Shown: one piece after another, positions 1-42,748 of the stretch
How positions within the stretch are numbered: position 1 is the stretch's first letter
Layout: each line of letters opens with the position of its first letter
Source: Bacteroidales bacterium
Lineage (GTDB): Bacteria; Bacteroidota; Bacteroidia; Bacteroidales; WCHB1-69
NCBI GenBank assembly: GCA_031266895.1
Contig: JAISAD010000162.1
Span: 1 to 42,748, forward strand
Length of the DNA stretch: 42,748 nt
Direction of reading: 5' to 3'
Translations under genes and position numbers: made by a program
The notes under the pieces: generated by a model
The model's input: only the letters and a program-made list of their open reading frames with translations
What the model was told of the DNA's origin: nothing
The model's database searches: none

Positions 1-165
1 TAAATCAACTGCTGAAAAGTCGGCAGTGCCGCTACGCAGCAAAATAGCAATTAACTCCGAGTCGGAGAGTGCTTGAAAACCCTTGTCCAAATACTTTTCA
101 CGAGGACGGTCTGTAGCAGCCCATTCTGTAATGGGGAACTTAGGGGTTATTGGTTTCGATTTCAT
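1..165 (-). CDS. radC: RadC-family (UPF0758 / JAB-domain) protein, N-terminal 55 codons; the gene continues past the window start
   Basis: The reverse complement of 1-165 translates, from the ATG at 165, as [55 protein letters not shown]. The RPRE+...LSD.ELLAILLR.G signature is typical of RadC N-termini. This ORF is absent from the ORF track because it is open at the window edge. Confidence 0.75.
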
Positions 166-168
166 TTT

Positions 169-1104
169 TTAAGCTGTTTTTTGTCGTTTTAAAAGATAGG
201 GCAACAGGATTTGATTAAACCCCATTTCTATGTCTGCAGGAATAATATCTATCTGATATTGAGCGCACTTTAGCGCCAAATCTTGAAAAAAATCACCAAC
301 GGCTTTGCGATAATGTTCTCGAATTTGATTGGCATGCAGTTTCACCTCCGTGTCCGATTCCATATCTATAAAGCGGTAAAAACGGTTGTCGAAGTCAAAA
401 TCGCGTTCCATTTTTTGATGGTAGGTGTGAAACAGTATTACCTCGTGCTTATTATGGCGAAGGTGTTGCAATGCCAGCATCATCTCATCCCGATTGGCGT
501 AGCTCTCAAACATATCGCTGAAAATCACCACCAGCGATCGCCGATGAATCTCTTCGGCGATGCGATGCAGCGTGTCGGCAACTCGCGTTTTTCGATGTAT
601 TTCCGTGCCTATGGGTTGTATGATACGCTCTAATTCTCTGTAAATCATCTTGCAATGCATATCTCCGCCACGCGCTGAAGTGTGTAACTCAAGCGTATCC
701 GAAAAGAGCGACAAGCCTATGGCATCCCGTTGCTGCTTAAAAATCTGCATCAGTGCCGATGCCGCATAGACCGAAAACAAAATTTTGTTCGGATTTTTCA
801 TTGTATAGCGCTCCTGTACGGGAAAATACATAGAGGACGAGTTATCTATGATGAGATGACATCGCAGATTAGTCTCTTCCTCGTATCGTTTCACAAATAA
901 TTTATCTGTTTTGGCGTAAAGTTTCCAGTCAATATGCTTGGTCGGCTCACCAGTGTTATATTGACGATGCTCGGCAAACTCCACGGAAAAACCATGCATG
1001 GGACTTTTATGAATTCCGGTAATAAAACCTTCAACTACCTGTCTGGCAACCAATTCAAGATTGTCATACTGCGTCAGTTGAGTTAAATCGATAGTGTAAG
1101 GCAT
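169..1104 (-). CDS. DUF58 domain protein (vWA-like; usually part of MoxR/Bat-type clusters)
   Basis: 311-aa ORF. The motif GIHKSPMHGFSVEFAEHRQYNTGEPTKHIDWKLYAKTDKLFVKRYEEE matches the conserved DUF58 core (G.S.EF...R.Y..GD....IDWK..A+.....+.F.EE). Confidence 0.8.
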   Translation of the reverse strand: MPYTIDLTQLTQYDNLELVARQVVEGFITGIHKSPMHGFSVEFAEHRQYNTGEPTKHIDWKLYAKTDKLFVKRYEEETNLRCHLIIDNSSSMYFPVQERYTMKNPNKILFSVYAASALMQIFKQQRDAIGLSLFSDTLELHTSARGGDMHCKMIYRELERIIQPIGTEIHRKTRVADTLHRIAEEIHRRSLVVIFSDMFESYANRDEMMLALQHLRHNKHEVILFHTYHQKMERDFDFDNRFYRFIDMESDTEVKLHANQIREHYRKAVGDFFQDLALKCAQYQIDIIPADIEMGFNQILLPYLLKRQKTA

Positions 1105-1131
1105 TCGGATAAAAATTTGTGTTTATCTGAC

Positions 1132-2454
<1,323 letters not shown>

Positions 2455-2474
2455 TTATTTTCAATAATGAGATG

Positions 2475-2482
2475 CAAAGATA
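2475..2482 (-). promoter_or_regulatory. Bacteroidota-type -7 promoter box (TAtcTTTG on the minus strand) upstream of eno
   Basis: The plus strand reads caaagata, whose reverse complement is TATCTTTG. It lies 54 nt upstream of the eno ATG and matches the TAnnTTTG consensus known for Bacteroides sigma-A promoters. Confidence 0.55.
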
Positions 2483-2547
2483 CTAAAATTAATTGAGAGT
2501 TGAGAATGAAATTTGGATTTTGTAAAAAAAATGTATTTTATTCGATT

Positions 2548-3444
2548 TTAATTTGCTCCGATGGAAAATCTGAAAAAATCAGAGGTTATCAGTTGATTAT
2601 TGTCATTGTCAAAAATGCCGACTTTGAATTTTAAATCCTGTCGCGCATCTGTTGGGCAATGTAATTCGCTGTAAGGCATAAATATCATAAAATCACTATA
2701 TTTGCTATTGATATAGGTAGGTGTAAAATTTTTAGAAGCAGCTACTTGGCCGTCAGAAGCACTATAATTGCTGTTAACATCCATCAATTTATTGCCATTG
2801 GCAAAATAGAACCATACGGTACAGTTCCCTTGTTGGTTTAACATATTTTTTGCCATAAAATTAATATGTATTCTCATGCCGTACACATTATTTTCGACAG
2901 CATTATGTTCTTGCCACACTTTAATAATAGATGCTTTTGCGGAAGAGCCTGTTTCCGGTTTTGCTGATGTAATGGTGGTCTCTATTGCTGTTGCTGCAGG
3001 CGGTTCAACCTGCGTTAGCTGCTGGTTACATAACGAAATCCAGCTATTGGCTTCGAAACAATTATTATCAGAGGCTAATAAAAAATACATTTTTGCCTTT
3101 TCAAAATTTTTGCCGTCAAATTCTACTTTTCCCTTGTTCATTAATGTGTTGCATAATAAGACTTCTGAATTTGAAAAAGTGGTATCAGTTTGGGTTATGA
3201 TTGCCAGTTCCCTTAAAGAAGCCGTATTCATTTTATCATAACACGCCTGTATCCATTCTCTAAAAACGGCGGTGTTACATTTATTATTTTCGTTCATTCC
3301 TTGACTGAAAAGTCGCATTGCCTCTATGTAATTACGTGAATCATAAGCTGCTATTCCGTCTTTAAGCAATTTCTCGCAAAACTCTTGCGCCAAAATAGAG
3401 TGGCTGATAAAAGCAATTGCAATAAATAATGATAGTTTTTTCAT
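2548..3444 (-). CDS. Secreted hypothetical protein (signal peptide, helical/TPR-like N-terminal half, beta-rich C-terminal half)
   Basis: 298-aa ORF. The N-terminus MKKLSLFIAIAFISHSILAQ looks like a signal peptide. I recognise no family motif. It has its own -7 box upstream. Confidence 0.6.
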   Translation of the reverse strand: MKKLSLFIAIAFISHSILAQEFCEKLLKDGIAAYDSRNYIEAMRLFSQGMNENNKCNTAVFREWIQACYDKMNTASLRELAIITQTDTTFSNSEVLLCNTLMNKGKVEFDGKNFEKAKMYFLLASDNNCFEANSWISLCNQQLTQVEPPAATAIETTITSAKPETGSSAKASIIKVWQEHNAVENNVYGMRIHINFMAKNMLNQQGNCTVWFYFANGNKLMDVNSNYSASDGQVAASKNFTPTYINSKYSDFMIFMPYSELHCPTDARQDLKFKVGIFDNDNNQLITSDFFRFSIGAN

Positions 3445-3500
3445 TTTTGTTCTTTTTCAATTTATATATACATGATTATGTTCATGTTGCTTGCGAAATG

Positions 3501-3508
3501 CAAAGATA
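3501..3508 (-). promoter_or_regulatory. -7 promoter box (TAtcTTTG, minus strand) for the 2548-3444 gene
   Basis: The plus strand reads caaagata, 57 nt upstream of the ATG at 3444. It is divergent from the ffh promoter. Confidence 0.5.
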
Positions 3509-3544
3509 AAAAAAAAATGTGGATTACAGTATAGGTAAAAGGTG

Positions 3545-3552
3545 TATTTTTG
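3545..3552 (+). promoter_or_regulatory. -7 promoter box (TAttTTTG) for ffh
   Basis: tatttttg lies 47 nt upstream of the ATG at 3599. It sits inside the GTG-extended ORF of the track, which argues for the shorter ffh start. Confidence 0.55.
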
Positions 3553-3598
3553 CAAAACAAAAATTGAGGGGCATGTTCCCAAAACAAAACTTACCTGT

Positions 3599-4930
3599 AT
3601 GTTTGATAATTTAACCGATAAATTAGAAAGAGCGTTTAAAATTCTAAAGGGGCAAGGCTATATTACTGAAATCAATATAGCCGAAACGATGAAAGAGGTG
3701 CGAAAAGCACTGCTGGATGCCGATGTAAGCTATAAAATTGCTAAGGATTTTACCGATGAAATAAAGCGTAAGGCTTTGGGAATGAACGTATTGAAAGCGG
3801 TTTCTCCTGGGCAGTTAATGGTAAAAATCACCTATGACGAGTTGGTGAAATTAATGGGAACAGAGACTTCGGATGTTAACATTAAATCTAACCCTTCCGT
3901 TATTTTAATGGCTGGCTTGCAGGGCTCCGGCAAAACTACTCATGCTGCCAAGCTGGCTAACCTGCTTAAATCCAAGCGAGGCAAAAAGCCGTTGCTGGTG
4001 GCTGGAGACGTGTATAGGCCAGCCGCTATTGAACAATTGAAAATCTTGGGTGAGCAGATTGGAGTTCAGGTATTTACAATTGAGGATTCCAAAAAGCCGG
4101 TGGATATTGCCAAACAGGCAGTAAAGCACGCTAAGGAATGGGGCTTCGATGTGGTAATTGTTGATACGGCCGGCCGACTGGCTGTGGACGAAGAGATGAT
4201 GACCGAAATTGGCAATATCAAATCGGCAATCAGTCCGCACGAGATTCTTTTTGTGGTAGATGCCATGACTGGTCAGGATGCTGTAAATACGGCCAAGGCT
4301 TTCAATGACAGGCTCAATTTTGATGGCGTGATTTTAACTAAAATGGACGGCGATACGCGTGGCGGGGCAGCCCTTACCATTCGATCGGTAGTGAATAAAC
4401 CAATCAAGTTTATTGGCTTGGGTGAAAAAATGGAAGCACTTGATGTGTTTCATCCCGACCGTTTGGCCGAGCGCATTTTAGGCATGGGCGACATTCGATC
4501 ATTTGTCGAAAAAGCCCAAATGCAATTCGACGAAGAAGAGGCGGCCAAACTGCAACGAAAGCTGGCTAAAAATCAGTTTGATTTCAATGACTTCCTGACG
4601 CAGATACAGCAGATTAAAAAAATGGGTAATATCAAGGATTTGATGGGCATGGTGCCGGGCATGAACAAGGTTGTCAAGGATATGGATATTGACGACAACT
4701 CCTTTAAAGGAGTAGAAGCTATTATATGTTCGATGACGCGACAGGAGCGAGAAAATCCGGATATTCTTAATGGCAGCCGCAAAAAACGAATTGCATTCGG
4801 TTCAGGATGCGATATTCAGGAGGTCAATAAACTGGTAAAACAGTTTGACGATACGCGAAAAATGATGAAAATGGTAAATAGCGGTAAAGCTAAATCGCTA
4901 ATGTCTTCCATGCAGGCCAAAAGACGGTAA
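3599..4930 (+). CDS. ffh: Signal recognition particle protein Ffh
   Basis: The canonical Ffh N-terminus MFDNLTDKLERAFKILKG starts at the ATG at 3599; the track ORF begins at an upstream GTG at 3542. It has the GTPase motifs GLQGSGKTT, DTAGR and TKMDGD and a Met-rich M domain (KKMGNIKDLMGMVPGM). Confidence 0.95.
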   Translation: MFDNLTDKLERAFKILKGQGYITEINIAETMKEVRKALLDADVSYKIAKDFTDEIKRKALGMNVLKAVSPGQLMVKITYDELVKLMGTETSDVNIKSNPSVILMAGLQGSGKTTHAAKLANLLKSKRGKKPLLVAGDVYRPAAIEQLKILGEQIGVQVFTIEDSKKPVDIAKQAVKHAKEWGFDVVIVDTAGRLAVDEEMMTEIGNIKSAISPHEILFVVDAMTGQDAVNTAKAFNDRLNFDGVILTKMDGDTRGGAALTIRSVVNKPIKFIGLGEKMEALDVFHPDRLAERILGMGDIRSFVEKAQMQFDEEEAAKLQRKLAKNQFDFNDFLTQIQQIKKMGNIKDLMGMVPGMNKVVKDMDIDDNSFKGVEAIICSMTRQERENPDILNGSRKKRIAFGSGCDIQEVNKLVKQFDDTRKMMKMVNSGKAKSLMSSMQAKRR

Positions 4931-4971
4931 AAATTAAGAATCAGCCATTAATTATTAACCATTAATTAGAG

Positions 4972-5850
4972 ATGCAAATTATTGACGGCAAGGCAATTGC
5001 CTTAGAAATTAAGATGGAGTTGGCGCAAGAGGTAAAACAACTCCTGGAACATGGCCAGGCAGTTCCTCATTTGGCTGCTGTAATAGTGGGCAGCGATGGC
5101 GCTTCGCTCACTTACATGGAGAGCATTAAGCGAAATTGTAAGGAGGTAGGCTATATCGCATCCGTTTACCAGTTTCCCGCAAATGTACAGGAAGCGGAAT
5201 TGCTGGCAGCACTTGATTTTTTGAATCAGGATGACGAAATAGACGGCTATATTATTCAATTGCCGCTGCCAAAGCATATTTCACTCGAAAAAGTGGTAGA
5301 GCATGTTGATTACAACAAAGATATGGATTGTTTTCATCCATTTAATACAGGTAAGCTGATGTTGGGACAGGATGCCTTTTTCCCAGCTACGCCCTACGGT
5401 ACAATTGAGCTGATAAAACGTGCCGGCATTGAGATTGCCGGAAAACATTGTGTGATGGTGGGACGGAGCAATATTGTGGGGAAGCCGCTGGCAATGCTAC
5501 TGGCGCGCAATCATCCCGATGCTAATGCTACCGTAACCGTTTGCCACAGCAAAACTGCAAATTTGCAGGAAATTTGCAGGCAGGCAGATATTTTGCTGGT
5601 AGCCATTGGGAAACCGGAAATGATTACCGCCGACTATGTAAAACAGGGCGCCACAGTCATTGACATTGGCATTCACCGCATTGAAGATCCGGACAGCGAA
5701 AAGGGTTACCGAATATGTGGAGATGTGAAATATGACGAGGTAGCTAAAAAATGCGCGGCTATAACCCCCGTACCTGGCGGTGTGGGGCCAATGACAATGA
5801 GCTGCCTGCTGCTTAATGTTATGAAAGCCTGTAAATCTACTCGAAATTAA
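4972..5850 (+). CDS. folD: Bifunctional 5,10-methylene-tetrahydrofolate dehydrogenase / methenyl-THF cyclohydrolase
   Basis: 292 aa. The motifs MQIIDGKAIA, YIIQLPLP, GRSNIVGKP and TPVPGGVGPMT are FolD signatures. Confidence 0.93.
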   Translation: MQIIDGKAIALEIKMELAQEVKQLLEHGQAVPHLAAVIVGSDGASLTYMESIKRNCKEVGYIASVYQFPANVQEAELLAALDFLNQDDEIDGYIIQLPLPKHISLEKVVEHVDYNKDMDCFHPFNTGKLMLGQDAFFPATPYGTIELIKRAGIEIAGKHCVMVGRSNIVGKPLAMLLARNHPDANATVTVCHSKTANLQEICRQADILLVAIGKPEMITADYVKQGATVIDIGIHRIEDPDSEKGYRICGDVKYDEVAKKCAAITPVPGGVGPMTMSCLLLNVMKACKSTRN

Positions 5851-5956
5851 GATTTGAAAATAGAGCATTTAGAGCAGGAAGGGGATAGCTATTTTGTTAT
5901 AAACTAACAAGTTAATAAAGTCAGATGTTTCCCGTTCATATTTCATAATTTTTTTG

Positions 5957-5964
5957 TACCTTTG
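5957..5964 (+). promoter_or_regulatory. -7 promoter box (TAccTTTG) for rpsP
   Basis: tacctttg lies 40 nt upstream of the rpsP ATG. Confidence 0.55.
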
Positions 5965-6003
5965 CGCCCTCAAAAAAATAACCAAAAAATTAAATTTTAA
6001 AGT

Positions 6004-6576
6004 ATGGCAACAAGAATCAGATTACAAAGACGTGGTAAAAAAAATCAGCCTTTTTACCACATTGTAATTGCGGATGGTCGTGCACCCCGTGATGGACGCT
6101 TTATTGAACAGATTGGCACTTACAATCCTTTAACCAATCCCGCCGATGTAAAAATAAACTTCGACAGGGCTTTATATTGGGTTGAAACCGGCGCTTCTCC
6201 GTCAGATACTGCTCGTTCGATTCTCAGACGTGAAGGCGTCTATTTTATGAAACACCTCAAGGGCGGCATTGCGAAGGGCGCTATTACGCAATTGGATGCA
6301 GAACGCAAATTCGAAGACTGGAAACAGGAAAAAGAATCTAAGCTCGGCACCCAAAAACGCGAATTATTGGAAAAAGAGCGTACCATTTTGAAAAAGCGTT
6401 TGGAAGCGGAAACCAGGACAAAAGAGGCTATCTCGGCCAAAGTGGCGGCTAAATATGCCGTGCAAGCCAAAGCCGAAGCGGAAACTGCTGCTGAAGCAGA
6501 AGCAACCGCAACGGAAGCCTCTGTTGAAGAAATTCCCGCAGAAGCCCCTGAAGTTATCGAACCCGCCGCTGAGTAA
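6004..6576 (+). CDS. rpsP: 30S ribosomal protein S16 with a long Ala/Glu/Lys-rich C-terminal extension
   Basis: The N-terminus MATRIRLQRRGKKNQPFYHIVIADGRAPRDGRFIEQIGTYNP is canonical S16. Roughly residues 90-190 form a low-complexity charged tail (AEAETAAEAEATATEA...). Confidence 0.93.
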   Translation: MATRIRLQRRGKKNQPFYHIVIADGRAPRDGRFIEQIGTYNPLTNPADVKINFDRALYWVETGASPSDTARSILRREGVYFMKHLKGGIAKGAITQLDAERKFEDWKQEKESKLGTQKRELLEKERTILKKRLEAETRTKEAISAKVAAKYAVQAKAEAETAAEAEATATEASVEEIPAEAPEVIEPAAE

Positions 6577-6610
6577 GCTCATTTTGCTTTTTGCAGAGAG
6601 AGAATCGTTA

Positions 6611-6650
6611 AAAAGGCTGTCATCACTTTTGAGGCAGCCTTTTTATTTTT
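6611..6650 (+). terminator. Intrinsic-terminator-like hairpin after rpsP
   Basis: aaaaggctgtc (6611-6621) pairs with gaggcagcctttt (6631-6643). The core is GGCTG/CAGCC plus flanking A-T pairs, followed by ttttattttt. Confidence 0.55.
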
Positions 6651-6693
6651 GCTGTTTAGCAGTTTTCCTGTTCCATAATTCAAAAATTGTATG

Positions 6694-6701
6694 TATTTTT
6701 G
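6694..6701 (+). promoter_or_regulatory. Orphan TAttTTTG -7-like box with no ORF downstream for about 400 nt
   Basis: tatttttg at 6694-6701. Downstream, to about 7100, the sequence is AT-rich and has stops in all plus-strand frames. Confidence 0.3.
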
Positions 6702-6990
6702 CCTCGCAATTCAACCTATTGTATAACCAAAATTAATAAATGAGATAGAAAGCGTATCAAATTTAACCTCTTTAATAAGAGCTTTTAGTTTTTATTCCTA
6801 TACTAAATACTGGCACTATTTAGGAGTAACATATAGTTTATTTATTACGAAGTAAAGCATAAAGGTTCACGTGAAAGCGTGAATTTTGCTTATGTGATAA
6901 AAGATTGCCAGTATCTTAGTATAGTAAGTTGAAAGCACGCTTTTATCGTAAAGTCGTAAAGTAGTCAATAACTGGCTTTTCCAAAATCTG

Positions 6991-7024
6991 ATTACCGACA
7001 AAAAATACCCGTTTACCGACAAAA
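6991..7024. promoter_or_regulatory. Two exact 13-bp direct repeats (TTACCGACAAAAA) spaced 21 bp start to start, about 35-70 bp upstream of the 7059 promoter box. This is a candidate transcription-factor site.
   Basis: ttaccgacaaaaa occurs at 6991-7003 and again at 7012-7024. The 21-bp phasing is about two helical turns. Confidence 0.35.
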
Positions 7025-7058
7025 ACGCCCACCTTATCAATTTGATATTATTTTTTCT

Positions 7059-7066
7059 TATTTTTG
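7059..7066 (+). promoter_or_regulatory. -7 promoter box (TAttTTTG) for the small membrane-protein genes
   Basis: tatttttg lies 42 nt upstream of the ATG at 7108. Confidence 0.5.
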
Positions 7067-7107
7067 CATCGTTAATAAACATAAGTTTTTTTTAAATCAT
7101 AATTTGT

Positions 7108-7167
7108 ATGAAACGTAACATTTTATTTATTGCTATAGCGATTGGCATAGTAACAATTATTATATGA
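7108..7167 (+). CDS. Possible 19-aa hydrophobic micro-ORF (MKRNILFIAIAIGIVTIII). Its stop overlaps the next start (ATGA).
   Basis: ATG at 7108, TGA at 7165-7167, overlapping the ATG at 7164 of the next ORF. It could be a real leader or TM peptide, or the frameshifted N-terminus of the 7164 gene. Confidence 0.2.
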   Translation: MKRNILFIAIAIGIVTIII

Positions 7168-7532
7168 TTATACTTTTTTTAATTTCATTGCTTTACATTG
7201 GGCTTTTTATTTTTGGATACTTGATTTCACTGCGTTATAGACAAAAAACGGTGAATGTGGAAAAACTTAAAGTCAACCTAAATTATATGAGTGTAGCCTT
7301 TATATCCATGCTTGCTACTACTGCTTTTTTAGGCGCTGTAGATACTAATTTGGATCTTATTAATTTATGGATAAGGAGTATCTTTAGTGACTTTAGGGGT
7401 TTTTCTTCTAAGGACATAGTATGCTTTGCTTTTGTTTTGCTATTAATTCTTCCTATGTCAACACTGTTTTTTATAATTGGCAGGAAAAAGAGAGAATCTA
7501 AAAAAACAGGCATTCATAATGAAAATGTATGA
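7164..7532 (+). CDS. Small integral membrane protein, unknown function
   Basis: 122 aa with three or four hydrophobic segments and a basic tail (GRKKRESKKTG). The gene is very AT-rich. Its last ~45 codons recur as a degraded copy at 8276-8415. Confidence 0.5.
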   Translation: MIILFLISLLYIGLFIFGYLISLRYRQKTVNVEKLKVNLNYMSVAFISMLATTAFLGAVDTNLDLINLWIRSIFSDFRGFSSKDIVCFAFVLLLILPMSTLFFIIGRKKRESKKTGIHNENV

Positions 7533-7652
7533 CAGTTTGTTACTTGCAAGTTGTGCAGGAACAGCAGTTTTCATTTGCCATTAACACCTATAAAACAATG
7601 ATAAATAGTTGTTAAAAGCTGGATTCATGTATTTTTTAATTAAGTGTGAAAG

Positions 7653-8246
7653 ATGAAAATTCGTGCCTTTATTATATTACTGTTATTTTCTTTCAGCAGT
7701 TGTACTTTTATTCGCTTTATAACAACCGTAAAGGATCCACAGAATGAAAATCAAAATGATAATCAGCAATATGTACTATCTTTAGGCTTTGACACCACTT
7801 TTTCCTATCAATTATGTAAAAGTGGTATAGACAGTCTCAGTCAAGAAAAATATGTTCTGAGCTTATATAAATATGACGATAAATACAGCGCTTCTGTTCT
7901 GCAGCTCAGAATGTATGACCATGCTGGCAATTTTATTCAGGGATGGGAACAGTGTTTTTGGGATTTACATAAATTGGGCGTTTTAGATTCATTCCCCTTA
8001 AAAAGAATTAGTCACCTGCAAATTAATTATAATCTTAAACTGCAACAGGATATATCTTTATTGAATATTAGCAATCAATCCCTGTTAGATACCGCTATTG
8101 CATACAACGACTACGTTTTAATAGTCTATTATGCCCGATGGACGGGATGGTTTTGCAAAGATCTTTTGAAAGCTGCAAAAAAATACGTAGCCAAACACCA
8201 GAAAGAGCAAAATATTCTCTTGATATTGGTTAATACTTCCCCTTAA
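7653..8246 (+). CDS. Putative lipoprotein, unknown function
   Basis: 197 aa. The N-terminus MKIRAFIILLLFSFSSCTF has a lipobox-like Cys. The gene is AT-rich. The C-terminal LIVYYARWTGWFCKDL...ILLILVNTS vaguely recalls a thioredoxin-like fold, but no CxxC is present. Confidence 0.5.
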   Translation: MKIRAFIILLLFSFSSCTFIRFITTVKDPQNENQNDNQQYVLSLGFDTTFSYQLCKSGIDSLSQEKYVLSLYKYDDKYSASVLQLRMYDHAGNFIQGWEQCFWDLHKLGVLDSFPLKRISHLQINYNLKLQQDISLLNISNQSLLDTAIAYNDYVLIVYYARWTGWFCKDLLKAAKKYVAKHQKEQNILLILVNTSP

Positions 8247-8275
8247 ACTTTACTGTTATGGATGATATACTTCCT

Positions 8276-8415
8276 TTAATTCATGGATAAGGAGTGTTTT
8301 TAGTGACTTTAAGGAATTTTCTTCTAAGGATAGTATCTATTCTTTTTGTTTATAGATTACTCCTATGTCAGCGTTATTTTATTTAAACCGCTGGAAAAAG
8401 AGGGAACAAAACAGG
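8276..8415 (+). pseudogene. Degraded copy of the 3' end of the 7164-7532 membrane-protein gene
   Basis: About 140 bp align to 7360-7510, for example ATGGATAAGGAGT.T.TTTAGTGACTTTA.GG..TTTTCTTCTAAGGA. The translation is WIRSVFSDFKEFSSKD versus WIRSIFSDFRGFSSKD in the intact gene. A 1-nt deletion and an early TAG then break the frame. Confidence 0.7.
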
Positions 8416-8419
8416 AACT

Positions 8420-11400
8420 TTAATTGAGCACAATTTTTCTAATTAAAACAGCATTGCCAATGTCTATTTTAATAATGTAAACTCCTTTTACCCAATGATC
8501 TGCAAATATTGAAACTGTACTATTATTTACAGCATCTATTTGCTCTATAAGGCGGCCGGTAAGATCATAAATGGCTATATTTTTGAGTATTCCCTGCTCA
8601 TTTTCAATGGTGAAACGGTCGGAAGCAGGATTAGGATAGATGCGGATGTGGTGCGTTTCTACTTCGGTGATGCCCGAAACGGTGAGGTACAATCGCACTA
8701 TGCTGTCGCAACCGTATTGATTGGTTAAAAGGCGTTCTAACCTGTATTCTCCGGTCTCTTCCAGAATCTCTCCTGTGATCAAAAATCCTTGATAATCAAC
8801 CGTATCACCAATAGCCGCAGTATAGTGTAAATCGGTCTGATTTACAGGATTAATGGTAAGATGAAGCAGGCAAACCGTATCGCAGTGCCAGGCATTGGTT
8901 AAATATTGGGTATAAATTCCTGTAGTTTCGGCCACTTCATTGCCCCAAAGCACTGTTTCGCCTTCGCATATTGTCAAACTGCTGTCTAGGGTGATAACAG
9001 GCAGTACAGTGAGATGAAGCTGATGCACGCTGTCGCATCCCGAACAGGTATTGTGATGCACGGTGTAAACGCCTGTACTGTCGTAATGCAGCCCTTGCCA
9101 GAGCACATTTTCGATTTCGCAAATTGTGGTATCGGTTATGATTAGGTAGGTAGAATTTACCGCAGCTTCCAGGCGATAGAGGCTGTCGCAGCCGTGTATG
9201 GTAGCCAGTGAGTCCCAATAGATTCCACTTTCGGTGATTGATTGCCCTCGCCAGCTATAGGTAACGTTATCACAGAATGTGCGCTGATAATTAATAAGAT
9301 AGGAAGGATATACGGTAAATTGCAGCCGATATACACTATCGCAATTGAGCGTGGTTTGCAGCGAATCCCAATAGATACCGCTTTGAGTGAGTTGTTGGCC
9401 GTGCCATTCGTAAAAGCCCTCGTTTTCGCAAAATTCATAACTCTCTTCAAAGAGATAGGACGGTTTTACGTAAATATAAGCCTCTATACTTGTGGGACAT
9501 ATATAGGTATTATCGTGGATAAATTGCGTGAAATGGTGCTCACCGACGATTTGCATGGAGTCGGGAGGCAGGTTAAAATGGAGGCTTTGGTATCCGATAT
9601 TCGGACAAACGGTGTCGTGGACGGGTGGCGGCTGGTTGGCCATGAGGCGTGTAAAATGCAAAATTACTGTGCTGTCGCAACCTGTAGGCAATGGGTAGGT
9701 GCGAGTATAGTCGCCGCTTGCGCTGCAGGTACTGTCGCTCCAAATGTAGGGATTACAGTCTATAATGGTAAATTCATGTATTGGCGCTTCATTTTCAATA
9801 AAATGCGTAATAATAATGTGGATACTGTTCACTGCAAAAAGAGTATCTGTAAAGCTGTGACCTTCATAATAGGTAGAGTCTTGCCAGATATAACTGTCGC
9901 GTTGGCAATAGTAATGGTACGCCGTATCATATTGCATCGGCAGTACGTGCAGCCGGAGCGTTATTGTGCTATCGCAGCCGGTGGAATTGGTTAAATGCAG
10001 CGTATCCGAAATGTCGTCGGATACTTGCGATGGCACAGCAATCGCAAATCCGTGATTTTCGTAAGTGAAACCACCTCTTGCCGTGTCGTTAAAGTGGGTA
10101 ACAGGCGAGGTATAATGCAGGGTCAACTGTAAGGTTTTGGCGCTGTCGCAGCCATACTGATTTTGATAATGTTGGGTATAAGTGCCGCTTATCATGCAGT
10201 TTGTATTCTCCCAGAAATAGCTGTCACAGGCATTCACCGTAAGGGTGTCGGCATATAGCGGATGAATAATCAACTCAAGCGTTACCGTACTGTCGCACCC
10301 GTGCATGGTGTGCAGGAAAAGCGAATCGTACAGTATGCCTGCCTGTGCCGTTTCAGCGGCTGAAATAGTAAATCCATGTTGCTGATAATCGCTATTTATG
10401 CAAATATCATCGCTGAATGCAGTCGTTTTTACCGGATTGATTGTTAAATGCAAGGTGACGAGGCTATCGCAACCTCTTTTTGAAGTAAGAGGAAGCTCGA
10501 AGGTATGTGTACCGGCCATGAGGTTATCGGGCAGATTGAAACCATGTTTTACATAATGGTTGCCATGGCAAGGCTGGTCGTATAAAACCGTATGATATAC
10601 CGAATCAATAGTGAGGCATAGTGTTACGATACTGTCGCAACCGTTGATGGTCAAATTATTATGGGTTCTGGTAATCGTCCCCGACGTATTGGTTTCGGCG
10701 ACTGTGAGGGTAAAACCGTAATTATTGTAGCCTGCGCCCTGACAAACAGTATCATATTTTGTAATGGCCTGCGCTCCGGTGTAGGAGGGGAAAACAGTCA
10801 GGTCAAGTACAACCACGCTGTCGCACCCGTTAGTTGCGAGGTAAGTAATGGAATCAAGACCTGATACGGACTTTAGAAAACCATGCTGATTATAAGTTTC
10901 TCCTTCGCAAATAGAGGCGGTAATCAGGTTTACAAATTCTACTCCGGTTTCCAAACGAAGCGTAATCACACTGTCGCAGCCATGTTTGGAGGTCAATGTA
11001 TGCGTATAAATGCCTGCGGTATCTAGGGTTTGTCCGTAAAAATCGTAACTCGATGAACCGCACAATTTAAAATAGAGTGGGGCAGGATGGTATTCGGGAT
11101 GTACGAACAGGTACAGGGTAACCATGCTATCGCAACCCTGTTTTGAAGTAAGGATATGCTCATGGGTATTTAAGCCTGCCGTGTGGTTATCGGTTAAATT
11201 AAAACCATGTTTTACATAGTTGTTGCCGTAGCAGATTTGATCGTACAAATCAGTATGAAATGTTGAGTCAACAGTAAGTTGCAGTGTTACGGTACTGTCG
11301 CAGCCAAAACGGTTGGCTAAATGTAATGTACTGTTATAAGTTCCGGTATGTTGCAGTGTGGCGGCCGGAATATTGAAGCCATGTTGCCGGTAATCCGTAC

Positions 11401-13642
11401 CTTGGCATACTTTGTCTGAAATTTGGATAATATTTTGAGGCTTTACATAAAGTGAAAGATGCACCACACTGTCGCACCCGTTGGCAGTCAGCAAATTATT
11501 GAGGGTTCGGGTTATAGCGCCCGGCGTATCGGTTTCGGCAGGAGAGAGAGTGAACCCGTAGTTGTTATAATTGTCACCCTGGCAAACGGTATCATATTTT
11601 GTAATGGCCTGCGCTCCGGTGTAGGAAGGGAAAACAGTCAGGTCAAGTACAACCACGCTATCGCACCCGTTAGTTGCGAGGTAAGTAATGGAATCAAGGC
11701 CTGATACGGACTTTGAAAAACCGTGTTGATTGTAAGTTTCCCCATTGCAGATAGAAACGGTAAGCAAAGTTCTAAATTTCGGCTCTTTTTCTAAAATAAG
11801 TGTAATTATGCTATCGCAACCATGCTGCGAAGTCAGTGTGTGGGTATAAGTACCGGCGGTATCTAGAATTTGTCCGTAAAAATCGTAACCCGATGAGCCG
11901 CATAACTTAACATAGAGTGGGGCAGGATGGTATTCGGGGTGTACGAACAGGTACAGGGTAACAATGCTGTCGCAACCCTGTTTTGAAGTAAGGATATGCT
12001 CGTGTGTATTTAAGCCTGCTGTGTGGTTATCGGTTAAATTAAAACCATGTTTTACATAGTTGTTGCCGTAGCAAATTTGATCGTACAAATCGGTATGAAA
12101 TATAGAGTCAACAGTAAGTCGCAGTGTTACGGTACTGTCGCAGCCGAAGCGGTTAGCTAAATGTAATGTACTGTTATAAGTTCCGGTATGTTGCAGTGTG
12201 GCAGCCGGAACATTGAACCCGTGTTGCTGGTAAGTCGTCTCTTGGCATACTCTGTCTGAAATTTGGATAATATTTTTGGGTTTTACGTAAAGTGAAAGAT
12301 GCACCACACTGTCGCAACCGTTGACAGTCAGTAAATTATTGAGGGTTCGGGTTATAGTGCCCGGCGTATTGGTTTCGGCAGGGGAGAGCGTGAACCCGTA
12401 GTTGTTGTAATTGTCGCCCTGGCAAACGGTATCATATTTTGTAATGGCCTGCGCTCCGACGTAGAAAGGGAAAACGGTGAGATTGAGGTATATGATACTG
12501 TCGCAGCCGATATGGTTACCGCCCGTAATAGTGCGCGAATATTGTTGTGTAACAGGGTTGGGAATATTAAAACCGTAGCCGTTGTAAGGATACCCTTGAC
12601 AAAGTTGGGCGTTATGCACAGAGGAGGTGCTGTTGCCGGTAAAATGAACCGTATAGATTTTGCTGCTGCCTCCATGTGTAACGGTAATAACGGCATTCGG
12701 ATTTTGCAACGCAGGTTGCGTGATGGTTACTACGGCGTGTGGCGATACGGCAGTAGCTGCAATAACGGGCAGGTTCTCGGCTGTAAACGATTGGCAGAGC
12801 GGCACTGAATAGTTGGTGATCTGATTATTGAAAGCTGGTAAAGTAGCGCCGTTTACTTGCAAATCACTCAGTAAGCGATTATAAATCAATTCAATGTCAT
12901 CTACATAGAGAGTGTCGTAAGGTGTACCTACCCCCCACGTGGGCGAGGTGAAGAAAGTAATCAGGATGTAGGCAGGATTTTGGTTTGTCCATGAGTCATA
13001 GCTAAACGCTGCTTTATGTTGCTGCCACTGCTGCTCGCCGCGCGGCCACTCATAGAGTACGGAAGCCACTACATTAGAGGTCATTGCTGTCGGAACAGGG
13101 TCGTGTGTATTGCTGCTGTCGTGAATATAAACATGTACGGTTGCATTTTGGGTAGCGGCAGTGGTTTTATATTTTGCCCAAAAATAGATAGAATCGGGCA
13201 TAGCTGTAAACGGCTGATGAAAAGTGGAGTTTTCCGATAGCGTCCCATAATAATTATTGGGATCGGAATAGCTTGCTGATGACATGTGCACCTGTCCGGT
13301 AGTGAATAGGCCGTTAGCCACTAAATTAGGCCGATACCAGCCCAGATCCAGGCTCCATGTTTTAATACTTTTAATGCCTGTTGAACCCGGACGCACATCA
13401 GAGCAAGCCTCAAATTGTATAGGCATGGCTGACATAGCGATAGCTAACATGGATCCTTCTGGTGCAACACCTGTCTTAAAACCATTCCATCGCACAGGTT
13501 CTGTAATGGATTGATTATTATAAGTAATAGTTTCCCATGACTCAAATCCGCTATTAATAAGCTGGTAATTAATTATTTGTGCATAAATAAAAAACGGCAA
13601 ACACAGTAATAGAGTAATCAGTATTATTTTTTTGACATACAT
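8420..13642 (-). CDS. Giant (1740 aa) T9SS-sorted surface protein. Order of parts: signal peptide, PCMD-like domain, cadherin-like beta-sandwich, about 23 Cys-containing 'GCDS' repeats, T9SS C-terminal domain.
   Basis: Signal peptide MYVKKIILITLLLCLPFFIYAQ. The N-terminal 250 aa run from NSGFESW to LYVDDIELIY, the pattern of the Bacteroides PCMD domain. LSDLQVNGATLPAFNNQITNYSV resembles the cadherin-like beta-sandwich. Repeats of 50-65 aa follow with the pattern C.G..Y...GF...(20-30)...GCDS.V.L.L.V.P. The C-terminus IRIYPNPASDRFTI...VYIIKIDIGNAVLIRKIVLN is a typical Por_Secre_tail. Confidence 0.85.
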   Translation of the reverse strand: MYVKKIILITLLLCLPFFIYAQIINYQLINSGFESWETITYNNQSITEPVRWNGFKTGVAPEGSMLAIAMSAMPIQFEACSDVRPGSTGIKSIKTWSLDLGWYRPNLVANGLFTTGQVHMSSASYSDPNNYYGTLSENSTFHQPFTAMPDSIYFWAKYKTTAATQNATVHVYIHDSSNTHDPVPTAMTSNVVASVLYEWPRGEQQWQQHKAAFSYDSWTNQNPAYILITFFTSPTWGVGTPYDTLYVDDIELIYNRLLSDLQVNGATLPAFNNQITNYSVPLCQSFTAENLPVIAATAVSPHAVVTITQPALQNPNAVITVTHGGSSKIYTVHFTGNSTSSVHNAQLCQGYPYNGYGFNIPNPVTQQYSRTITGGNHIGCDSIIYLNLTVFPFYVGAQAITKYDTVCQGDNYNNYGFTLSPAETNTPGTITRTLNNLLTVNGCDSVVHLSLYVKPKNIIQISDRVCQETTYQQHGFNVPAATLQHTGTYNSTLHLANRFGCDSTVTLRLTVDSIFHTDLYDQICYGNNYVKHGFNLTDNHTAGLNTHEHILTSKQGCDSIVTLYLFVHPEYHPAPLYVKLCGSSGYDFYGQILDTAGTYTHTLTSQHGCDSIITLILEKEPKFRTLLTVSICNGETYNQHGFSKSVSGLDSITYLATNGCDSVVVLDLTVFPSYTGAQAITKYDTVCQGDNYNNYGFTLSPAETDTPGAITRTLNNLLTANGCDSVVHLSLYVKPQNIIQISDKVCQGTDYRQHGFNIPAATLQHTGTYNSTLHLANRFGCDSTVTLQLTVDSTFHTDLYDQICYGNNYVKHGFNLTDNHTAGLNTHEHILTSKQGCDSMVTLYLFVHPEYHPAPLYFKLCGSSSYDFYGQTLDTAGIYTHTLTSKHGCDSVITLRLETGVEFVNLITASICEGETYNQHGFLKSVSGLDSITYLATNGCDSVVVLDLTVFPSYTGAQAITKYDTVCQGAGYNNYGFTLTVAETNTSGTITRTHNNLTINGCDSIVTLCLTIDSVYHTVLYDQPCHGNHYVKHGFNLPDNLMAGTHTFELPLTSKRGCDSLVTLHLTINPVKTTAFSDDICINSDYQQHGFTISAAETAQAGILYDSLFLHTMHGCDSTVTLELIIHPLYADTLTVNACDSYFWENTNCMISGTYTQHYQNQYGCDSAKTLQLTLHYTSPVTHFNDTARGGFTYENHGFAIAVPSQVSDDISDTLHLTNSTGCDSTITLRLHVLPMQYDTAYHYYCQRDSYIWQDSTYYEGHSFTDTLFAVNSIHIIITHFIENEAPIHEFTIIDCNPYIWSDSTCSASGDYTRTYPLPTGCDSTVILHFTRLMANQPPPVHDTVCPNIGYQSLHFNLPPDSMQIVGEHHFTQFIHDNTYICPTSIEAYIYVKPSYLFEESYEFCENEGFYEWHGQQLTQSGIYWDSLQTTLNCDSVYRLQFTVYPSYLINYQRTFCDNVTYSWRGQSITESGIYWDSLATIHGCDSLYRLEAAVNSTYLIITDTTICEIENVLWQGLHYDSTGVYTVHHNTCSGCDSVHQLHLTVLPVITLDSSLTICEGETVLWGNEVAETTGIYTQYLTNAWHCDTVCLLHLTINPVNQTDLHYTAAIGDTVDYQGFLITGEILEETGEYRLERLLTNQYGCDSIVRLYLTVSGITEVETHHIRIYPNPASDRFTIENEQGILKNIAIYDLTGRLIEQIDAVNNSTVSIFADHWVKGVYIIKIDIGNAVLIRKIVLN
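10630..12480 (-). repeat. Intragenic tandem duplication with an 840-bp (280-aa, five GCDS modules) unit present about 2.2 times
   Basis: The string ggcctgcgctccg[ga][ct]gta recurs at 12446, 11606 and 10766, an exact 840-bp period. Copies 1 and 2 are about 90% identical at both protein and DNA level by eye. Copy 3 diverges after about 60 aa. Confidence 0.9.
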
Positions 13643-13674
13643 AATTTAACATTTAAAATACTTGTAAAGGCTTG

Positions 13675-13682
13675 CAAAAATA
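13675..13682 (-). promoter_or_regulatory. -7 promoter box (TAttTTTG, minus strand) for the giant surface-protein gene
   Basis: The plus strand reads caaaaata, 33 nt upstream of the ATG at 13642. Confidence 0.5.
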
Positions 13683-13722
13683 CAATTTTTTTCCTTGCTC
13701 CTGTATCTTCGCATTTATTTAC

Positions 13723-13730
13723 TATTTTTG
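13723..13730 (+). promoter_or_regulatory. -7 promoter box (TAttTTTG) for the 13773 gene, embedded in a 9-bp inverted repeat
   Basis: tatttttg at 13723-13730. ACTATTTTT (13721-13729) and AAAAATAGT (13737-13745) are perfect inverted repeats. Confidence 0.5.
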
Positions 13731-13772
13731 CACTCTAAAAATAGTATTGTCTATTGTTTAATTTATAAATTA

Positions 13773-16700
13773 GTGAGAAACAGTCTGTTAATTCTACTAT
13801 TGGGAGTGAGCTTTGCGAGCGGCGTCATGGCTCAGCGTGCTTCCAATTACAGGGTGGGCAGGCTGACCATAGATACGATGATACTGAAACTGGATACACT
13901 TTCCATACTGCCTGAAACCTTTTCGCTGCAGGGACTTCCCCCCGAAGCCTATCGTTTTGATCCCATTACGGCCACTCTTGCCATTGCTGATTCTGCTGCA
14001 ATAGGCAAAACCGTTACGTATAGCTATCGGGTTTTTACCCTCGATTTTTCTAAAAAGATAGCCCGTAAATCCCCTGCCATTATAATGCCGAAACACGACG
14101 GGCATCTCTCATTGCTGACGCCCATTGCAGCGCCTCAAAACCATTTTAGCCTCAATAACAGCGATTTGGAAACCACCGGATCCATATCGCGCGGCGTTTC
14201 TATCGGCAATAATCAGGATTTTGTGCTTAACTCTTCGCTCAATTTGCAAATTACCGGCAAGCTGTCGGAAGAGTGGAATGTGAGCGCCAATATTACCGAT
14301 AAGGAGGTGCCGATACAGCCGGAGGGCAACAGCCGTTCCATTAACGATTTTAACCGCATTTTTATCCAGCTGAAATATAAAAACAACCTCTTAGTTAATG
14401 CCGGCGATATTGATATTACCAGGCCCTACAGTCAGTTTCTGGTGGTGAACAGGCGCGTGCTGGGCATGGAGGTGATTGCCGACAACAGGGTAGGGGCGCA
14501 TCAGCAGCTTTACAACAGGGCGGGCGGCGGCATGGCCAAGGGAAAGTATGTAAAAAAGAGCATTGCCGCTATGGAAGGGGTGCAGGGGCCTTATAAGCTG
14601 ACGGGCGAGCAGAACGAGCTTGCTATTGTTATTATTGCCGGCAGCGAGCGGGTTTATATGGATGGGGTGCTGCTGCTGCGCGGTGAGGAGAACGATTATG
14701 TGATTGATTATAATAGCGGGGAGCTGATTTTTACGAATAAGCGCCTCATAAGCGCCGAAAAGCGGCTTGTGGTGGAGTATGAGTATAATAATCTCAATTA
14801 TGCCCACTTTACTTTGTACTCTTTTAATGAGTTTAACCACGAAAAGCGGCAGAAGCTAAAGCTGAATGTCAATTTTTTTCACGAGCAGGATATAAAGAGT
14901 CAGTCGCTGCAGCCTGAGCTGGATGAGGCTCAAAAGCTGTTTTTGTCGCAGCTGGGCAATGCCGTTACGGAGGCCGACTATCCCAATGTGAAGCCGGAGC
15001 CTTACAATGGCAATGAAATTTTATATCGAAGGCGTGATACTGTTGTAGCTGGCGAAGCTTACTCTGTGTATTGCTATGCCTCTGCTCCTTCGGATACCCT
15101 GTATCGCCTGGGTTTTACTTATAAGGGGGCACAGTTGGGCAATTATGTTATGGTGAGCAGCAGTGCTAACGGACGGGTGTTTCAATGGACTGCTCCGCGC
15201 AATGGCGTGCCGCAGGGCGATTATGAGCCGGTGATGCTGCTCAATACGCCCAAAATGCTGGAGATGGGGACTGTGGCGGCTGAGTATAATTTTTTAAAGA
15301 ACAGCGGAATAAAGGGAGAGTTTGCCTTTTCGAACTACGACGAGAATCTCTTTTCAAAGCGCGATAACGGTGATAATCTGGGGATGGCTTTTAAGGTGGA
15401 GCTGTTTCACCATAACCGGCTGCATAAGAAGGGGAAGAGGGATAGCAGCTGGCTTTTTAAAACCGGTTTGAGTTATGAGTACGAGCACGAGAATTTCTGC
15501 CCCGTGGAGAGTTACAGAAGTGTAGAGTTTGGACGGGATTACAATCTGTCGTCCGACTATTCGAGGAAGCGGGCGGCGCAGATGCTTCGCTTTAATGCCG
15601 GCTTTGTACATCCCGAAACAGGCTCTACCGAGTATAATCTCAACTGGTATAATCGGGTAGGGGATGTGCAGGCGCTTAGGAATGAGCTGGTTTCGCATAC
15701 CCGGATTAAGGGTTTTGGCATCCATACCCAGACTTCGTTTCTGCTGTCGCAGGACAGTGTGCAGGGCAGTCGCTACGTGCAGAGCTACAACACGATTTCC
15801 AAGACTTTCAGGAAGCTGGAAACAGGCGTTAAGGATAATCTGGAGTACAATGCTTTTCGTGAGGCCGCTACACAGCGCCTGCGTGCCGGCAGCTATGCCT
15901 TTAATGAGGCGCTGATCTACCTTTGCAACAGCGATTCCATGCCTTATCTGTATCATTTTTCATTTAAAAACAGGATAGATAACAGTTTATTTAACCATGT
16001 TTTAAGTGTAAATAATGTTATTTATGAGGCACAGGCCTCTTTTGAGGTGGCACGCCTGAAGCATCACAAGATAAAGGGGACGGCCATTTTTCGCAACAAT
16101 AATGTCAGGGACAGCGCACGCCGCTTTAAGGCCGAGAATAATTTTGTGGGACGGCTGGAGTATGCGGGCAATTTTCTCAAAAACAGCATTATGGTGAGTG
16201 CTCACTATGAGGCTGGCAGCGGCCTGGAGCAAAAAAAGAGCTATGCCTACCTGAAGGTGGCGGCCGGACAGGGTAATTTTACGTGGAACGATTACAACGG
16301 CAATGGCATTGAGGAGTTGAACGAATTTGAGCCGGCACAGTTTCAGGACGAGGCTAACTATATTAAGGTGTGGCTTGCCAATAATGAGTATGTGAATACC
16401 TATAATAATCAGCTGACTTTGAGCTTGCAGTTGCGGCCGGGCAATGTGTGGTATAATGCAAGGGGGTTCAGGAAGTTTATGTCCTGTTTTTCCAACAGCA
16501 CACTGCTGCGCACCGACCAGAAAAACAGCCTTAAAAACAGTGCCAATGCTTTCAATCCGTTCCATTTTAATCTTGATGATACGGCACTGGTGAGCAGCAA
16601 TGCGCATGTAAGCAACACCTTTTCATTCAACTCTCCATCGAGTTATATTGGGGCTGATTACACTTTTCAGCAAAACCGCACTAAAAGCCTGCTTTTTTAC

Positions 16701-17237
16701 GGCATTGAGAGTAATGACATGGTGCTGCACCAGTTCACCGTGCGCGGGCGTCCTCACAAGTCGCTCTCCCTCACCACCGATTTGCAGTGTGCAGACAAGC
16801 GCCTCTCGTCGGGCTATTTCAGCAATCGCAACTATCTCCTGCGCAGCTACAGCATAGATAATGCGGTGCAGTGGCAGCATGAAAATAAAATTCAGGCTGC
16901 GGTGGGCTATATTTTTAAGGATAAGCGCAACAGGGCAGGCGAGGAGTGGGGGCAGCAGCACAGCTTTACGCTCGATTTCAGCTACCGCATGGCGCAAAAG
17001 GGCGCTGTGCAGGTGCAGGCGGCCTATATCAACATTCGCTATCGCGGCGAGGCCAACAGCACGCTGGGCTATGAGATGCTGGAGGGCTTGAAGGCGGGAC
17101 ACAATATTACATGGGGCGCATCCTTTCAGACCAATATCACGGAGTATCTGCGCCTTGATCTCTCTTACGAAGGGCGCGTGTCGGAAGGGCACCGCGTAAT
17201 CCATACAGGAAACATGTCGGTGCGGGCGCATTTTTAG
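13773..17237 (+). CDS. Large (about 1155 aa) conserved Bacteroidota outer-membrane-like protein, function unknown
   Basis: The preferred start is the GTG at 13773, giving (M)RNSLLILLLGVSFASGVMAQ as a signal peptide. The track's TTG at 13695 lies upstream of the promoter box. The protein has a long beta-rich Asn/Tyr/Gly composition and ends in the aromatic residue ...MSVRAHF, as OM beta-barrels do. I recognise the motif GSISRGVSIGNNQDFVLNSSLNLQITGKL from other Bacteroidota hypothetical proteins but cannot name the family. Confidence 0.6.
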   Translation: MRNSLLILLLGVSFASGVMAQRASNYRVGRLTIDTMILKLDTLSILPETFSLQGLPPEAYRFDPITATLAIADSAAIGKTVTYSYRVFTLDFSKKIARKSPAIIMPKHDGHLSLLTPIAAPQNHFSLNNSDLETTGSISRGVSIGNNQDFVLNSSLNLQITGKLSEEWNVSANITDKEVPIQPEGNSRSINDFNRIFIQLKYKNNLLVNAGDIDITRPYSQFLVVNRRVLGMEVIADNRVGAHQQLYNRAGGGMAKGKYVKKSIAAMEGVQGPYKLTGEQNELAIVIIAGSERVYMDGVLLLRGEENDYVIDYNSGELIFTNKRLISAEKRLVVEYEYNNLNYAHFTLYSFNEFNHEKRQKLKLNVNFFHEQDIKSQSLQPELDEAQKLFLSQLGNAVTEADYPNVKPEPYNGNEILYRRRDTVVAGEAYSVYCYASAPSDTLYRLGFTYKGAQLGNYVMVSSSANGRVFQWTAPRNGVPQGDYEPVMLLNTPKMLEMGTVAAEYNFLKNSGIKGEFAFSNYDENLFSKRDNGDNLGMAFKVELFHHNRLHKKGKRDSSWLFKTGLSYEYEHENFCPVESYRSVEFGRDYNLSSDYSRKRAAQMLRFNAGFVHPETGSTEYNLNWYNRVGDVQALRNELVSHTRIKGFGIHTQTSFLLSQDSVQGSRYVQSYNTISKTFRKLETGVKDNLEYNAFREAATQRLRAGSYAFNEALIYLCNSDSMPYLYHFSFKNRIDNSLFNHVLSVNNVIYEAQASFEVARLKHHKIKGTAIFRNNNVRDSARRFKAENNFVGRLEYAGNFLKNSIMVSAHYEAGSGLEQKKSYAYLKVAAGQGNFTWNDYNGNGIEELNEFEPAQFQDEANYIKVWLANNEYVNTYNNQLTLSLQLRPGNVWYNARGFRKFMSCFSNSTLLRTDQKNSLKNSANAFNPFHFNLDDTALVSSNAHVSNTFSFNSPSSYIGADYTFQQNRTKSLLFYGIESNDMVLHQFTVRGRPHKSLSLTTDLQCADKRLSSGYFSNRNYLLRSYSIDNAVQWQHENKIQAAVGYIFKDKRNRAGEEWGQQHSFTLDFSYRMAQKGAVQVQAAYINIRYRGEANSTLGYEMLEGLKAGHNITWGASFQTNITEYLRLDLSYEGRVSEGHRVIHTGNMSVRAHF

Positions 17238-17388
17238 CTGAGCCTCCCAAGTTTTTGGCCATGGCTTCAGGAGCACGGCAAAATTGCATCAATAAGCCAA
17301 ATTTTGACAGCTTGGAAGATGAAAATTGCAAAAATTGCCATAAAAAGCTTTTTTTTTGGAATAAAATGTACTGTATTAATTTTTTTTG

Positions 17389-17396
17389 TATTTTTG
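17389..17396 (+). promoter_or_regulatory. -7 promoter box (TAttTTTG) for the first S8 protease operon; it forms the left arm of a 21-bp perfect palindrome
   Basis: tatttttgcg a cgcaaaaata spans 17389-17409, 46 nt upstream of the ATG at 17442. Confidence 0.5.
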
Positions 17397-17441
17397 CGAC
17401 GCAAAAATAATATTTGAAATAAAAATTTAAAACAGGAAAAA

Positions 17442-20231
17442 ATGAACAAAATATATGCTATGCTAATTGGCATGCTGCTGTTTATTCCTTTCAGCTTAAG
17501 CGCTCAAGAGGAGTATAAGCCCGGAATAGTTTGGATTAAGACTGATAATGCTGAAATTATTCCGGTTAAGGGGTCTGATTCCAGAGATGCGGATTTTGCA
17601 AAAATTTTGTACGATTTTAATATTATGGATATTACGCAGCCCTACTGGTTTGCAAAAACGGCGGAGTTGCGCAAAATCTATGAATTGAAGACCCATTTCA
17701 GCGAAGATTCGCTGCTTTTGGTGCTGGATCGCTTAAATGCTCAAAAGAAGCTGTTTGTAGCCATAGAAAAGCGGCCTGTGCCTCGACCTGTATCCGAACC
17801 GGTTGATTACATGTGGTGGTTGACCAATAACGACCCTGATAATGATTATCTTTGGTACTTGCAGACTATTCAGGCTCCCCTGGCCTGGGAGATTACCAAA
17901 GGGGATACTAATGTAAAAGTGGCTCTTACCGAGGGAGGACTAGACCCTTTACATCCCGATCTGGTAGGGAAAATCAGCCCTCCATACGATTTTTATTACG
18001 GAACCCCTCTTTCTTTTTATGAATCTTCCAATAAAAATCATGGAACTTCTGTGGCCACATTAATTGCCGCAGAGACTACCGATGCCGGCCATACTCCAAA
18101 TGGACAAATGGCCTCCATAGGATACAATACCCGTATCATGTATTCCAGATATCTCGGCCCTGTAATATGCGCACATGCCAGCACTGTACTTGGTGCCGAT
18201 ATAATTTCTTTAAGCTGGGATTTTGGGTGTGAGCCGTATATGGATTACCTTGCTGTGGAACAGGAGATACTAAATAATGGAACTACTATTATTCGTGCTG
18301 CCGGAAACGGTCCAGGATATTGTAACGGACAAAGATTGTATCCGTTTTCGGGCTATGAAGACCCCAGGACTATTGTGGTGAGCAGTACGGGAAAAGATGA
18401 CCGGCATGTCAATTCCGAAGAGTGTTCGGGATATGCTACGAACAGCCACTACCCCGAAGTTGACTTGTGCGCTCCCGGATACAGAATTATGGCCGGAACT
18501 AGCAGTACGGAAAATGAAAGCACTGCCGCATGGCCATACTACGGATGCTGGGGCGGCACATCGCAAAGCACGCCCATTGTTACGGGAACGGCCGCGCTAA
18601 TGTACTCCGTAAACCCCTGCCTGAGCTCTAACTGGACACAGGATATTCTTAAGAATACGACAGACCCGATTGCAGATGCCGCAAATTTTCCGGGAATGGT
18701 CGGTACCGGGCGGTTGAATGCCTACAAGGCAGTGCGGGCGGCACAGGGCGCTTATAAAAATACGCTGGATTTGTATATTAAAGACCGTTTAGAAGATTTC
18801 GGCTATCCAAATTGTTATGTCTGGGACTGGAATATTGACAAAAGCCCCGACATTTGGGTGCGAAATCAAAAAGACGGCTTTACCAGCCAGGAGCATCAGG
18901 AGCCGGAATTTAGCAGCAGCCAGCCGGTTTATGTCTATGTGAGAGTCTGGAACAAGAGTTGCGAACCGAGCAGCGGACAGGGCAACATATCGCTATACTG
19001 GACAAAAGCCTCTACCGTATCCTCCTGGCCGCAAAACTGGAATGGCACCCAGCCCGAAATCGGCAATAAAATTGCCACCCTCTCTATTCCCTATTTGGCG
19101 CCGGGCGAAAGTACCGTGCTGGAATTTGAATGGAATATTTTGAATCCATACATTCATCGGAACTGGGGAGCATGCCTGCTGGCAAGAATTGAAGATATTT
19201 CGCAAGACCCCATCACAGTATATCCCAATCATTTGGAAGACGATATCTACTGGAATAATAACATCGCCATGCGCAATGTAACCATTGTAGATGTGAATCG
19301 CGAACGGCCTGAAATAGACGGGCAGTTGTATCCCCATGGCCGTTTTATGTTTATCGGAAATGCCACTGACGAAGAGGCCACTTTTGACATCACTTTTGAT
19401 GTCCCTGCCGAAAAACAGGAATCTTCTATCGTAAAGGAGGCTGAGGTGCACATTATTACGGATGAAGAGGGCTGGGATATTCTTTCTCAGGCCGTGAAAC
19501 AGCATCCTGATATTAAGGTATTGAAAGACAGGGAATTTTTAATTCTGAGTCCCAGGGTTACGCTGCAGAATATTGCCTTTAAGGCCCAGACAAGAATCCC
19601 GATTTATGCAGGCTTCAGTTTTTTAACCAAAGAGAACACCGCAGAAAGGGAATATGAGTATCGCGTGGTTCAGAATTTCAGCAAGCTCGACAGGCAATTG
19701 GCAGGCGCAGAGCATTTCGTTATACGCAAGTCTGCCAGAAATCCCTTTTATGCAGATGCCGGTAAAAACATGGCAATCCGAAAAAATGAAACGGCTGCCA
19801 TAGAGGCAAAAGACATTGCAGAGCCGGCTGACTATAACTGGTACGACAGTGAGGGAAATCTGATGCTGTCGAGTAAAAGCATGGAAATATCTCCTGAAAT
19901 CACCTCAAAATATAAGCTTGAAGTGGTAGCCGGTGCTGACGGCTTTAAAGATTATGACGACATCACCGTTAGCGTAAAACAGTTCTGGATTAGTACAATA
20001 ACTCCTAACCCCGCCAGCGCAGGCATAGTTGTGGAATATGAAATTGCCGGTGCCAAAAGCGCCTGTATTATGATTATGAATGCATTCGGCACCATTAGCA
20101 ATAACTATATTCTTGCAGAAAACAGCAATGCTGTTTCAATCAATATATCCGGCTATAAGCCCGGTGCGTATAGCGTAATTTTAATAGCAGATGGAGTTGC
20201 GACAGATGCGCAAACTTTAATAATTCAATAA
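17442..20231 (+). CDS. Subtilisin-like (S8 family) protein with a T9SS C-terminal domain; Glu occupies the expected catalytic Asp position
   Basis: 929 aa with signal peptide MNKIYAMLIGMLLFIPFSLSAQ. The His motif is NHGTSVATLIAA (H200) and the Ser motif is GGTSQSTPIVTGTAAL (S374). The Asp-box region reads VKVALTEGGLDPLHPDL instead of V.V.DTG.D..HPDL. The C-terminus ITPNPASAGIVVEYEI...GAYSVILIADGVATDAQTLIIQ is a T9SS tail. Confidence 0.85.
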   Translation: MNKIYAMLIGMLLFIPFSLSAQEEYKPGIVWIKTDNAEIIPVKGSDSRDADFAKILYDFNIMDITQPYWFAKTAELRKIYELKTHFSEDSLLLVLDRLNAQKKLFVAIEKRPVPRPVSEPVDYMWWLTNNDPDNDYLWYLQTIQAPLAWEITKGDTNVKVALTEGGLDPLHPDLVGKISPPYDFYYGTPLSFYESSNKNHGTSVATLIAAETTDAGHTPNGQMASIGYNTRIMYSRYLGPVICAHASTVLGADIISLSWDFGCEPYMDYLAVEQEILNNGTTIIRAAGNGPGYCNGQRLYPFSGYEDPRTIVVSSTGKDDRHVNSEECSGYATNSHYPEVDLCAPGYRIMAGTSSTENESTAAWPYYGCWGGTSQSTPIVTGTAALMYSVNPCLSSNWTQDILKNTTDPIADAANFPGMVGTGRLNAYKAVRAAQGAYKNTLDLYIKDRLEDFGYPNCYVWDWNIDKSPDIWVRNQKDGFTSQEHQEPEFSSSQPVYVYVRVWNKSCEPSSGQGNISLYWTKASTVSSWPQNWNGTQPEIGNKIATLSIPYLAPGESTVLEFEWNILNPYIHRNWGACLLARIEDISQDPITVYPNHLEDDIYWNNNIAMRNVTIVDVNRERPEIDGQLYPHGRFMFIGNATDEEATFDITFDVPAEKQESSIVKEAEVHIITDEEGWDILSQAVKQHPDIKVLKDREFLILSPRVTLQNIAFKAQTRIPIYAGFSFLTKENTAEREYEYRVVQNFSKLDRQLAGAEHFVIRKSARNPFYADAGKNMAIRKNETAAIEAKDIAEPADYNWYDSEGNLMLSSKSMEISPEITSKYKLEVVAGADGFKDYDDITVSVKQFWISTITPNPASAGIVVEYEIAGAKSACIMIMNAFGTISNNYILAENSNAVSINISGYKPGAYSVILIADGVATDAQTLIIQ

Positions 20232-20248
20232 TCTAAATTTTTGATACT

Positions 20249-21157
20249 ATGAAAAAGATTCTTTTAGTTATTTTAATTTGCGGGCTTTATCTGCCCCTCT
20301 GGTCACAGCTGGCTGTGGATGCCGGCAGCAATAAGCATCTTTGCCAAGATGAAGATACCGTCTATTTGGGAGGAAACCCTACAGCATGGGGCGGCACCCC
20401 ACCTTATACTTACTGCTGGTGGGTAGAATATCGCCCGTGGTTTCCCGGGTCTCACATTTATTACCGCGCTTCCTATTTGCTGGATGACACTACAAGCGCC
20501 AACCCCAGAGTGCTTTTCGAGTCTTCATCATTAAACAGTCTCTCCTGCATCTACCTTACTGTTACAGATAACAGCGGACAGAGCGTAACCGATTCGGTAA
20601 GCGTAACAGCGTCCCAATTTGTCCATCTTCTTTCTTTGCCCTGGCACTATTCTGTTATACCGGGCGATTCTCTCTGGATTACCGGAGTGGGAAATATAGC
20701 TTCTCTTTTTCCGAGTTCCTGTTTATGGCGGCCTTCTGCAGGGCTGTCAGACACGACGCTCTGTGATGGCTTTTGGGCAAAACCAGATACTACTACCACT
20801 TATTATCAAGTGTTAATTGATACCTTTGGCTGCATGGCCGGTCCGCACGAGGCTTTTACCGTGCATATGAGCGGCGTAAACGTTCCGGAGGCGGATTTGC
20901 CTGAATATGTACACGTTTATCCCAATCCGGCGCGGGAACAGGCTTTGTTTGTCTGGGATTTCGGAACAGGACAGGCGCCTCATGCTCAACTGCTTATTTT
21001 CGACCCCGCAGGGAAAGCCATTCTCGCCAGGCAGCTGGAAGACGCCACCGGCCAGTGGAGTTGGGAAACCGGAAACATCCCTGCCGGCAGCTATCTCTAC
21101 CGCATAATCTGCCATGGCAGGCCGGCCGCGAGCGGAAAAATTGTGGTAGCAAAGTAA
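20249..21157 (+). CDS. T9SS-sorted secreted protein, unknown function
   Basis: 302 aa with signal peptide MKKILLVILICGLYLPLWSQ. It has the motif VDAGSNKHLCQDEDTVYLGGNPTAWGGTPPYTYCWW. The C-terminus VHVYPNPAREQALFVWDF...GSYLYRIICHGRPAASGKIVVAK is a T9SS tail. It lies 17 nt downstream of the S8 gene and is probably co-transcribed. Confidence 0.75.
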   Translation: MKKILLVILICGLYLPLWSQLAVDAGSNKHLCQDEDTVYLGGNPTAWGGTPPYTYCWWVEYRPWFPGSHIYYRASYLLDDTTSANPRVLFESSSLNSLSCIYLTVTDNSGQSVTDSVSVTASQFVHLLSLPWHYSVIPGDSLWITGVGNIASLFPSSCLWRPSAGLSDTTLCDGFWAKPDTTTTYYQVLIDTFGCMAGPHEAFTVHMSGVNVPEADLPEYVHVYPNPAREQALFVWDFGTGQAPHAQLLIFDPAGKAILARQLEDATGQWSWETGNIPAGSYLYRIICHGRPAASGKIVVAK

Positions 21158-21197
21158 TTCAAAATTACAAACAGGATTTGAGCACTCTGGCGCACTT

Positions 21198-21872
21198 TCA
21201 CCTTCCTGCTCCCTGCACCACCACCACAAATTCTCCCTTAACAGCAGTTTTTTCTGAAAAAAACCGCTGCGCTTCCTGCAGGCAGCCTCTAAAATGCTCT
21301 TCGTGAATTTTGCTGATCTCTCTCGAAATGCAGAGCGGCCGGTCGGCGCCGAAAAGGGGGAGCATCATCTCCAGGGTTTTGAGCAGCCGGTGGGGCGATT
21401 CATAGAATACTACCGTCTCGGTTCGTTCGCTGAGGTTTCGCAAAGCGCTCTCTTTCCCCTTTTTATGAGGCAGGAACCCGTGAAAGTAGAAACTGTGGCA
21501 CGGCAGGCCCGAGGCCACCAGCGCCGGTACAAAGGCAGTAGCGCCGGGCAGGCATTCTACTTCAATGCCCTGTGCCACGCATTCGCGAATCAGCAAAAAT
21601 CCAGGGTCGGAAATGGCTGGCGTGCCCGCATCGCTGGCAAGGGCTACGCTGTCGGCCTGCCTGATGTGGCTGAGCATTGTAGCCAGTTGCTGATGCTCAT
21701 TGTGAATATGACAGGCAAAGCAGCGCTTCTCTATCTGATAGTGGGCAAGCAGATTTTTAGTGGTGCGGGTATCTTCGCAGTAGATAAAGTCCACAGACTG
21801 CAGCACCTTGAGCGCCCGCAAAGTTATATCTTCCAGATTGCCGATGGGCGTGGGGACTATGTAGAGTTTCAT
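21198..21872 (-). CDS. rsmI: 16S rRNA (cytidine1402-2'-O)-methyltransferase
   Basis: 224 aa. MKLYIVPTPIGNLEDITLRALKVLQSVDFIYCEDTRTTKNLL is the classic RsmI (tetrapyrrole-methylase fold) N-terminus. Confidence 0.9.
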   Translation of the reverse strand: MKLYIVPTPIGNLEDITLRALKVLQSVDFIYCEDTRTTKNLLAHYQIEKRCFACHIHNEHQQLATMLSHIRQADSVALASDAGTPAISDPGFLLIRECVAQGIEVECLPGATAFVPALVASGLPCHSFYFHGFLPHKKGKESALRNLSERTETVVFYESPHRLLKTLEMMLPLFGADRPLCISREISKIHEEHFRGCLQEAQRFFSEKTAVKGEFVVVVQGAGR

Positions 21873-21893
21873 TAATTCATAAATTTCTTAAAT

Positions 21894-23228
21894 TCATAAT
21901 TTTTTTATCCCGCTAATAATCAGCCTCACCGTCTGCTCATACTCCTCCAGTCCGCATTGCTCGCAGTTGTCGCCGGGAGCATGATAGCCGCCATAGCGTC
22001 CGCCCAGAGTGTAGATAAACATAGCCGGCACCCCTTTCGCGGTAAAGGGGTAATGATCGCTGTTGGGCGCATTATCTCTGACTTTTAAATTTTTATGGTA
22101 CCGAAACTGCTCATTTGCCGCTGCCATGCCTTGATAGAAGCGGCCGCTGTCTATACTCATCACATTTTCCAGCATCAGCCCGTCGCTGCCGCCGCACAGC
22201 ATGTCGAGATTGAGGAGCAGCCTGATTTTCGACAGGTCTATCAGCGGATTTTCAGCAAAATGCTGCGACCCCAGCAGTCCGCTCTCTTCCCCACTGAAAA
22301 GAATATACAGCACATGGTACCTTATCGGATTATGGTGAAAATGGCGGGCTAAATCCAGCACTGCCGCGCAGCCGCTTGCATTGTCGTGGGCACCCGGATA
22401 GTAAACCCGCGTCCCCATCATGCCCAAATGGTCGTAGTGGGCGGTAAAGACGATAAAGCTGTCCACTGCGCCCCGCTCCATGGCACACACATTCTGCGTG
22501 GCAAGCCGGGTGTGGCGGTTGTCCAAATCAACAGTAATGCTTTTGTGGGCACGCTTGAGCAGCCCTGCCCGCAGGTAAATTACAGTAAAATTGCGCTCAT
22601 ATTCACTGCCTGCCAGCGACTGCGGAGGCAGTTGCGTCTCTTCAATCAGCAGGGCCGCCGTATGAAACGGATTCTCATAGCGCAATTTCAGCACGGCCTG
22701 TAGAAACTCTTGCCCTTCTGCCTCGCTTGCAGCCTTATAGGGTTCTGCAAGATTGAGATACACGGCAACAGGAGTGCGGCTTTTCGCCGCTTTTTGCTGC
22801 CACTTTTCTAATAAGGCTCTGTTTTTTGGCAGCAGCAGGGTGGGAGACAGGCGCACAATTTTCAGCCTTGCATGCAGCGCCGCCGAATAGTCGGCAATGC
22901 GGTAGTCAGCCTGCGGCGACAGGCTGTGCAGGCCCAGCTGCACCTCCGCATGGCCATCCATCGCAAAGGCAGGGCAGGAAAAGTACTGATAGTACTGCTC
23001 ATCCACAGGCAACACTCCCATATTGGAAAAGCAGCGGCTCAAATAGGCCGCTGCTTTAGCTGCGCCGTCCCTCTCGATATTTCTGCCGGCCATTTCGGGC
23101 GAGGCAAGGGTACAAATAACTTGTCTTGCAAAAGCACTGTCCTGTGCACAGGTTATGGAGCTGCAGCCACTCAATCCTAAGAGCAGCAGCAAAAAAAGGA
23201 GGCGTTTCATCTTACTCTTCGGGGGCAA
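21894..23228 (-). CDS. M28-family metallo-aminopeptidase lipoprotein
   Basis: 444 aa with lipobox LLLLGLSGCSS. It has the M28 metal-ligand motifs HYDHLG, GAHDNASGCAAVLDLAR and FSGEESGLLGSQHF. Confidence 0.85.
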   Translation of the reverse strand: MPPKSKMKRLLFLLLLLGLSGCSSITCAQDSAFARQVICTLASPEMAGRNIERDGAAKAAAYLSRCFSNMGVLPVDEQYYQYFSCPAFAMDGHAEVQLGLHSLSPQADYRIADYSAALHARLKIVRLSPTLLLPKNRALLEKWQQKAAKSRTPVAVYLNLAEPYKAASEAEGQEFLQAVLKLRYENPFHTAALLIEETQLPPQSLAGSEYERNFTVIYLRAGLLKRAHKSITVDLDNRHTRLATQNVCAMERGAVDSFIVFTAHYDHLGMMGTRVYYPGAHDNASGCAAVLDLARHFHHNPIRYHVLYILFSGEESGLLGSQHFAENPLIDLSKIRLLLNLDMLCGGSDGLMLENVMSIDSGRFYQGMAAANEQFRYHKNLKVRDNAPNSDHYPFTAKGVPAMFIYTLGGRYGGYHAPGDNCEQCGLEEYEQTVRLIISGIKKL

Positions 23229-24606
23229 ACATCGGATCCCACGGGGGAAGCACTGTCGGCTTTTGATTCAGCAGGTTCAGAATTTCGGCCGGTATATACT
23301 TTTTTTCTATCACCAGACGAAACATATACTCATTAAACCATTCGTTAGTCATAATAAGATTGCCCTTATAGCCGGAACTGCTGCCCCAGCTGTTTTCCAC
23401 CATCCACTTTTTGGGCTGTCCGGAATCATCCAAATCCACAGCTATCAAGGTCATAGCATGAGAAGAGCCGCTGGCAAATGTAGCAATGCGCTCTTTTTTA
23501 TTCATTTCGAAAGTGACGCCCATCAACGAAGCATAATCATAATTGTTGATATCCAGAAAGCCTTTATCGCGATCTAAAAACTTGCTCACATCACATGAAA
23601 AATACATGGAGCAGCTGTCTTTTATGGAAGCAATAGCCATCGAGGCAATTTTATCCATCGGCAGATTCAGGTATTTCCAGTTCTGTCCCTCATACACATG
23701 CCGATCGTACTCAATTTCATACACCTTATTATATTCGCGGGTAGGGTCGTTCATAATCATAATGTAATCGCTGAAATCCTGGCTGGCAAATTCCTGACAG
23801 AACGATTGCGGGGTGTAGGCTTTGGAATTTGAAGGCTTGCCCTGCGCATCTTTTGGGCTCCATGTAAACTCTTTTACCGGCTCGCCCAGGTTGAGCGCCA
23901 GCATCCGGTAGATAACCCCCAGCATCTCTATTTTCCTGTCGTTCAACTTGGCCGGCGTCATCCCTTTTTCCTTGCTCGCAGTGCGCAACTGCAATCCAAA
24001 CTCGCGCAGCTTCAGCCTCAGCAGCTGCGAAAGGCGGCTGGTATTGTTGCTGCTGTAAGTTTCGGGCATCACATCGCGGGGCACAACGCCATATTTGGCT
24101 ACAAGATTGGCCACGCCCGTAAATTGCCCTCCGTCGCCGATCGGATTCTTAAAAAGCCACTCTACTTTCCGGTCGCTCATTTCGCTGCTGCGCGTCTCTA
24201 TAATAGCCTGCAAAAAAAGATTGGCCTTTTCCAGCTGATCCCAGAAAAAGAGATAATTTTGCGAAAATTGAAAGTCGGAAGGCAAATGATGTCCTGCAAT
24301 GGCTTTGGTTCTCAATACATTGAGGCCGGTAAAAAGCCAGCAGCGTCCCGAAGATTTCTGGTTGGTAACGGACTTTGTATTTACCTGATTGGAAAAATAG
24401 CTGTCGAAAGCGGCAGCATTGTCGCTGTTGACAGCCAGTTTGTTGATGCCGAGAGAGTGCAGTGCATTTTTTATCACTTTCATTTCCGGCGATAGAGTGT
24501 AAGCTTTTTGAATTTGAGTCAGCATTGCAGCATCAATGCCGCCTTGCTGGGCAAAAACCGTACCGATGCAGGCGGTCATTAAGCAGGTGAACAGCTGTTT
24601 TTTCAT
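23212..24606 (-). CDS. pepC: Aminopeptidase C / bleomycin hydrolase family (C1B cysteine peptidase)
   Basis: Active-site motif QKSSGRCWLF, and the protein ends in the family-typical ...WDPMFAPEE. The preferred start is the ATG at 24606 (MKKQLFTCLMTACIGTVFAQ). The track start at 24654 lies upstream of the -7 box. The stop overlaps the M28 gene start by 17 nt. Confidence 0.88.
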   Translation of the reverse strand: MKKQLFTCLMTACIGTVFAQQGGIDAAMLTQIQKAYTLSPEMKVIKNALHSLGINKLAVNSDNAAAFDSYFSNQVNTKSVTNQKSSGRCWLFTGLNVLRTKAIAGHHLPSDFQFSQNYLFFWDQLEKANLFLQAIIETRSSEMSDRKVEWLFKNPIGDGGQFTGVANLVAKYGVVPRDVMPETYSSNNTSRLSQLLRLKLREFGLQLRTASKEKGMTPAKLNDRKIEMLGVIYRMLALNLGEPVKEFTWSPKDAQGKPSNSKAYTPQSFCQEFASQDFSDYIMIMNDPTREYNKVYEIEYDRHVYEGQNWKYLNLPMDKIASMAIASIKDSCSMYFSCDVSKFLDRDKGFLDINNYDYASLMGVTFEMNKKERIATFASGSSHAMTLIAVDLDDSGQPKKWMVENSWGSSSGYKGNLIMTNEWFNEYMFRLVIEKKYIPAEILNLLNQKPTVLPPWDPMFAPEE

Positions 24607-24632
24607 ATAAGTTATTTTTAAAAAATTTGGCG

Positions 24633-24640
24633 CAAAGATA
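24633..24640 (-). promoter_or_regulatory. -7 promoter box (TAtcTTTG, minus strand) for the pepC / M28 / rsmI transcription unit
   Basis: The plus strand reads caaagata, 27 nt upstream of the ATG at 24606. Confidence 0.5.
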
Positions 24641-24672
24641 CGGCAAAATATCAAACTGAGATTACTGCCTGC

Positions 24673-25293
24673 TTACGCTTCATCATTTTCCAGCTCCTTC
24701 AACTCCTGCAAGTTTTCCTGAATGGAAGCTATATGTTTGCTATATACCATTTTATACATATAAATACTGACTAGAATGCCGGTAAAAATGATACAAGTAA
24801 AAAATATCCACAGGAGCAGAGGCGCTTTCAGTATCGCGTATATACTTACACCCAGTGCTGTTAGAATAACGGTTATAATAATCGTTGCGATCTTTTCAAT
24901 TTTATTCATCAGACTGTATTTAGCAATGCATATTTGATTGTACATAAGGTTTTTTGAGGTGTCCAGACGCATCAGAAACCGCAATTTTACGATATACCAT
25001 ACAGTGATAAGGGATAATAGCACATACATAAAAACATAAAATATTCTGCCTGTAATCAGAGCAGGCAGGCCAAGATGGGGGAATTGATTTTCAATGGCGC
25101 CGTTAAGCCATACCATAGCGGGAATCAGCAATATGACGATAATCAGACTGAAAAAATCCCAATTGACCAGTTTTCGGATGGATGAGCTTGATTTTGAAGT
25201 GATAAGCTTCTTGATGTAGGTTTTGTTAAAGGCATGTTGCGGTAAATTTTCGCTTGCCGTTTTCCATGATTGTTTTAATTCTTCTAAGTCCAT
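24673..25293 (-). CDS. Four-TM membrane protein encoded immediately after the ECF sigma factor (candidate anti-sigma or partner protein)
   Basis: 206 aa, 25 nt downstream of the sigma gene. It has a soluble N-terminus (MDLEELKQSWKTASENL...), four hydrophobic segments and an acidic coiled tail. There is no HxxxCxxC zinc anti-sigma motif. Confidence 0.55.
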   Translation of the reverse strand: MDLEELKQSWKTASENLPQHAFNKTYIKKLITSKSSSSIRKLVNWDFFSLIIVILLIPAMVWLNGAIENQFPHLGLPALITGRIFYVFMYVLLSLITVWYIVKLRFLMRLDTSKNLMYNQICIAKYSLMNKIEKIATIIITVILTALGVSIYAILKAPLLLWIFFTCIIFTGILVSIYMYKMVYSKHIASIQENLQELKELENDEA

Positions 25294-25318
25294 GATTCTA
25301 TTAATTTTTATTGATTTA

Positions 25319-25813
25319 TTATTGATTTGACAATATTTTTAAGGTTGTTTTAATGCGTTTCAGCCTGGTGCCCACATTGGCAACCGATAACCCTGTAATC
25401 TCTGCAATTTCCTGATACGGCTTTTCTTCCAGCCATAGTAGAATCAGGGTACGGTCAAATGTTTTCAATTGCGCAATGCATCGGTACAGCTCTTTAATCT
25501 CCTGCTGCATGGATTCGCTTTCAAGTAACGGGATGGATACTTCTGTCAGCGATATGTTTTGCTGATGCTTTTTCTCGGTGCGTATCACTGAAATGCAGCA
25601 ATTGAGGGCAATGCGCCAAATCCAGGTGGTAATGCTGCTTTCGCTGCGGAATTTGGGATAGCCTTTCCACAGGGCAAGTACGGTTTCCTGATAGAGATCG
25701 TCTCTCGAAATGGTTTGCGTAGCGTAAAAGCTGCAGATTTTATACACTACCGCTTCGTTTTGCGATAGCATCTCTATGAAATCTTCTGTTAATAATCTGT
25801 CGTGTTGGTTCAT
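25319..25813 (-). CDS. ECF-type RNA polymerase sigma-70 family factor
   Basis: 164 aa. The region 2 pattern is DDLYQETVLALWKGYPKFRSESSITTWIWRIALNCCIS. Region 4 is LWLEEKPYQEIAEITGLSVANVGTRLKRIK. The size and two-domain layout are typical of ECF sigmas. Confidence 0.88.
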   Translation of the reverse strand: MNQHDRLLTEDFIEMLSQNEAVVYKICSFYATQTISRDDLYQETVLALWKGYPKFRSESSITTWIWRIALNCCISVIRTEKKHQQNISLTEVSIPLLESESMQQEIKELYRCIAQLKTFDRTLILLWLEEKPYQEIAEITGLSVANVGTRLKRIKTTLKILSNQ

Positions 25814-25904
25814 GCCAATGTTTTTTTTCGATTAGAGTTTTTTCAGTTAGACGCGGGAAAATAAGAAAAATGACATCAGAGAAAATGATAAATAATTTTT
25901 TTTG

Positions 25905-25912
25905 TATTTTTG
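25905..25912 (+). promoter_or_regulatory. -7 promoter box (TAttTTTG) reading toward the 42-bp repeat array and the 26259 operon
   Basis: tatttttg at 25905-25912 in the divergent intergenic region. Confidence 0.45.
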
Positions 25913-26010
25913 CAGCCGAAATTTTTTAATCAAAGTAAAAATAAAACCCCATGCTAAATACAGACTGCACAGCGCATCTCGAACAGGCAGAACGCCACTC
26001 GGAATATGAC

Positions 26011-26217
26011 TTGACGAACCTTTTAGGGCAAATTTGCCCGTTCATCATCTTACGAACAAAGCTTTTAGCCCTCGCCGACTCATTCATCACCTTACGAACA
26101 AAGCTTTTAACCCTTGCCGACTCATTCATTATCTTACGAACGAAGCTTTTAGCCCTCGCTGGCTCATTCATAGCCTTACGAAGGAGGCTTTTAGCCTTTT
26201 CCGACTCGTTTATCACC
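26011..26217 (+). repeat. 42-bp tandem repeat array: four good units at 26050, 26092, 26134 and 26176, plus degenerate flanking units
   Basis: The unit is TTACGAACAAAGCTTTTAGCCCTCGCCGACTCATTCATCACC. The degenerate first unit contains a 14-bp perfect palindrome, GGGCAAATTTGCCC, at 26026-26039. The array lies between the ECF sigma gene and the ATG at 26259. Three of six frames are open only because the unit is 14 codons long. Confidence 0.9.
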
Positions 26218-26258
26218 TTACAAACAAAATTTTTATATCTATAATTAAAAATAATATC

Positions 26259-26984
26259 ATGCAAGAAGTTATTACCCGCATTAATTTGCAGCATTTAAAA
26301 AACGAAACCCACGTTCAGTTTAACGAAAGCGCAAACGCGCTCTTTGTAAAGTACAACCCTCAGACTTTGGGCATTGCGCCTTTGCATGCGCTGTTTAAGA
26401 CGGCGTTTGACAGGGAGATTGCGGCGCTCGACTTTATGCGCAAGAGCGAAATCACGGCACAGATTTTCGAGCAGGACAGGGTGCGAGACGCTGTCTTTCG
26501 CGGCTTTTCGGACACGGTGAAGGGCGCAATCCGCCATTTTGATCCCGCCTGGAGCGAAGCGGCTGAGCGCCTCCACAACCTCTTCAGGCACTATGGAAAT
26601 ATTGCCCAAAAGACTTTCGATGATGAGACGGCGGCCATCAACGACCTGCTACGCGAGCTGCAGGAGAAAAGTTTTGCCACTGCGATTACCCTGCTGGGCT
26701 TGACCCCCTGGCAGGAAAAGCTCCGGGAAGAAAACGACCGCTTTGCGCAGCTGATGATGGACAGATACAGGGAAACCGCCCAGAAAACACCCTATCGCAT
26801 GACGGCTGCGCGCCGCGATACCGACAAATACTATCACGCCATAATAGGTCAGCTGGAAAATATCTCTCTTGCCGCTACTGCCGACATTAGCGAGCTGGTT
26901 AGGGAGCTGAACGCCGTTACCGACCGCTTTAAAAGCATACTGGCCCAGGAGCGCGGAGAGCGGAAAAGGAAATCTGAAAATTAA
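26259..26984 (+). CDS. Alpha-helical hypothetical protein (241 aa), first gene of the dockerin-protease / cohesin-scaffold operon
   Basis: The first in-frame ATG is at 26259 (MQEVITRINLQHLKNETHVQFNESANALF...). The track ORF starts at a TTG at 26034 inside the repeat array. There is no signal peptide, and the tail is charged (ERGERKRKSEN). It ends 7 nt before the S8 gene. Confidence 0.6.
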   Translation: MQEVITRINLQHLKNETHVQFNESANALFVKYNPQTLGIAPLHALFKTAFDREIAALDFMRKSEITAQIFEQDRVRDAVFRGFSDTVKGAIRHFDPAWSEAAERLHNLFRHYGNIAQKTFDDETAAINDLLRELQEKSFATAITLLGLTPWQEKLREENDRFAQLMMDRYRETAQKTPYRMTAARRDTDKYYHAIIGQLENISLAATADISELVRELNAVTDRFKSILAQERGERKRKSEN

Positions 26985-26991
26985 AAGCAAA

Positions 26992-29900
26992 ATGAAGAAT
27001 AGTTATTGTATTTTTTGGCTCTCCTTAATAGGATTGAGCATAAGCGGAGGGCTAAACGCCCAGGATCGCAACAACCAGCATGAGGTGGTGCAGTTAGACC
27101 CGCAAATAAGCCACGCCGGCAGCGTGGCCAACGAAGTGCTGGTAAAGTTTAAAGCCGGCACAGCGGCGCAAATGCAGCAGATTGCCCCCAAAAGAATGCA
27201 GGCCGGCCTCAGCGCTGTGGATGCGGTACTGTCGCACTACGATATTGAAGTGGCCGAGCAGTTGCTCCCCAACGACAACCCCGGCCGTATGCTCAAAAGC
27301 ACGAAAGCCTACAGCGGAAACGATGTGGTGGAAACCTCTCTTAACCAGCTCTATCGGTTACAAGTAGCCGCCACCAGCGCCAAAAGCAGTTTTGAGCTGA
27401 TTGAGGAGCTAAAGGCCTTGCCGGAAGTGGAATTTGCCGAGCCGAACTACATAGTGTCGGCATTAGGAAGGGATTGCCTCGGTAGGGGTGCCGTCGAAGC
27501 AAACTCCACCACAACTGTCGAAGCAAACGATCCCCTCTACCCCCAGCAATGGGGCATCCCTGCGGTGGCACTTGACGCGCTTTACACCAAGCCTGTGCTG
27601 CCGAATGCCCCAAGGAAAGTGATTGCCATTCTCGATACCGGCGTTGACCCCGAACATCCCGACCTTGCGGCCAATATCTGGACAAACCCCGGTGAGCAGG
27701 GCGGAGCAGTCAACTACGATAACGACGGCAACGGCTTTAAAAACGACCTGCACGGCTGGGATTTTGTAAACAAAACCGCCACCGTAAACGACTTTAACAG
27801 CCACGGCACCCACTGCGCCGGTATTGCCGCCGCGGTAGCCGACAACAGTATCGGCATTGCGGGAGCAAATCCCAATGCGCTGATTATGCCCCTTGCCGTG
27901 CTGCAAAGCAACGGACAGGGCGATGTGGCCACCATAATTCAGGGCATTAACTATGCCAAAAATAACGGCGCCGATATTATTTCGATGTCTTTCGGCACCT
28001 ACGCCCACTCTATTGCCCTCGAGCAGGCTTTGGCTCAGGCTTACCAGAATTGCGTACTGGTGGCTGCGGCAGGGAATGATGCTTTGGGAATATACCCTTT
28101 ATGCGGCCTGCCAACATATCGACCTATGTTTCCTGCGGCTTATACTTTTGTGCTGGGAGTACAGGCATCGCAGCAAAATGACGCCATGTCAGTTTTTTCC
28201 AATTTTGACTGCGATGGGGCAACCTTTTCGCAGACTTCCGAAGAACAGCAATACAATTATGAATTAATGGCGCCCGGTACAGGAATTATTTCTACTGTAC
28301 CCAATGGACAATACCGCAGTTATAACGGCACTTCTATGGCTTGCCCATTGGTAGCAGGCGGTATTTCGGCTTTGCTCGACAGGAAAAACTTTGTTTCACA
28401 GGAAGAGTTGTGGGCTAATTTGATACAATCGTCAAACAGCAATGGTATTGTAGATTTTAACGCCGCCTGTAGCTTTGTACTGCAGCCGCAACTCCATATT
28501 ATTGCCATAGAAACCAACGACACCCTTAATGGAGACGGCGATATGCGAGCAGATGCGGGCGAACTGCTGCAAATTTACCCCACTTTAAAAAATACGGGCG
28601 GAGTAACAGGCGGGGAAAACGATACCATTTATTACAAGCTCGAATTTGCCGAATTTGAAGATGCTAATACGGCCACTATTTTAAACGGCGATACTAAATT
28701 TGGTTATATACTTTCTGCCTATTCCAAAATGAAAGCCGCCAATCCCATTAACCTGCAAATTAGCCCGGATGTAGTGGACGGCAGAGTTATAAAATTTGTA
28801 CTTACTGCTTGGCGCGGCAATCATTTAGGCGAAGTAAGCCAGGAATTTCAGGTTTATGTAGAAAACGGCGTGGAATTAAGCGGGATGCTGATGCACAACG
28901 ATACGCTGACTGCCGACAAGCATTATATTGTTACCGATAATTTCGCTATTCCCGAAGGAGTTACATTGGTTATAAAACCAGGAACAGTGCTGAAATTTAA
29001 AGATAATGTTAGAATGTCAAGTGCAGGACAAATAAAGGCAGTTGGAACTCCCGACAGTTTAATTTATTTTACAAAAACAGATTTAGGAAATGGTTGGGGT
29101 AATATATGGTTTAGTAATTATAGTTATACAGATAGTCTCAAATATTGTGTGATTGAATATGTCAACAATCAAACAAACAATCAAATGACTTACAATATGT
29201 CAGATATTATTTTTAGAAATAATACTATGAATTTTAGTACTATGAATATTTTTAATAGCAATATTAGTAATAATAGATGTTGGGTGATTAATAGCACGAA
29301 TTTTGAACATTGTAACATAGTTAATAATGATGCCTATCGGGGTGAGTATGGAGTATCATATGATATTAAATATTTTAGAGAAAACAATATTTTTTCTAAT
29401 TCCCTTTATAGTATACATTTAGTCGATGCAACTCCTGCTATTTATTATCAATCGCGACCTTCATATCACGGTTCTTCCGTAGAAACTATCGCCCGAAAAG
29501 GCATATTTGATTTTTATACTCCAAATAGTGGCATTTTCGGCGTTTATGATTTATCCAATATGCTTATCCGCCCCTATGCCCAAGCCCACGGCATTGTCTG
29601 GAAAGTAGTAGTAAATGGCTACGATGCGCAGGACGAATTTGATATGCTGCCTCCGCTGGGCGTAGGCACGCACGAGTTTAAGGTCTATTTTAACCGTGCC
29701 ATGGATACGCTCGTTGCGCCCATGGTGGCTATGGGCGTTCGCCCGCCCTATACGCAAAATGCCATAGCTGAAAACGGCCACTGGATAGTAGAAGACGACA
29801 GCACCTATATCTATGTCGCCAATTTTACCGTAAAGGCAGCCAGCACCACAGACGGTTTAAACCGGATTTATGTAGCCAATGCCCAGGATAATGAGCATTT

Positions 29901-31077
29901 TGAAATACCTTACGAAAATCAGCGCTTTAACGCTATAGTGCAGGCAGCCGGCAGCATGAGCAACGGCTTTATGGCCACCCCTGCCATGGGCAAAATCAAC
30001 CTGGAATGGGAAAAGCCCGAAGGCTACTTTGACGACCTGCTCGGCTATAACATGTACCGCTATGTTTGGGTAACCGACAGCACCACCAGCGATACGCTGA
30101 TGATAAACACTTCGCTGCTTAGCGACACGCTCTACACCGACTTTGACGTAATGCCGGGCAAAACCTACGGCTATATGTACAAAGTAATGCGTACCGACCT
30201 TGCCATGAACGACTACTCCAAAACTGTCTCTGCCTCTCCGCTCACCGCCGCCAAGGGAGATGCCAATGGCAGCTTGAGCATTGATGTGGCCGACATTGTC
30301 TCTACCGTATCGCATATCACAGGCGGCAACCCTCAACCCTTTATCTTCGAGGCGGCAGATGTTAATTCCGATGGGGTAGTCAATGTACTTGATATTGTAG
30401 CTATTGTCAATCTGATTTTGAATCCGCAGCCAGCTCCGCAAGGCGTAGGCATTGCCTCCACCGCCACTTACAGCATCGAAAGCGACACCCTGTTTATAGA
30501 AAGTCCGGCAACCCTGGGCGGCGTGCAGTTTAAAATCCATGCCGACAAAAATGCGGCAGCCATTCGCCCACTGGCGGCATTAAGCGGCTTTGAAAATGTA
30601 AGCCAGTGGCTCGACGACACCACCTACCTGTTGCTTGCCTTCAGCATGACCGGCAACGAAATCCCCGCAGGCCGAAACGCCCTGCTGCAGCTTGGCGAGG
30701 GCTCGGAACTGGCGGAAATTATCGCCTGCAACCCGCAGGGCGACAATATTCCTATAGTAAACGCCCCCACCGGTATTCCCACGATTGAAACGGTAACGAT
30801 AGCACACAACTGCGCCCTGAAAGTTTATCCCAATCCGTTCCGCTCGGCGCTGCACGTGCAGGTAACCACCCTTTTCAACACCAGCGCAAAGCTTGATCTG
30901 GAATTTACCGACCTTGCGGGAAGACAGCTGCACAAAGTCCGTGCGTTAGCCCCTGCCAACGGCGTTTACGAATACATCTGGAATGCTGCCGGCTTGCCCA
31001 AAGGCCTCTATTTCTGCACGCTGAAGGTAAATAATGAGGCAGTGAAAACCGAAAAAGTAATTTTTGCAGGAGAATAA
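26992..31077 (+). CDS. Multidomain S8 subtilase. Order of parts: signal peptide, I9-like propeptide, S8 catalytic domain, beta-helix-like Asn-rich module, FN3-like module, dockerin-like module, short cohesin-like segment, T9SS C-terminal domain.
   Basis: 1361 aa with a canonical triad: VIAILDTGVDPEHPDL, HGTHCAGIAAAVA and NGTSMACPLVAGGISAL. The dockerin-like pair is GDANGSLSIDVADIV...ADVNSDGVVNVLDIVAIVNLIL. The C-terminus LKVYPNPFRSALHVQV...GLYFCTLKVNNEAVKTEKVIFAG is a T9SS tail. Confidence 0.88.
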   Translation: MKNSYCIFWLSLIGLSISGGLNAQDRNNQHEVVQLDPQISHAGSVANEVLVKFKAGTAAQMQQIAPKRMQAGLSAVDAVLSHYDIEVAEQLLPNDNPGRMLKSTKAYSGNDVVETSLNQLYRLQVAATSAKSSFELIEELKALPEVEFAEPNYIVSALGRDCLGRGAVEANSTTTVEANDPLYPQQWGIPAVALDALYTKPVLPNAPRKVIAILDTGVDPEHPDLAANIWTNPGEQGGAVNYDNDGNGFKNDLHGWDFVNKTATVNDFNSHGTHCAGIAAAVADNSIGIAGANPNALIMPLAVLQSNGQGDVATIIQGINYAKNNGADIISMSFGTYAHSIALEQALAQAYQNCVLVAAAGNDALGIYPLCGLPTYRPMFPAAYTFVLGVQASQQNDAMSVFSNFDCDGATFSQTSEEQQYNYELMAPGTGIISTVPNGQYRSYNGTSMACPLVAGGISALLDRKNFVSQEELWANLIQSSNSNGIVDFNAACSFVLQPQLHIIAIETNDTLNGDGDMRADAGELLQIYPTLKNTGGVTGGENDTIYYKLEFAEFEDANTATILNGDTKFGYILSAYSKMKAANPINLQISPDVVDGRVIKFVLTAWRGNHLGEVSQEFQVYVENGVELSGMLMHNDTLTADKHYIVTDNFAIPEGVTLVIKPGTVLKFKDNVRMSSAGQIKAVGTPDSLIYFTKTDLGNGWGNIWFSNYSYTDSLKYCVIEYVNNQTNNQMTYNMSDIIFRNNTMNFSTMNIFNSNISNNRCWVINSTNFEHCNIVNNDAYRGEYGVSYDIKYFRENNIFSNSLYSIHLVDATPAIYYQSRPSYHGSSVETIARKGIFDFYTPNSGIFGVYDLSNMLIRPYAQAHGIVWKVVVNGYDAQDEFDMLPPLGVGTHEFKVYFNRAMDTLVAPMVAMGVRPPYTQNAIAENGHWIVEDDSTYIYVANFTVKAASTTDGLNRIYVANAQDNEHFEIPYENQRFNAIVQAAGSMSNGFMATPAMGKINLEWEKPEGYFDDLLGYNMYRYVWVTDSTTSDTLMINTSLLSDTLYTDFDVMPGKTYGYMYKVMRTDLAMNDYSKTVSASPLTAAKGDANGSLSIDVADIVSTVSHITGGNPQPFIFEAADVNSDGVVNVLDIVAIVNLILNPQPAPQGVGIASTATYSIESDTLFIESPATLGGVQFKIHADKNAAAIRPLAALSGFENVSQWLDDTTYLLLAFSMTGNEIPAGRNALLQLGEGSELAEIIACNPQGDNIPIVNAPTGIPTIETVTIAHNCALKVYPNPFRSALHVQVTTLFNTSAKLDLEFTDLAGRQLHKVRALAPANGVYEYIWNAAGLPKGLYFCTLKVNNEAVKTEKVIFAGE
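30256..30420 (+). other. Dockerin-like module (two Ca-binding F-hand-like segments) inside the S8 protease
   Basis: GDANGSLSIDVADIVSTVSHITGG-NPQPFIFEA-ADVNSDGVVNVLDIVAIVNLIL. Compare the dockerin consensus GDvNgDG.vn..D...l.+.il......(link)...aDvN.DG.in..D...l.+.il. Confidence 0.65.
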
Positions 31078-31084
31078 AAACCGA

Positions 31085-34051
31085 ATGAAAAGATACATAA
31101 TAGCTTCATTTATACTGCTGCTGTCCGGTTTTGTGGTTGCTCAAAACACCATGCAAATCGGCTCGTATCAAACTCCGCCCGATACAGAACTTGAAATTGC
31201 GCTTGAAATCTCCAACACGGCGTACTTTACAGCGTTTCAGGCAGACATTCCAATTCCTGCGGGCTTTTCCTACGTGGTTGGTTCGGCTGTGCTTAATACA
31301 AGCCGCGCCGGCGGACACCAGTTTTCTGCCGCTATGGTGCAGGCAGGCCTTTTGCGCCTGATAGCCTATGCTGCAGACAACAGCGCATTTAACGGCAATT
31401 CGGGCGCGGTGGCGACTTTCCACTTGAAATCGGCAGCCTCTGCGGGCAATTTTGCCTTGCAGATTCAAAATGCCACAATTGGAAACAGCAGCGGAGAAAA
31501 TGTGCTCACAGGTGTGCAGGCAGGCAATGTTACAGTTGTGTCGCCTGAAATTGCACTGTCGGGCACATCGCTCAATTATGGCCGCACAGCCTTGCAAAGT
31601 TCGCCCACCCGCACTTTTGTAATTCAGAATACCGGCAATGCGTCGTTAACCGTCAACAGCTTCAATTTCAGCAGTGCGGAGTTTTCCACTAATGAGACTT
31701 TGCCGTTCAGCATTGCGGCAAACACAGGTAAAACCGTTCCCATAACTTTTGCGCCCCTGACTAAGGGAGCAAAAAATGCGCAGCTGATTATCGGGAGCAG
31801 CGATTACGACGAACCGACTGTAACGGTCGGATTTCAGGCCATTGCCTACGCTGTGAACGAATTGCACACAGGCAACGCGAGCGGCGCGTCGGAGAGCGTG
31901 CAGACTCTGGAGTTTTCTATTAATAACATGGAAGCTTTTACAGGCTTTCAATTTGACTTGAAACTGCCCGCTGCGCTGACTTATGCAGCCGGTTCGGCAA
32001 TGCTTTTTCGTGCTGACGGACATTCGGTATCGGTAAATCAGTTTAACGACACCTTGCGTGTGGTGGCTTTTTCGTTTGCTAACCATAATTTTACAGGCAG
32101 CAGCGGAAAAGTGCTGAGCTTAAATTTTGCACTTAACGGCATTGCCGGCAACTATCCGCTGGCGATTTCAAATGTAATTATGGTGAACAGTCAGAGTGAA
32201 AATATTTTGTCTGACAAATACAACGGCACGCTGCATATTACCTCGCCCGACATCGCCGCTGCCATAAGCTTGAATTTCGGTGAAGTTTCCATTCTGGAAA
32301 CAAAGGAGATGATGCACCGCATTCATAATTACGGACAGGAGCCGCTGATTCTAAATCAGCTGCAATTTTCAAATTCTTGCTTTTCGAGTCCGCAAACCTT
32401 GCCGCTAACCATTCCGGCAGGCGGCTATTTTGATTTGCCTGTGCGGTTTCAGCAGGCGGCAAAAGGCGTAGCTAGCGGCGTGCTCAAAATTTTCGGAAAC
32501 GACCCTGACGAAAACCCGTTTGAAATCACATTGTCGGGAAATGCTTACATGCCTAACCGGTTGAAAATAGTTTCCGATACTGTCAGCGCAAGCGAGGCCG
32601 CCATTGAAATAGAGATTGAAAATTACGAAGACTTTGTCGCCTTTCAGTTTGATTTAAATTTTCCTGTGGACGTTACACCCAATTTGGAAAATATAGCTTT
32701 AACCGGCCGCAAGCAAAATCACGGCATTTCGGCAAGCTCCATTTCTGAAGATACGGTTCGAATAGTGGTATTCAGCGTAACGCAGCAAAATTTTCTGGGA
32801 AATTCGGGCACAGTGGTCAGGATCCCGTTTACTGCCCGCTGCGGAAATTACAGCTTTTCACTCGGTAATGCCCTGGTTAGCAATGCGCAGTCTGAAAATA
32901 TTTTGCGAAGCACGGAAAGCGGCGCAGTAGAAATCTATCTGGATACGATAAGGATTAACGAAGCAATCTGTCAGGGTGAAGCGTATAGCTTTTTCGGACA
33001 AATGCTAACAACAGCAGGAGACTATGCCCACACTTTGCCATCCACCAGCGGTTGTGACAGCGTAGTAACCCTGCACCTAATCGTTAATCAGTCCGTTACT
33101 AACAGTTTCTCCGCCTCTTCCTGCCTGTCTTATGCATGGAACGGCCAAACCTATATGCAAAGCGGCGACTATCAGCAAACTTTCACAGCCGCCAGCGGCT
33201 GCGACAGCGTAGTCACCTTGCACTTAATTATTAGCCAGTCCGTTACTAACAGTTTCTCCGCCTCTTCCTGCCTGTCTTATGCATGGAACGGCCAAACCTA
33301 TACGCAGAGCGGCGACTATCAGCAAACTTTCACCGCTGTCAGCGGCTGCGACAGCGTAGTAACTCTGCACTTAATCGTTAATCAGCCCGTTGCTAACAGT
33401 TTCTCCGCCTCTTCCTGCCTGTCTTATGCATGGAACGGCCAAACCTATATGCAAAGTGGCGACTATCAGCAAACTTTCACTGCTGCCAGCGGCTGTGACA
33501 GCGTGGTAACGCTTAGCCTGACAATTGCTCCTGCTCCCGATATGCCCGAAGCCATAGCAGGAGAAACAGCTATCACCCAAAGCAATAGTTACAGTTACAG
33601 TATTTCACCGGTGGCTAATGCTTCCTGCTATACTTGGACTGTTAGCAATCCTGCATGGGAGCTTGTTTCCGACTGTGATATTTATGCCACGCTCCATATC
33701 ACCTCCTCAGGAAGCGGAATATTAAGCGTAGCAGCTATTAACGACTGCGACACTTCCGAAGCAAGCATGCTCGAAATCACCTCTTCTGTAGGCATTACAT
33801 TGCTGAACAGCAACACTTCCATTAAGATTTATCCCAATCCGGCACAAACGCACATCGACCTTGTTTTGCCTGAAGATGCACAGCAGGGGGAATTTGCATT
33901 ATACGATGCTCAGGGCAAACTCTTAATGAAGCGAAATATTAAAAACGAGAGCCGTATTGACATTCGGCATCTCGTTCCAGGCATGTATATGTATCAAATT
34001 GATACAAAAGGAAAAGTATTCCCGGGAAAATTACTGATAGATACCCGGTAA
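31085..34051 (+). CDS. Scaffold-like T9SS surface protein. Order of parts: signal peptide, cohesin-like 1, ASPM/HYDIN-type (choice-of-anchor-D-like) Ig module, cohesin-like 2, second Ig module, cohesin-like 3, four GCDS repeats, PKD-like module, T9SS C-terminal domain.
   Basis: The preferred ATG is at 31085 (MKRYIIASFILLLSGFVVAQ), 8 nt after the protease stop. Three modules of about 130 aa each carry F.(A/G)FQ.D(I/L)..P, then .(L/V)R(L/I/V)(I/V)A(Y/F)(A/S), then GNSG.V....(F/L), then Y.(L/F).(I/L), then ..N(S/A)(S/Q)(G/S)EN(V/I)L. The intervening modules have the pattern S(L)NFG.V......F.I.N.G...L. The C-terminus IKIYPNPAQTHIDLVL...GMYMYQIDTKGKVFPGKLLI is a T9SS tail. Confidence 0.8.
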   Translation: MKRYIIASFILLLSGFVVAQNTMQIGSYQTPPDTELEIALEISNTAYFTAFQADIPIPAGFSYVVGSAVLNTSRAGGHQFSAAMVQAGLLRLIAYAADNSAFNGNSGAVATFHLKSAASAGNFALQIQNATIGNSSGENVLTGVQAGNVTVVSPEIALSGTSLNYGRTALQSSPTRTFVIQNTGNASLTVNSFNFSSAEFSTNETLPFSIAANTGKTVPITFAPLTKGAKNAQLIIGSSDYDEPTVTVGFQAIAYAVNELHTGNASGASESVQTLEFSINNMEAFTGFQFDLKLPAALTYAAGSAMLFRADGHSVSVNQFNDTLRVVAFSFANHNFTGSSGKVLSLNFALNGIAGNYPLAISNVIMVNSQSENILSDKYNGTLHITSPDIAAAISLNFGEVSILETKEMMHRIHNYGQEPLILNQLQFSNSCFSSPQTLPLTIPAGGYFDLPVRFQQAAKGVASGVLKIFGNDPDENPFEITLSGNAYMPNRLKIVSDTVSASEAAIEIEIENYEDFVAFQFDLNFPVDVTPNLENIALTGRKQNHGISASSISEDTVRIVVFSVTQQNFLGNSGTVVRIPFTARCGNYSFSLGNALVSNAQSENILRSTESGAVEIYLDTIRINEAICQGEAYSFFGQMLTTAGDYAHTLPSTSGCDSVVTLHLIVNQSVTNSFSASSCLSYAWNGQTYMQSGDYQQTFTAASGCDSVVTLHLIISQSVTNSFSASSCLSYAWNGQTYTQSGDYQQTFTAVSGCDSVVTLHLIVNQPVANSFSASSCLSYAWNGQTYMQSGDYQQTFTAASGCDSVVTLSLTIAPAPDMPEAIAGETAITQSNSYSYSISPVANASCYTWTVSNPAWELVSDCDIYATLHITSSGSGILSVAAINDCDTSEASMLEITSSVGITLLNSNTSIKIYPNPAQTHIDLVLPEDAQQGEFALYDAQGKLLMKRNIKNESRIDIRHLVPGMYMYQIDTKGKVFPGKLLIDTR
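31145..31543 (+). other. Cohesin-like module 1
   Basis: NTMQIGSYQTPPDTELEIALEISNTAYFTAFQADIPIPAGFSYV...LLRLIAYAADNSAFNGNSGAVATFHLKSAASAGNFALQIQNATIGNSSGENVL. Confidence 0.55.
31847..32245 (+). other. Cohesin-like module 2
   Basis: ...VQTLEFSINNMEAFTGFQFDLKLPAALTYA...TLRVVAFSFANHNFTGSSGKVLSLNFALNGIAGNYPLAISNVIMVNSQSENIL. Confidence 0.55.
32558..32938 (+). other. Cohesin-like module 3
   Basis: ...AAIEIEIENYEDFVAFQFDLNFPVDVTP...TVRIVVFSVTQQNFLGNSGTVVRIPFTARCGNYSFSLGNALVSNAQSENIL. Confidence 0.55.
33047..33520 (+). repeat. 147-bp (49-aa) tandem repeat with three near-identical units plus a partial one, encoding GCDS modules
   Basis: AGCGG(C/T)TG(C/T)GACAGCGT recurs at 33047, 33194, 33341 and 33488. 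The encoded unit is SGCDSVVTLHLI(V/I)(N/S)Q(S/P)V(T/A)NSFSASSCLSYAWNGQTY(M/T)QSGDYQQTFTA(A/V). Confidence 0.9.
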
Positions 34052-34058
34052 CATCCGG

Positions 34059-35102
34059 CTAGGCATACAGTTCTGTAAAAATATCGCGCAGTTCCTTGCT
34101 TTCGCGAAGCAGCTGCAGCGTAATTTCCGCATGACCTTTCGTGTAGCCGTTGCCCACAATCATGGTAACATCGCTGCCCACGCCTTCTGCTCCCAAAGCA
34201 GCTTTGGTAAAGCTGGTAGCCATGGAGAAGAAATAAACCACGCCATCGTCTTTAGTACAGAGCACGCTGGTCATTTCGGTATCGGGAATATTGACATTGT
34301 TGATGGTAACATCGGCCATTTTGCCGTCTGTTAATTTCTCAATAACTTCCATCATGGCTACGGGATTGGTGGCGTTGCCGGCAAACACGTGATCGCAAAA
34401 GCCCAGCTTTCTGAGGCGTTCTGTTGATTTTTCGCTGTGGCACATGCCGATAACCTTGCCGGTGATTCCTACCCGCTTTTTAGCTTCGTAGCAGCAGAGC
34501 ATTCCCGATTTGCCACCGGCGCCGATAATCAGCACCGTATCTCCCGGCTTGCACAATTTGGCCGTTTGCGCAGGAGCACCGGCTACATCAAGGGCAGAGA
34601 GTGCCAAAGTTTCGGGCATGTCGGCGGGAATTTTGGCATAAATGCCGCTTTCAAAAAGAATAGCCTTGCCGTCAATATCCACCTGATCAATATCGGAACG
34701 GATTTCCTTAATTTTATCAATGCGCAGAGGCGTCAGCGAAAGAGATACCAGCGTAGCAATTTTATCGCCCACTTTCAGATCGATTTTGCCGGCAAGGGCG
34801 TCTCCGATTTTTTCTACGGTACCCAGTAACATGCCGCCCGAACCTGTCCACGGGTTGCGGTGCTTGCCCTGTTTAGCCACAATATCAAGCATAATTTCTG
34901 CGATTTTAGCTTTATCGCCACCGGCTCGTGCTTCAATATCGGTAAATGAAGCAGAGTCGATATTGAGTGTTTGCACATCAATTAAAATCTCGTTATCGTA
35001 GATTTCATCCATGTTATTGTCAATTTTGTTGGCGGGTTGCGGAAGCACTCCCTCGGGTTCAATGACACGATGCGTGCCGTACTTGTTTCCTTTCTTTTGC
35101 AT
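34059..35102 (-). CDS. kdd: L-erythro-3,5-diaminohexanoate dehydrogenase (lysine fermentation enzyme)
   Basis: 347 aa. YGTHRVIEPEGVLPQPANKIDNNM...NEILIDVQTLNIDSASF...NPWTGSGGMLLGTVEKIG resembles my recollection of the Fusobacterium and Porphyromonas Kdd proteins. A Rossmann motif IIGAGGKSG is present. The call rests on memory, not on a database search. Confidence 0.7.
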   Translation of the reverse strand: MQKKGNKYGTHRVIEPEGVLPQPANKIDNNMDEIYDNEILIDVQTLNIDSASFTDIEARAGGDKAKIAEIMLDIVAKQGKHRNPWTGSGGMLLGTVEKIGDALAGKIDLKVGDKIATLVSLSLTPLRIDKIKEIRSDIDQVDIDGKAILFESGIYAKIPADMPETLALSALDVAGAPAQTAKLCKPGDTVLIIGAGGKSGMLCCYEAKKRVGITGKVIGMCHSEKSTERLRKLGFCDHVFAGNATNPVAMMEVIEKLTDGKMADVTINNVNIPDTEMTSVLCTKDDGVVYFFSMATSFTKAALGAEGVGSDVTMIVGNGYTKGHAEITLQLLRESKELRDIFTELYA

Positions 35103-35171
35103 AATAGTTTTGTTGTTTTAATATTAATAACCTAATGAATGCCATTTTAATAATGGCTTAAATTCAGGGTG

Positions 35172-35179
35172 CAAATGTA
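35172..35179 (-). promoter_or_regulatory. -7 promoter box (TAcaTTTG, minus strand) for kdd
   Basis: The plus strand reads caaatgta, 70 nt upstream of the ATG at 35102. Confidence 0.45.
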
Positions 35180-35263
35180 CATAAATTTTTTTAGTCTTAT
35201 CTCGCCGGCTTTATTGTAAAAAAATCCCTATTAATAATGATAAGGCGCTACTGTTAATGGCCG

Positions 35264-35271
35264 TACTTTTG
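35264..35271 (+). promoter_or_regulatory. -7 promoter box (TActTTTG) for feoAB
   Basis: tacttttg ends 17 nt upstream of the ATG at 35288, which implies a very short leader. Confidence 0.45.
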
Positions 35272-35287
35272 CTAACAAAATGGCAAT

Positions 35288-37849
35288 ATGTTATTATCGG
35301 AACTAAAAACAGGCGAAAAGGGCGTTATTGTAAAGGTGTTGGGGCATGGGGGCTTCAGAAAACGCATTGTGGAGATGGGCTTTATCAGAGGTAAAATTAT
35401 CGAAGTAGTACTGAATGCGCCGTTGAAAGATCCGATAAAATACAGGGTAATGGGCTATGAAGTATCGCTGCGGAGAAAGGAGGCCGACCTCGTTGAAGTG
35501 GTTACGGAAGATGAAGCTCACCACATCCGGCAGGAACAGCTGGCGCAAATGACAGAAAAAGCCCCTGAAATGGAAAAATTGACCCATATTACGGAAGATG
35601 AACTGACGGAGATAGCTATGCAGAAACGGCGCACTATCAATGTGGCGCTGGTGGGAAATCCCAATTCCGGCAAAACTTCGCTTTTTAATGTGGCGTCGGG
35701 AGCACATGAGCACGTGGGCAACTATAGCGGCGTTACCGTGAATGCCAAAGAGGGACATTTTAAGTTTCAAGGCTATGAATTTAAGCTCGTAGATCTGCCC
35801 GGCACTTATTCCCTTTCGGCTTATACCCCGGAGGAGCTTTACGTGCGTCGCCATATTGTACAGGAGATGCCGGACATTATTATCAATGTGGTAGATGCCT
35901 CCAATCTTGAACGCAACCTCTATCTTACTACCCAGCTTATTGACATGAATGTGCGCATGGTGATTGCGCTCAATATGTACGACGAGCTGGAAGCGAGCGG
36001 CAACAAGCTCGACCACATTTTGCTGAGCCAGTTGTTGGGCGTACCGATGATTCCTACTGTTTCCAAAAAAAGCTGGGGCATAGACAATCTTTTCCATGTT
36101 ATCATTAATCTTTATGAAGGGGCTGACTATATGGATGAAGATGGCAATATTGACCCCGAAATTATGCAATACATACAGTTGTGGCACGAAAAAGAGGTCT
36201 ATGAAAAGCATGCGCCACAGCCCGAAGACTACGCCCACAGGATACAGAAAGAGGGCTTTTCGCCTAAAAAAGTATTTCGTCATATTCATATTAACCACAG
36301 GGCTGTACTGGAGGCTGCTATTGAGAAGATAAAAACGGAAATAGCTCGTGATGATGCCATTGATGCTATTAGGGCGCAGTTTTCTACCCGCTTTTTGTCC
36401 ATAAAGCTGCTGGAAAAGGATAAAGAGGTAGAAGAACGCATTGCCCGGCTCTCTAACGGGACACGGATTCTTCAAACACGCGACAGGGAAGCTGATATGG
36501 TGCATAAGGAATTGCGCGAAGAGAGCGAATCGGCCATTATTAACGCCAAATATGCCTTTATTGCCGGCGCGCTGCGGGAAACTTTCAAGGAAAGTTCTGT
36601 CAAGCCTAAGGATTACACGAAAAAGATAGACGCCTTTGTGCTCCATAAGCACTGGGGTTATCCTGTTTTTATTCTGGTACTCTTTTTCATATTTTTATCC
36701 ACCTTTTTGTTTGGAAACATTTTTGCCGACCTGCTTGAAAAATCAGTTGAGATGCTGGGCGATCGGCTGAATGAGGTTATGACTAAGAGCGCCGCCATGA
36801 CCAACAGCCCACTGAAAGACTTGCTTGTGATTGGCGTTTTTAAGGGGGTAGGGGCGGTAATCGTCTTTCTGCCCAACATCCTGATACTGTATCTCGGTCT
36901 CTCGTTTCTGGAAGATACGGGCTACATGGCGCGGGCGGTATTTATTATGGATAGAATTATGCACAAAATAGGACTGCACGGCAAGTCGTTTATCCCCCTG
37001 GTAATGGGTTTCGGATGCAACGTACCGGCCATCGTGGCCACGCGCACTATCGAAAGTCATAAATCGCGCCTCATTACCATACTGATCAATCCCTTTATGA
37101 GCTGCAGCGCTCGCCTGTCGGTCTATGTGATACTGATTAGTACACTCTTCCGGGGTGACGATTCGTTGAGCGGCCTGCTGCTAAGTTCCTGCACCTTTGT
37201 GGGTATCTATCTTATTGGCATTGCACTGGCAGCCATAACGGCCAAAATATTAAGCAAGTGGATTTTTAAGGGAGAGGATATTCCGTTTGTTATGGAGTTG
37301 CCTCCCTATCGTATGCCGACTGCAAAAAGCATTGGCCGTCATGCCTGGGAAAAGGGCAAGCAATACCTCAAAAAGATGGGCGGCATCATTCTGGTAGCTG
37401 CTGTTATAGTTTGGTACTTGAGTTATTTTCCTAACCATGCGCATTACGAAACCGTACAGCAGCAGCAGGAAAACTCCTATCTGGGCAAAATCGGGCACGC
37501 CGTAGAGCCGCTCTTCAAGCCTTTGGGGTTTGACTGGAAAATGAGCATTGGCATTATGGCCGGCGTTGGAGCCAAGGAGGTGGTGGCTTCTACTCTGACA
37601 ATTATCTACTATGGCAGTGATGATAAAGCAACAATGGAGAAAGCAGAGAAAAAAGGGCTGCCCATTGATTCGTTAAACGCTTTTGTCTATATGCTCTTTG
37701 TGCTGATATACTTCCCCTGCTTAGCCACCATAGCCGCTATTAAAAAAGAGACCGGCCGCTGGAAATATGCCCTCTTCTCTGTCTTTTATTCTACCGGACT
37801 GGCCTGGGCAGTTTGCTTTGTTATTTATCAGCTGGGCAGCCTTTTTTAG
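35288..37849 (+). CDS. feoB: Ferrous iron transporter, fused FeoA-FeoB
   Basis: 853 aa. The N-terminal FeoA/SH3-like domain is LSELKTGEKGVIVKVLG...KYRVMGYEVSLRRKEADLVEV. The FeoB G-domain follows (INVALVGNPNSGKTSLFN, DLPGTYSL), then the polytopic membrane domain. The fusion is typical of Bacteroidota. Confidence 0.93.
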   Translation: MLLSELKTGEKGVIVKVLGHGGFRKRIVEMGFIRGKIIEVVLNAPLKDPIKYRVMGYEVSLRRKEADLVEVVTEDEAHHIRQEQLAQMTEKAPEMEKLTHITEDELTEIAMQKRRTINVALVGNPNSGKTSLFNVASGAHEHVGNYSGVTVNAKEGHFKFQGYEFKLVDLPGTYSLSAYTPEELYVRRHIVQEMPDIIINVVDASNLERNLYLTTQLIDMNVRMVIALNMYDELEASGNKLDHILLSQLLGVPMIPTVSKKSWGIDNLFHVIINLYEGADYMDEDGNIDPEIMQYIQLWHEKEVYEKHAPQPEDYAHRIQKEGFSPKKVFRHIHINHRAVLEAAIEKIKTEIARDDAIDAIRAQFSTRFLSIKLLEKDKEVEERIARLSNGTRILQTRDREADMVHKELREESESAIINAKYAFIAGALRETFKESSVKPKDYTKKIDAFVLHKHWGYPVFILVLFFIFLSTFLFGNIFADLLEKSVEMLGDRLNEVMTKSAAMTNSPLKDLLVIGVFKGVGAVIVFLPNILILYLGLSFLEDTGYMARAVFIMDRIMHKIGLHGKSFIPLVMGFGCNVPAIVATRTIESHKSRLITILINPFMSCSARLSVYVILISTLFRGDDSLSGLLLSSCTFVGIYLIGIALAAITAKILSKWIFKGEDIPFVMELPPYRMPTAKSIGRHAWEKGKQYLKKMGGIILVAAVIVWYLSYFPNHAHYETVQQQQENSYLGKIGHAVEPLFKPLGFDWKMSIGIMAGVGAKEVVASTLTIIYYGSDDKATMEKAEKKGLPIDSLNAFVYMLFVLIYFPCLATIAAIKKETGRWKYALFSVFYSTGLAWAVCFVIYQLGSLF

Positions 37850-37881
37850 TGATTAATGATAATTTACAGTTTATAATATTG

Positions 37882-38061
37882 ATGGAAACCTTGTTGCTTA
37901 TTCTCATTTTGGCTGCTGCGGTGGGCTATACCATATACAAGCTCTACCGCCTGTTTGCAGTTGCCAAAAAGGATAAAGCGGCTAAGGGAGGATGTGCAGG
38001 CTGTTCGGCAGAGTGTCCATTAATGCGGAAAGAAGACCCCGAAGCTGACTCTCCAGCATAA
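37882..38061 (+). CDS. FeoB-associated Cys-rich small membrane protein
   Basis: 59 aa from the ATG at 37882: METLLLILILAAAVGYTIYKLYRLF...GGCAGCSAECPLM. It has one TM helix plus a CxxCxxxC cluster directly after feoB. The track ORF starts earlier, inside feoB. Confidence 0.6.
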   Translation: METLLLILILAAAVGYTIYKLYRLFAVAKKDKAAKGGCAGCSAECPLMRKEDPEADSPA

Positions 38062-38108
38062 CCGGCAACGGCCTTGCAGGCAGGGAGCGGGAATCAAAAA
38101 AAATCTCG

Positions 38109-38116
38109 TACTTTTG
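38109..38116 (+). promoter_or_regulatory. -7 promoter box (TActTTTG) for the queD / UbiA / radical-SAM operon
   Basis: tacttttg lies 28 nt upstream of the ATG at 38144. Confidence 0.5.
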
Positions 38117-38143
38117 CATTCTAAATCTGTATAATGCAACATC

Positions 38144-38599
38144 ATGACTTACATTAGAATAACAAAACGATTTTGCTTTGAAATGGCACACGCGCTGGCA
38201 CGTTATGATGGCCTTTGCCGGAATATACATGGCCACTCTTACCATTTGGAGGTTACGGTAAAAGGCGCTGTTTTGGACGATAAAAATTCGCCTAAAAATG
38301 GAATGGTGATGGATTTTGGAGAGTTAAAACAGATTGTACAGGAAACTGTTATCTCTAAAATAGACCATGCTTTGCTTCTGAATGCCGATAGCGACCCTGC
38401 TTTGATTGAGACACTGCAGTCCCATTTTGATAAGATATTGCTGCTTGACTATCAGCCTACCACCGAAAACATGCTGGTTGACTTTGCCCGTCGGATTGCA
38501 GAAAAGCTTCCCGTTCATGTGGCGCTCTGCAGCCTGCGTATGAGCGAAACGGATACTTCCTGCGCCGAGTGGCATGAATATGATAACAATGAACTGTGA
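38144..38599 (+). CDS. queD: 6-carboxy-5,6,7,8-tetrahydropterin synthase / 6-pyruvoyl-tetrahydropterin synthase family protein
   Basis: 151 aa. RITKRFCFEMAHAL...GLCRNIHGHSYHLEVTVKG...GMVMDFGELK carries the PTPS/QueD Cys-His-His-Glu signature. Confidence 0.85.
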   Translation: MTYIRITKRFCFEMAHALARYDGLCRNIHGHSYHLEVTVKGAVLDDKNSPKNGMVMDFGELKQIVQETVISKIDHALLLNADSDPALIETLQSHFDKILLLDYQPTTENMLVDFARRIAEKLPVHVALCSLRMSETDTSCAEWHEYDNNEL

Positions 38600-38616
38600 A
38601 CATAACCCCTTCAAGC

Positions 38617-39606
38617 ATGATTAAGTTCTGGATAACCAATGCACGATATAACGCTTTGCCACAGAGTATGCTGCCTGCAATTGTGGCAATTGCATATGCG
38701 TTGCCGGCGGCTGGATTTTCGTGGGGTTACGCTTTGATGGCGCTGCTGGGCACAGCCATGGCGCACCTTTCCCTCAATCTCTTCGATGACTATTTTGACT
38801 ATCGCAGCAAGGGCACAGCCATTCGTGAAAAATTAAGTGCCGGCAGTATTCGCGTCCGTCTGGGAAAATGCCACTACCTCACATCAGGCAAAGCCACCCT
38901 GAAACAGCTTTTGAGTGTTGCCGTTCTTTTTGGCGTAATTGCGCTCCTGCTGGGCTTTTTTATCTTTCTGAAACGCGGCAATGTCATTCTGTATATCGTA
39001 CTGATTACCATGCTGACAGGATTAAGCTACTCTGCACCGCCTCTCAAATTGAGCTATATCGGGCTGGGCGAGCTGACTATTGCCATGGTTTTTGGCCCGC
39101 TGCTGATGAGTGGCGTTCATTATGCCGCATCAGGACTCCTCTCTGCCGAAATATGGTTTATCTCTGTGTCGGTAGGACTACTGGTAGCCAACATTGTTTA
39201 TACCCATGCCATTATGGATTATGAACACGACAAATGTGCCCGTAAGATGACTTTTGCTGTCCTGCTCCACAATCGCACCGCCATGCTTGCCGTTTCAGCG
39301 CTTTTTATGCTAATGGCCTGCCTTGTCATCGTGGCAGGGGCTTTCACGGGATTTTTATCATGGTGGTATTTGTTGACAATCATCACGCTGCCTGTTTCCG
39401 CAACCCTCTTTTACCAGCTGGCTGTGTTTGTAAAACATCCGGAAAAAGAGTTTCGTCCGCGTTGGTGGATGCAGCCTATGGAACACTGGCAACAGATAGA
39501 AGCAGCCGGCATTGGCTGGTTTATGGGTCGCTGGTTTCTGTCCCGCAATCTGGCAGTATGGTTTTGTTTCATTCTTATCATTATATCGCTGATAATTAAA
39601 TATTGA
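38617..39606 (+). CDS. UbiA-superfamily (MenA-like) aromatic prenyltransferase, polytopic membrane protein
   Basis: The first Asp-rich motif is LNLFDDYFDYRSKG and the second is HAIMDYEHDKCARKMTFAV (compare MenA N.RD...D...GK.TLAV). There are about eight TM segments. The start is the ATG at 38617, or the GTG at 38596 that overlaps the queD stop (GTGA). Confidence 0.75.
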   Translation: MIKFWITNARYNALPQSMLPAIVAIAYALPAAGFSWGYALMALLGTAMAHLSLNLFDDYFDYRSKGTAIREKLSAGSIRVRLGKCHYLTSGKATLKQLLSVAVLFGVIALLLGFFIFLKRGNVILYIVLITMLTGLSYSAPPLKLSYIGLGELTIAMVFGPLLMSGVHYAASGLLSAEIWFISVSVGLLVANIVYTHAIMDYEHDKCARKMTFAVLLHNRTAMLAVSALFMLMACLVIVAGAFTGFLSWWYLLTIITLPVSATLFYQLAVFVKHPEKEFRPRWWMQPMEHWQQIEAAGIGWFMGRWFLSRNLAVWFCFILIIISLIIKY

Positions 39607-39614
39607 CAATTAGC

Positions 39615-40514
39615 ATGAGAAAATACTTCTATTTGATTCGCTGGTTTATAAAAGTCCGTTTTTTTGGAAAAAAACAGCCTTTACAAACGGTACTTTTCAT
39701 CTCAAACGAATGCAATCTGGCTTGTCGGCACTGCAATATTTATGAAAAAGAACATATTCACGTAAAGACTTATGAGCAAATCGGGGAAGAGTTACAATAT
39801 TCGTACCGGCAAGGCTCTCGTTTTGTTGATTTTGAAGGTGGCGAGCCTGTAATCTGGCATGATGGAGACAGGGATATTAACGCGCTTGTTGCTCTGGCAA
39901 AGCAAATCGGCTTTTTCAGCGTTACGGTAACCTCCAATGCCCAATTACCGTTTGGCAACTGTCAAGCCGACTCCATGTGGATCAGTTTGGATGGACTGGG
40001 AGATTTTCATAACGCCATTCGGGGTGCGGGCACATTTGAAAAGCTGGATGAGAATGTACGCAAAAGTGGCCGCAAGGGATTGTGTGCCAACATGGTTATA
40101 AATGCATTGAACTATGCCGACGTATTTGAAACCGTTGAATATGTCCGTCAAAATCCTGCCATTGATTTGATTTCCTTCAACTTTCATACTCCCTGGAAAA
40201 ATACGGAAACGCTCTTTTTGGATTGGGATTTGCGCTGCAAGGTTATTGATGAAATTATCAGCCTGAAACGGCAGGGCTATCCTGTTTTAAATACTGTTTC
40301 AGGACTTAAGCTAATGAAAACCAATAAATTCAACAGAGTGTGCTGGGTGTGCAACTTCATTTTGCCCGACGGTACGCGCCTGCCCGAATGTTCGGGCAAA
40401 AGCGCCGGAATATGCGACCGCTGCGGACTCTGCATGGCCGGCGAAATGCGCTCCGTGTTCGACTTTAAGCCCGATACCCTGCTGGCGGGCTTAAAATTAA
40501 GGGTAAGGCGATGA
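39615..40514 (+). CDS. Radical SAM enzyme with a Cys-rich (SPASM-like) C-terminus
   Basis: The CxxxCxxC motif is SNECNLACRHCNIY. The C-terminal cluster is CWVCNF...CSGKSAGICDRCGLC. The ATG at 39615 lies 8 nt after the prenyltransferase stop; the track starts at a TTG at 39603. Confidence 0.8.
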   Translation: MRKYFYLIRWFIKVRFFGKKQPLQTVLFISNECNLACRHCNIYEKEHIHVKTYEQIGEELQYSYRQGSRFVDFEGGEPVIWHDGDRDINALVALAKQIGFFSVTVTSNAQLPFGNCQADSMWISLDGLGDFHNAIRGAGTFEKLDENVRKSGRKGLCANMVINALNYADVFETVEYVRQNPAIDLISFNFHTPWKNTETLFLDWDLRCKVIDEIISLKRQGYPVLNTVSGLKLMKTNKFNRVCWVCNFILPDGTRLPECSGKSAGICDRCGLCMAGEMRSVFDFKPDTLLAGLKLRVRR

Positions 40515-40586
40515 AGATAAAACCGGCAGCTATAGCCATGCGCAATTTAAAATTTTTACGGATATTTGCAGAAAAAACATAACGCT

Positions 40587-41642
40587 ATGAAAAAAATCCT
40601 GATTACCGGCGGCGCCGGATTTATTGGATCGCATGTGGTTCGCCACTTTGTAACAAAATATCCTCAATATGAGATATTTAATTTGGACAAATTGACCTAT
40701 GCCGGCAATTTGGAGAATGTTGCCGACGTGGAACATCATTCCAACTATCGCTTTGTCAAGGAAGATATTACCGATGGAGACCGCATGTTGCAGCTGTTTC
40801 GTTCAGAGCAGTTTGATGCCGTAATTCATCTGGCAGCCGAGTCGCATGTAGATCGCTCCATAGCCAATCCTGTGGACTTTATTCTGACGAATGTAGCGGG
40901 CACCGTCAATCTGCTGAATGCAGCCCGTGCAATTTGGCAGCATCAGCCCGAAACGCACCGCTTCTATCATGTATCTACTGATGAAGTATATGGATCGCTC
41001 TCATTTGAAGATCAGCCATTTACAGAAGCTACGGCTTACGACCCGCATAGCCCGTATGCAGCATCCAAAGCGGCCTCCGACCATTTTGTACGCGCCTTTC
41101 ACGATACCCATAAATTGCCGGTTGTGATCTCCAACTGCTCCAATAATTATGGTCCGAATCAATTTCCGGAAAAACTCATTCCGCTATTTATCAATAATAT
41201 AAAGCATAATAAGCCACTGCCGGTCTATGGCAGCGGGCTGAATGTGCGCGACTGGCTCTATGTAGAAGATCATGTTGCTGCCATTGATGCGATTTTCCAT
41301 AAGGCGAAAAACGGAGAAACCTACAACATTGGAGGCAATAATGAGTGGGCAAATATTAACCTGATTAAGCGGCTGATAGCCATTGTTGATGAAAAGCTGG
41401 GCCGCTCGCCCGGCACTTCCCTGTCGCTGATTACCTGCGTTGCCGACCGCGCCGGACACGATTTGCGCTATGCCATAAATGCCTCCAAGCTGAAAAGCGA
41501 CCTGGGATGGGAGCCGACCGTAAAATTTACCGAAGGCTTTGAAAAAACGGTAGAGTGGTATCTTCGCAACGAACAGTGGCTGGAAAGCGTTACCTCCGGT
41601 GCCTATCAGGAATACTATCGAAAAATGTACGAGGGACGATAG
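40587..41642 (+). CDS. rfbB: dTDP-glucose 4,6-dehydratase
   Basis: The ATG at 40587 gives MKKILITGGAGFIGSH. HVSTDEVYGS and PYAASKAASDHFVRAF (YxxxK) are typical RmlB/RfbB motifs. Confidence 0.92.
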   Translation: MKKILITGGAGFIGSHVVRHFVTKYPQYEIFNLDKLTYAGNLENVADVEHHSNYRFVKEDITDGDRMLQLFRSEQFDAVIHLAAESHVDRSIANPVDFILTNVAGTVNLLNAARAIWQHQPETHRFYHVSTDEVYGSLSFEDQPFTEATAYDPHSPYAASKAASDHFVRAFHDTHKLPVVISNCSNNYGPNQFPEKLIPLFINNIKHNKPLPVYGSGLNVRDWLYVEDHVAAIDAIFHKAKNGETYNIGGNNEWANINLIKRLIAIVDEKLGRSPGTSLSLITCVADRAGHDLRYAINASKLKSDLGWEPTVKFTEGFEKTVEWYLRNEQWLESVTSGAYQEYYRKMYEGR

Positions 41643-41917
41643 CGGCCTCCTGATTTGCCGCTTTAGTCGCAGGTCTTGATGACCGTGGTTGAAAGAATTA
41701 TCCCCAAACCTGTTGCTTTTCTCATTATGCCCGGATTTACGTAAACTCATTCTGATTTTAGTATTTTCGTTGCAAAAAAAGTATTGTAAATGTAAATAAT
41801 AAATTAATATTAGACAATATAGGATTTGATTCTGATTTTAATACATTGAAATAAAACCATTTATATATTTACTGCAAATAAATAACTTACAGTGCTTGTT
41901 TTTATAAAAAAAGTTAG

Positions 41918-41925
41918 TACCTTTG
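41918..41925 (+). promoter_or_regulatory. -7 promoter box (TAccTTTG) upstream of the last, partial gene
   Basis: tacctttg at 41918-41925. It is followed directly by an 8-bp-stem hairpin at 41929-41948. Confidence 0.45.
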
Positions 41926-42074
41926 CAGCGTTCTTTGTTGAAAGAACGTAACTTTATTTTTTAATTTAAAATTCAACTGTTATGAATCGGTTCATTAAAC
42001 ACTCGGAAAGCGAAAGCACTATTTTCGCACAAACTCACGGAACAGTAACGCTTAACCGGAAAGGAGGCTACATT

Positions 42075-42748
42075 ATGAAAAAGCCAATGGCAGCTACCAA
42101 CTGCCTGTTGCTGCTAATACTTATGCTACTTTTTAATGCGCCGCAGGCTACAGCACAAAACTATGAATATGTGCCCTTTGCCGATAACGCTACGTGGTCG
42201 ATAAATTGGCGAAAGTATAAAACTGTAGGGGATACGGTGATTGACAATCTGCACTATTTGAAAGTGTATGGACAAGTAGAAGACCACCCTTTTAACTTTG
42301 ATATTAATGAGGCCCATTTAGCCACTTTTATACGTAACGATACTGTCAATAAGCGAATGTATTCGCTTAACCTTATGGACACAACAGAACGATTGCAGTA
42401 TGATTTTTCAATGCAAGTTGGAGATACTATTACATTGACGGGCGGATACCATGATTATTATGCTATTCGGGTAAATGAGGTTTCAATAGTTACAGGACAA
42501 AATCAGTATCCTTATACTTTAAACGTCAATAATATTGATTCTATTATAACATTAGCAGATGGAAGTAAAAGAAGGCAACAATTGATGCATCTGATACCAA
42601 CACAGGGGGGAGGGATTCAGGATATAAGAACAGTTCCTCAAATTTGGATAGAAGGGATTGGTGGTTCTACCGGACTTTTTCTTGAGAGCTATCAGTATAT
42701 TTTTTGGGGTGTAGATGGAGGTTATCCCCGTTTATTATGTTATGCTGA
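42075..42748 (+). CDS. Secreted hypothetical protein, N-terminal part; open at the window end
   Basis: The frame is open from the ATG at 41982 to the window end and is not in the ORF track because there is no stop. The ATG at 42075 follows an aaggagg-like stretch and gives MKKPMAATNCLLLLILMLLFNAPQATAQ, a good signal peptide. I recognise no family. Confidence 0.55.
   Translation, partial: MKKPMAATNCLLLLILMLLFNAPQATAQNYEYVPFADNATWSINWRKYKTVGDTVIDNLHYLKVYGQVEDHPFNFDINEAHLATFIRNDTVNKRMYSLNLMDTTERLQYDFSMQVGDTITLTGGYHDYYAIRVNEVSIVTGQNQYPYTLNVNNIDSIITLADGSKRRQQLMHLIPTQGGGIQDIRTVPQIWIEGIGGSTGLFLESYQYIFWGVDGGYPRLLCYA

Follow-up and report, generated by a model that had tools for sequence, protein, structure and literature searches.

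The array described here lies in a 42,748-nt stretch of DNA (the whole stretch that was analysed, hereafter the window) between two divergently oriented genes. One of them encodes an ECF-type sigma factor and is followed by the gene of a multi-TM protein, which matched no family of Pfam or NCBIfam and is possibly an anti-sigma factor. The other encodes a DUF6261 protein. Only 7 nt separate its stop codon from the start of its operon partner, an S8 subtilase with a dockerin-like domain and a T9SS C-terminal sorting domain. The genes and features of the locus are the following:

24673-25293, minus strand: multi-TM protein of 206 aa, downstream of the sigma factor gene
25319-25813, minus strand (divergent): ECF-type sigma factor of 164 aa (Sigma70_r2, r4_2; TIGR02937)
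25905-25912, plus strand: putative -7 promoter box of the Bacteroidota type, TATTTTTG (TAnnTTTG), recognised in the sequence
26008-26049, plus strand: u0, degenerate first unit, which carries the perfect 14-bp palindrome GGGCAAATTTGCCC
26050-26091, plus strand: u1, good unit, with sequence TTACGAACAAAGCTTTTAGCCCTCGCCGACTCATTCATCACC
26092-26133, plus strand: u2, good unit
26134-26175, plus strand: u3, good unit
26176-26217, plus strand: u4, good unit
26218-26258, plus strand: u5, degenerate last unit, which grades into the AT-rich region before the start codon
26259-26984, plus strand: DUF6261 gene, 241 aa (Pfam PF19775, E = 1.7e-37)
26992-31077, plus strand: S8 subtilase, 1361 aa (Pfam Peptidase_S8, 2.7e-47; Por_Secre_tail; Dockerin_1)

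The divergent region between the sigma factor gene and the DUF6261 gene spans 25814-26258, i.e., the 445 bp given in the first-pass annotation of this DNA. TRF identified a single array in it, at 26041-26235 (period 42, 4.6 copies, 80% matches, 0% indels, score 243), with 24 nt from the array end to the ATG at 26259. A repeat search gave unit spacings of exactly 42, 42, and 42 bp. When read in register, the array extends over 26008-26258 and consists of four good units between two degenerate ones, in agreement with the four well-conserved and two degenerate 42-bp copies that had been described before. The good units, u1 to u4, differ from each other at 4-11 of their 42 positions. The consensus unit was not found elsewhere in the window (100 shuffles gave 0 chance matches) nor elsewhere in the 2.0-Mb genome (89.6% complete), in which we also found no other copies of the leader or of the tail. 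The perfect 14-bp palindrome of the first unit, GGGCAAATTTGCCC, is present at 26027-26040 and scores p = 0.02 as an edge dyad, but edge palindromes are not general across the family of arrays described below. The palindrome AAAGCTTT, which had been attributed to every unit, occurs only in u1 and u2; in its place, u3 carries a 6-bp AAGCTT and u5 AAAATTTT, while u4 is without one. For the unit of this locus, the best dyad is AAAG/CTTT, which is no better than expected by chance (p = 0.64).

The genome has four clean arrays of 41-42 bp (C27, C35, C124, and C168), and they coincide exactly with its four DUF6261 loci. In related termite-gut Bacteroidales, around 85-90% of the DUF6261 genes have a 41-43-bp array of their own, including 18 of the 20 named termite-gut loci and about 26 of the 30 paralog loci in relatives. 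In distant genomes of the phylum, an array was found at three of eight DUF6261 loci. The arrays lie 20-250 nt ahead of the start codon, with ends 24-250 nt before the ATG at most loci, and about a quarter of them have a period of 41 or 43. Their unit sequence differs at every locus; those of C35, C124, and C168 are unlike the unit of the window. There is no universal k-mer across the arrays, and the best k-mers barely reach the maximum of the shuffles. Of 28 arrays, 9 have a dyad at p ≤ 0.05, which is an enrichment, and several of these dyads have spacers of 0-2 nt. Given these numbers and the dyad of the window's own unit, a palindrome in each unit is a frequent rather than a defining trait. 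Across the 28 arrays, base composition is not consistently skewed towards one strand with respect to the gene.

We used these observations to define a class that is not in print: units of 41-43 bp, in at least three copies, without spacers and with few or no indels, placed 5' of a PF19775 gene, no more than a few hundred nucleotides from its start, and with a unit private to the locus. The array of the window has the length, the position, and the private sequence of this DUF6261-associated class, and we assign it to the class with high confidence. These data point to an undescribed control element linked to a gene. The genome contains another class of minisatellites, with 44 arrays of 21-23 bp. 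The periods of 41-43 bp correspond to four turns of B-DNA, and those of 21-23 bp to two. We tried a 222-aa ORF located behind a 21-bp array in contig C152 as a relative of DUF6261, and rejected it (hhalign probability 0.2).

DUF6261 genes are chromosomal, are present in 4-31 copies per genome, and are often followed by genes encoding secreted proteins or other cargo. A search for a cultured carrier returned 24 matches, all of them termite-gut MAGs. In Bacteroides thetaiotaomicron, which served as a control, DUF6261 is absent. The protein of the window is predicted to fold as an all-alpha bundle of 10 helices (AlphaFold2, pLDDT 93.6). It has no family in NCBIfam and no neighbour in the PDB, either by sequence or by fold (Foldseek, best E = 0.06), and the Foldseek search of the model gave no HTH-like, ParB-like, RNase-like, or other known nucleic-acid-binding fold. 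DUF6261 proteins are mostly acidic (median pI of 5.9 and net charge of -5).

We compared the locus with an ortholog that is 89% identical (L065). The palindrome GGGCAAATTTGCCC is 100% conserved there; homology starts at this point, and the upstream sequence cannot be aligned. The locus has four full units and the ortholog three, while a second orthologous pair has 5.0 and 4.0 copies. The variation in copy number that the first-pass annotation had anticipated among relatives is thus observed. Between orthologous units, 26 of 126 positions have changed, with zero indels; of the four-fold sites, 11 of 90 have. The divergence of the unit sequence is therefore no slower than that of synonymous sites, and the period is kept. 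Such drift, at the neutral rate or faster, is hard to reconcile with a sequence-specific recognition of most positions of the unit. In the last, degenerate unit, only 3 of 41 positions differ, and the ATG at 26259 is conserved as a start together with the preceding 23 nt.

This conservation bears on whether the array is translated, either as an N-terminal extension of DUF6261 with repeats of 14 residues or in either of two further open frames. A period of 42 is that of 14 codons, and in this locus as in the ortholog, three of the six frames run through the array without a stop. Here, one of them is open from 26034 on and leads in frame into the ATG. Relative to the ortholog, however, the three codon positions have received 8, 10, and 8 substitutions, an even spread, and the peptide read in frame is not conserved. 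Most paralogs lack the extended open frame, the quarter of arrays with periods of 41 or 43 do not fit a repeat of codons, and the conserved start lies downstream of the array. We rejected translation on the basis of the codon-position test and of these periods; it now seems extremely improbable.

The first-pass annotation had read each unit as an ECF-sigma promoter with the motif GAAC-N18-CGAC, so that the divergent sigma factor and the 4-TM protein beside it would control the protease operon through reiterated sites. The sigma factor gene is indeed adjacent and divergent, and u1 and u2 hold the motif. Yet it is altered in u3 (...TGGC) and u4 (GAAG...) and absent from u0 and u5, which leaves two complete copies in six units. 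ECF-sigma promoters have a -35 AAC and a -10 CGT separated by 16-17 nt, and the 18-nt spacer of the motif is too long by 1-2 nt. The canonical arrangement, AAC-N15-18-CGT, is absent from both strands of the divergent region. The annotation had also suggested searching the genome for GAAC-N18-CGAC: we found 14 occurrences where about 41 are expected from base composition, i.e., no enrichment. In the ortholog, the -10-like CGAC is replaced by CGGT, TGGC, or CAGC. The linkage between the genes is not maintained either. One of the seven sigma70_r2 genes of the genome adjoins a DUF6261 locus, and no ECF sigma factor is found near the other three DUF6261 loci. No homolog of the sigma factor, the membrane protein, or the S8 protease lies within 2.5 kb at any of 24 related loci. 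Nearly all of these loci nonetheless carry an array whose period is the same and whose sequence is unrelated, as do the other DUF6261 genes of the genome itself. The comparison thus largely refutes this reading, which we now consider very unlikely, and the ECF sigma factor is an unrelated neighbour of the array. The regulatory connection of the sigma factor with the protease operon was thus plausible but wrong, and we discard it.

The rapid turnover of the units raises the alternative of a function-less minisatellite, in which a lineage-specific bias of slippage or recombination would, as in the BrickBuilt and MITEPgRS repeats of Porphyromonas, produce units of around 21-23 and 41-43 bp that persist in the permissive leaders of DUF6261 genes. 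This is consistent with units that evolve at or above the synonymous rate and are gained and lost, with the presence in the genome of the numerous 21-23-bp arrays besides the 41-43-bp class, and with the copy-variable repeats of 41 and 23 nt published for the MITEs of Porphyromonas gingivalis (PMC2575886, PMC4596501). But a neutral process fails to explain why arrays are found at all four DUF6261 genes here and at most of those of relatives, why they stay on the 5' side and at a similar distance in spite of a complete turnover of sequence, and why there are no indels within units. Furthermore, the unit and its flanks are not dispersed and have no TIRs. We therefore regard an array devoid of function as unlikely.

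The housekeeping-type box that had been noted at 25905 is there, upstream of the array, and TATTTTTG is the sole TAnnTTTG box on the sense strand from the sigma factor gene to the start codon of DUF6261. It lies at -354 relative to the ATG, with no box between the array and the ATG. If it is used, the transcript has a leader of about 340 nt with the array inside. The segment at 25891-25945 matches many promoter-like places in this genome and in related ones. All four DUF6261 loci of the genome have a -7 box upstream of the array and none in the gap between the array and the ATG. Among 42 loci of the whole family, 15 have a sense box upstream of the array and 4 have one in the gap, a difference that is not significant per kb. 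A scan for promoters and terminators, made with consensuses of the E. coli type, gave only chance-level results, and nothing terminator-like was found at 26218-26258, between the array and the DUF6261 gene.

A long leader allows for an element acting at the RNA level, in which each 42-nt unit, by analogy with the tandem repeats of type III antitoxins or with repeat RNAs that titrate proteins, would bind a protein, possibly DUF6261, or be processed by it, and regulate the translation or the stability of the operon mRNA. The arrays are always 5' of the gene, near its start codon and co-oriented with it, and those of this genome lie downstream of -7 boxes. Units of fixed length and locus-specific sequence are also the hallmark of toxIN-type loci. 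Metatranscriptome contigs span the array and the leader of a distant DUF6261 locus. The arrays are thus probably transcribed, which leaves room for a role of the RNA. These transcript data come from direction-less Logan contigs (L061 and L063) that possibly contain DNA; no RNA runs matched the L054 locus, and the window itself was matched only in its source run, of termite-gut DNA. Against this hypothesis, the fold of the RNA is not significantly better than that of shuffles (sense z = -0.73, antisense z = -1.83), a search of Rfam at permissive E-values returned only noise, and the array is not separated from the gene by a terminator. The lack of a consistent strand skew across the arrays does not favour RNA either, and the relation between periods of two and four helical turns has no rationale at this level. 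DUF6261, a predicted helical bundle, has no RNase-like neighbour, and an abundance of up to 31 copies per genome, with cargo genes behind many of them, does not resemble that of toxin-antitoxin loci. On balance, we see an RNA-level element as a somewhat unlikely explanation. The first-pass annotation had proposed either a repeated operator or a structured 5' leader: the operator and the long leader behind the 25905 box survive in part, and the structure, given the sense fold, does not.

The reading that we tentatively prefer is that the array is, quite possibly, a platform of DNA acting in cis and repeating every four helical turns, within the leader of the DUF6261-subtilase operon. A protein would bind it cooperatively, with one site every 42 bp on a single face of the helix. 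Occupancy of the platform would throttle or insulate the transcription of the operon, and the number of copies would set the strength of the effect. Throttling or insulation would be the simplest effect because the array sits between the sole -7 box (25905) and the ATG (26259). We count the four-turn period, the lack of strand skew, the unstructured sense RNA, and the enriched dyads as evidence for the DNA level; dyads with spacers of 0-2 nt suit DNA, not RNA hairpins. The period, not the sequence, is what is kept, both across the family and between orthologs. A candidate binder would be DUF6261, the only consistently linked gene, even if these proteins are mostly acidic and their predicted structure has no known DNA-binding fold. 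Other observations fit this platform less well: the unit of the window has no significant dyad, units drift at or above the neutral rate, the position of the box in the family is not significant per kb, and the arrays are probably transcribed.

One may go further and regard DUF6261 and its array as a self-contained module of two parts, in which the protein, or a factor that it recruits, assembles on a lattice of 42-bp register. The four-turn register would be the sole conserved property of this lattice. Each paralog would have a private switch or insulator, tunable by copy number, for the genes behind it (here the T9SS subtilase), and the divergence of the arrays among paralogs would be driven by the avoidance of cross-talk. 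Such avoidance would explain why the arrays of a genome are all different and why their units drift no more slowly than silent sites. This extension is more doubtful than the platform itself.

If the pairing is functional, it represents a widespread and unstudied family of Bacteroidales cis-elements and proteins, with up to 31 copies per genome, whose modules often head operons for secreted or surface proteins. It would follow an unusual design rule, in which the unit keeps its length but is free to change in sequence. The 41-nt minisatellites of Bacteroidales, so far known only as cargo of Porphyromonas MITEs, would also gain a role. In practice, these arrays cause spurious ORFs in gene calling and breaks in assemblies.

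Several known systems resemble the array in part. It shares with ECF-sigma promoters the GAAC...CGAC pair of two units and the ECF sigma gene next door; it differs from them by the 18-nt spacer, by a motif that is incomplete and not conserved, and by an adjacency to a sigma factor that is not a feature of the family.

The closest published repeats by length are those of P. gingivalis. The 'Repeat C' of MITEPgRS (MITE464) consists of 41-nt tandem repeats (Naito et al. 2008, PMC2575886), and BrickBuilt is a 23-nt minisatellite (Klein et al. 2015, PMC4596501). Both are located inside MITEs with IS5-type TIRs and repeated flanks, with one sequence dispersed many times, and no link to DUF6261 is described for them (PMC2575886, PMC4596501). 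Like the array, they are intergenic, head-to-tail, spacerless repeats of Bacteroidales whose copy number varies from copy to copy and among strains, and their units of 41 and 23 nt parallel the 41-43 and 21-23 bp found here. In contrast, the unit of the window and the sequences flanking the array are single-copy, lack TIRs, and go with a single gene family. With up to three mismatches allowed, nothing at the locus matched the published TIRs, and the only inverted repeat flanking the array is AT-rich and 73% complementary. We rejected a MITE because TIRs and dispersed copies are missing; the array has in common with one only the copy-variable repeats of about 41 nt.

Type III toxin-antitoxin systems (toxIN, cptIN, tenpIN) also have repeats of fixed length and locus-specific sequence directly upstream of a protein gene and co-oriented with it. 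The locus differs from them in having neither a terminator nor a significant RNA structure, and in encoding what is predicted to be an acidic helical bundle, not an endoribonuclease of the ToxN/AbiQ type. The number of DUF6261 copies per genome, and the secreted-protein genes that often follow them, are further differences.

The sopC centromere of plasmid F has 12 direct repeats of 43 bp, which are bound by SopB. Each sopC unit includes an inverted repeat recognised by this ParB-type HTH protein and serves plasmid partition. At our locus, no dyad of the unit is significant, no HTH or ParB-like fold is predicted for the linked protein, and the neighbours of the array are, according to Pfam, a sigma factor, DUF6261, and peptidases instead of ParB and ParA. 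DUF6261 is also present in 4-31 chromosomal copies per genome, and each array has its own sequence. What the two systems share is the arrangement: direct repeats (42 bp here) that are spacerless, span about four helical turns, and lie beside the genes that they serve, which suggests a platform for cooperative binding.

The divergent intergenic region of 445 bp (25814-26258) contains a single strong tandem array, placed by Tandem Repeats Finder (TRF) at 26041-26235 (period 42, 4.6 copies, 80% matches, no indels, score 243). A repeat search gave a spacing of exactly 42 bp between units. The length of the region had been stated correctly in the first-pass annotation, and its count of four good and two degenerate units also holds once they are set in register:

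26008-26049, u0: degenerate, 5' of u1-u4, with GGGCAAATTTGCCC inside at 26027-26040
26050-26091, u1: well-kept 42-bp unit
26092-26133, u2: well-kept 42-bp unit
26134-26175, u3: well-kept 42-bp unit
26176-26217, u4: well-kept 42-bp unit
26218-26258, u5: degenerate, 3' of u1-u4, grading into the AT-rich pre-start region

The well-kept units differ pairwise at 4-11 of their 42 positions. A second copy of the unit was found neither in the window nor in the source genome, a 2.0-Mb termite-gut MAG (89.6% completeness). The array lies among the following genes:

21894-23228, minus strand: M28 peptidase
23212-24654, minus strand: C1-like aminopeptidase
24673-25293, minus strand: 206-aa multi-TM protein without family
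25319-25813, minus strand: ECF-type sigma factor
26259-26984, plus strand: DUF6261 (PF19775, E = 1.7e-37)
26992-31077, plus strand: 1361-aa S8 subtilase with T9SS sorting domain, beginning 7 nt past the DUF6261 stop
31064-34051, plus strand: 995-aa ORF overlapping the 3' end of the subtilase gene

The stretch 21894-31077 is rich in peptidases (M28, C1-like, S8/T9SS). Inside the 995-aa ORF, a 147-bp tandem repeat (33045-33510, 3.2 copies, 90% identity) probably encodes a protein repeat of 49 residues, and the ORF would be one more large secreted product of this operon.

One initial reading took the units as ECF-sigma promoters controlling the protease operon. We reject such a promoter stack on motif counts, sigma linkage, and ortholog comparison, and regard it as highly improbable. 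Both GAAC-N18-CGAC and AAAGCTTT had been attributed to every unit; each is complete in u1 and u2 only, and these are the sole carriers of GAAC-N18-CGAC in the window. Across the genome this motif occurs 14 times on both strands, against ~41 expected from composition, and the canonical AAC-N15-18-CGT is absent from both strands of 25814-26258. The proposed link to the sigma factor fares no better: among the seven sigma70_r2 genes of the genome, only the window's own is near a DUF6261 gene, and tblastn revealed no homolog of the sigma factor, the membrane protein, or the S8 protease within 2.5 kb at 24 named related loci. The -10-like CGAC has become CGGT, TGGC, or CAGC in the closest ortholog.

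The array is instead linked to the DUF6261 gene. This family is patchy across the phylum (6/401 sampled genomes). The source genome has four copies, and two other members of its taxonomic family have 31 and 17. By TRF, ~26 of 30 paralog loci have an array upstream of the gene, with a period of 41-43, 3-10 copies, and unit sequences that are unrelated even inside one genome. Clean period-41-42 arrays in the source genome correspond exactly to its four DUF6261 loci (C27, the one in the window, C35, C124, and C168); two more rows of period 42/43 are in reality 21-bp repeats. Comparable arrays are present at 18 of the 20 named termite-gut loci with sufficient upstream sequence and at 3 of 8 loci of distant genomes in the phylum, usually ending 24-250 nt from the start codon. 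In a 31%-identical paralog (L044, G002:C35), the consensus unit has CTTACGAACAAA and a nearby GCCGAC, as at 26048-26080 of the window; the spacing of these pieces differs and individual units are less alike than the consensus, so the likeness probably reflects chance, or else a weak common core (CGAACA recurs in 6 of 42 arrays). A distant locus of another class (L061:905-1310) has, on the way from its 41-bp array to the DUF6261 start, first a perfect hairpin whose arms (GTAGAGACACGCCG/CGGCGTGTCTCTAC) are 14 bp long and then a ~70-nt repeat in two copies. Many copies in the 31-copy genome (G002) end at contig ends near residue 107 (e.g., C48:7-402, C43:5-397, C34:7-396, C42:85801-86193), suggesting that the 5' gene halves or the arrays broke the short-read assembly.

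The closest homolog (L065, from another termite-gut sample, 89% protein identity) has the same unit family. Homology with the window begins at the perfectly conserved 14-bp palindrome, and the degenerate last unit and a near-identical 41 nt ahead of the ATG are kept. Copy number varies between relatives, as had been anticipated: four full units follow the palindrome in the window and three in L065, and a second orthologous pair has 5.0 (L073) and 4.0 (L083) copies. The three orthologous units of the window and L065 differ at 26 of 126 positions (24 transitions, no indels), compared with 11 of 90 four-fold sites in the adjacent gene (p = 0.14 by Fisher's test, for this one pair). The unit sequence is thus without detectable purifying selection, while the period is kept. 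Homologs at 60-66% identity have wholly different units and different neighbours. A minisatellite without function that persists in the DUF6261 leader would suit such free sequence and leave the kept period and the linkage to the gene unaccounted for; we hold it to be unlikely.

Translation of the array is ruled out as far as these comparisons go, and we give it next to no credence: ortholog substitutions are spread 8/10/8 by codon position, the in-frame peptide is not conserved, and a quarter of arrays have a period of 41 or 43. In public annotations, DUF6261 arrays have been called as hypothetical ORFs of 85-149 aa (L065:90-347, L066:2700-3149, L067:4600-5004) because stop-free units hold frames open. 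The L065 DUF6261 call is nine codons short (true ATG at 312, called at 339).

The only sense-strand Bacteroidota -7 box (TAnnTTTG) of the region, at 25905-25912, lies in sequence resembling many promoter regions of this and related genomes. All four DUF6261 loci of the source genome have such a box 100-300 nt 5' of the array and none between array and ATG. Over 42 loci, it occurs 5' of the array in 15 and in the array-ATG gap in 4, which is not significant per kb, the strict consensus being sparse. There is no terminator between array and gene. No RNA runs were recovered for the window. Metatranscriptome contigs span the array and leader of L061, and contigs from an RNA-seq-labelled run span the coding part only of another distant locus (L063); both sets are without strand direction and may include DNA. 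We infer only tentatively that the array is transcribed. A repeat acting as RNA, either toxIN-like or protein-titrating, would agree with this, and we consider it a minority possibility. The leader folds at shuffle level (sense z = -0.73, antisense z = -1.83), which does not support the structured leader first suggested as an option, and an Rfam search at permissive E-values returned only noise.

The protein itself is confidently modelled as all-alpha, with ten helices (AlphaFold2, 63-sequence alignment, pLDDT 93.6). Foldseek against the PDB gave a best E of 0.06 (TM 0.28), a profile search of PDB sequences gave no match, NCBIfam has no family for it, and in the literature searched it is named in two papers only, each time in a gene list for Streptococcus. 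DUF6261 proteins are mostly acidic (median pI 5.9, median net charge -5), which does not favour a role in coating DNA or RNA. DUF6261 typically comes first in its unit. Within the termite-gut clade the next gene, 8-120 nt on, starts with a signal peptide or as a lipoprotein; in other genomes DUF6261 is often alone.

No universal motif emerged from k-mers of 42 arrays, the top ones—GGAAA in 11, CGAACA (present in the window unit) in 6—barely reaching the family-wise shuffle maximum. Dyad symmetry is enriched without being universal (9/28 arrays at p ≤ 0.05, ~1.4 expected); the window unit has no significant dyad (p = 0.64). Edge palindromes are in slight excess only, and neither GC nor AT skew leans consistently one way with respect to gene orientation. 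What the comparisons show is a non-coding array tied to a gene, with a constrained period, a free sequence, and a varying copy number. The likeliest mechanism, though we favour it only tentatively, is a DNA-level phased platform within the leader, which would act on the DUF6261-subtilase operon by modulating its transcription. It is suggested by the match of 42 bp to four helical turns, beside a two-turn class in the same genome, by the lack of strand asymmetry and RNA structure, and by the DNA type of the dyads, where present.

The non-coding minisatellites of the source genome cluster at ~2 and ~4 helical turns, with ~44 arrays of 21-23 bp (e.g., C42:1-326, C108:4959-5221, C164:6886-7077, C152:2193-2413, C38:11892-12044) next to the 41-43-bp class. 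The former have 2.8-15 copies, many with a palindrome in the unit. Dispersed copies exist for several unit families, with CTGCGCAGCCAATTTTTTTTC at five sites, AAAACGAGTATTCGTTTT and TCTCCGAGCATGAAGTTTTAT at four each, and AAAAGGGGCGCCCCTTTT at three. One 21-bp array (C152:1490-2413, 10.5 copies, TRF period 42) lies directly 5' of a 222-aa ORF that has no Pfam family and is unrelated to DUF6261 (hhalign probability 0.2). The pairing of array and DUF6261 was not found in print; 41-nt Bacteroidales minisatellites are already published as a repeat type. The nearest published objects, both from P. gingivalis, are 'Repeat C' of MITEPgRS/MITE464, a 41-nt tandem repeat of variable number (up to 14 copies), and BrickBuilt, a 23-nt minisatellite (PMC2575886, PMC4596501). 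They share unit lengths and lineage with the arrays of the source genome, and its 21-23-bp class resembles the BrickBuilt minisatellite/MITE. Unlike the window array, they are dispersed MITEs with TIRs; the window unit and its flanks are single-copy and lack IS5-type TIRs, which rules out a MITE here.

Follow-up and report, generated by a model that had tools for sequence, protein, structure and literature searches.

Assemblies built on cohesins and dockerins are known from the clostridial and ruminococcal cellulosomes (CipA, ScaA/ScaB; type I, II and III cohesins), in which a scaffold of repeated, near-identical cohesins is paired with enzymes carrying a duplicated F-hand dockerin. Outside plant cell-wall degradation, such modules occur in the Clostridium perfringens toxin/GH84C complexes and in Archaeoglobus fulgidus, scattered singly on glycosidases, toxins or archaeal proteins, with no protease–scaffold operon and none of them T9SS-sorted. 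On the surface layer built by its T9SS, Porphyromonas gingivalis carries gingipain–adhesin complexes, in which proteases with T9SS type A CTDs form non-covalent multi-protein complexes on the outer membrane and serve asaccharolytic, proteolytic nutrition; the CTDs are normally cleaved and a lipopolysaccharide anchor is put in place. The closest published case to the locus described below is that of the Cloacimonadota. ‘Ca. Stygibacter’ encodes dockerin-bearing Peptidase S8/S53 and C25 peptidase as well as a scaffoldin whose cohesins are arranged in tandem and whose conserved T9SS-type CTD would attach it to the cell surface, a system inferred by its authors from MAGs to degrade polypeptides and polysaccharides (Williams et al. 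2021, PMC8542988).

Here, we analysed a Bacteroidales locus in which the gene for an S8 protease with a dockerin (g2) is followed by that for a three-cohesin scaffold (g3). We consider it rather probable that the two genes represent a conserved two-gene module of the Bacteroidota, a cohesin–dockerin system of non-cellulosomal type by which S8 proteases are clustered at the cell surface. The original prediction had called a scaffold plus protease on a T9SS surface uncharacterised, which holds only in part, since the combination is not wholly without precedent after the 2021 inference from Cloacimonadota MAGs. That case, likewise bioinformatic, belongs to a different phylum and has a single giant scaffoldin of 3755 aa, together with CBM2/CBM3 and a mixture of enzyme types; neither a conserved protease–scaffold gene pair, nor a tri-cohesin/ASH architecture, nor a dockerin–X–CTD cassette (see below) is described in it (PMC8542988).

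Layout of the locus and comparison with cellulosomes

Three co-directional ORFs were found on the + strand at the positions originally predicted. The gaps between them, earlier given as 7 and 8 nt, both measured 7 nt (26985-26991 and 31078-31084). The genes and their domains were as follows.

26259-26984, +, g1, DUF6261 protein of 241 aa
26992-31077, +, g2, secreted S8 subtilase of 1361 aa
27619-28443, +, S8 catalytic domain (g2 aa 210-484; Pfam Peptidase_S8, E=2.7e-47)
30253-30417, +, dockerin (g2 aa 1088-1142; Pfam Dockerin_1)
30439-30777, +, module X between dockerin and CTD (g2 aa 1150-1262), eight-strand beta-sandwich, probably cohesin-related
30823-31062, +, T9SS type A CTD of g2 (aa 1278-1357; PF18962 Por_Secre_tail, TIGR04183)
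31085-34051, +, g3, three-cohesin scaffold of 988 aa
31145-31540, +, cohesin module 1, Coh1 (g3 aa 21-152; module HMM E=6e-43)
31523-31810, +, ASH/choice-of-anchor D Ig-like domain 1 (g3 aa 147-242; NF012200 E=3.6e-19; PF15780; PF22073)
31847-32245, +, cohesin module 2, Coh2 (g3 aa 255-387; AF2 model and Foldseek)
32267-32542, +, ASH/HYDIN Ig-like domain 2 (g3 aa 395-486; PF22544 E=7.4e-14; PF07610)
32549-32944, +, cohesin module 3, Coh3 (g3 aa 489-620; module HMM E=6e-41)
32957-33514, +, three tandem Cys-rich repeats of g3 (147-bp DNA tandem repeat at 33045-33510)
33536-33778, +, PKD_6 domain (g3 aa 818-898; PF19408 E=1.2e-11)
33827-34039, +, T9SS type A CTD of g3 (aa 915-985; PF18962 41.7 bits; TIGR04183 48.1 bits)

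Several features set the locus apart from cellulosomes. The enzyme is an S8 protease and bears both an anchor of its own and a module resembling cohesins, the operon is minimal (one or two enzymes) and lacks any glycoside hydrolase or CBM, and ASH Ig domains are interspersed between the cohesins. In the Gram-negative host, a member of the Bacteroidota, anchoring would be through a T9SS CTD in place of SLH or sortase. Consistent with proteolysis, the window (the whole 42.7-kb stretch analysed) also codes for an M28 peptidase, for another S8 protease with a CTD and for KDD, an enzyme of lysine fermentation. Only one dockerin-bearing ORF was present within it, which counts against protease clustering.

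The scaffold carries three divergent cohesins

From its N-terminus, g3 consists of a signal peptide, Coh1, ASH, Coh2, ASH, Coh3, the three Cys-rich 49-aa repeats, PKD_6 and the CTD, the last of which matched that of PDB 8glj_D (E=0.004). The two ASH/HYDIN domains confirmed the alternation of cohesin-like modules with ASPM/HYDIN-type Ig modules proposed beforehand. The claim that the three modules are cohesins fared unevenly: the Pfam Cohesin HMM matched none of the three, even at E<=10, a further point against protease clustering, whereas homology, orthologues, profile comparison and structure all supported it. Each module is homologous to the other two (E 1e-17 to 1e-23; module 1 against modules 2 and 3, E ~1e-17 to 1e-19), and among homologues of g3, orthologous modules at each of the three positions passed the Pfam Cohesin cut-off, including position 1 in P0098 (39.8 bits) and position 3 in P0107, P0021, P0045 and P0020. 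The module profile matched cohesins in 15/16 hits against PDB. The structure of module 2 (aa 255-387) was modelled by AF2 (pLDDT 97.7, pTM 0.90) with nine strands, the number that the original prediction had proposed to look for, and the best 50 Foldseek matches in PDB were all cohesins, headed by 6kgf_A (E=1.2e-9, TM 0.83). Solved type I and type III cohesins were matched at TM ~0.8, the A. fulgidus cohesin 2xdh ranked third (E=2.2e-9), and C. perfringens cohesins (2jh2, 2vo8 and 2w1n) were also found. Mutual homology, Pfam matches of orthologues, the PDB profile and the predicted structure together establish that the three modules of g3 are cohesins. Relatives of this cohesin subtype number in the thousands, and some of them are T9SS-anchored proteins in which as many as 14 modules occur.

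Coh1, Coh2 and Coh3 are ~33-36% identical to each other and conserved position by position, making them old position-specific paralogues and not near-identical copies like those of cellulosomal scaffoldins. Given this divergence, some of them may fail to bind the single dockerin type observed at this locus, another point against protease clustering.

The protease carries a dockerin, a cohesin-related module and a CTD

A signal peptide, a propeptide, the S8 domain, ~600 aa of beta-rich modules, the dockerin, module X and the CTD follow one another in g2. The match to Peptidase_S8 bears out its identification as a subtilase; the catalytic triad lies in ILD215TG, H271GTHC and GTS448MA, with N362 as oxyanion residue, and the nearest solved catalytic domain is that of deseasin MCP-01 (3vv3, E=2.7e-34). 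Its CTD, a seven-strand sandwich in the AF2 model, passed the cut-offs of PF18962 (29.2 bits; cut-off 27) and TIGR04183 (29.6 bits; cut-off 23), so that sorting domains of this type are present on both large proteins, as predicted.

The two-segment dockerin expected at nt 30256-30420 was recovered at that site. Its Dockerin_1 score (23.9 bits) exceeded the gathering cut-off (22.9) by a narrow margin, which counts against protease clustering; solved dockerins were also matched by profile A2 (2y3n_B, E=0.0045; 5lxv_B; 6kg9). The two F-hand calcium loops, D1090-x-N-x-S-x3-D-x2-D1101 and D1123-x-N-x-D-x3-N-x2-D1134, are each followed by a helix, and the halves are joined by a conserved family-specific linker, NPQPFIFEAA. 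Across 58 sequences, conservation reached at least 90% at positions 1, 3 and 12 of loop 1 and at positions 1, 3, 5 and 12 of loop 2. The AF2 model contained three helices (pLDDT ~90), and alignment of 13 orthologous dockerins showed strong sequence conservation and near-symmetrical halves. This is a canonical duplicated calcium-binding F-hand dockerin.

Module X was modelled at pLDDT ~92. Its profile aligned with the cohesin-module profile over 82 columns (hhalign, probability 93.5%, E=2.2e-7), and its HMM picked up cohesin 3 in the scaffold of L001 (E=1.4e-6). The best Foldseek match of a three-domain model including X was a cohesin+FN3 construct (2w1n, E=2.6e-8), the other matches being generic. 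As Foldseek on this multi-domain model was mostly non-specific, a cohesin-like fold for X is moderately supported.

The protease–scaffold pair is conserved across unrelated genomic contexts

Co-occurrence of the pair in related genomes, on which the original prediction had been staked, was observed in 12/12 independent related loci (L001, L002/L003, L004, L005, L006, L007, L008, L009, L010, L011 and L012), for which scaffold and protease alike had served as starting points. In each, one or two S8-dockerin proteases (~1370-1400 aa) lay directly upstream of a three-cohesin scaffold, whilst flanking genes varied and genomic contexts were otherwise unrelated. The original prediction had noted neither this wide distribution nor module X. 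Since none of the related genomes examined lacks the gene pair, it looks, as judged from sequence, like a kit for building cellulosome-style assemblies with proteases in place of cellulases. Variants of the scaffold, of kinds characteristic of cohesin–dockerin systems, were also apparent. A dockerin took the place of the CTD in L001 (680 aa, Dockerin_1 E=5e-12), P0059 and L011, scaffolds P0077 and P0079 had an extra C-terminal dockerin+cohesin+CTD cassette, and small single-cohesin proteins, including cohesin-plus-tail forms, occurred inside related operons. The scaffolds with a terminal dockerin suggest tiered assembly, and these tiers recall the anchoring and adaptor scaffoldins of cellulosomes.

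This strict adjacency in differing contexts argues against g2 and g3 being independent, co-expressed T9SS cargo that forms no complex, with the scaffold acting as an adhesin or surface-layer protein, its cohesin folds, ASH and PKD domains serving as Ig-like spacers or ligand binders, and the dockerin as a calcium-stabilised structural module. Such a reading fits the CTD on each protein, the ASH/choice-of-anchor-D and PKD domains typical of adhesins, and the position-by-position divergence of the g3 cohesins. According to Peer et al. 2009 (cited in PMC8542988), non-cellulosomal cohesin- and dockerin-like modules are also widespread, and their roles are mostly untested. However, dockerins at scaffold C-termini and cohesin-only proteins in the same operons amount to the modular shuffling expected if the modules pair, and the dockerin is strongly conserved with near-symmetrical halves; we regard independent cargo as unlikely.

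A binding partner of the dockerin in module X, rather than in the g3 cohesins, appears distinctly improbable: it would imply an intramolecular clasp, in the spirit of X-Doc dyads, or binding to neighbours in head-to-tail protease polymers, with Coh1-3 taking dockerin proteins encoded elsewhere in the genome, and although it draws on the invariance of the dockerin–X–CTD cassette in all orthologous proteases, the relatedness of X to cohesins, the similar cassette ending P0077 and P0079 and the distinct specificities suggested by conservation of Coh1-3, X is shorter (~105 aa, eight strands) than the cohesins of the scaffold and has diverged much further, the assignment of its fold is moderately supported, and the constant placement of the scaffold gene after the protease gene is left unexplained.

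Proposed assembly on the cell surface

For the protease-clustering system, both proteins would be exported by Sec via their signal peptides and then cross the outer membrane through the T9SS, which would recognise the type A CTDs and, by analogy with P. gingivalis, may exchange them for a lipopolysaccharide anchor. The scaffold would display its three cohesins separated by rigid ASH spacers and raised from the surface by a Cys-repeat/PKD stalk. The near-symmetrical, calcium-binding dockerin of g2 would plug into at least one of the three cohesins, giving a stoichiometry of up to three proteases per scaffold, possibly a mixture where the operon has two protease paralogues. Module X may accept the dockerin of another protein, and dockerin-ended scaffolds or small cohesin-plus-tail proteins could yield tiered or chained assemblies like those of anchoring/adaptor scaffoldins. 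The CTD carried by both partners in this genome counts against clustering, since a dockerin is then unneeded merely to keep the protease on the cell. The likely purpose would be concentrated extracellular proteolysis by an amino-acid-fermenting anaerobe. In outline, this may resemble the gingipain–adhesin complexes; those, in contrast, consist of C25 cysteine proteases joined through haemagglutinin/adhesin (Cleaved_Adhesin) domains instead of cohesin–dockerin pairs and have no sequence relationship to g2/g3.

The first gene, g1, matched DUF6261 (PF19775, E=1.7e-37) and, as read by eye, has no hydrophobic N-terminal signal, in agreement with the original prediction. Lying 7 nt upstream of g2, it is probably co-transcribed with it in this genome. 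In contrast to the three-gene grouping of the original prediction, it does not belong to the conserved system, as a phmmer search of g1 against six-frame ORFs found no relative in loci L001-L010. The Cys-rich repeats of g3, a putative stalk, correspond to a tandem DNA repeat of period 147 (3.2 copies, 90% matches; TRF), and the same repeat recurs many times in a 1740-aa CTD protein encoded at 8420-13642.

Gene organisation of the protease and scaffold

The linked genes comprise g1, encoding a DUF6261 protein, g2, encoding an S8 subtilase with a dockerin and a T9SS type A C-terminal sorting domain (CTD), and g3, encoding a scaffold with three cohesin modules and a CTD. Both intergenic gaps are 7 nt; the original prediction had given 7 and 8 nt, of which the latter is corrected here. 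An alternative start codon for g3, TTG, lies at 31064.

Genes of the cluster and domains of g2 and g3 (domain positions in amino acids)
26259-26984, + strand: g1, 241 aa, DUF6261 (Pfam/NCBIfam, E = 1.7e-37)
26992-31077, + strand: g2, 1361 aa
g2 aa 210-484, + strand: Peptidase_S8 (PF00082, E = 2.7e-47)
g2 aa 1088-1142, + strand: Dockerin_1 (PF00404, 23.9 bits, cut-off 22.9)
g2 aa 1150-1262, + strand: module X, ~110 aa, flanked by the dockerin on one side and the CTD on the other
g2 aa 1278-1357, + strand: T9SS type A sorting domain (TIGR04183, 29.6 bits)
31085-34051, + strand: g3, 988 aa, ATG start
g3 aa 147-242 and 395-486, + strand: two ASH/HYDIN/choice-of-anchor-D Ig domains (Pfam/NCBIfam)
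g3 aa 818-898, + strand: PKD_6 (Pfam/NCBIfam)
g3 aa 915-985, + strand: T9SS sorting domain (TIGR04183, 48.1 bits)

The proposed S8 and CTD assignments were confirmed, the protease domain matching at E = 2.7e-47 and both CTDs scoring above the TIGR04183 cut-off of 23. The catalytic triad (D215, H271, S448) is intact, in Asp-His-Ser order and within canonical S8 motifs, which together with the fold family makes g2 an S8 subtilase with predicted catalytic activity. Its propeptide gave a fervidolysin-like match (Pfam/NCBIfam), and among solved structures the catalytic domain comes closest to deseasin MCP-01, a collagenolytic enzyme (3vv3, E = 2.7e-34). Nothing useful was retrieved for the middle region (aa 490-1080) in a Pfam scan at E<=10. 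Both g2 and g3 also carry a hydrophobic signal-like N-terminus which, combined with the CTD, marks them as predicted T9SS type A cargo. Scans for promoter and terminator consensus sequences performed no better than on shuffled sequence.

The three scaffold modules are cohesins

A direct match of the three ~130-aa g3 modules to Pfam Cohesin (PF00963), the check originally proposed, did not materialise, with zero matches for all three even at E<=10; the same scan of module X, the Cys-rich repeats of g3 and the middle of g2 likewise returned no Cohesin match. Querying the PDB with the whole of g3 using phmmer matched the CTD alone. Given this direct failure, cohesin membership was argued through homologues, profiles and structure.

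The modules are mutually homologous (phmmer E 1e-17 to 1e-23; 1e-19 to 1e-23 for modules 1 and 3 against module 2). At least 187 homologues of g3 were found, and exactly three such modules occurred in 118 of the 120 listed. Orthologous modules exceeded the Pfam Cohesin gathering cut-off (24.1 bits) at all three positions, with scores of 25-44 bits over nearly the full model: P0098 at position 1, P0120 at position 2 and P0107, P0021, P0045 and P0020 at position 3. When a profile of 48 modules (A1) was run against all PDB sequences at E<=10, 15 of the 16 matches were cohesins (best 5n5p, E = 1.7e-4), with 6kgc aligned over its full length. An AlphaFold2 (AF2) model of module 2, built with the A1 alignment, had nine strands (pLDDT 97.7, pTM 0.90), and all 50 of its 50 best Foldseek matches in the PDB were cohesins, led by CaCohA2 (6kgf_A, E = 1.2e-9, TM 0.83) and including, at rank 3, the non-cellulosomal Archaeoglobus fulgidus cohesin 2xdh. 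The nine-strand jelly-roll that was to be looked for was recovered in module 2, and we regard the identity of the three modules as cohesins as settled.

These cohesins are conserved by position. Across the 120 homologues compared, the top-scoring window module was the one at the matching position for 342/354 modules, and modules within g3 share just ~33-36% identity. The g3 cohesins are thus old paralogues, each tied to its own position, in which respect g3 differs from cellulosomal primary scaffoldins. This pattern suggests that the sockets are not equivalent and hints at three different binding specificities.

Dockerin and cohesin-like module of the protease

Type I dockerins are built from a duplicated segment of ~22 residues, in which a calcium-binding loop of 12 residues leads into a helix. 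The g2 segment (GDANGSLSIDVADIVSTVSHI - TGGNPQPFIFEAA - DVNSDGVVNVLDIVAIVNLIL) has this duplicated loop–helix arrangement, as seen from its loops, from alignments of 58 relatives and 13 orthologues, and from an AF2 model. The two calcium loops, DANGSLSIDVAD and DVNSDGVVNVLD, are F-hand loops of 12 residues in which positions 1, 3, 5, 9 and 12 hold acidic or amide side chains, with a helix after each, and the loop positions are invariant or >=90% conserved among the 58 relatives. The dockerin call of the original prediction held, at 23.9 against 22.9 bits; the margin is slim, the match spans model positions 1-56 of 57, and orthologous dockerins outscore that of g2. A profile built from the dockerin alignment (A2) reached the solved dockerins 2y3n_B (E = 0.0045), 5lxv_B and 6kg9. 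The three expected helices were modelled at model residues 31-41, 51-54 and 64-75 (pLDDT ~90).

In most of the 13 aligned orthologues the motif NVLDI occurs in both dockerin halves; such near-symmetry is associated with dockerins that have a dual binding mode. In dockerins the linker is generally regarded as variable. Here the linker NPQPFIFEAAD (g2 aa 1112-1124, window ~30325-30363) is nearly invariant across the 58 relatives, with F49, A54 and D55 (A2 numbering) invariant, and this departure from the usual variability may mark a distinct dockerin subtype.

Module X, kept in every orthologous protease, was modelled as an eight-strand sandwich (pLDDT ~92). Its profile aligned to the cohesin-module profile (hhalign probability 93.5%, E = 2.2e-7) and its HMM matched the third cohesin of the scaffold at locus L001 (E = 1.4e-6). 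In a Foldseek search with the dockerin–X–CTD three-domain model, the top match was the cohesin+FN3 construct 2w1n (E = 2.6e-8) and the rest were generic tandem beta-sandwiches, so the cohesin assignment of X relies mainly on hhalign and has moderate support. X is probably a divergent, shortened cohesin, less securely assigned than the g3 modules. Module X had been missed in the original prediction.

Conserved linkage and scaffold variants

The expected co-occurrence of protease and scaffold in related genomes was found at 12/12 loci (L001-L012), which were reached from both sides, through g3 homologues and through the protease. Searching genome contigs with g2 gave L001 alone, and further loci came from contigs encoding homologues. 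Among those found via g3 homologues, the scaffold gene at L002/L003 and L005-L010 is immediately preceded by one or two genes for S8 + Dockerin_1 proteases (~1370-1400 aa), with unrelated outer genes (ribosomal, purine, transposase, glycosidase and others); at L004, which encodes an 85%-identical orthologue, the protease C-terminus sits at the contig edge. From the protease side, the scaffold was directly downstream at L001 (Bacteroidales MAG SIG119, protease 45% identical), L011 and L012. Across all loci, the only dockerin-bearing enzymes were S8 proteases, and g2 is the only dockerin-bearing ORF in the window.

DUF6261 was rejected as a third component, its relatives being absent from all ten loci checked (L001-L010); g1 is a local neighbour of the g2–g3 pair. 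At L001 a 790-nt non-coding stretch (9138-9925) precedes the protease orthologue, where the window has g1.

The scaffolds varied at their C-termini. Most, like g3, end in a T9SS CTD, and others end in a dockerin: a 680-aa protein at L001 (Dockerin_1 E = 5e-12), P0059 and the L011 scaffold (L001 14253-16971, including the region of a small cohesin protein; L011 2118-4178). P0077 and P0079 have an extra cassette of dockerin, canonical cohesin (Pfam Cohesin 60 bits) and CTD. Some operons encode extra cohesin-only proteins, of 275 aa at L009 (weak CTD match), 258 aa at L010, 646 aa with two modules at L008 and 217 aa at L001. The last, a single-cohesin protein, comes after the dockerin-ended scaffold, which gives L001 a three-tier layout like that of cellulosomes (enzyme, adaptor scaffoldin, anchoring scaffoldin).

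Predicted assembly of the system

The identities and folds of the modules, the layout of the operon and its conserved linkage are shown. Sequence, structure prediction and comparative genomics support the original reading of a surface protease–scaffold system, in which binding itself is predicted. Going by what is known of the family, g2 and g3 would be exported by Sec and then by the T9SS and anchored at the surface via their CTDs, which would be cleaved in exchange for A-LPS. The protease dockerin would then bind, calcium-dependently, to at least one of the scaffold cohesins, so that a scaffold could gather as many as three proteases, and X could accept the dockerin of a dockerin-ended scaffold or of another protease.

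For the pairing step, it is the conserved gene linkage that points to g2 and g3 as partners. The data do not tell this apart from a less likely alternative in which the dockerin binds X, either within one polypeptide or from one protease to the next, and the scaffold binds other partners. A second alternative, that the modules do not pair and the scaffold is an adhesin, is disfavoured by the strict linkage and the modular shuffling.

Returning to docking onto the scaffold, a broader reading can be put forward tentatively, and we consider it somewhat more doubtful than probable: a widespread and so far unrecognised Bacteroidota 'proteolysome', a T9SS-anchored cohesin–dockerin system dedicated to subtilases, of which the window pair would be the type example. 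The cassette of dockerin, cohesin-like X and CTD may make each anchored protease both plug and socket, the tri-cohesin scaffold may offer three anciently diverged sockets of differing specificity, and dockerin-ended scaffolds with small cohesin anchors may let proteases assemble, in tiers or chains, into a lattice at the surface of the outer membrane or of vesicles. If true, T9SS scaffoldins built on the g3 cohesin subtype would number in the thousands, some with as many as 14 cohesins.

Breadth of the cohesin subtype

The module profile was searched against 1.84 billion representative proteins and gave 7,500 matches at E<=1e-3, 3,627 at E<=1e-10 and 886 at E<=1e-30. Most of the matched proteins had three modules and some had 8-14; all four of the largest multi-cohesin proteins examined end in Por_Secre_tail. 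Named relatives came from Bacteroidales, Paludibacter, Bacteroidaceae and Muribaculaceae MAGs, where their annotation reads simply "choice-of-anchor D domain-containing protein" or else "T9SS type A sorting domain-containing protein". P0241, P0242, P0244 and P0245 are giant T9SS-CTD proteins that combine 8-14 modules of this subtype with domains of the CarboxypepD_reg or InlB B-repeat (Flg_new_2) type; they are candidates for large scaffoldins in Gram-negatives.

Comparison with known cohesin–dockerin systems

Cohesin–dockerin pairing is the classic route of multi-enzyme assembly in Gram-positive cellulolytic bacteria, and the role of many 'non-cellulosomal' cohesins and dockerins has been a standing question since they were catalogued. 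Like a cellulosome, the g2–g3 pair combines a multi-cohesin scaffoldin (three cohesins) with a dockerin-bearing enzyme; the carbohydrate-active enzymes and carbohydrate-binding module (CBM) of a cellulosome have no counterpart, as glycoside hydrolase (GH) and CBM families were absent from the Pfam/NCBIfam scans of g2 and g3. With S8 enzymes only and neither GH nor CBM, the pair is predicted to be cellulosome-like in mechanism, yet is not a cellulosome.

The closest published case is a cellulosome-like structure that Williams et al. (2021, PMC8542988) inferred from Cloacimonadota MAGs. Its enzymes are an S8/S53 peptidase bearing a dockerin, a C25 peptidase, GH18 and GH57, and its scaffoldin, of 3,755 aa, has cohesins, CBMs and a CTD. 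Dockerins have also been reported from rumen Bacteroidetes, one of them on a C10 peptidase, with protein catabolism accounting for a fifth of non-carbohydrate dockerin proteins (Bensoussan et al. 2016, PMC6487960). The concept of a surface scaffold plus protease, originally called uncharacterised, is therefore not without precedent; this operon itself went unmentioned in the literature searched, which covered few subscription journals. Four things appear to be new: a module of two genes that is conserved as such, the tri-cohesin/ASH architecture (ASH being Ig-like choice-of-anchor-D spacer domains), the dockerin–X–CTD cassette and the size that the family reaches.

A compact, linked and conserved pair of one or two proteases and a three-socket scaffold in T9SS Gram-negatives makes the role of non-cellulosomal modules directly testable. 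Should the modules bind, the organisation of surface proteolysis in asaccharolytic Bacteroidota would be explained, T9SS display and cohesin–dockerin assembly, both well studied, would become linked, proteins annotated merely as "choice-of-anchor D domain-containing protein" would be scaffoldins, and new orthogonal cohesin–dockerin pairs would be available for Gram-negative surface display.

Other genes in the window

Beyond g2 and g3, CTD matches occurred in three ORFs of the window, with the 1740-aa and 302-aa proteins above the TIGR04183 cut-off.

Further features of the window
8420-13642, - strand: 1740-aa T9SS-CTD protein with a Cys-rich repeat related to the g3 stalk
17442-20231: second S8 protease, 929 aa, sub-threshold CTD (Por_Secre_tail 21.6 bits, cut-off 27), dockerin absent
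17442-21157: span of that gene and the 302-aa CTD protein gene, which lies 17 nt after it
21894-23228: M28 peptidase
25319-25813, - strand: ECF sigma factor, divergent from g1

The 929-aa protease and 302-aa protein were considered as a second copy of the system and rejected, both being without a dockerin or cohesin match. No T9SS machinery genes were found in the window. Genes indicative of lifestyle lie at 21894-25813 and 34059-35102 and include one for L-erythro-3,5-diaminohexanoate dehydrogenase of lysine fermentation (NF052381, E = 5.7e-81); the gene content of the window agrees with an anaerobe that has a T9SS, degrades protein and ferments amino acids. A 480-aa protein has a papain-type QxxxGxCW motif and is aminopeptidase C-like by eye only, with no NCBIfam match, and a 206-aa membrane protein accompanying the ECF sigma factor is a possible anti-sigma factor.

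The three Cys-rich 49-aa repeats of g3, which matched no Pfam family, correspond to a 147-bp tandem repeat in the DNA (33045-33510), whose 90% identity suggests recent expansion. A related repeat, present in nine or more copies, makes up the 1740-aa protein (overall phmmer E = 2.8e-97). Divergent from its gene is a 1180-aa ORF (13695-17237) without a Pfam/NCBIfam match, whose C-terminus (...VRAHF) is aromatic, as in outer-membrane beta-barrels. Finally, the space separating the ECF sigma factor gene from g1 is taken up by a 42-bp tandem repeat (26041-26235; 4.6 copies, 80% matches), which produces spurious repetitive ORFs on both strands and stops ~25 nt upstream of the g1 start codon; it may be regulatory.
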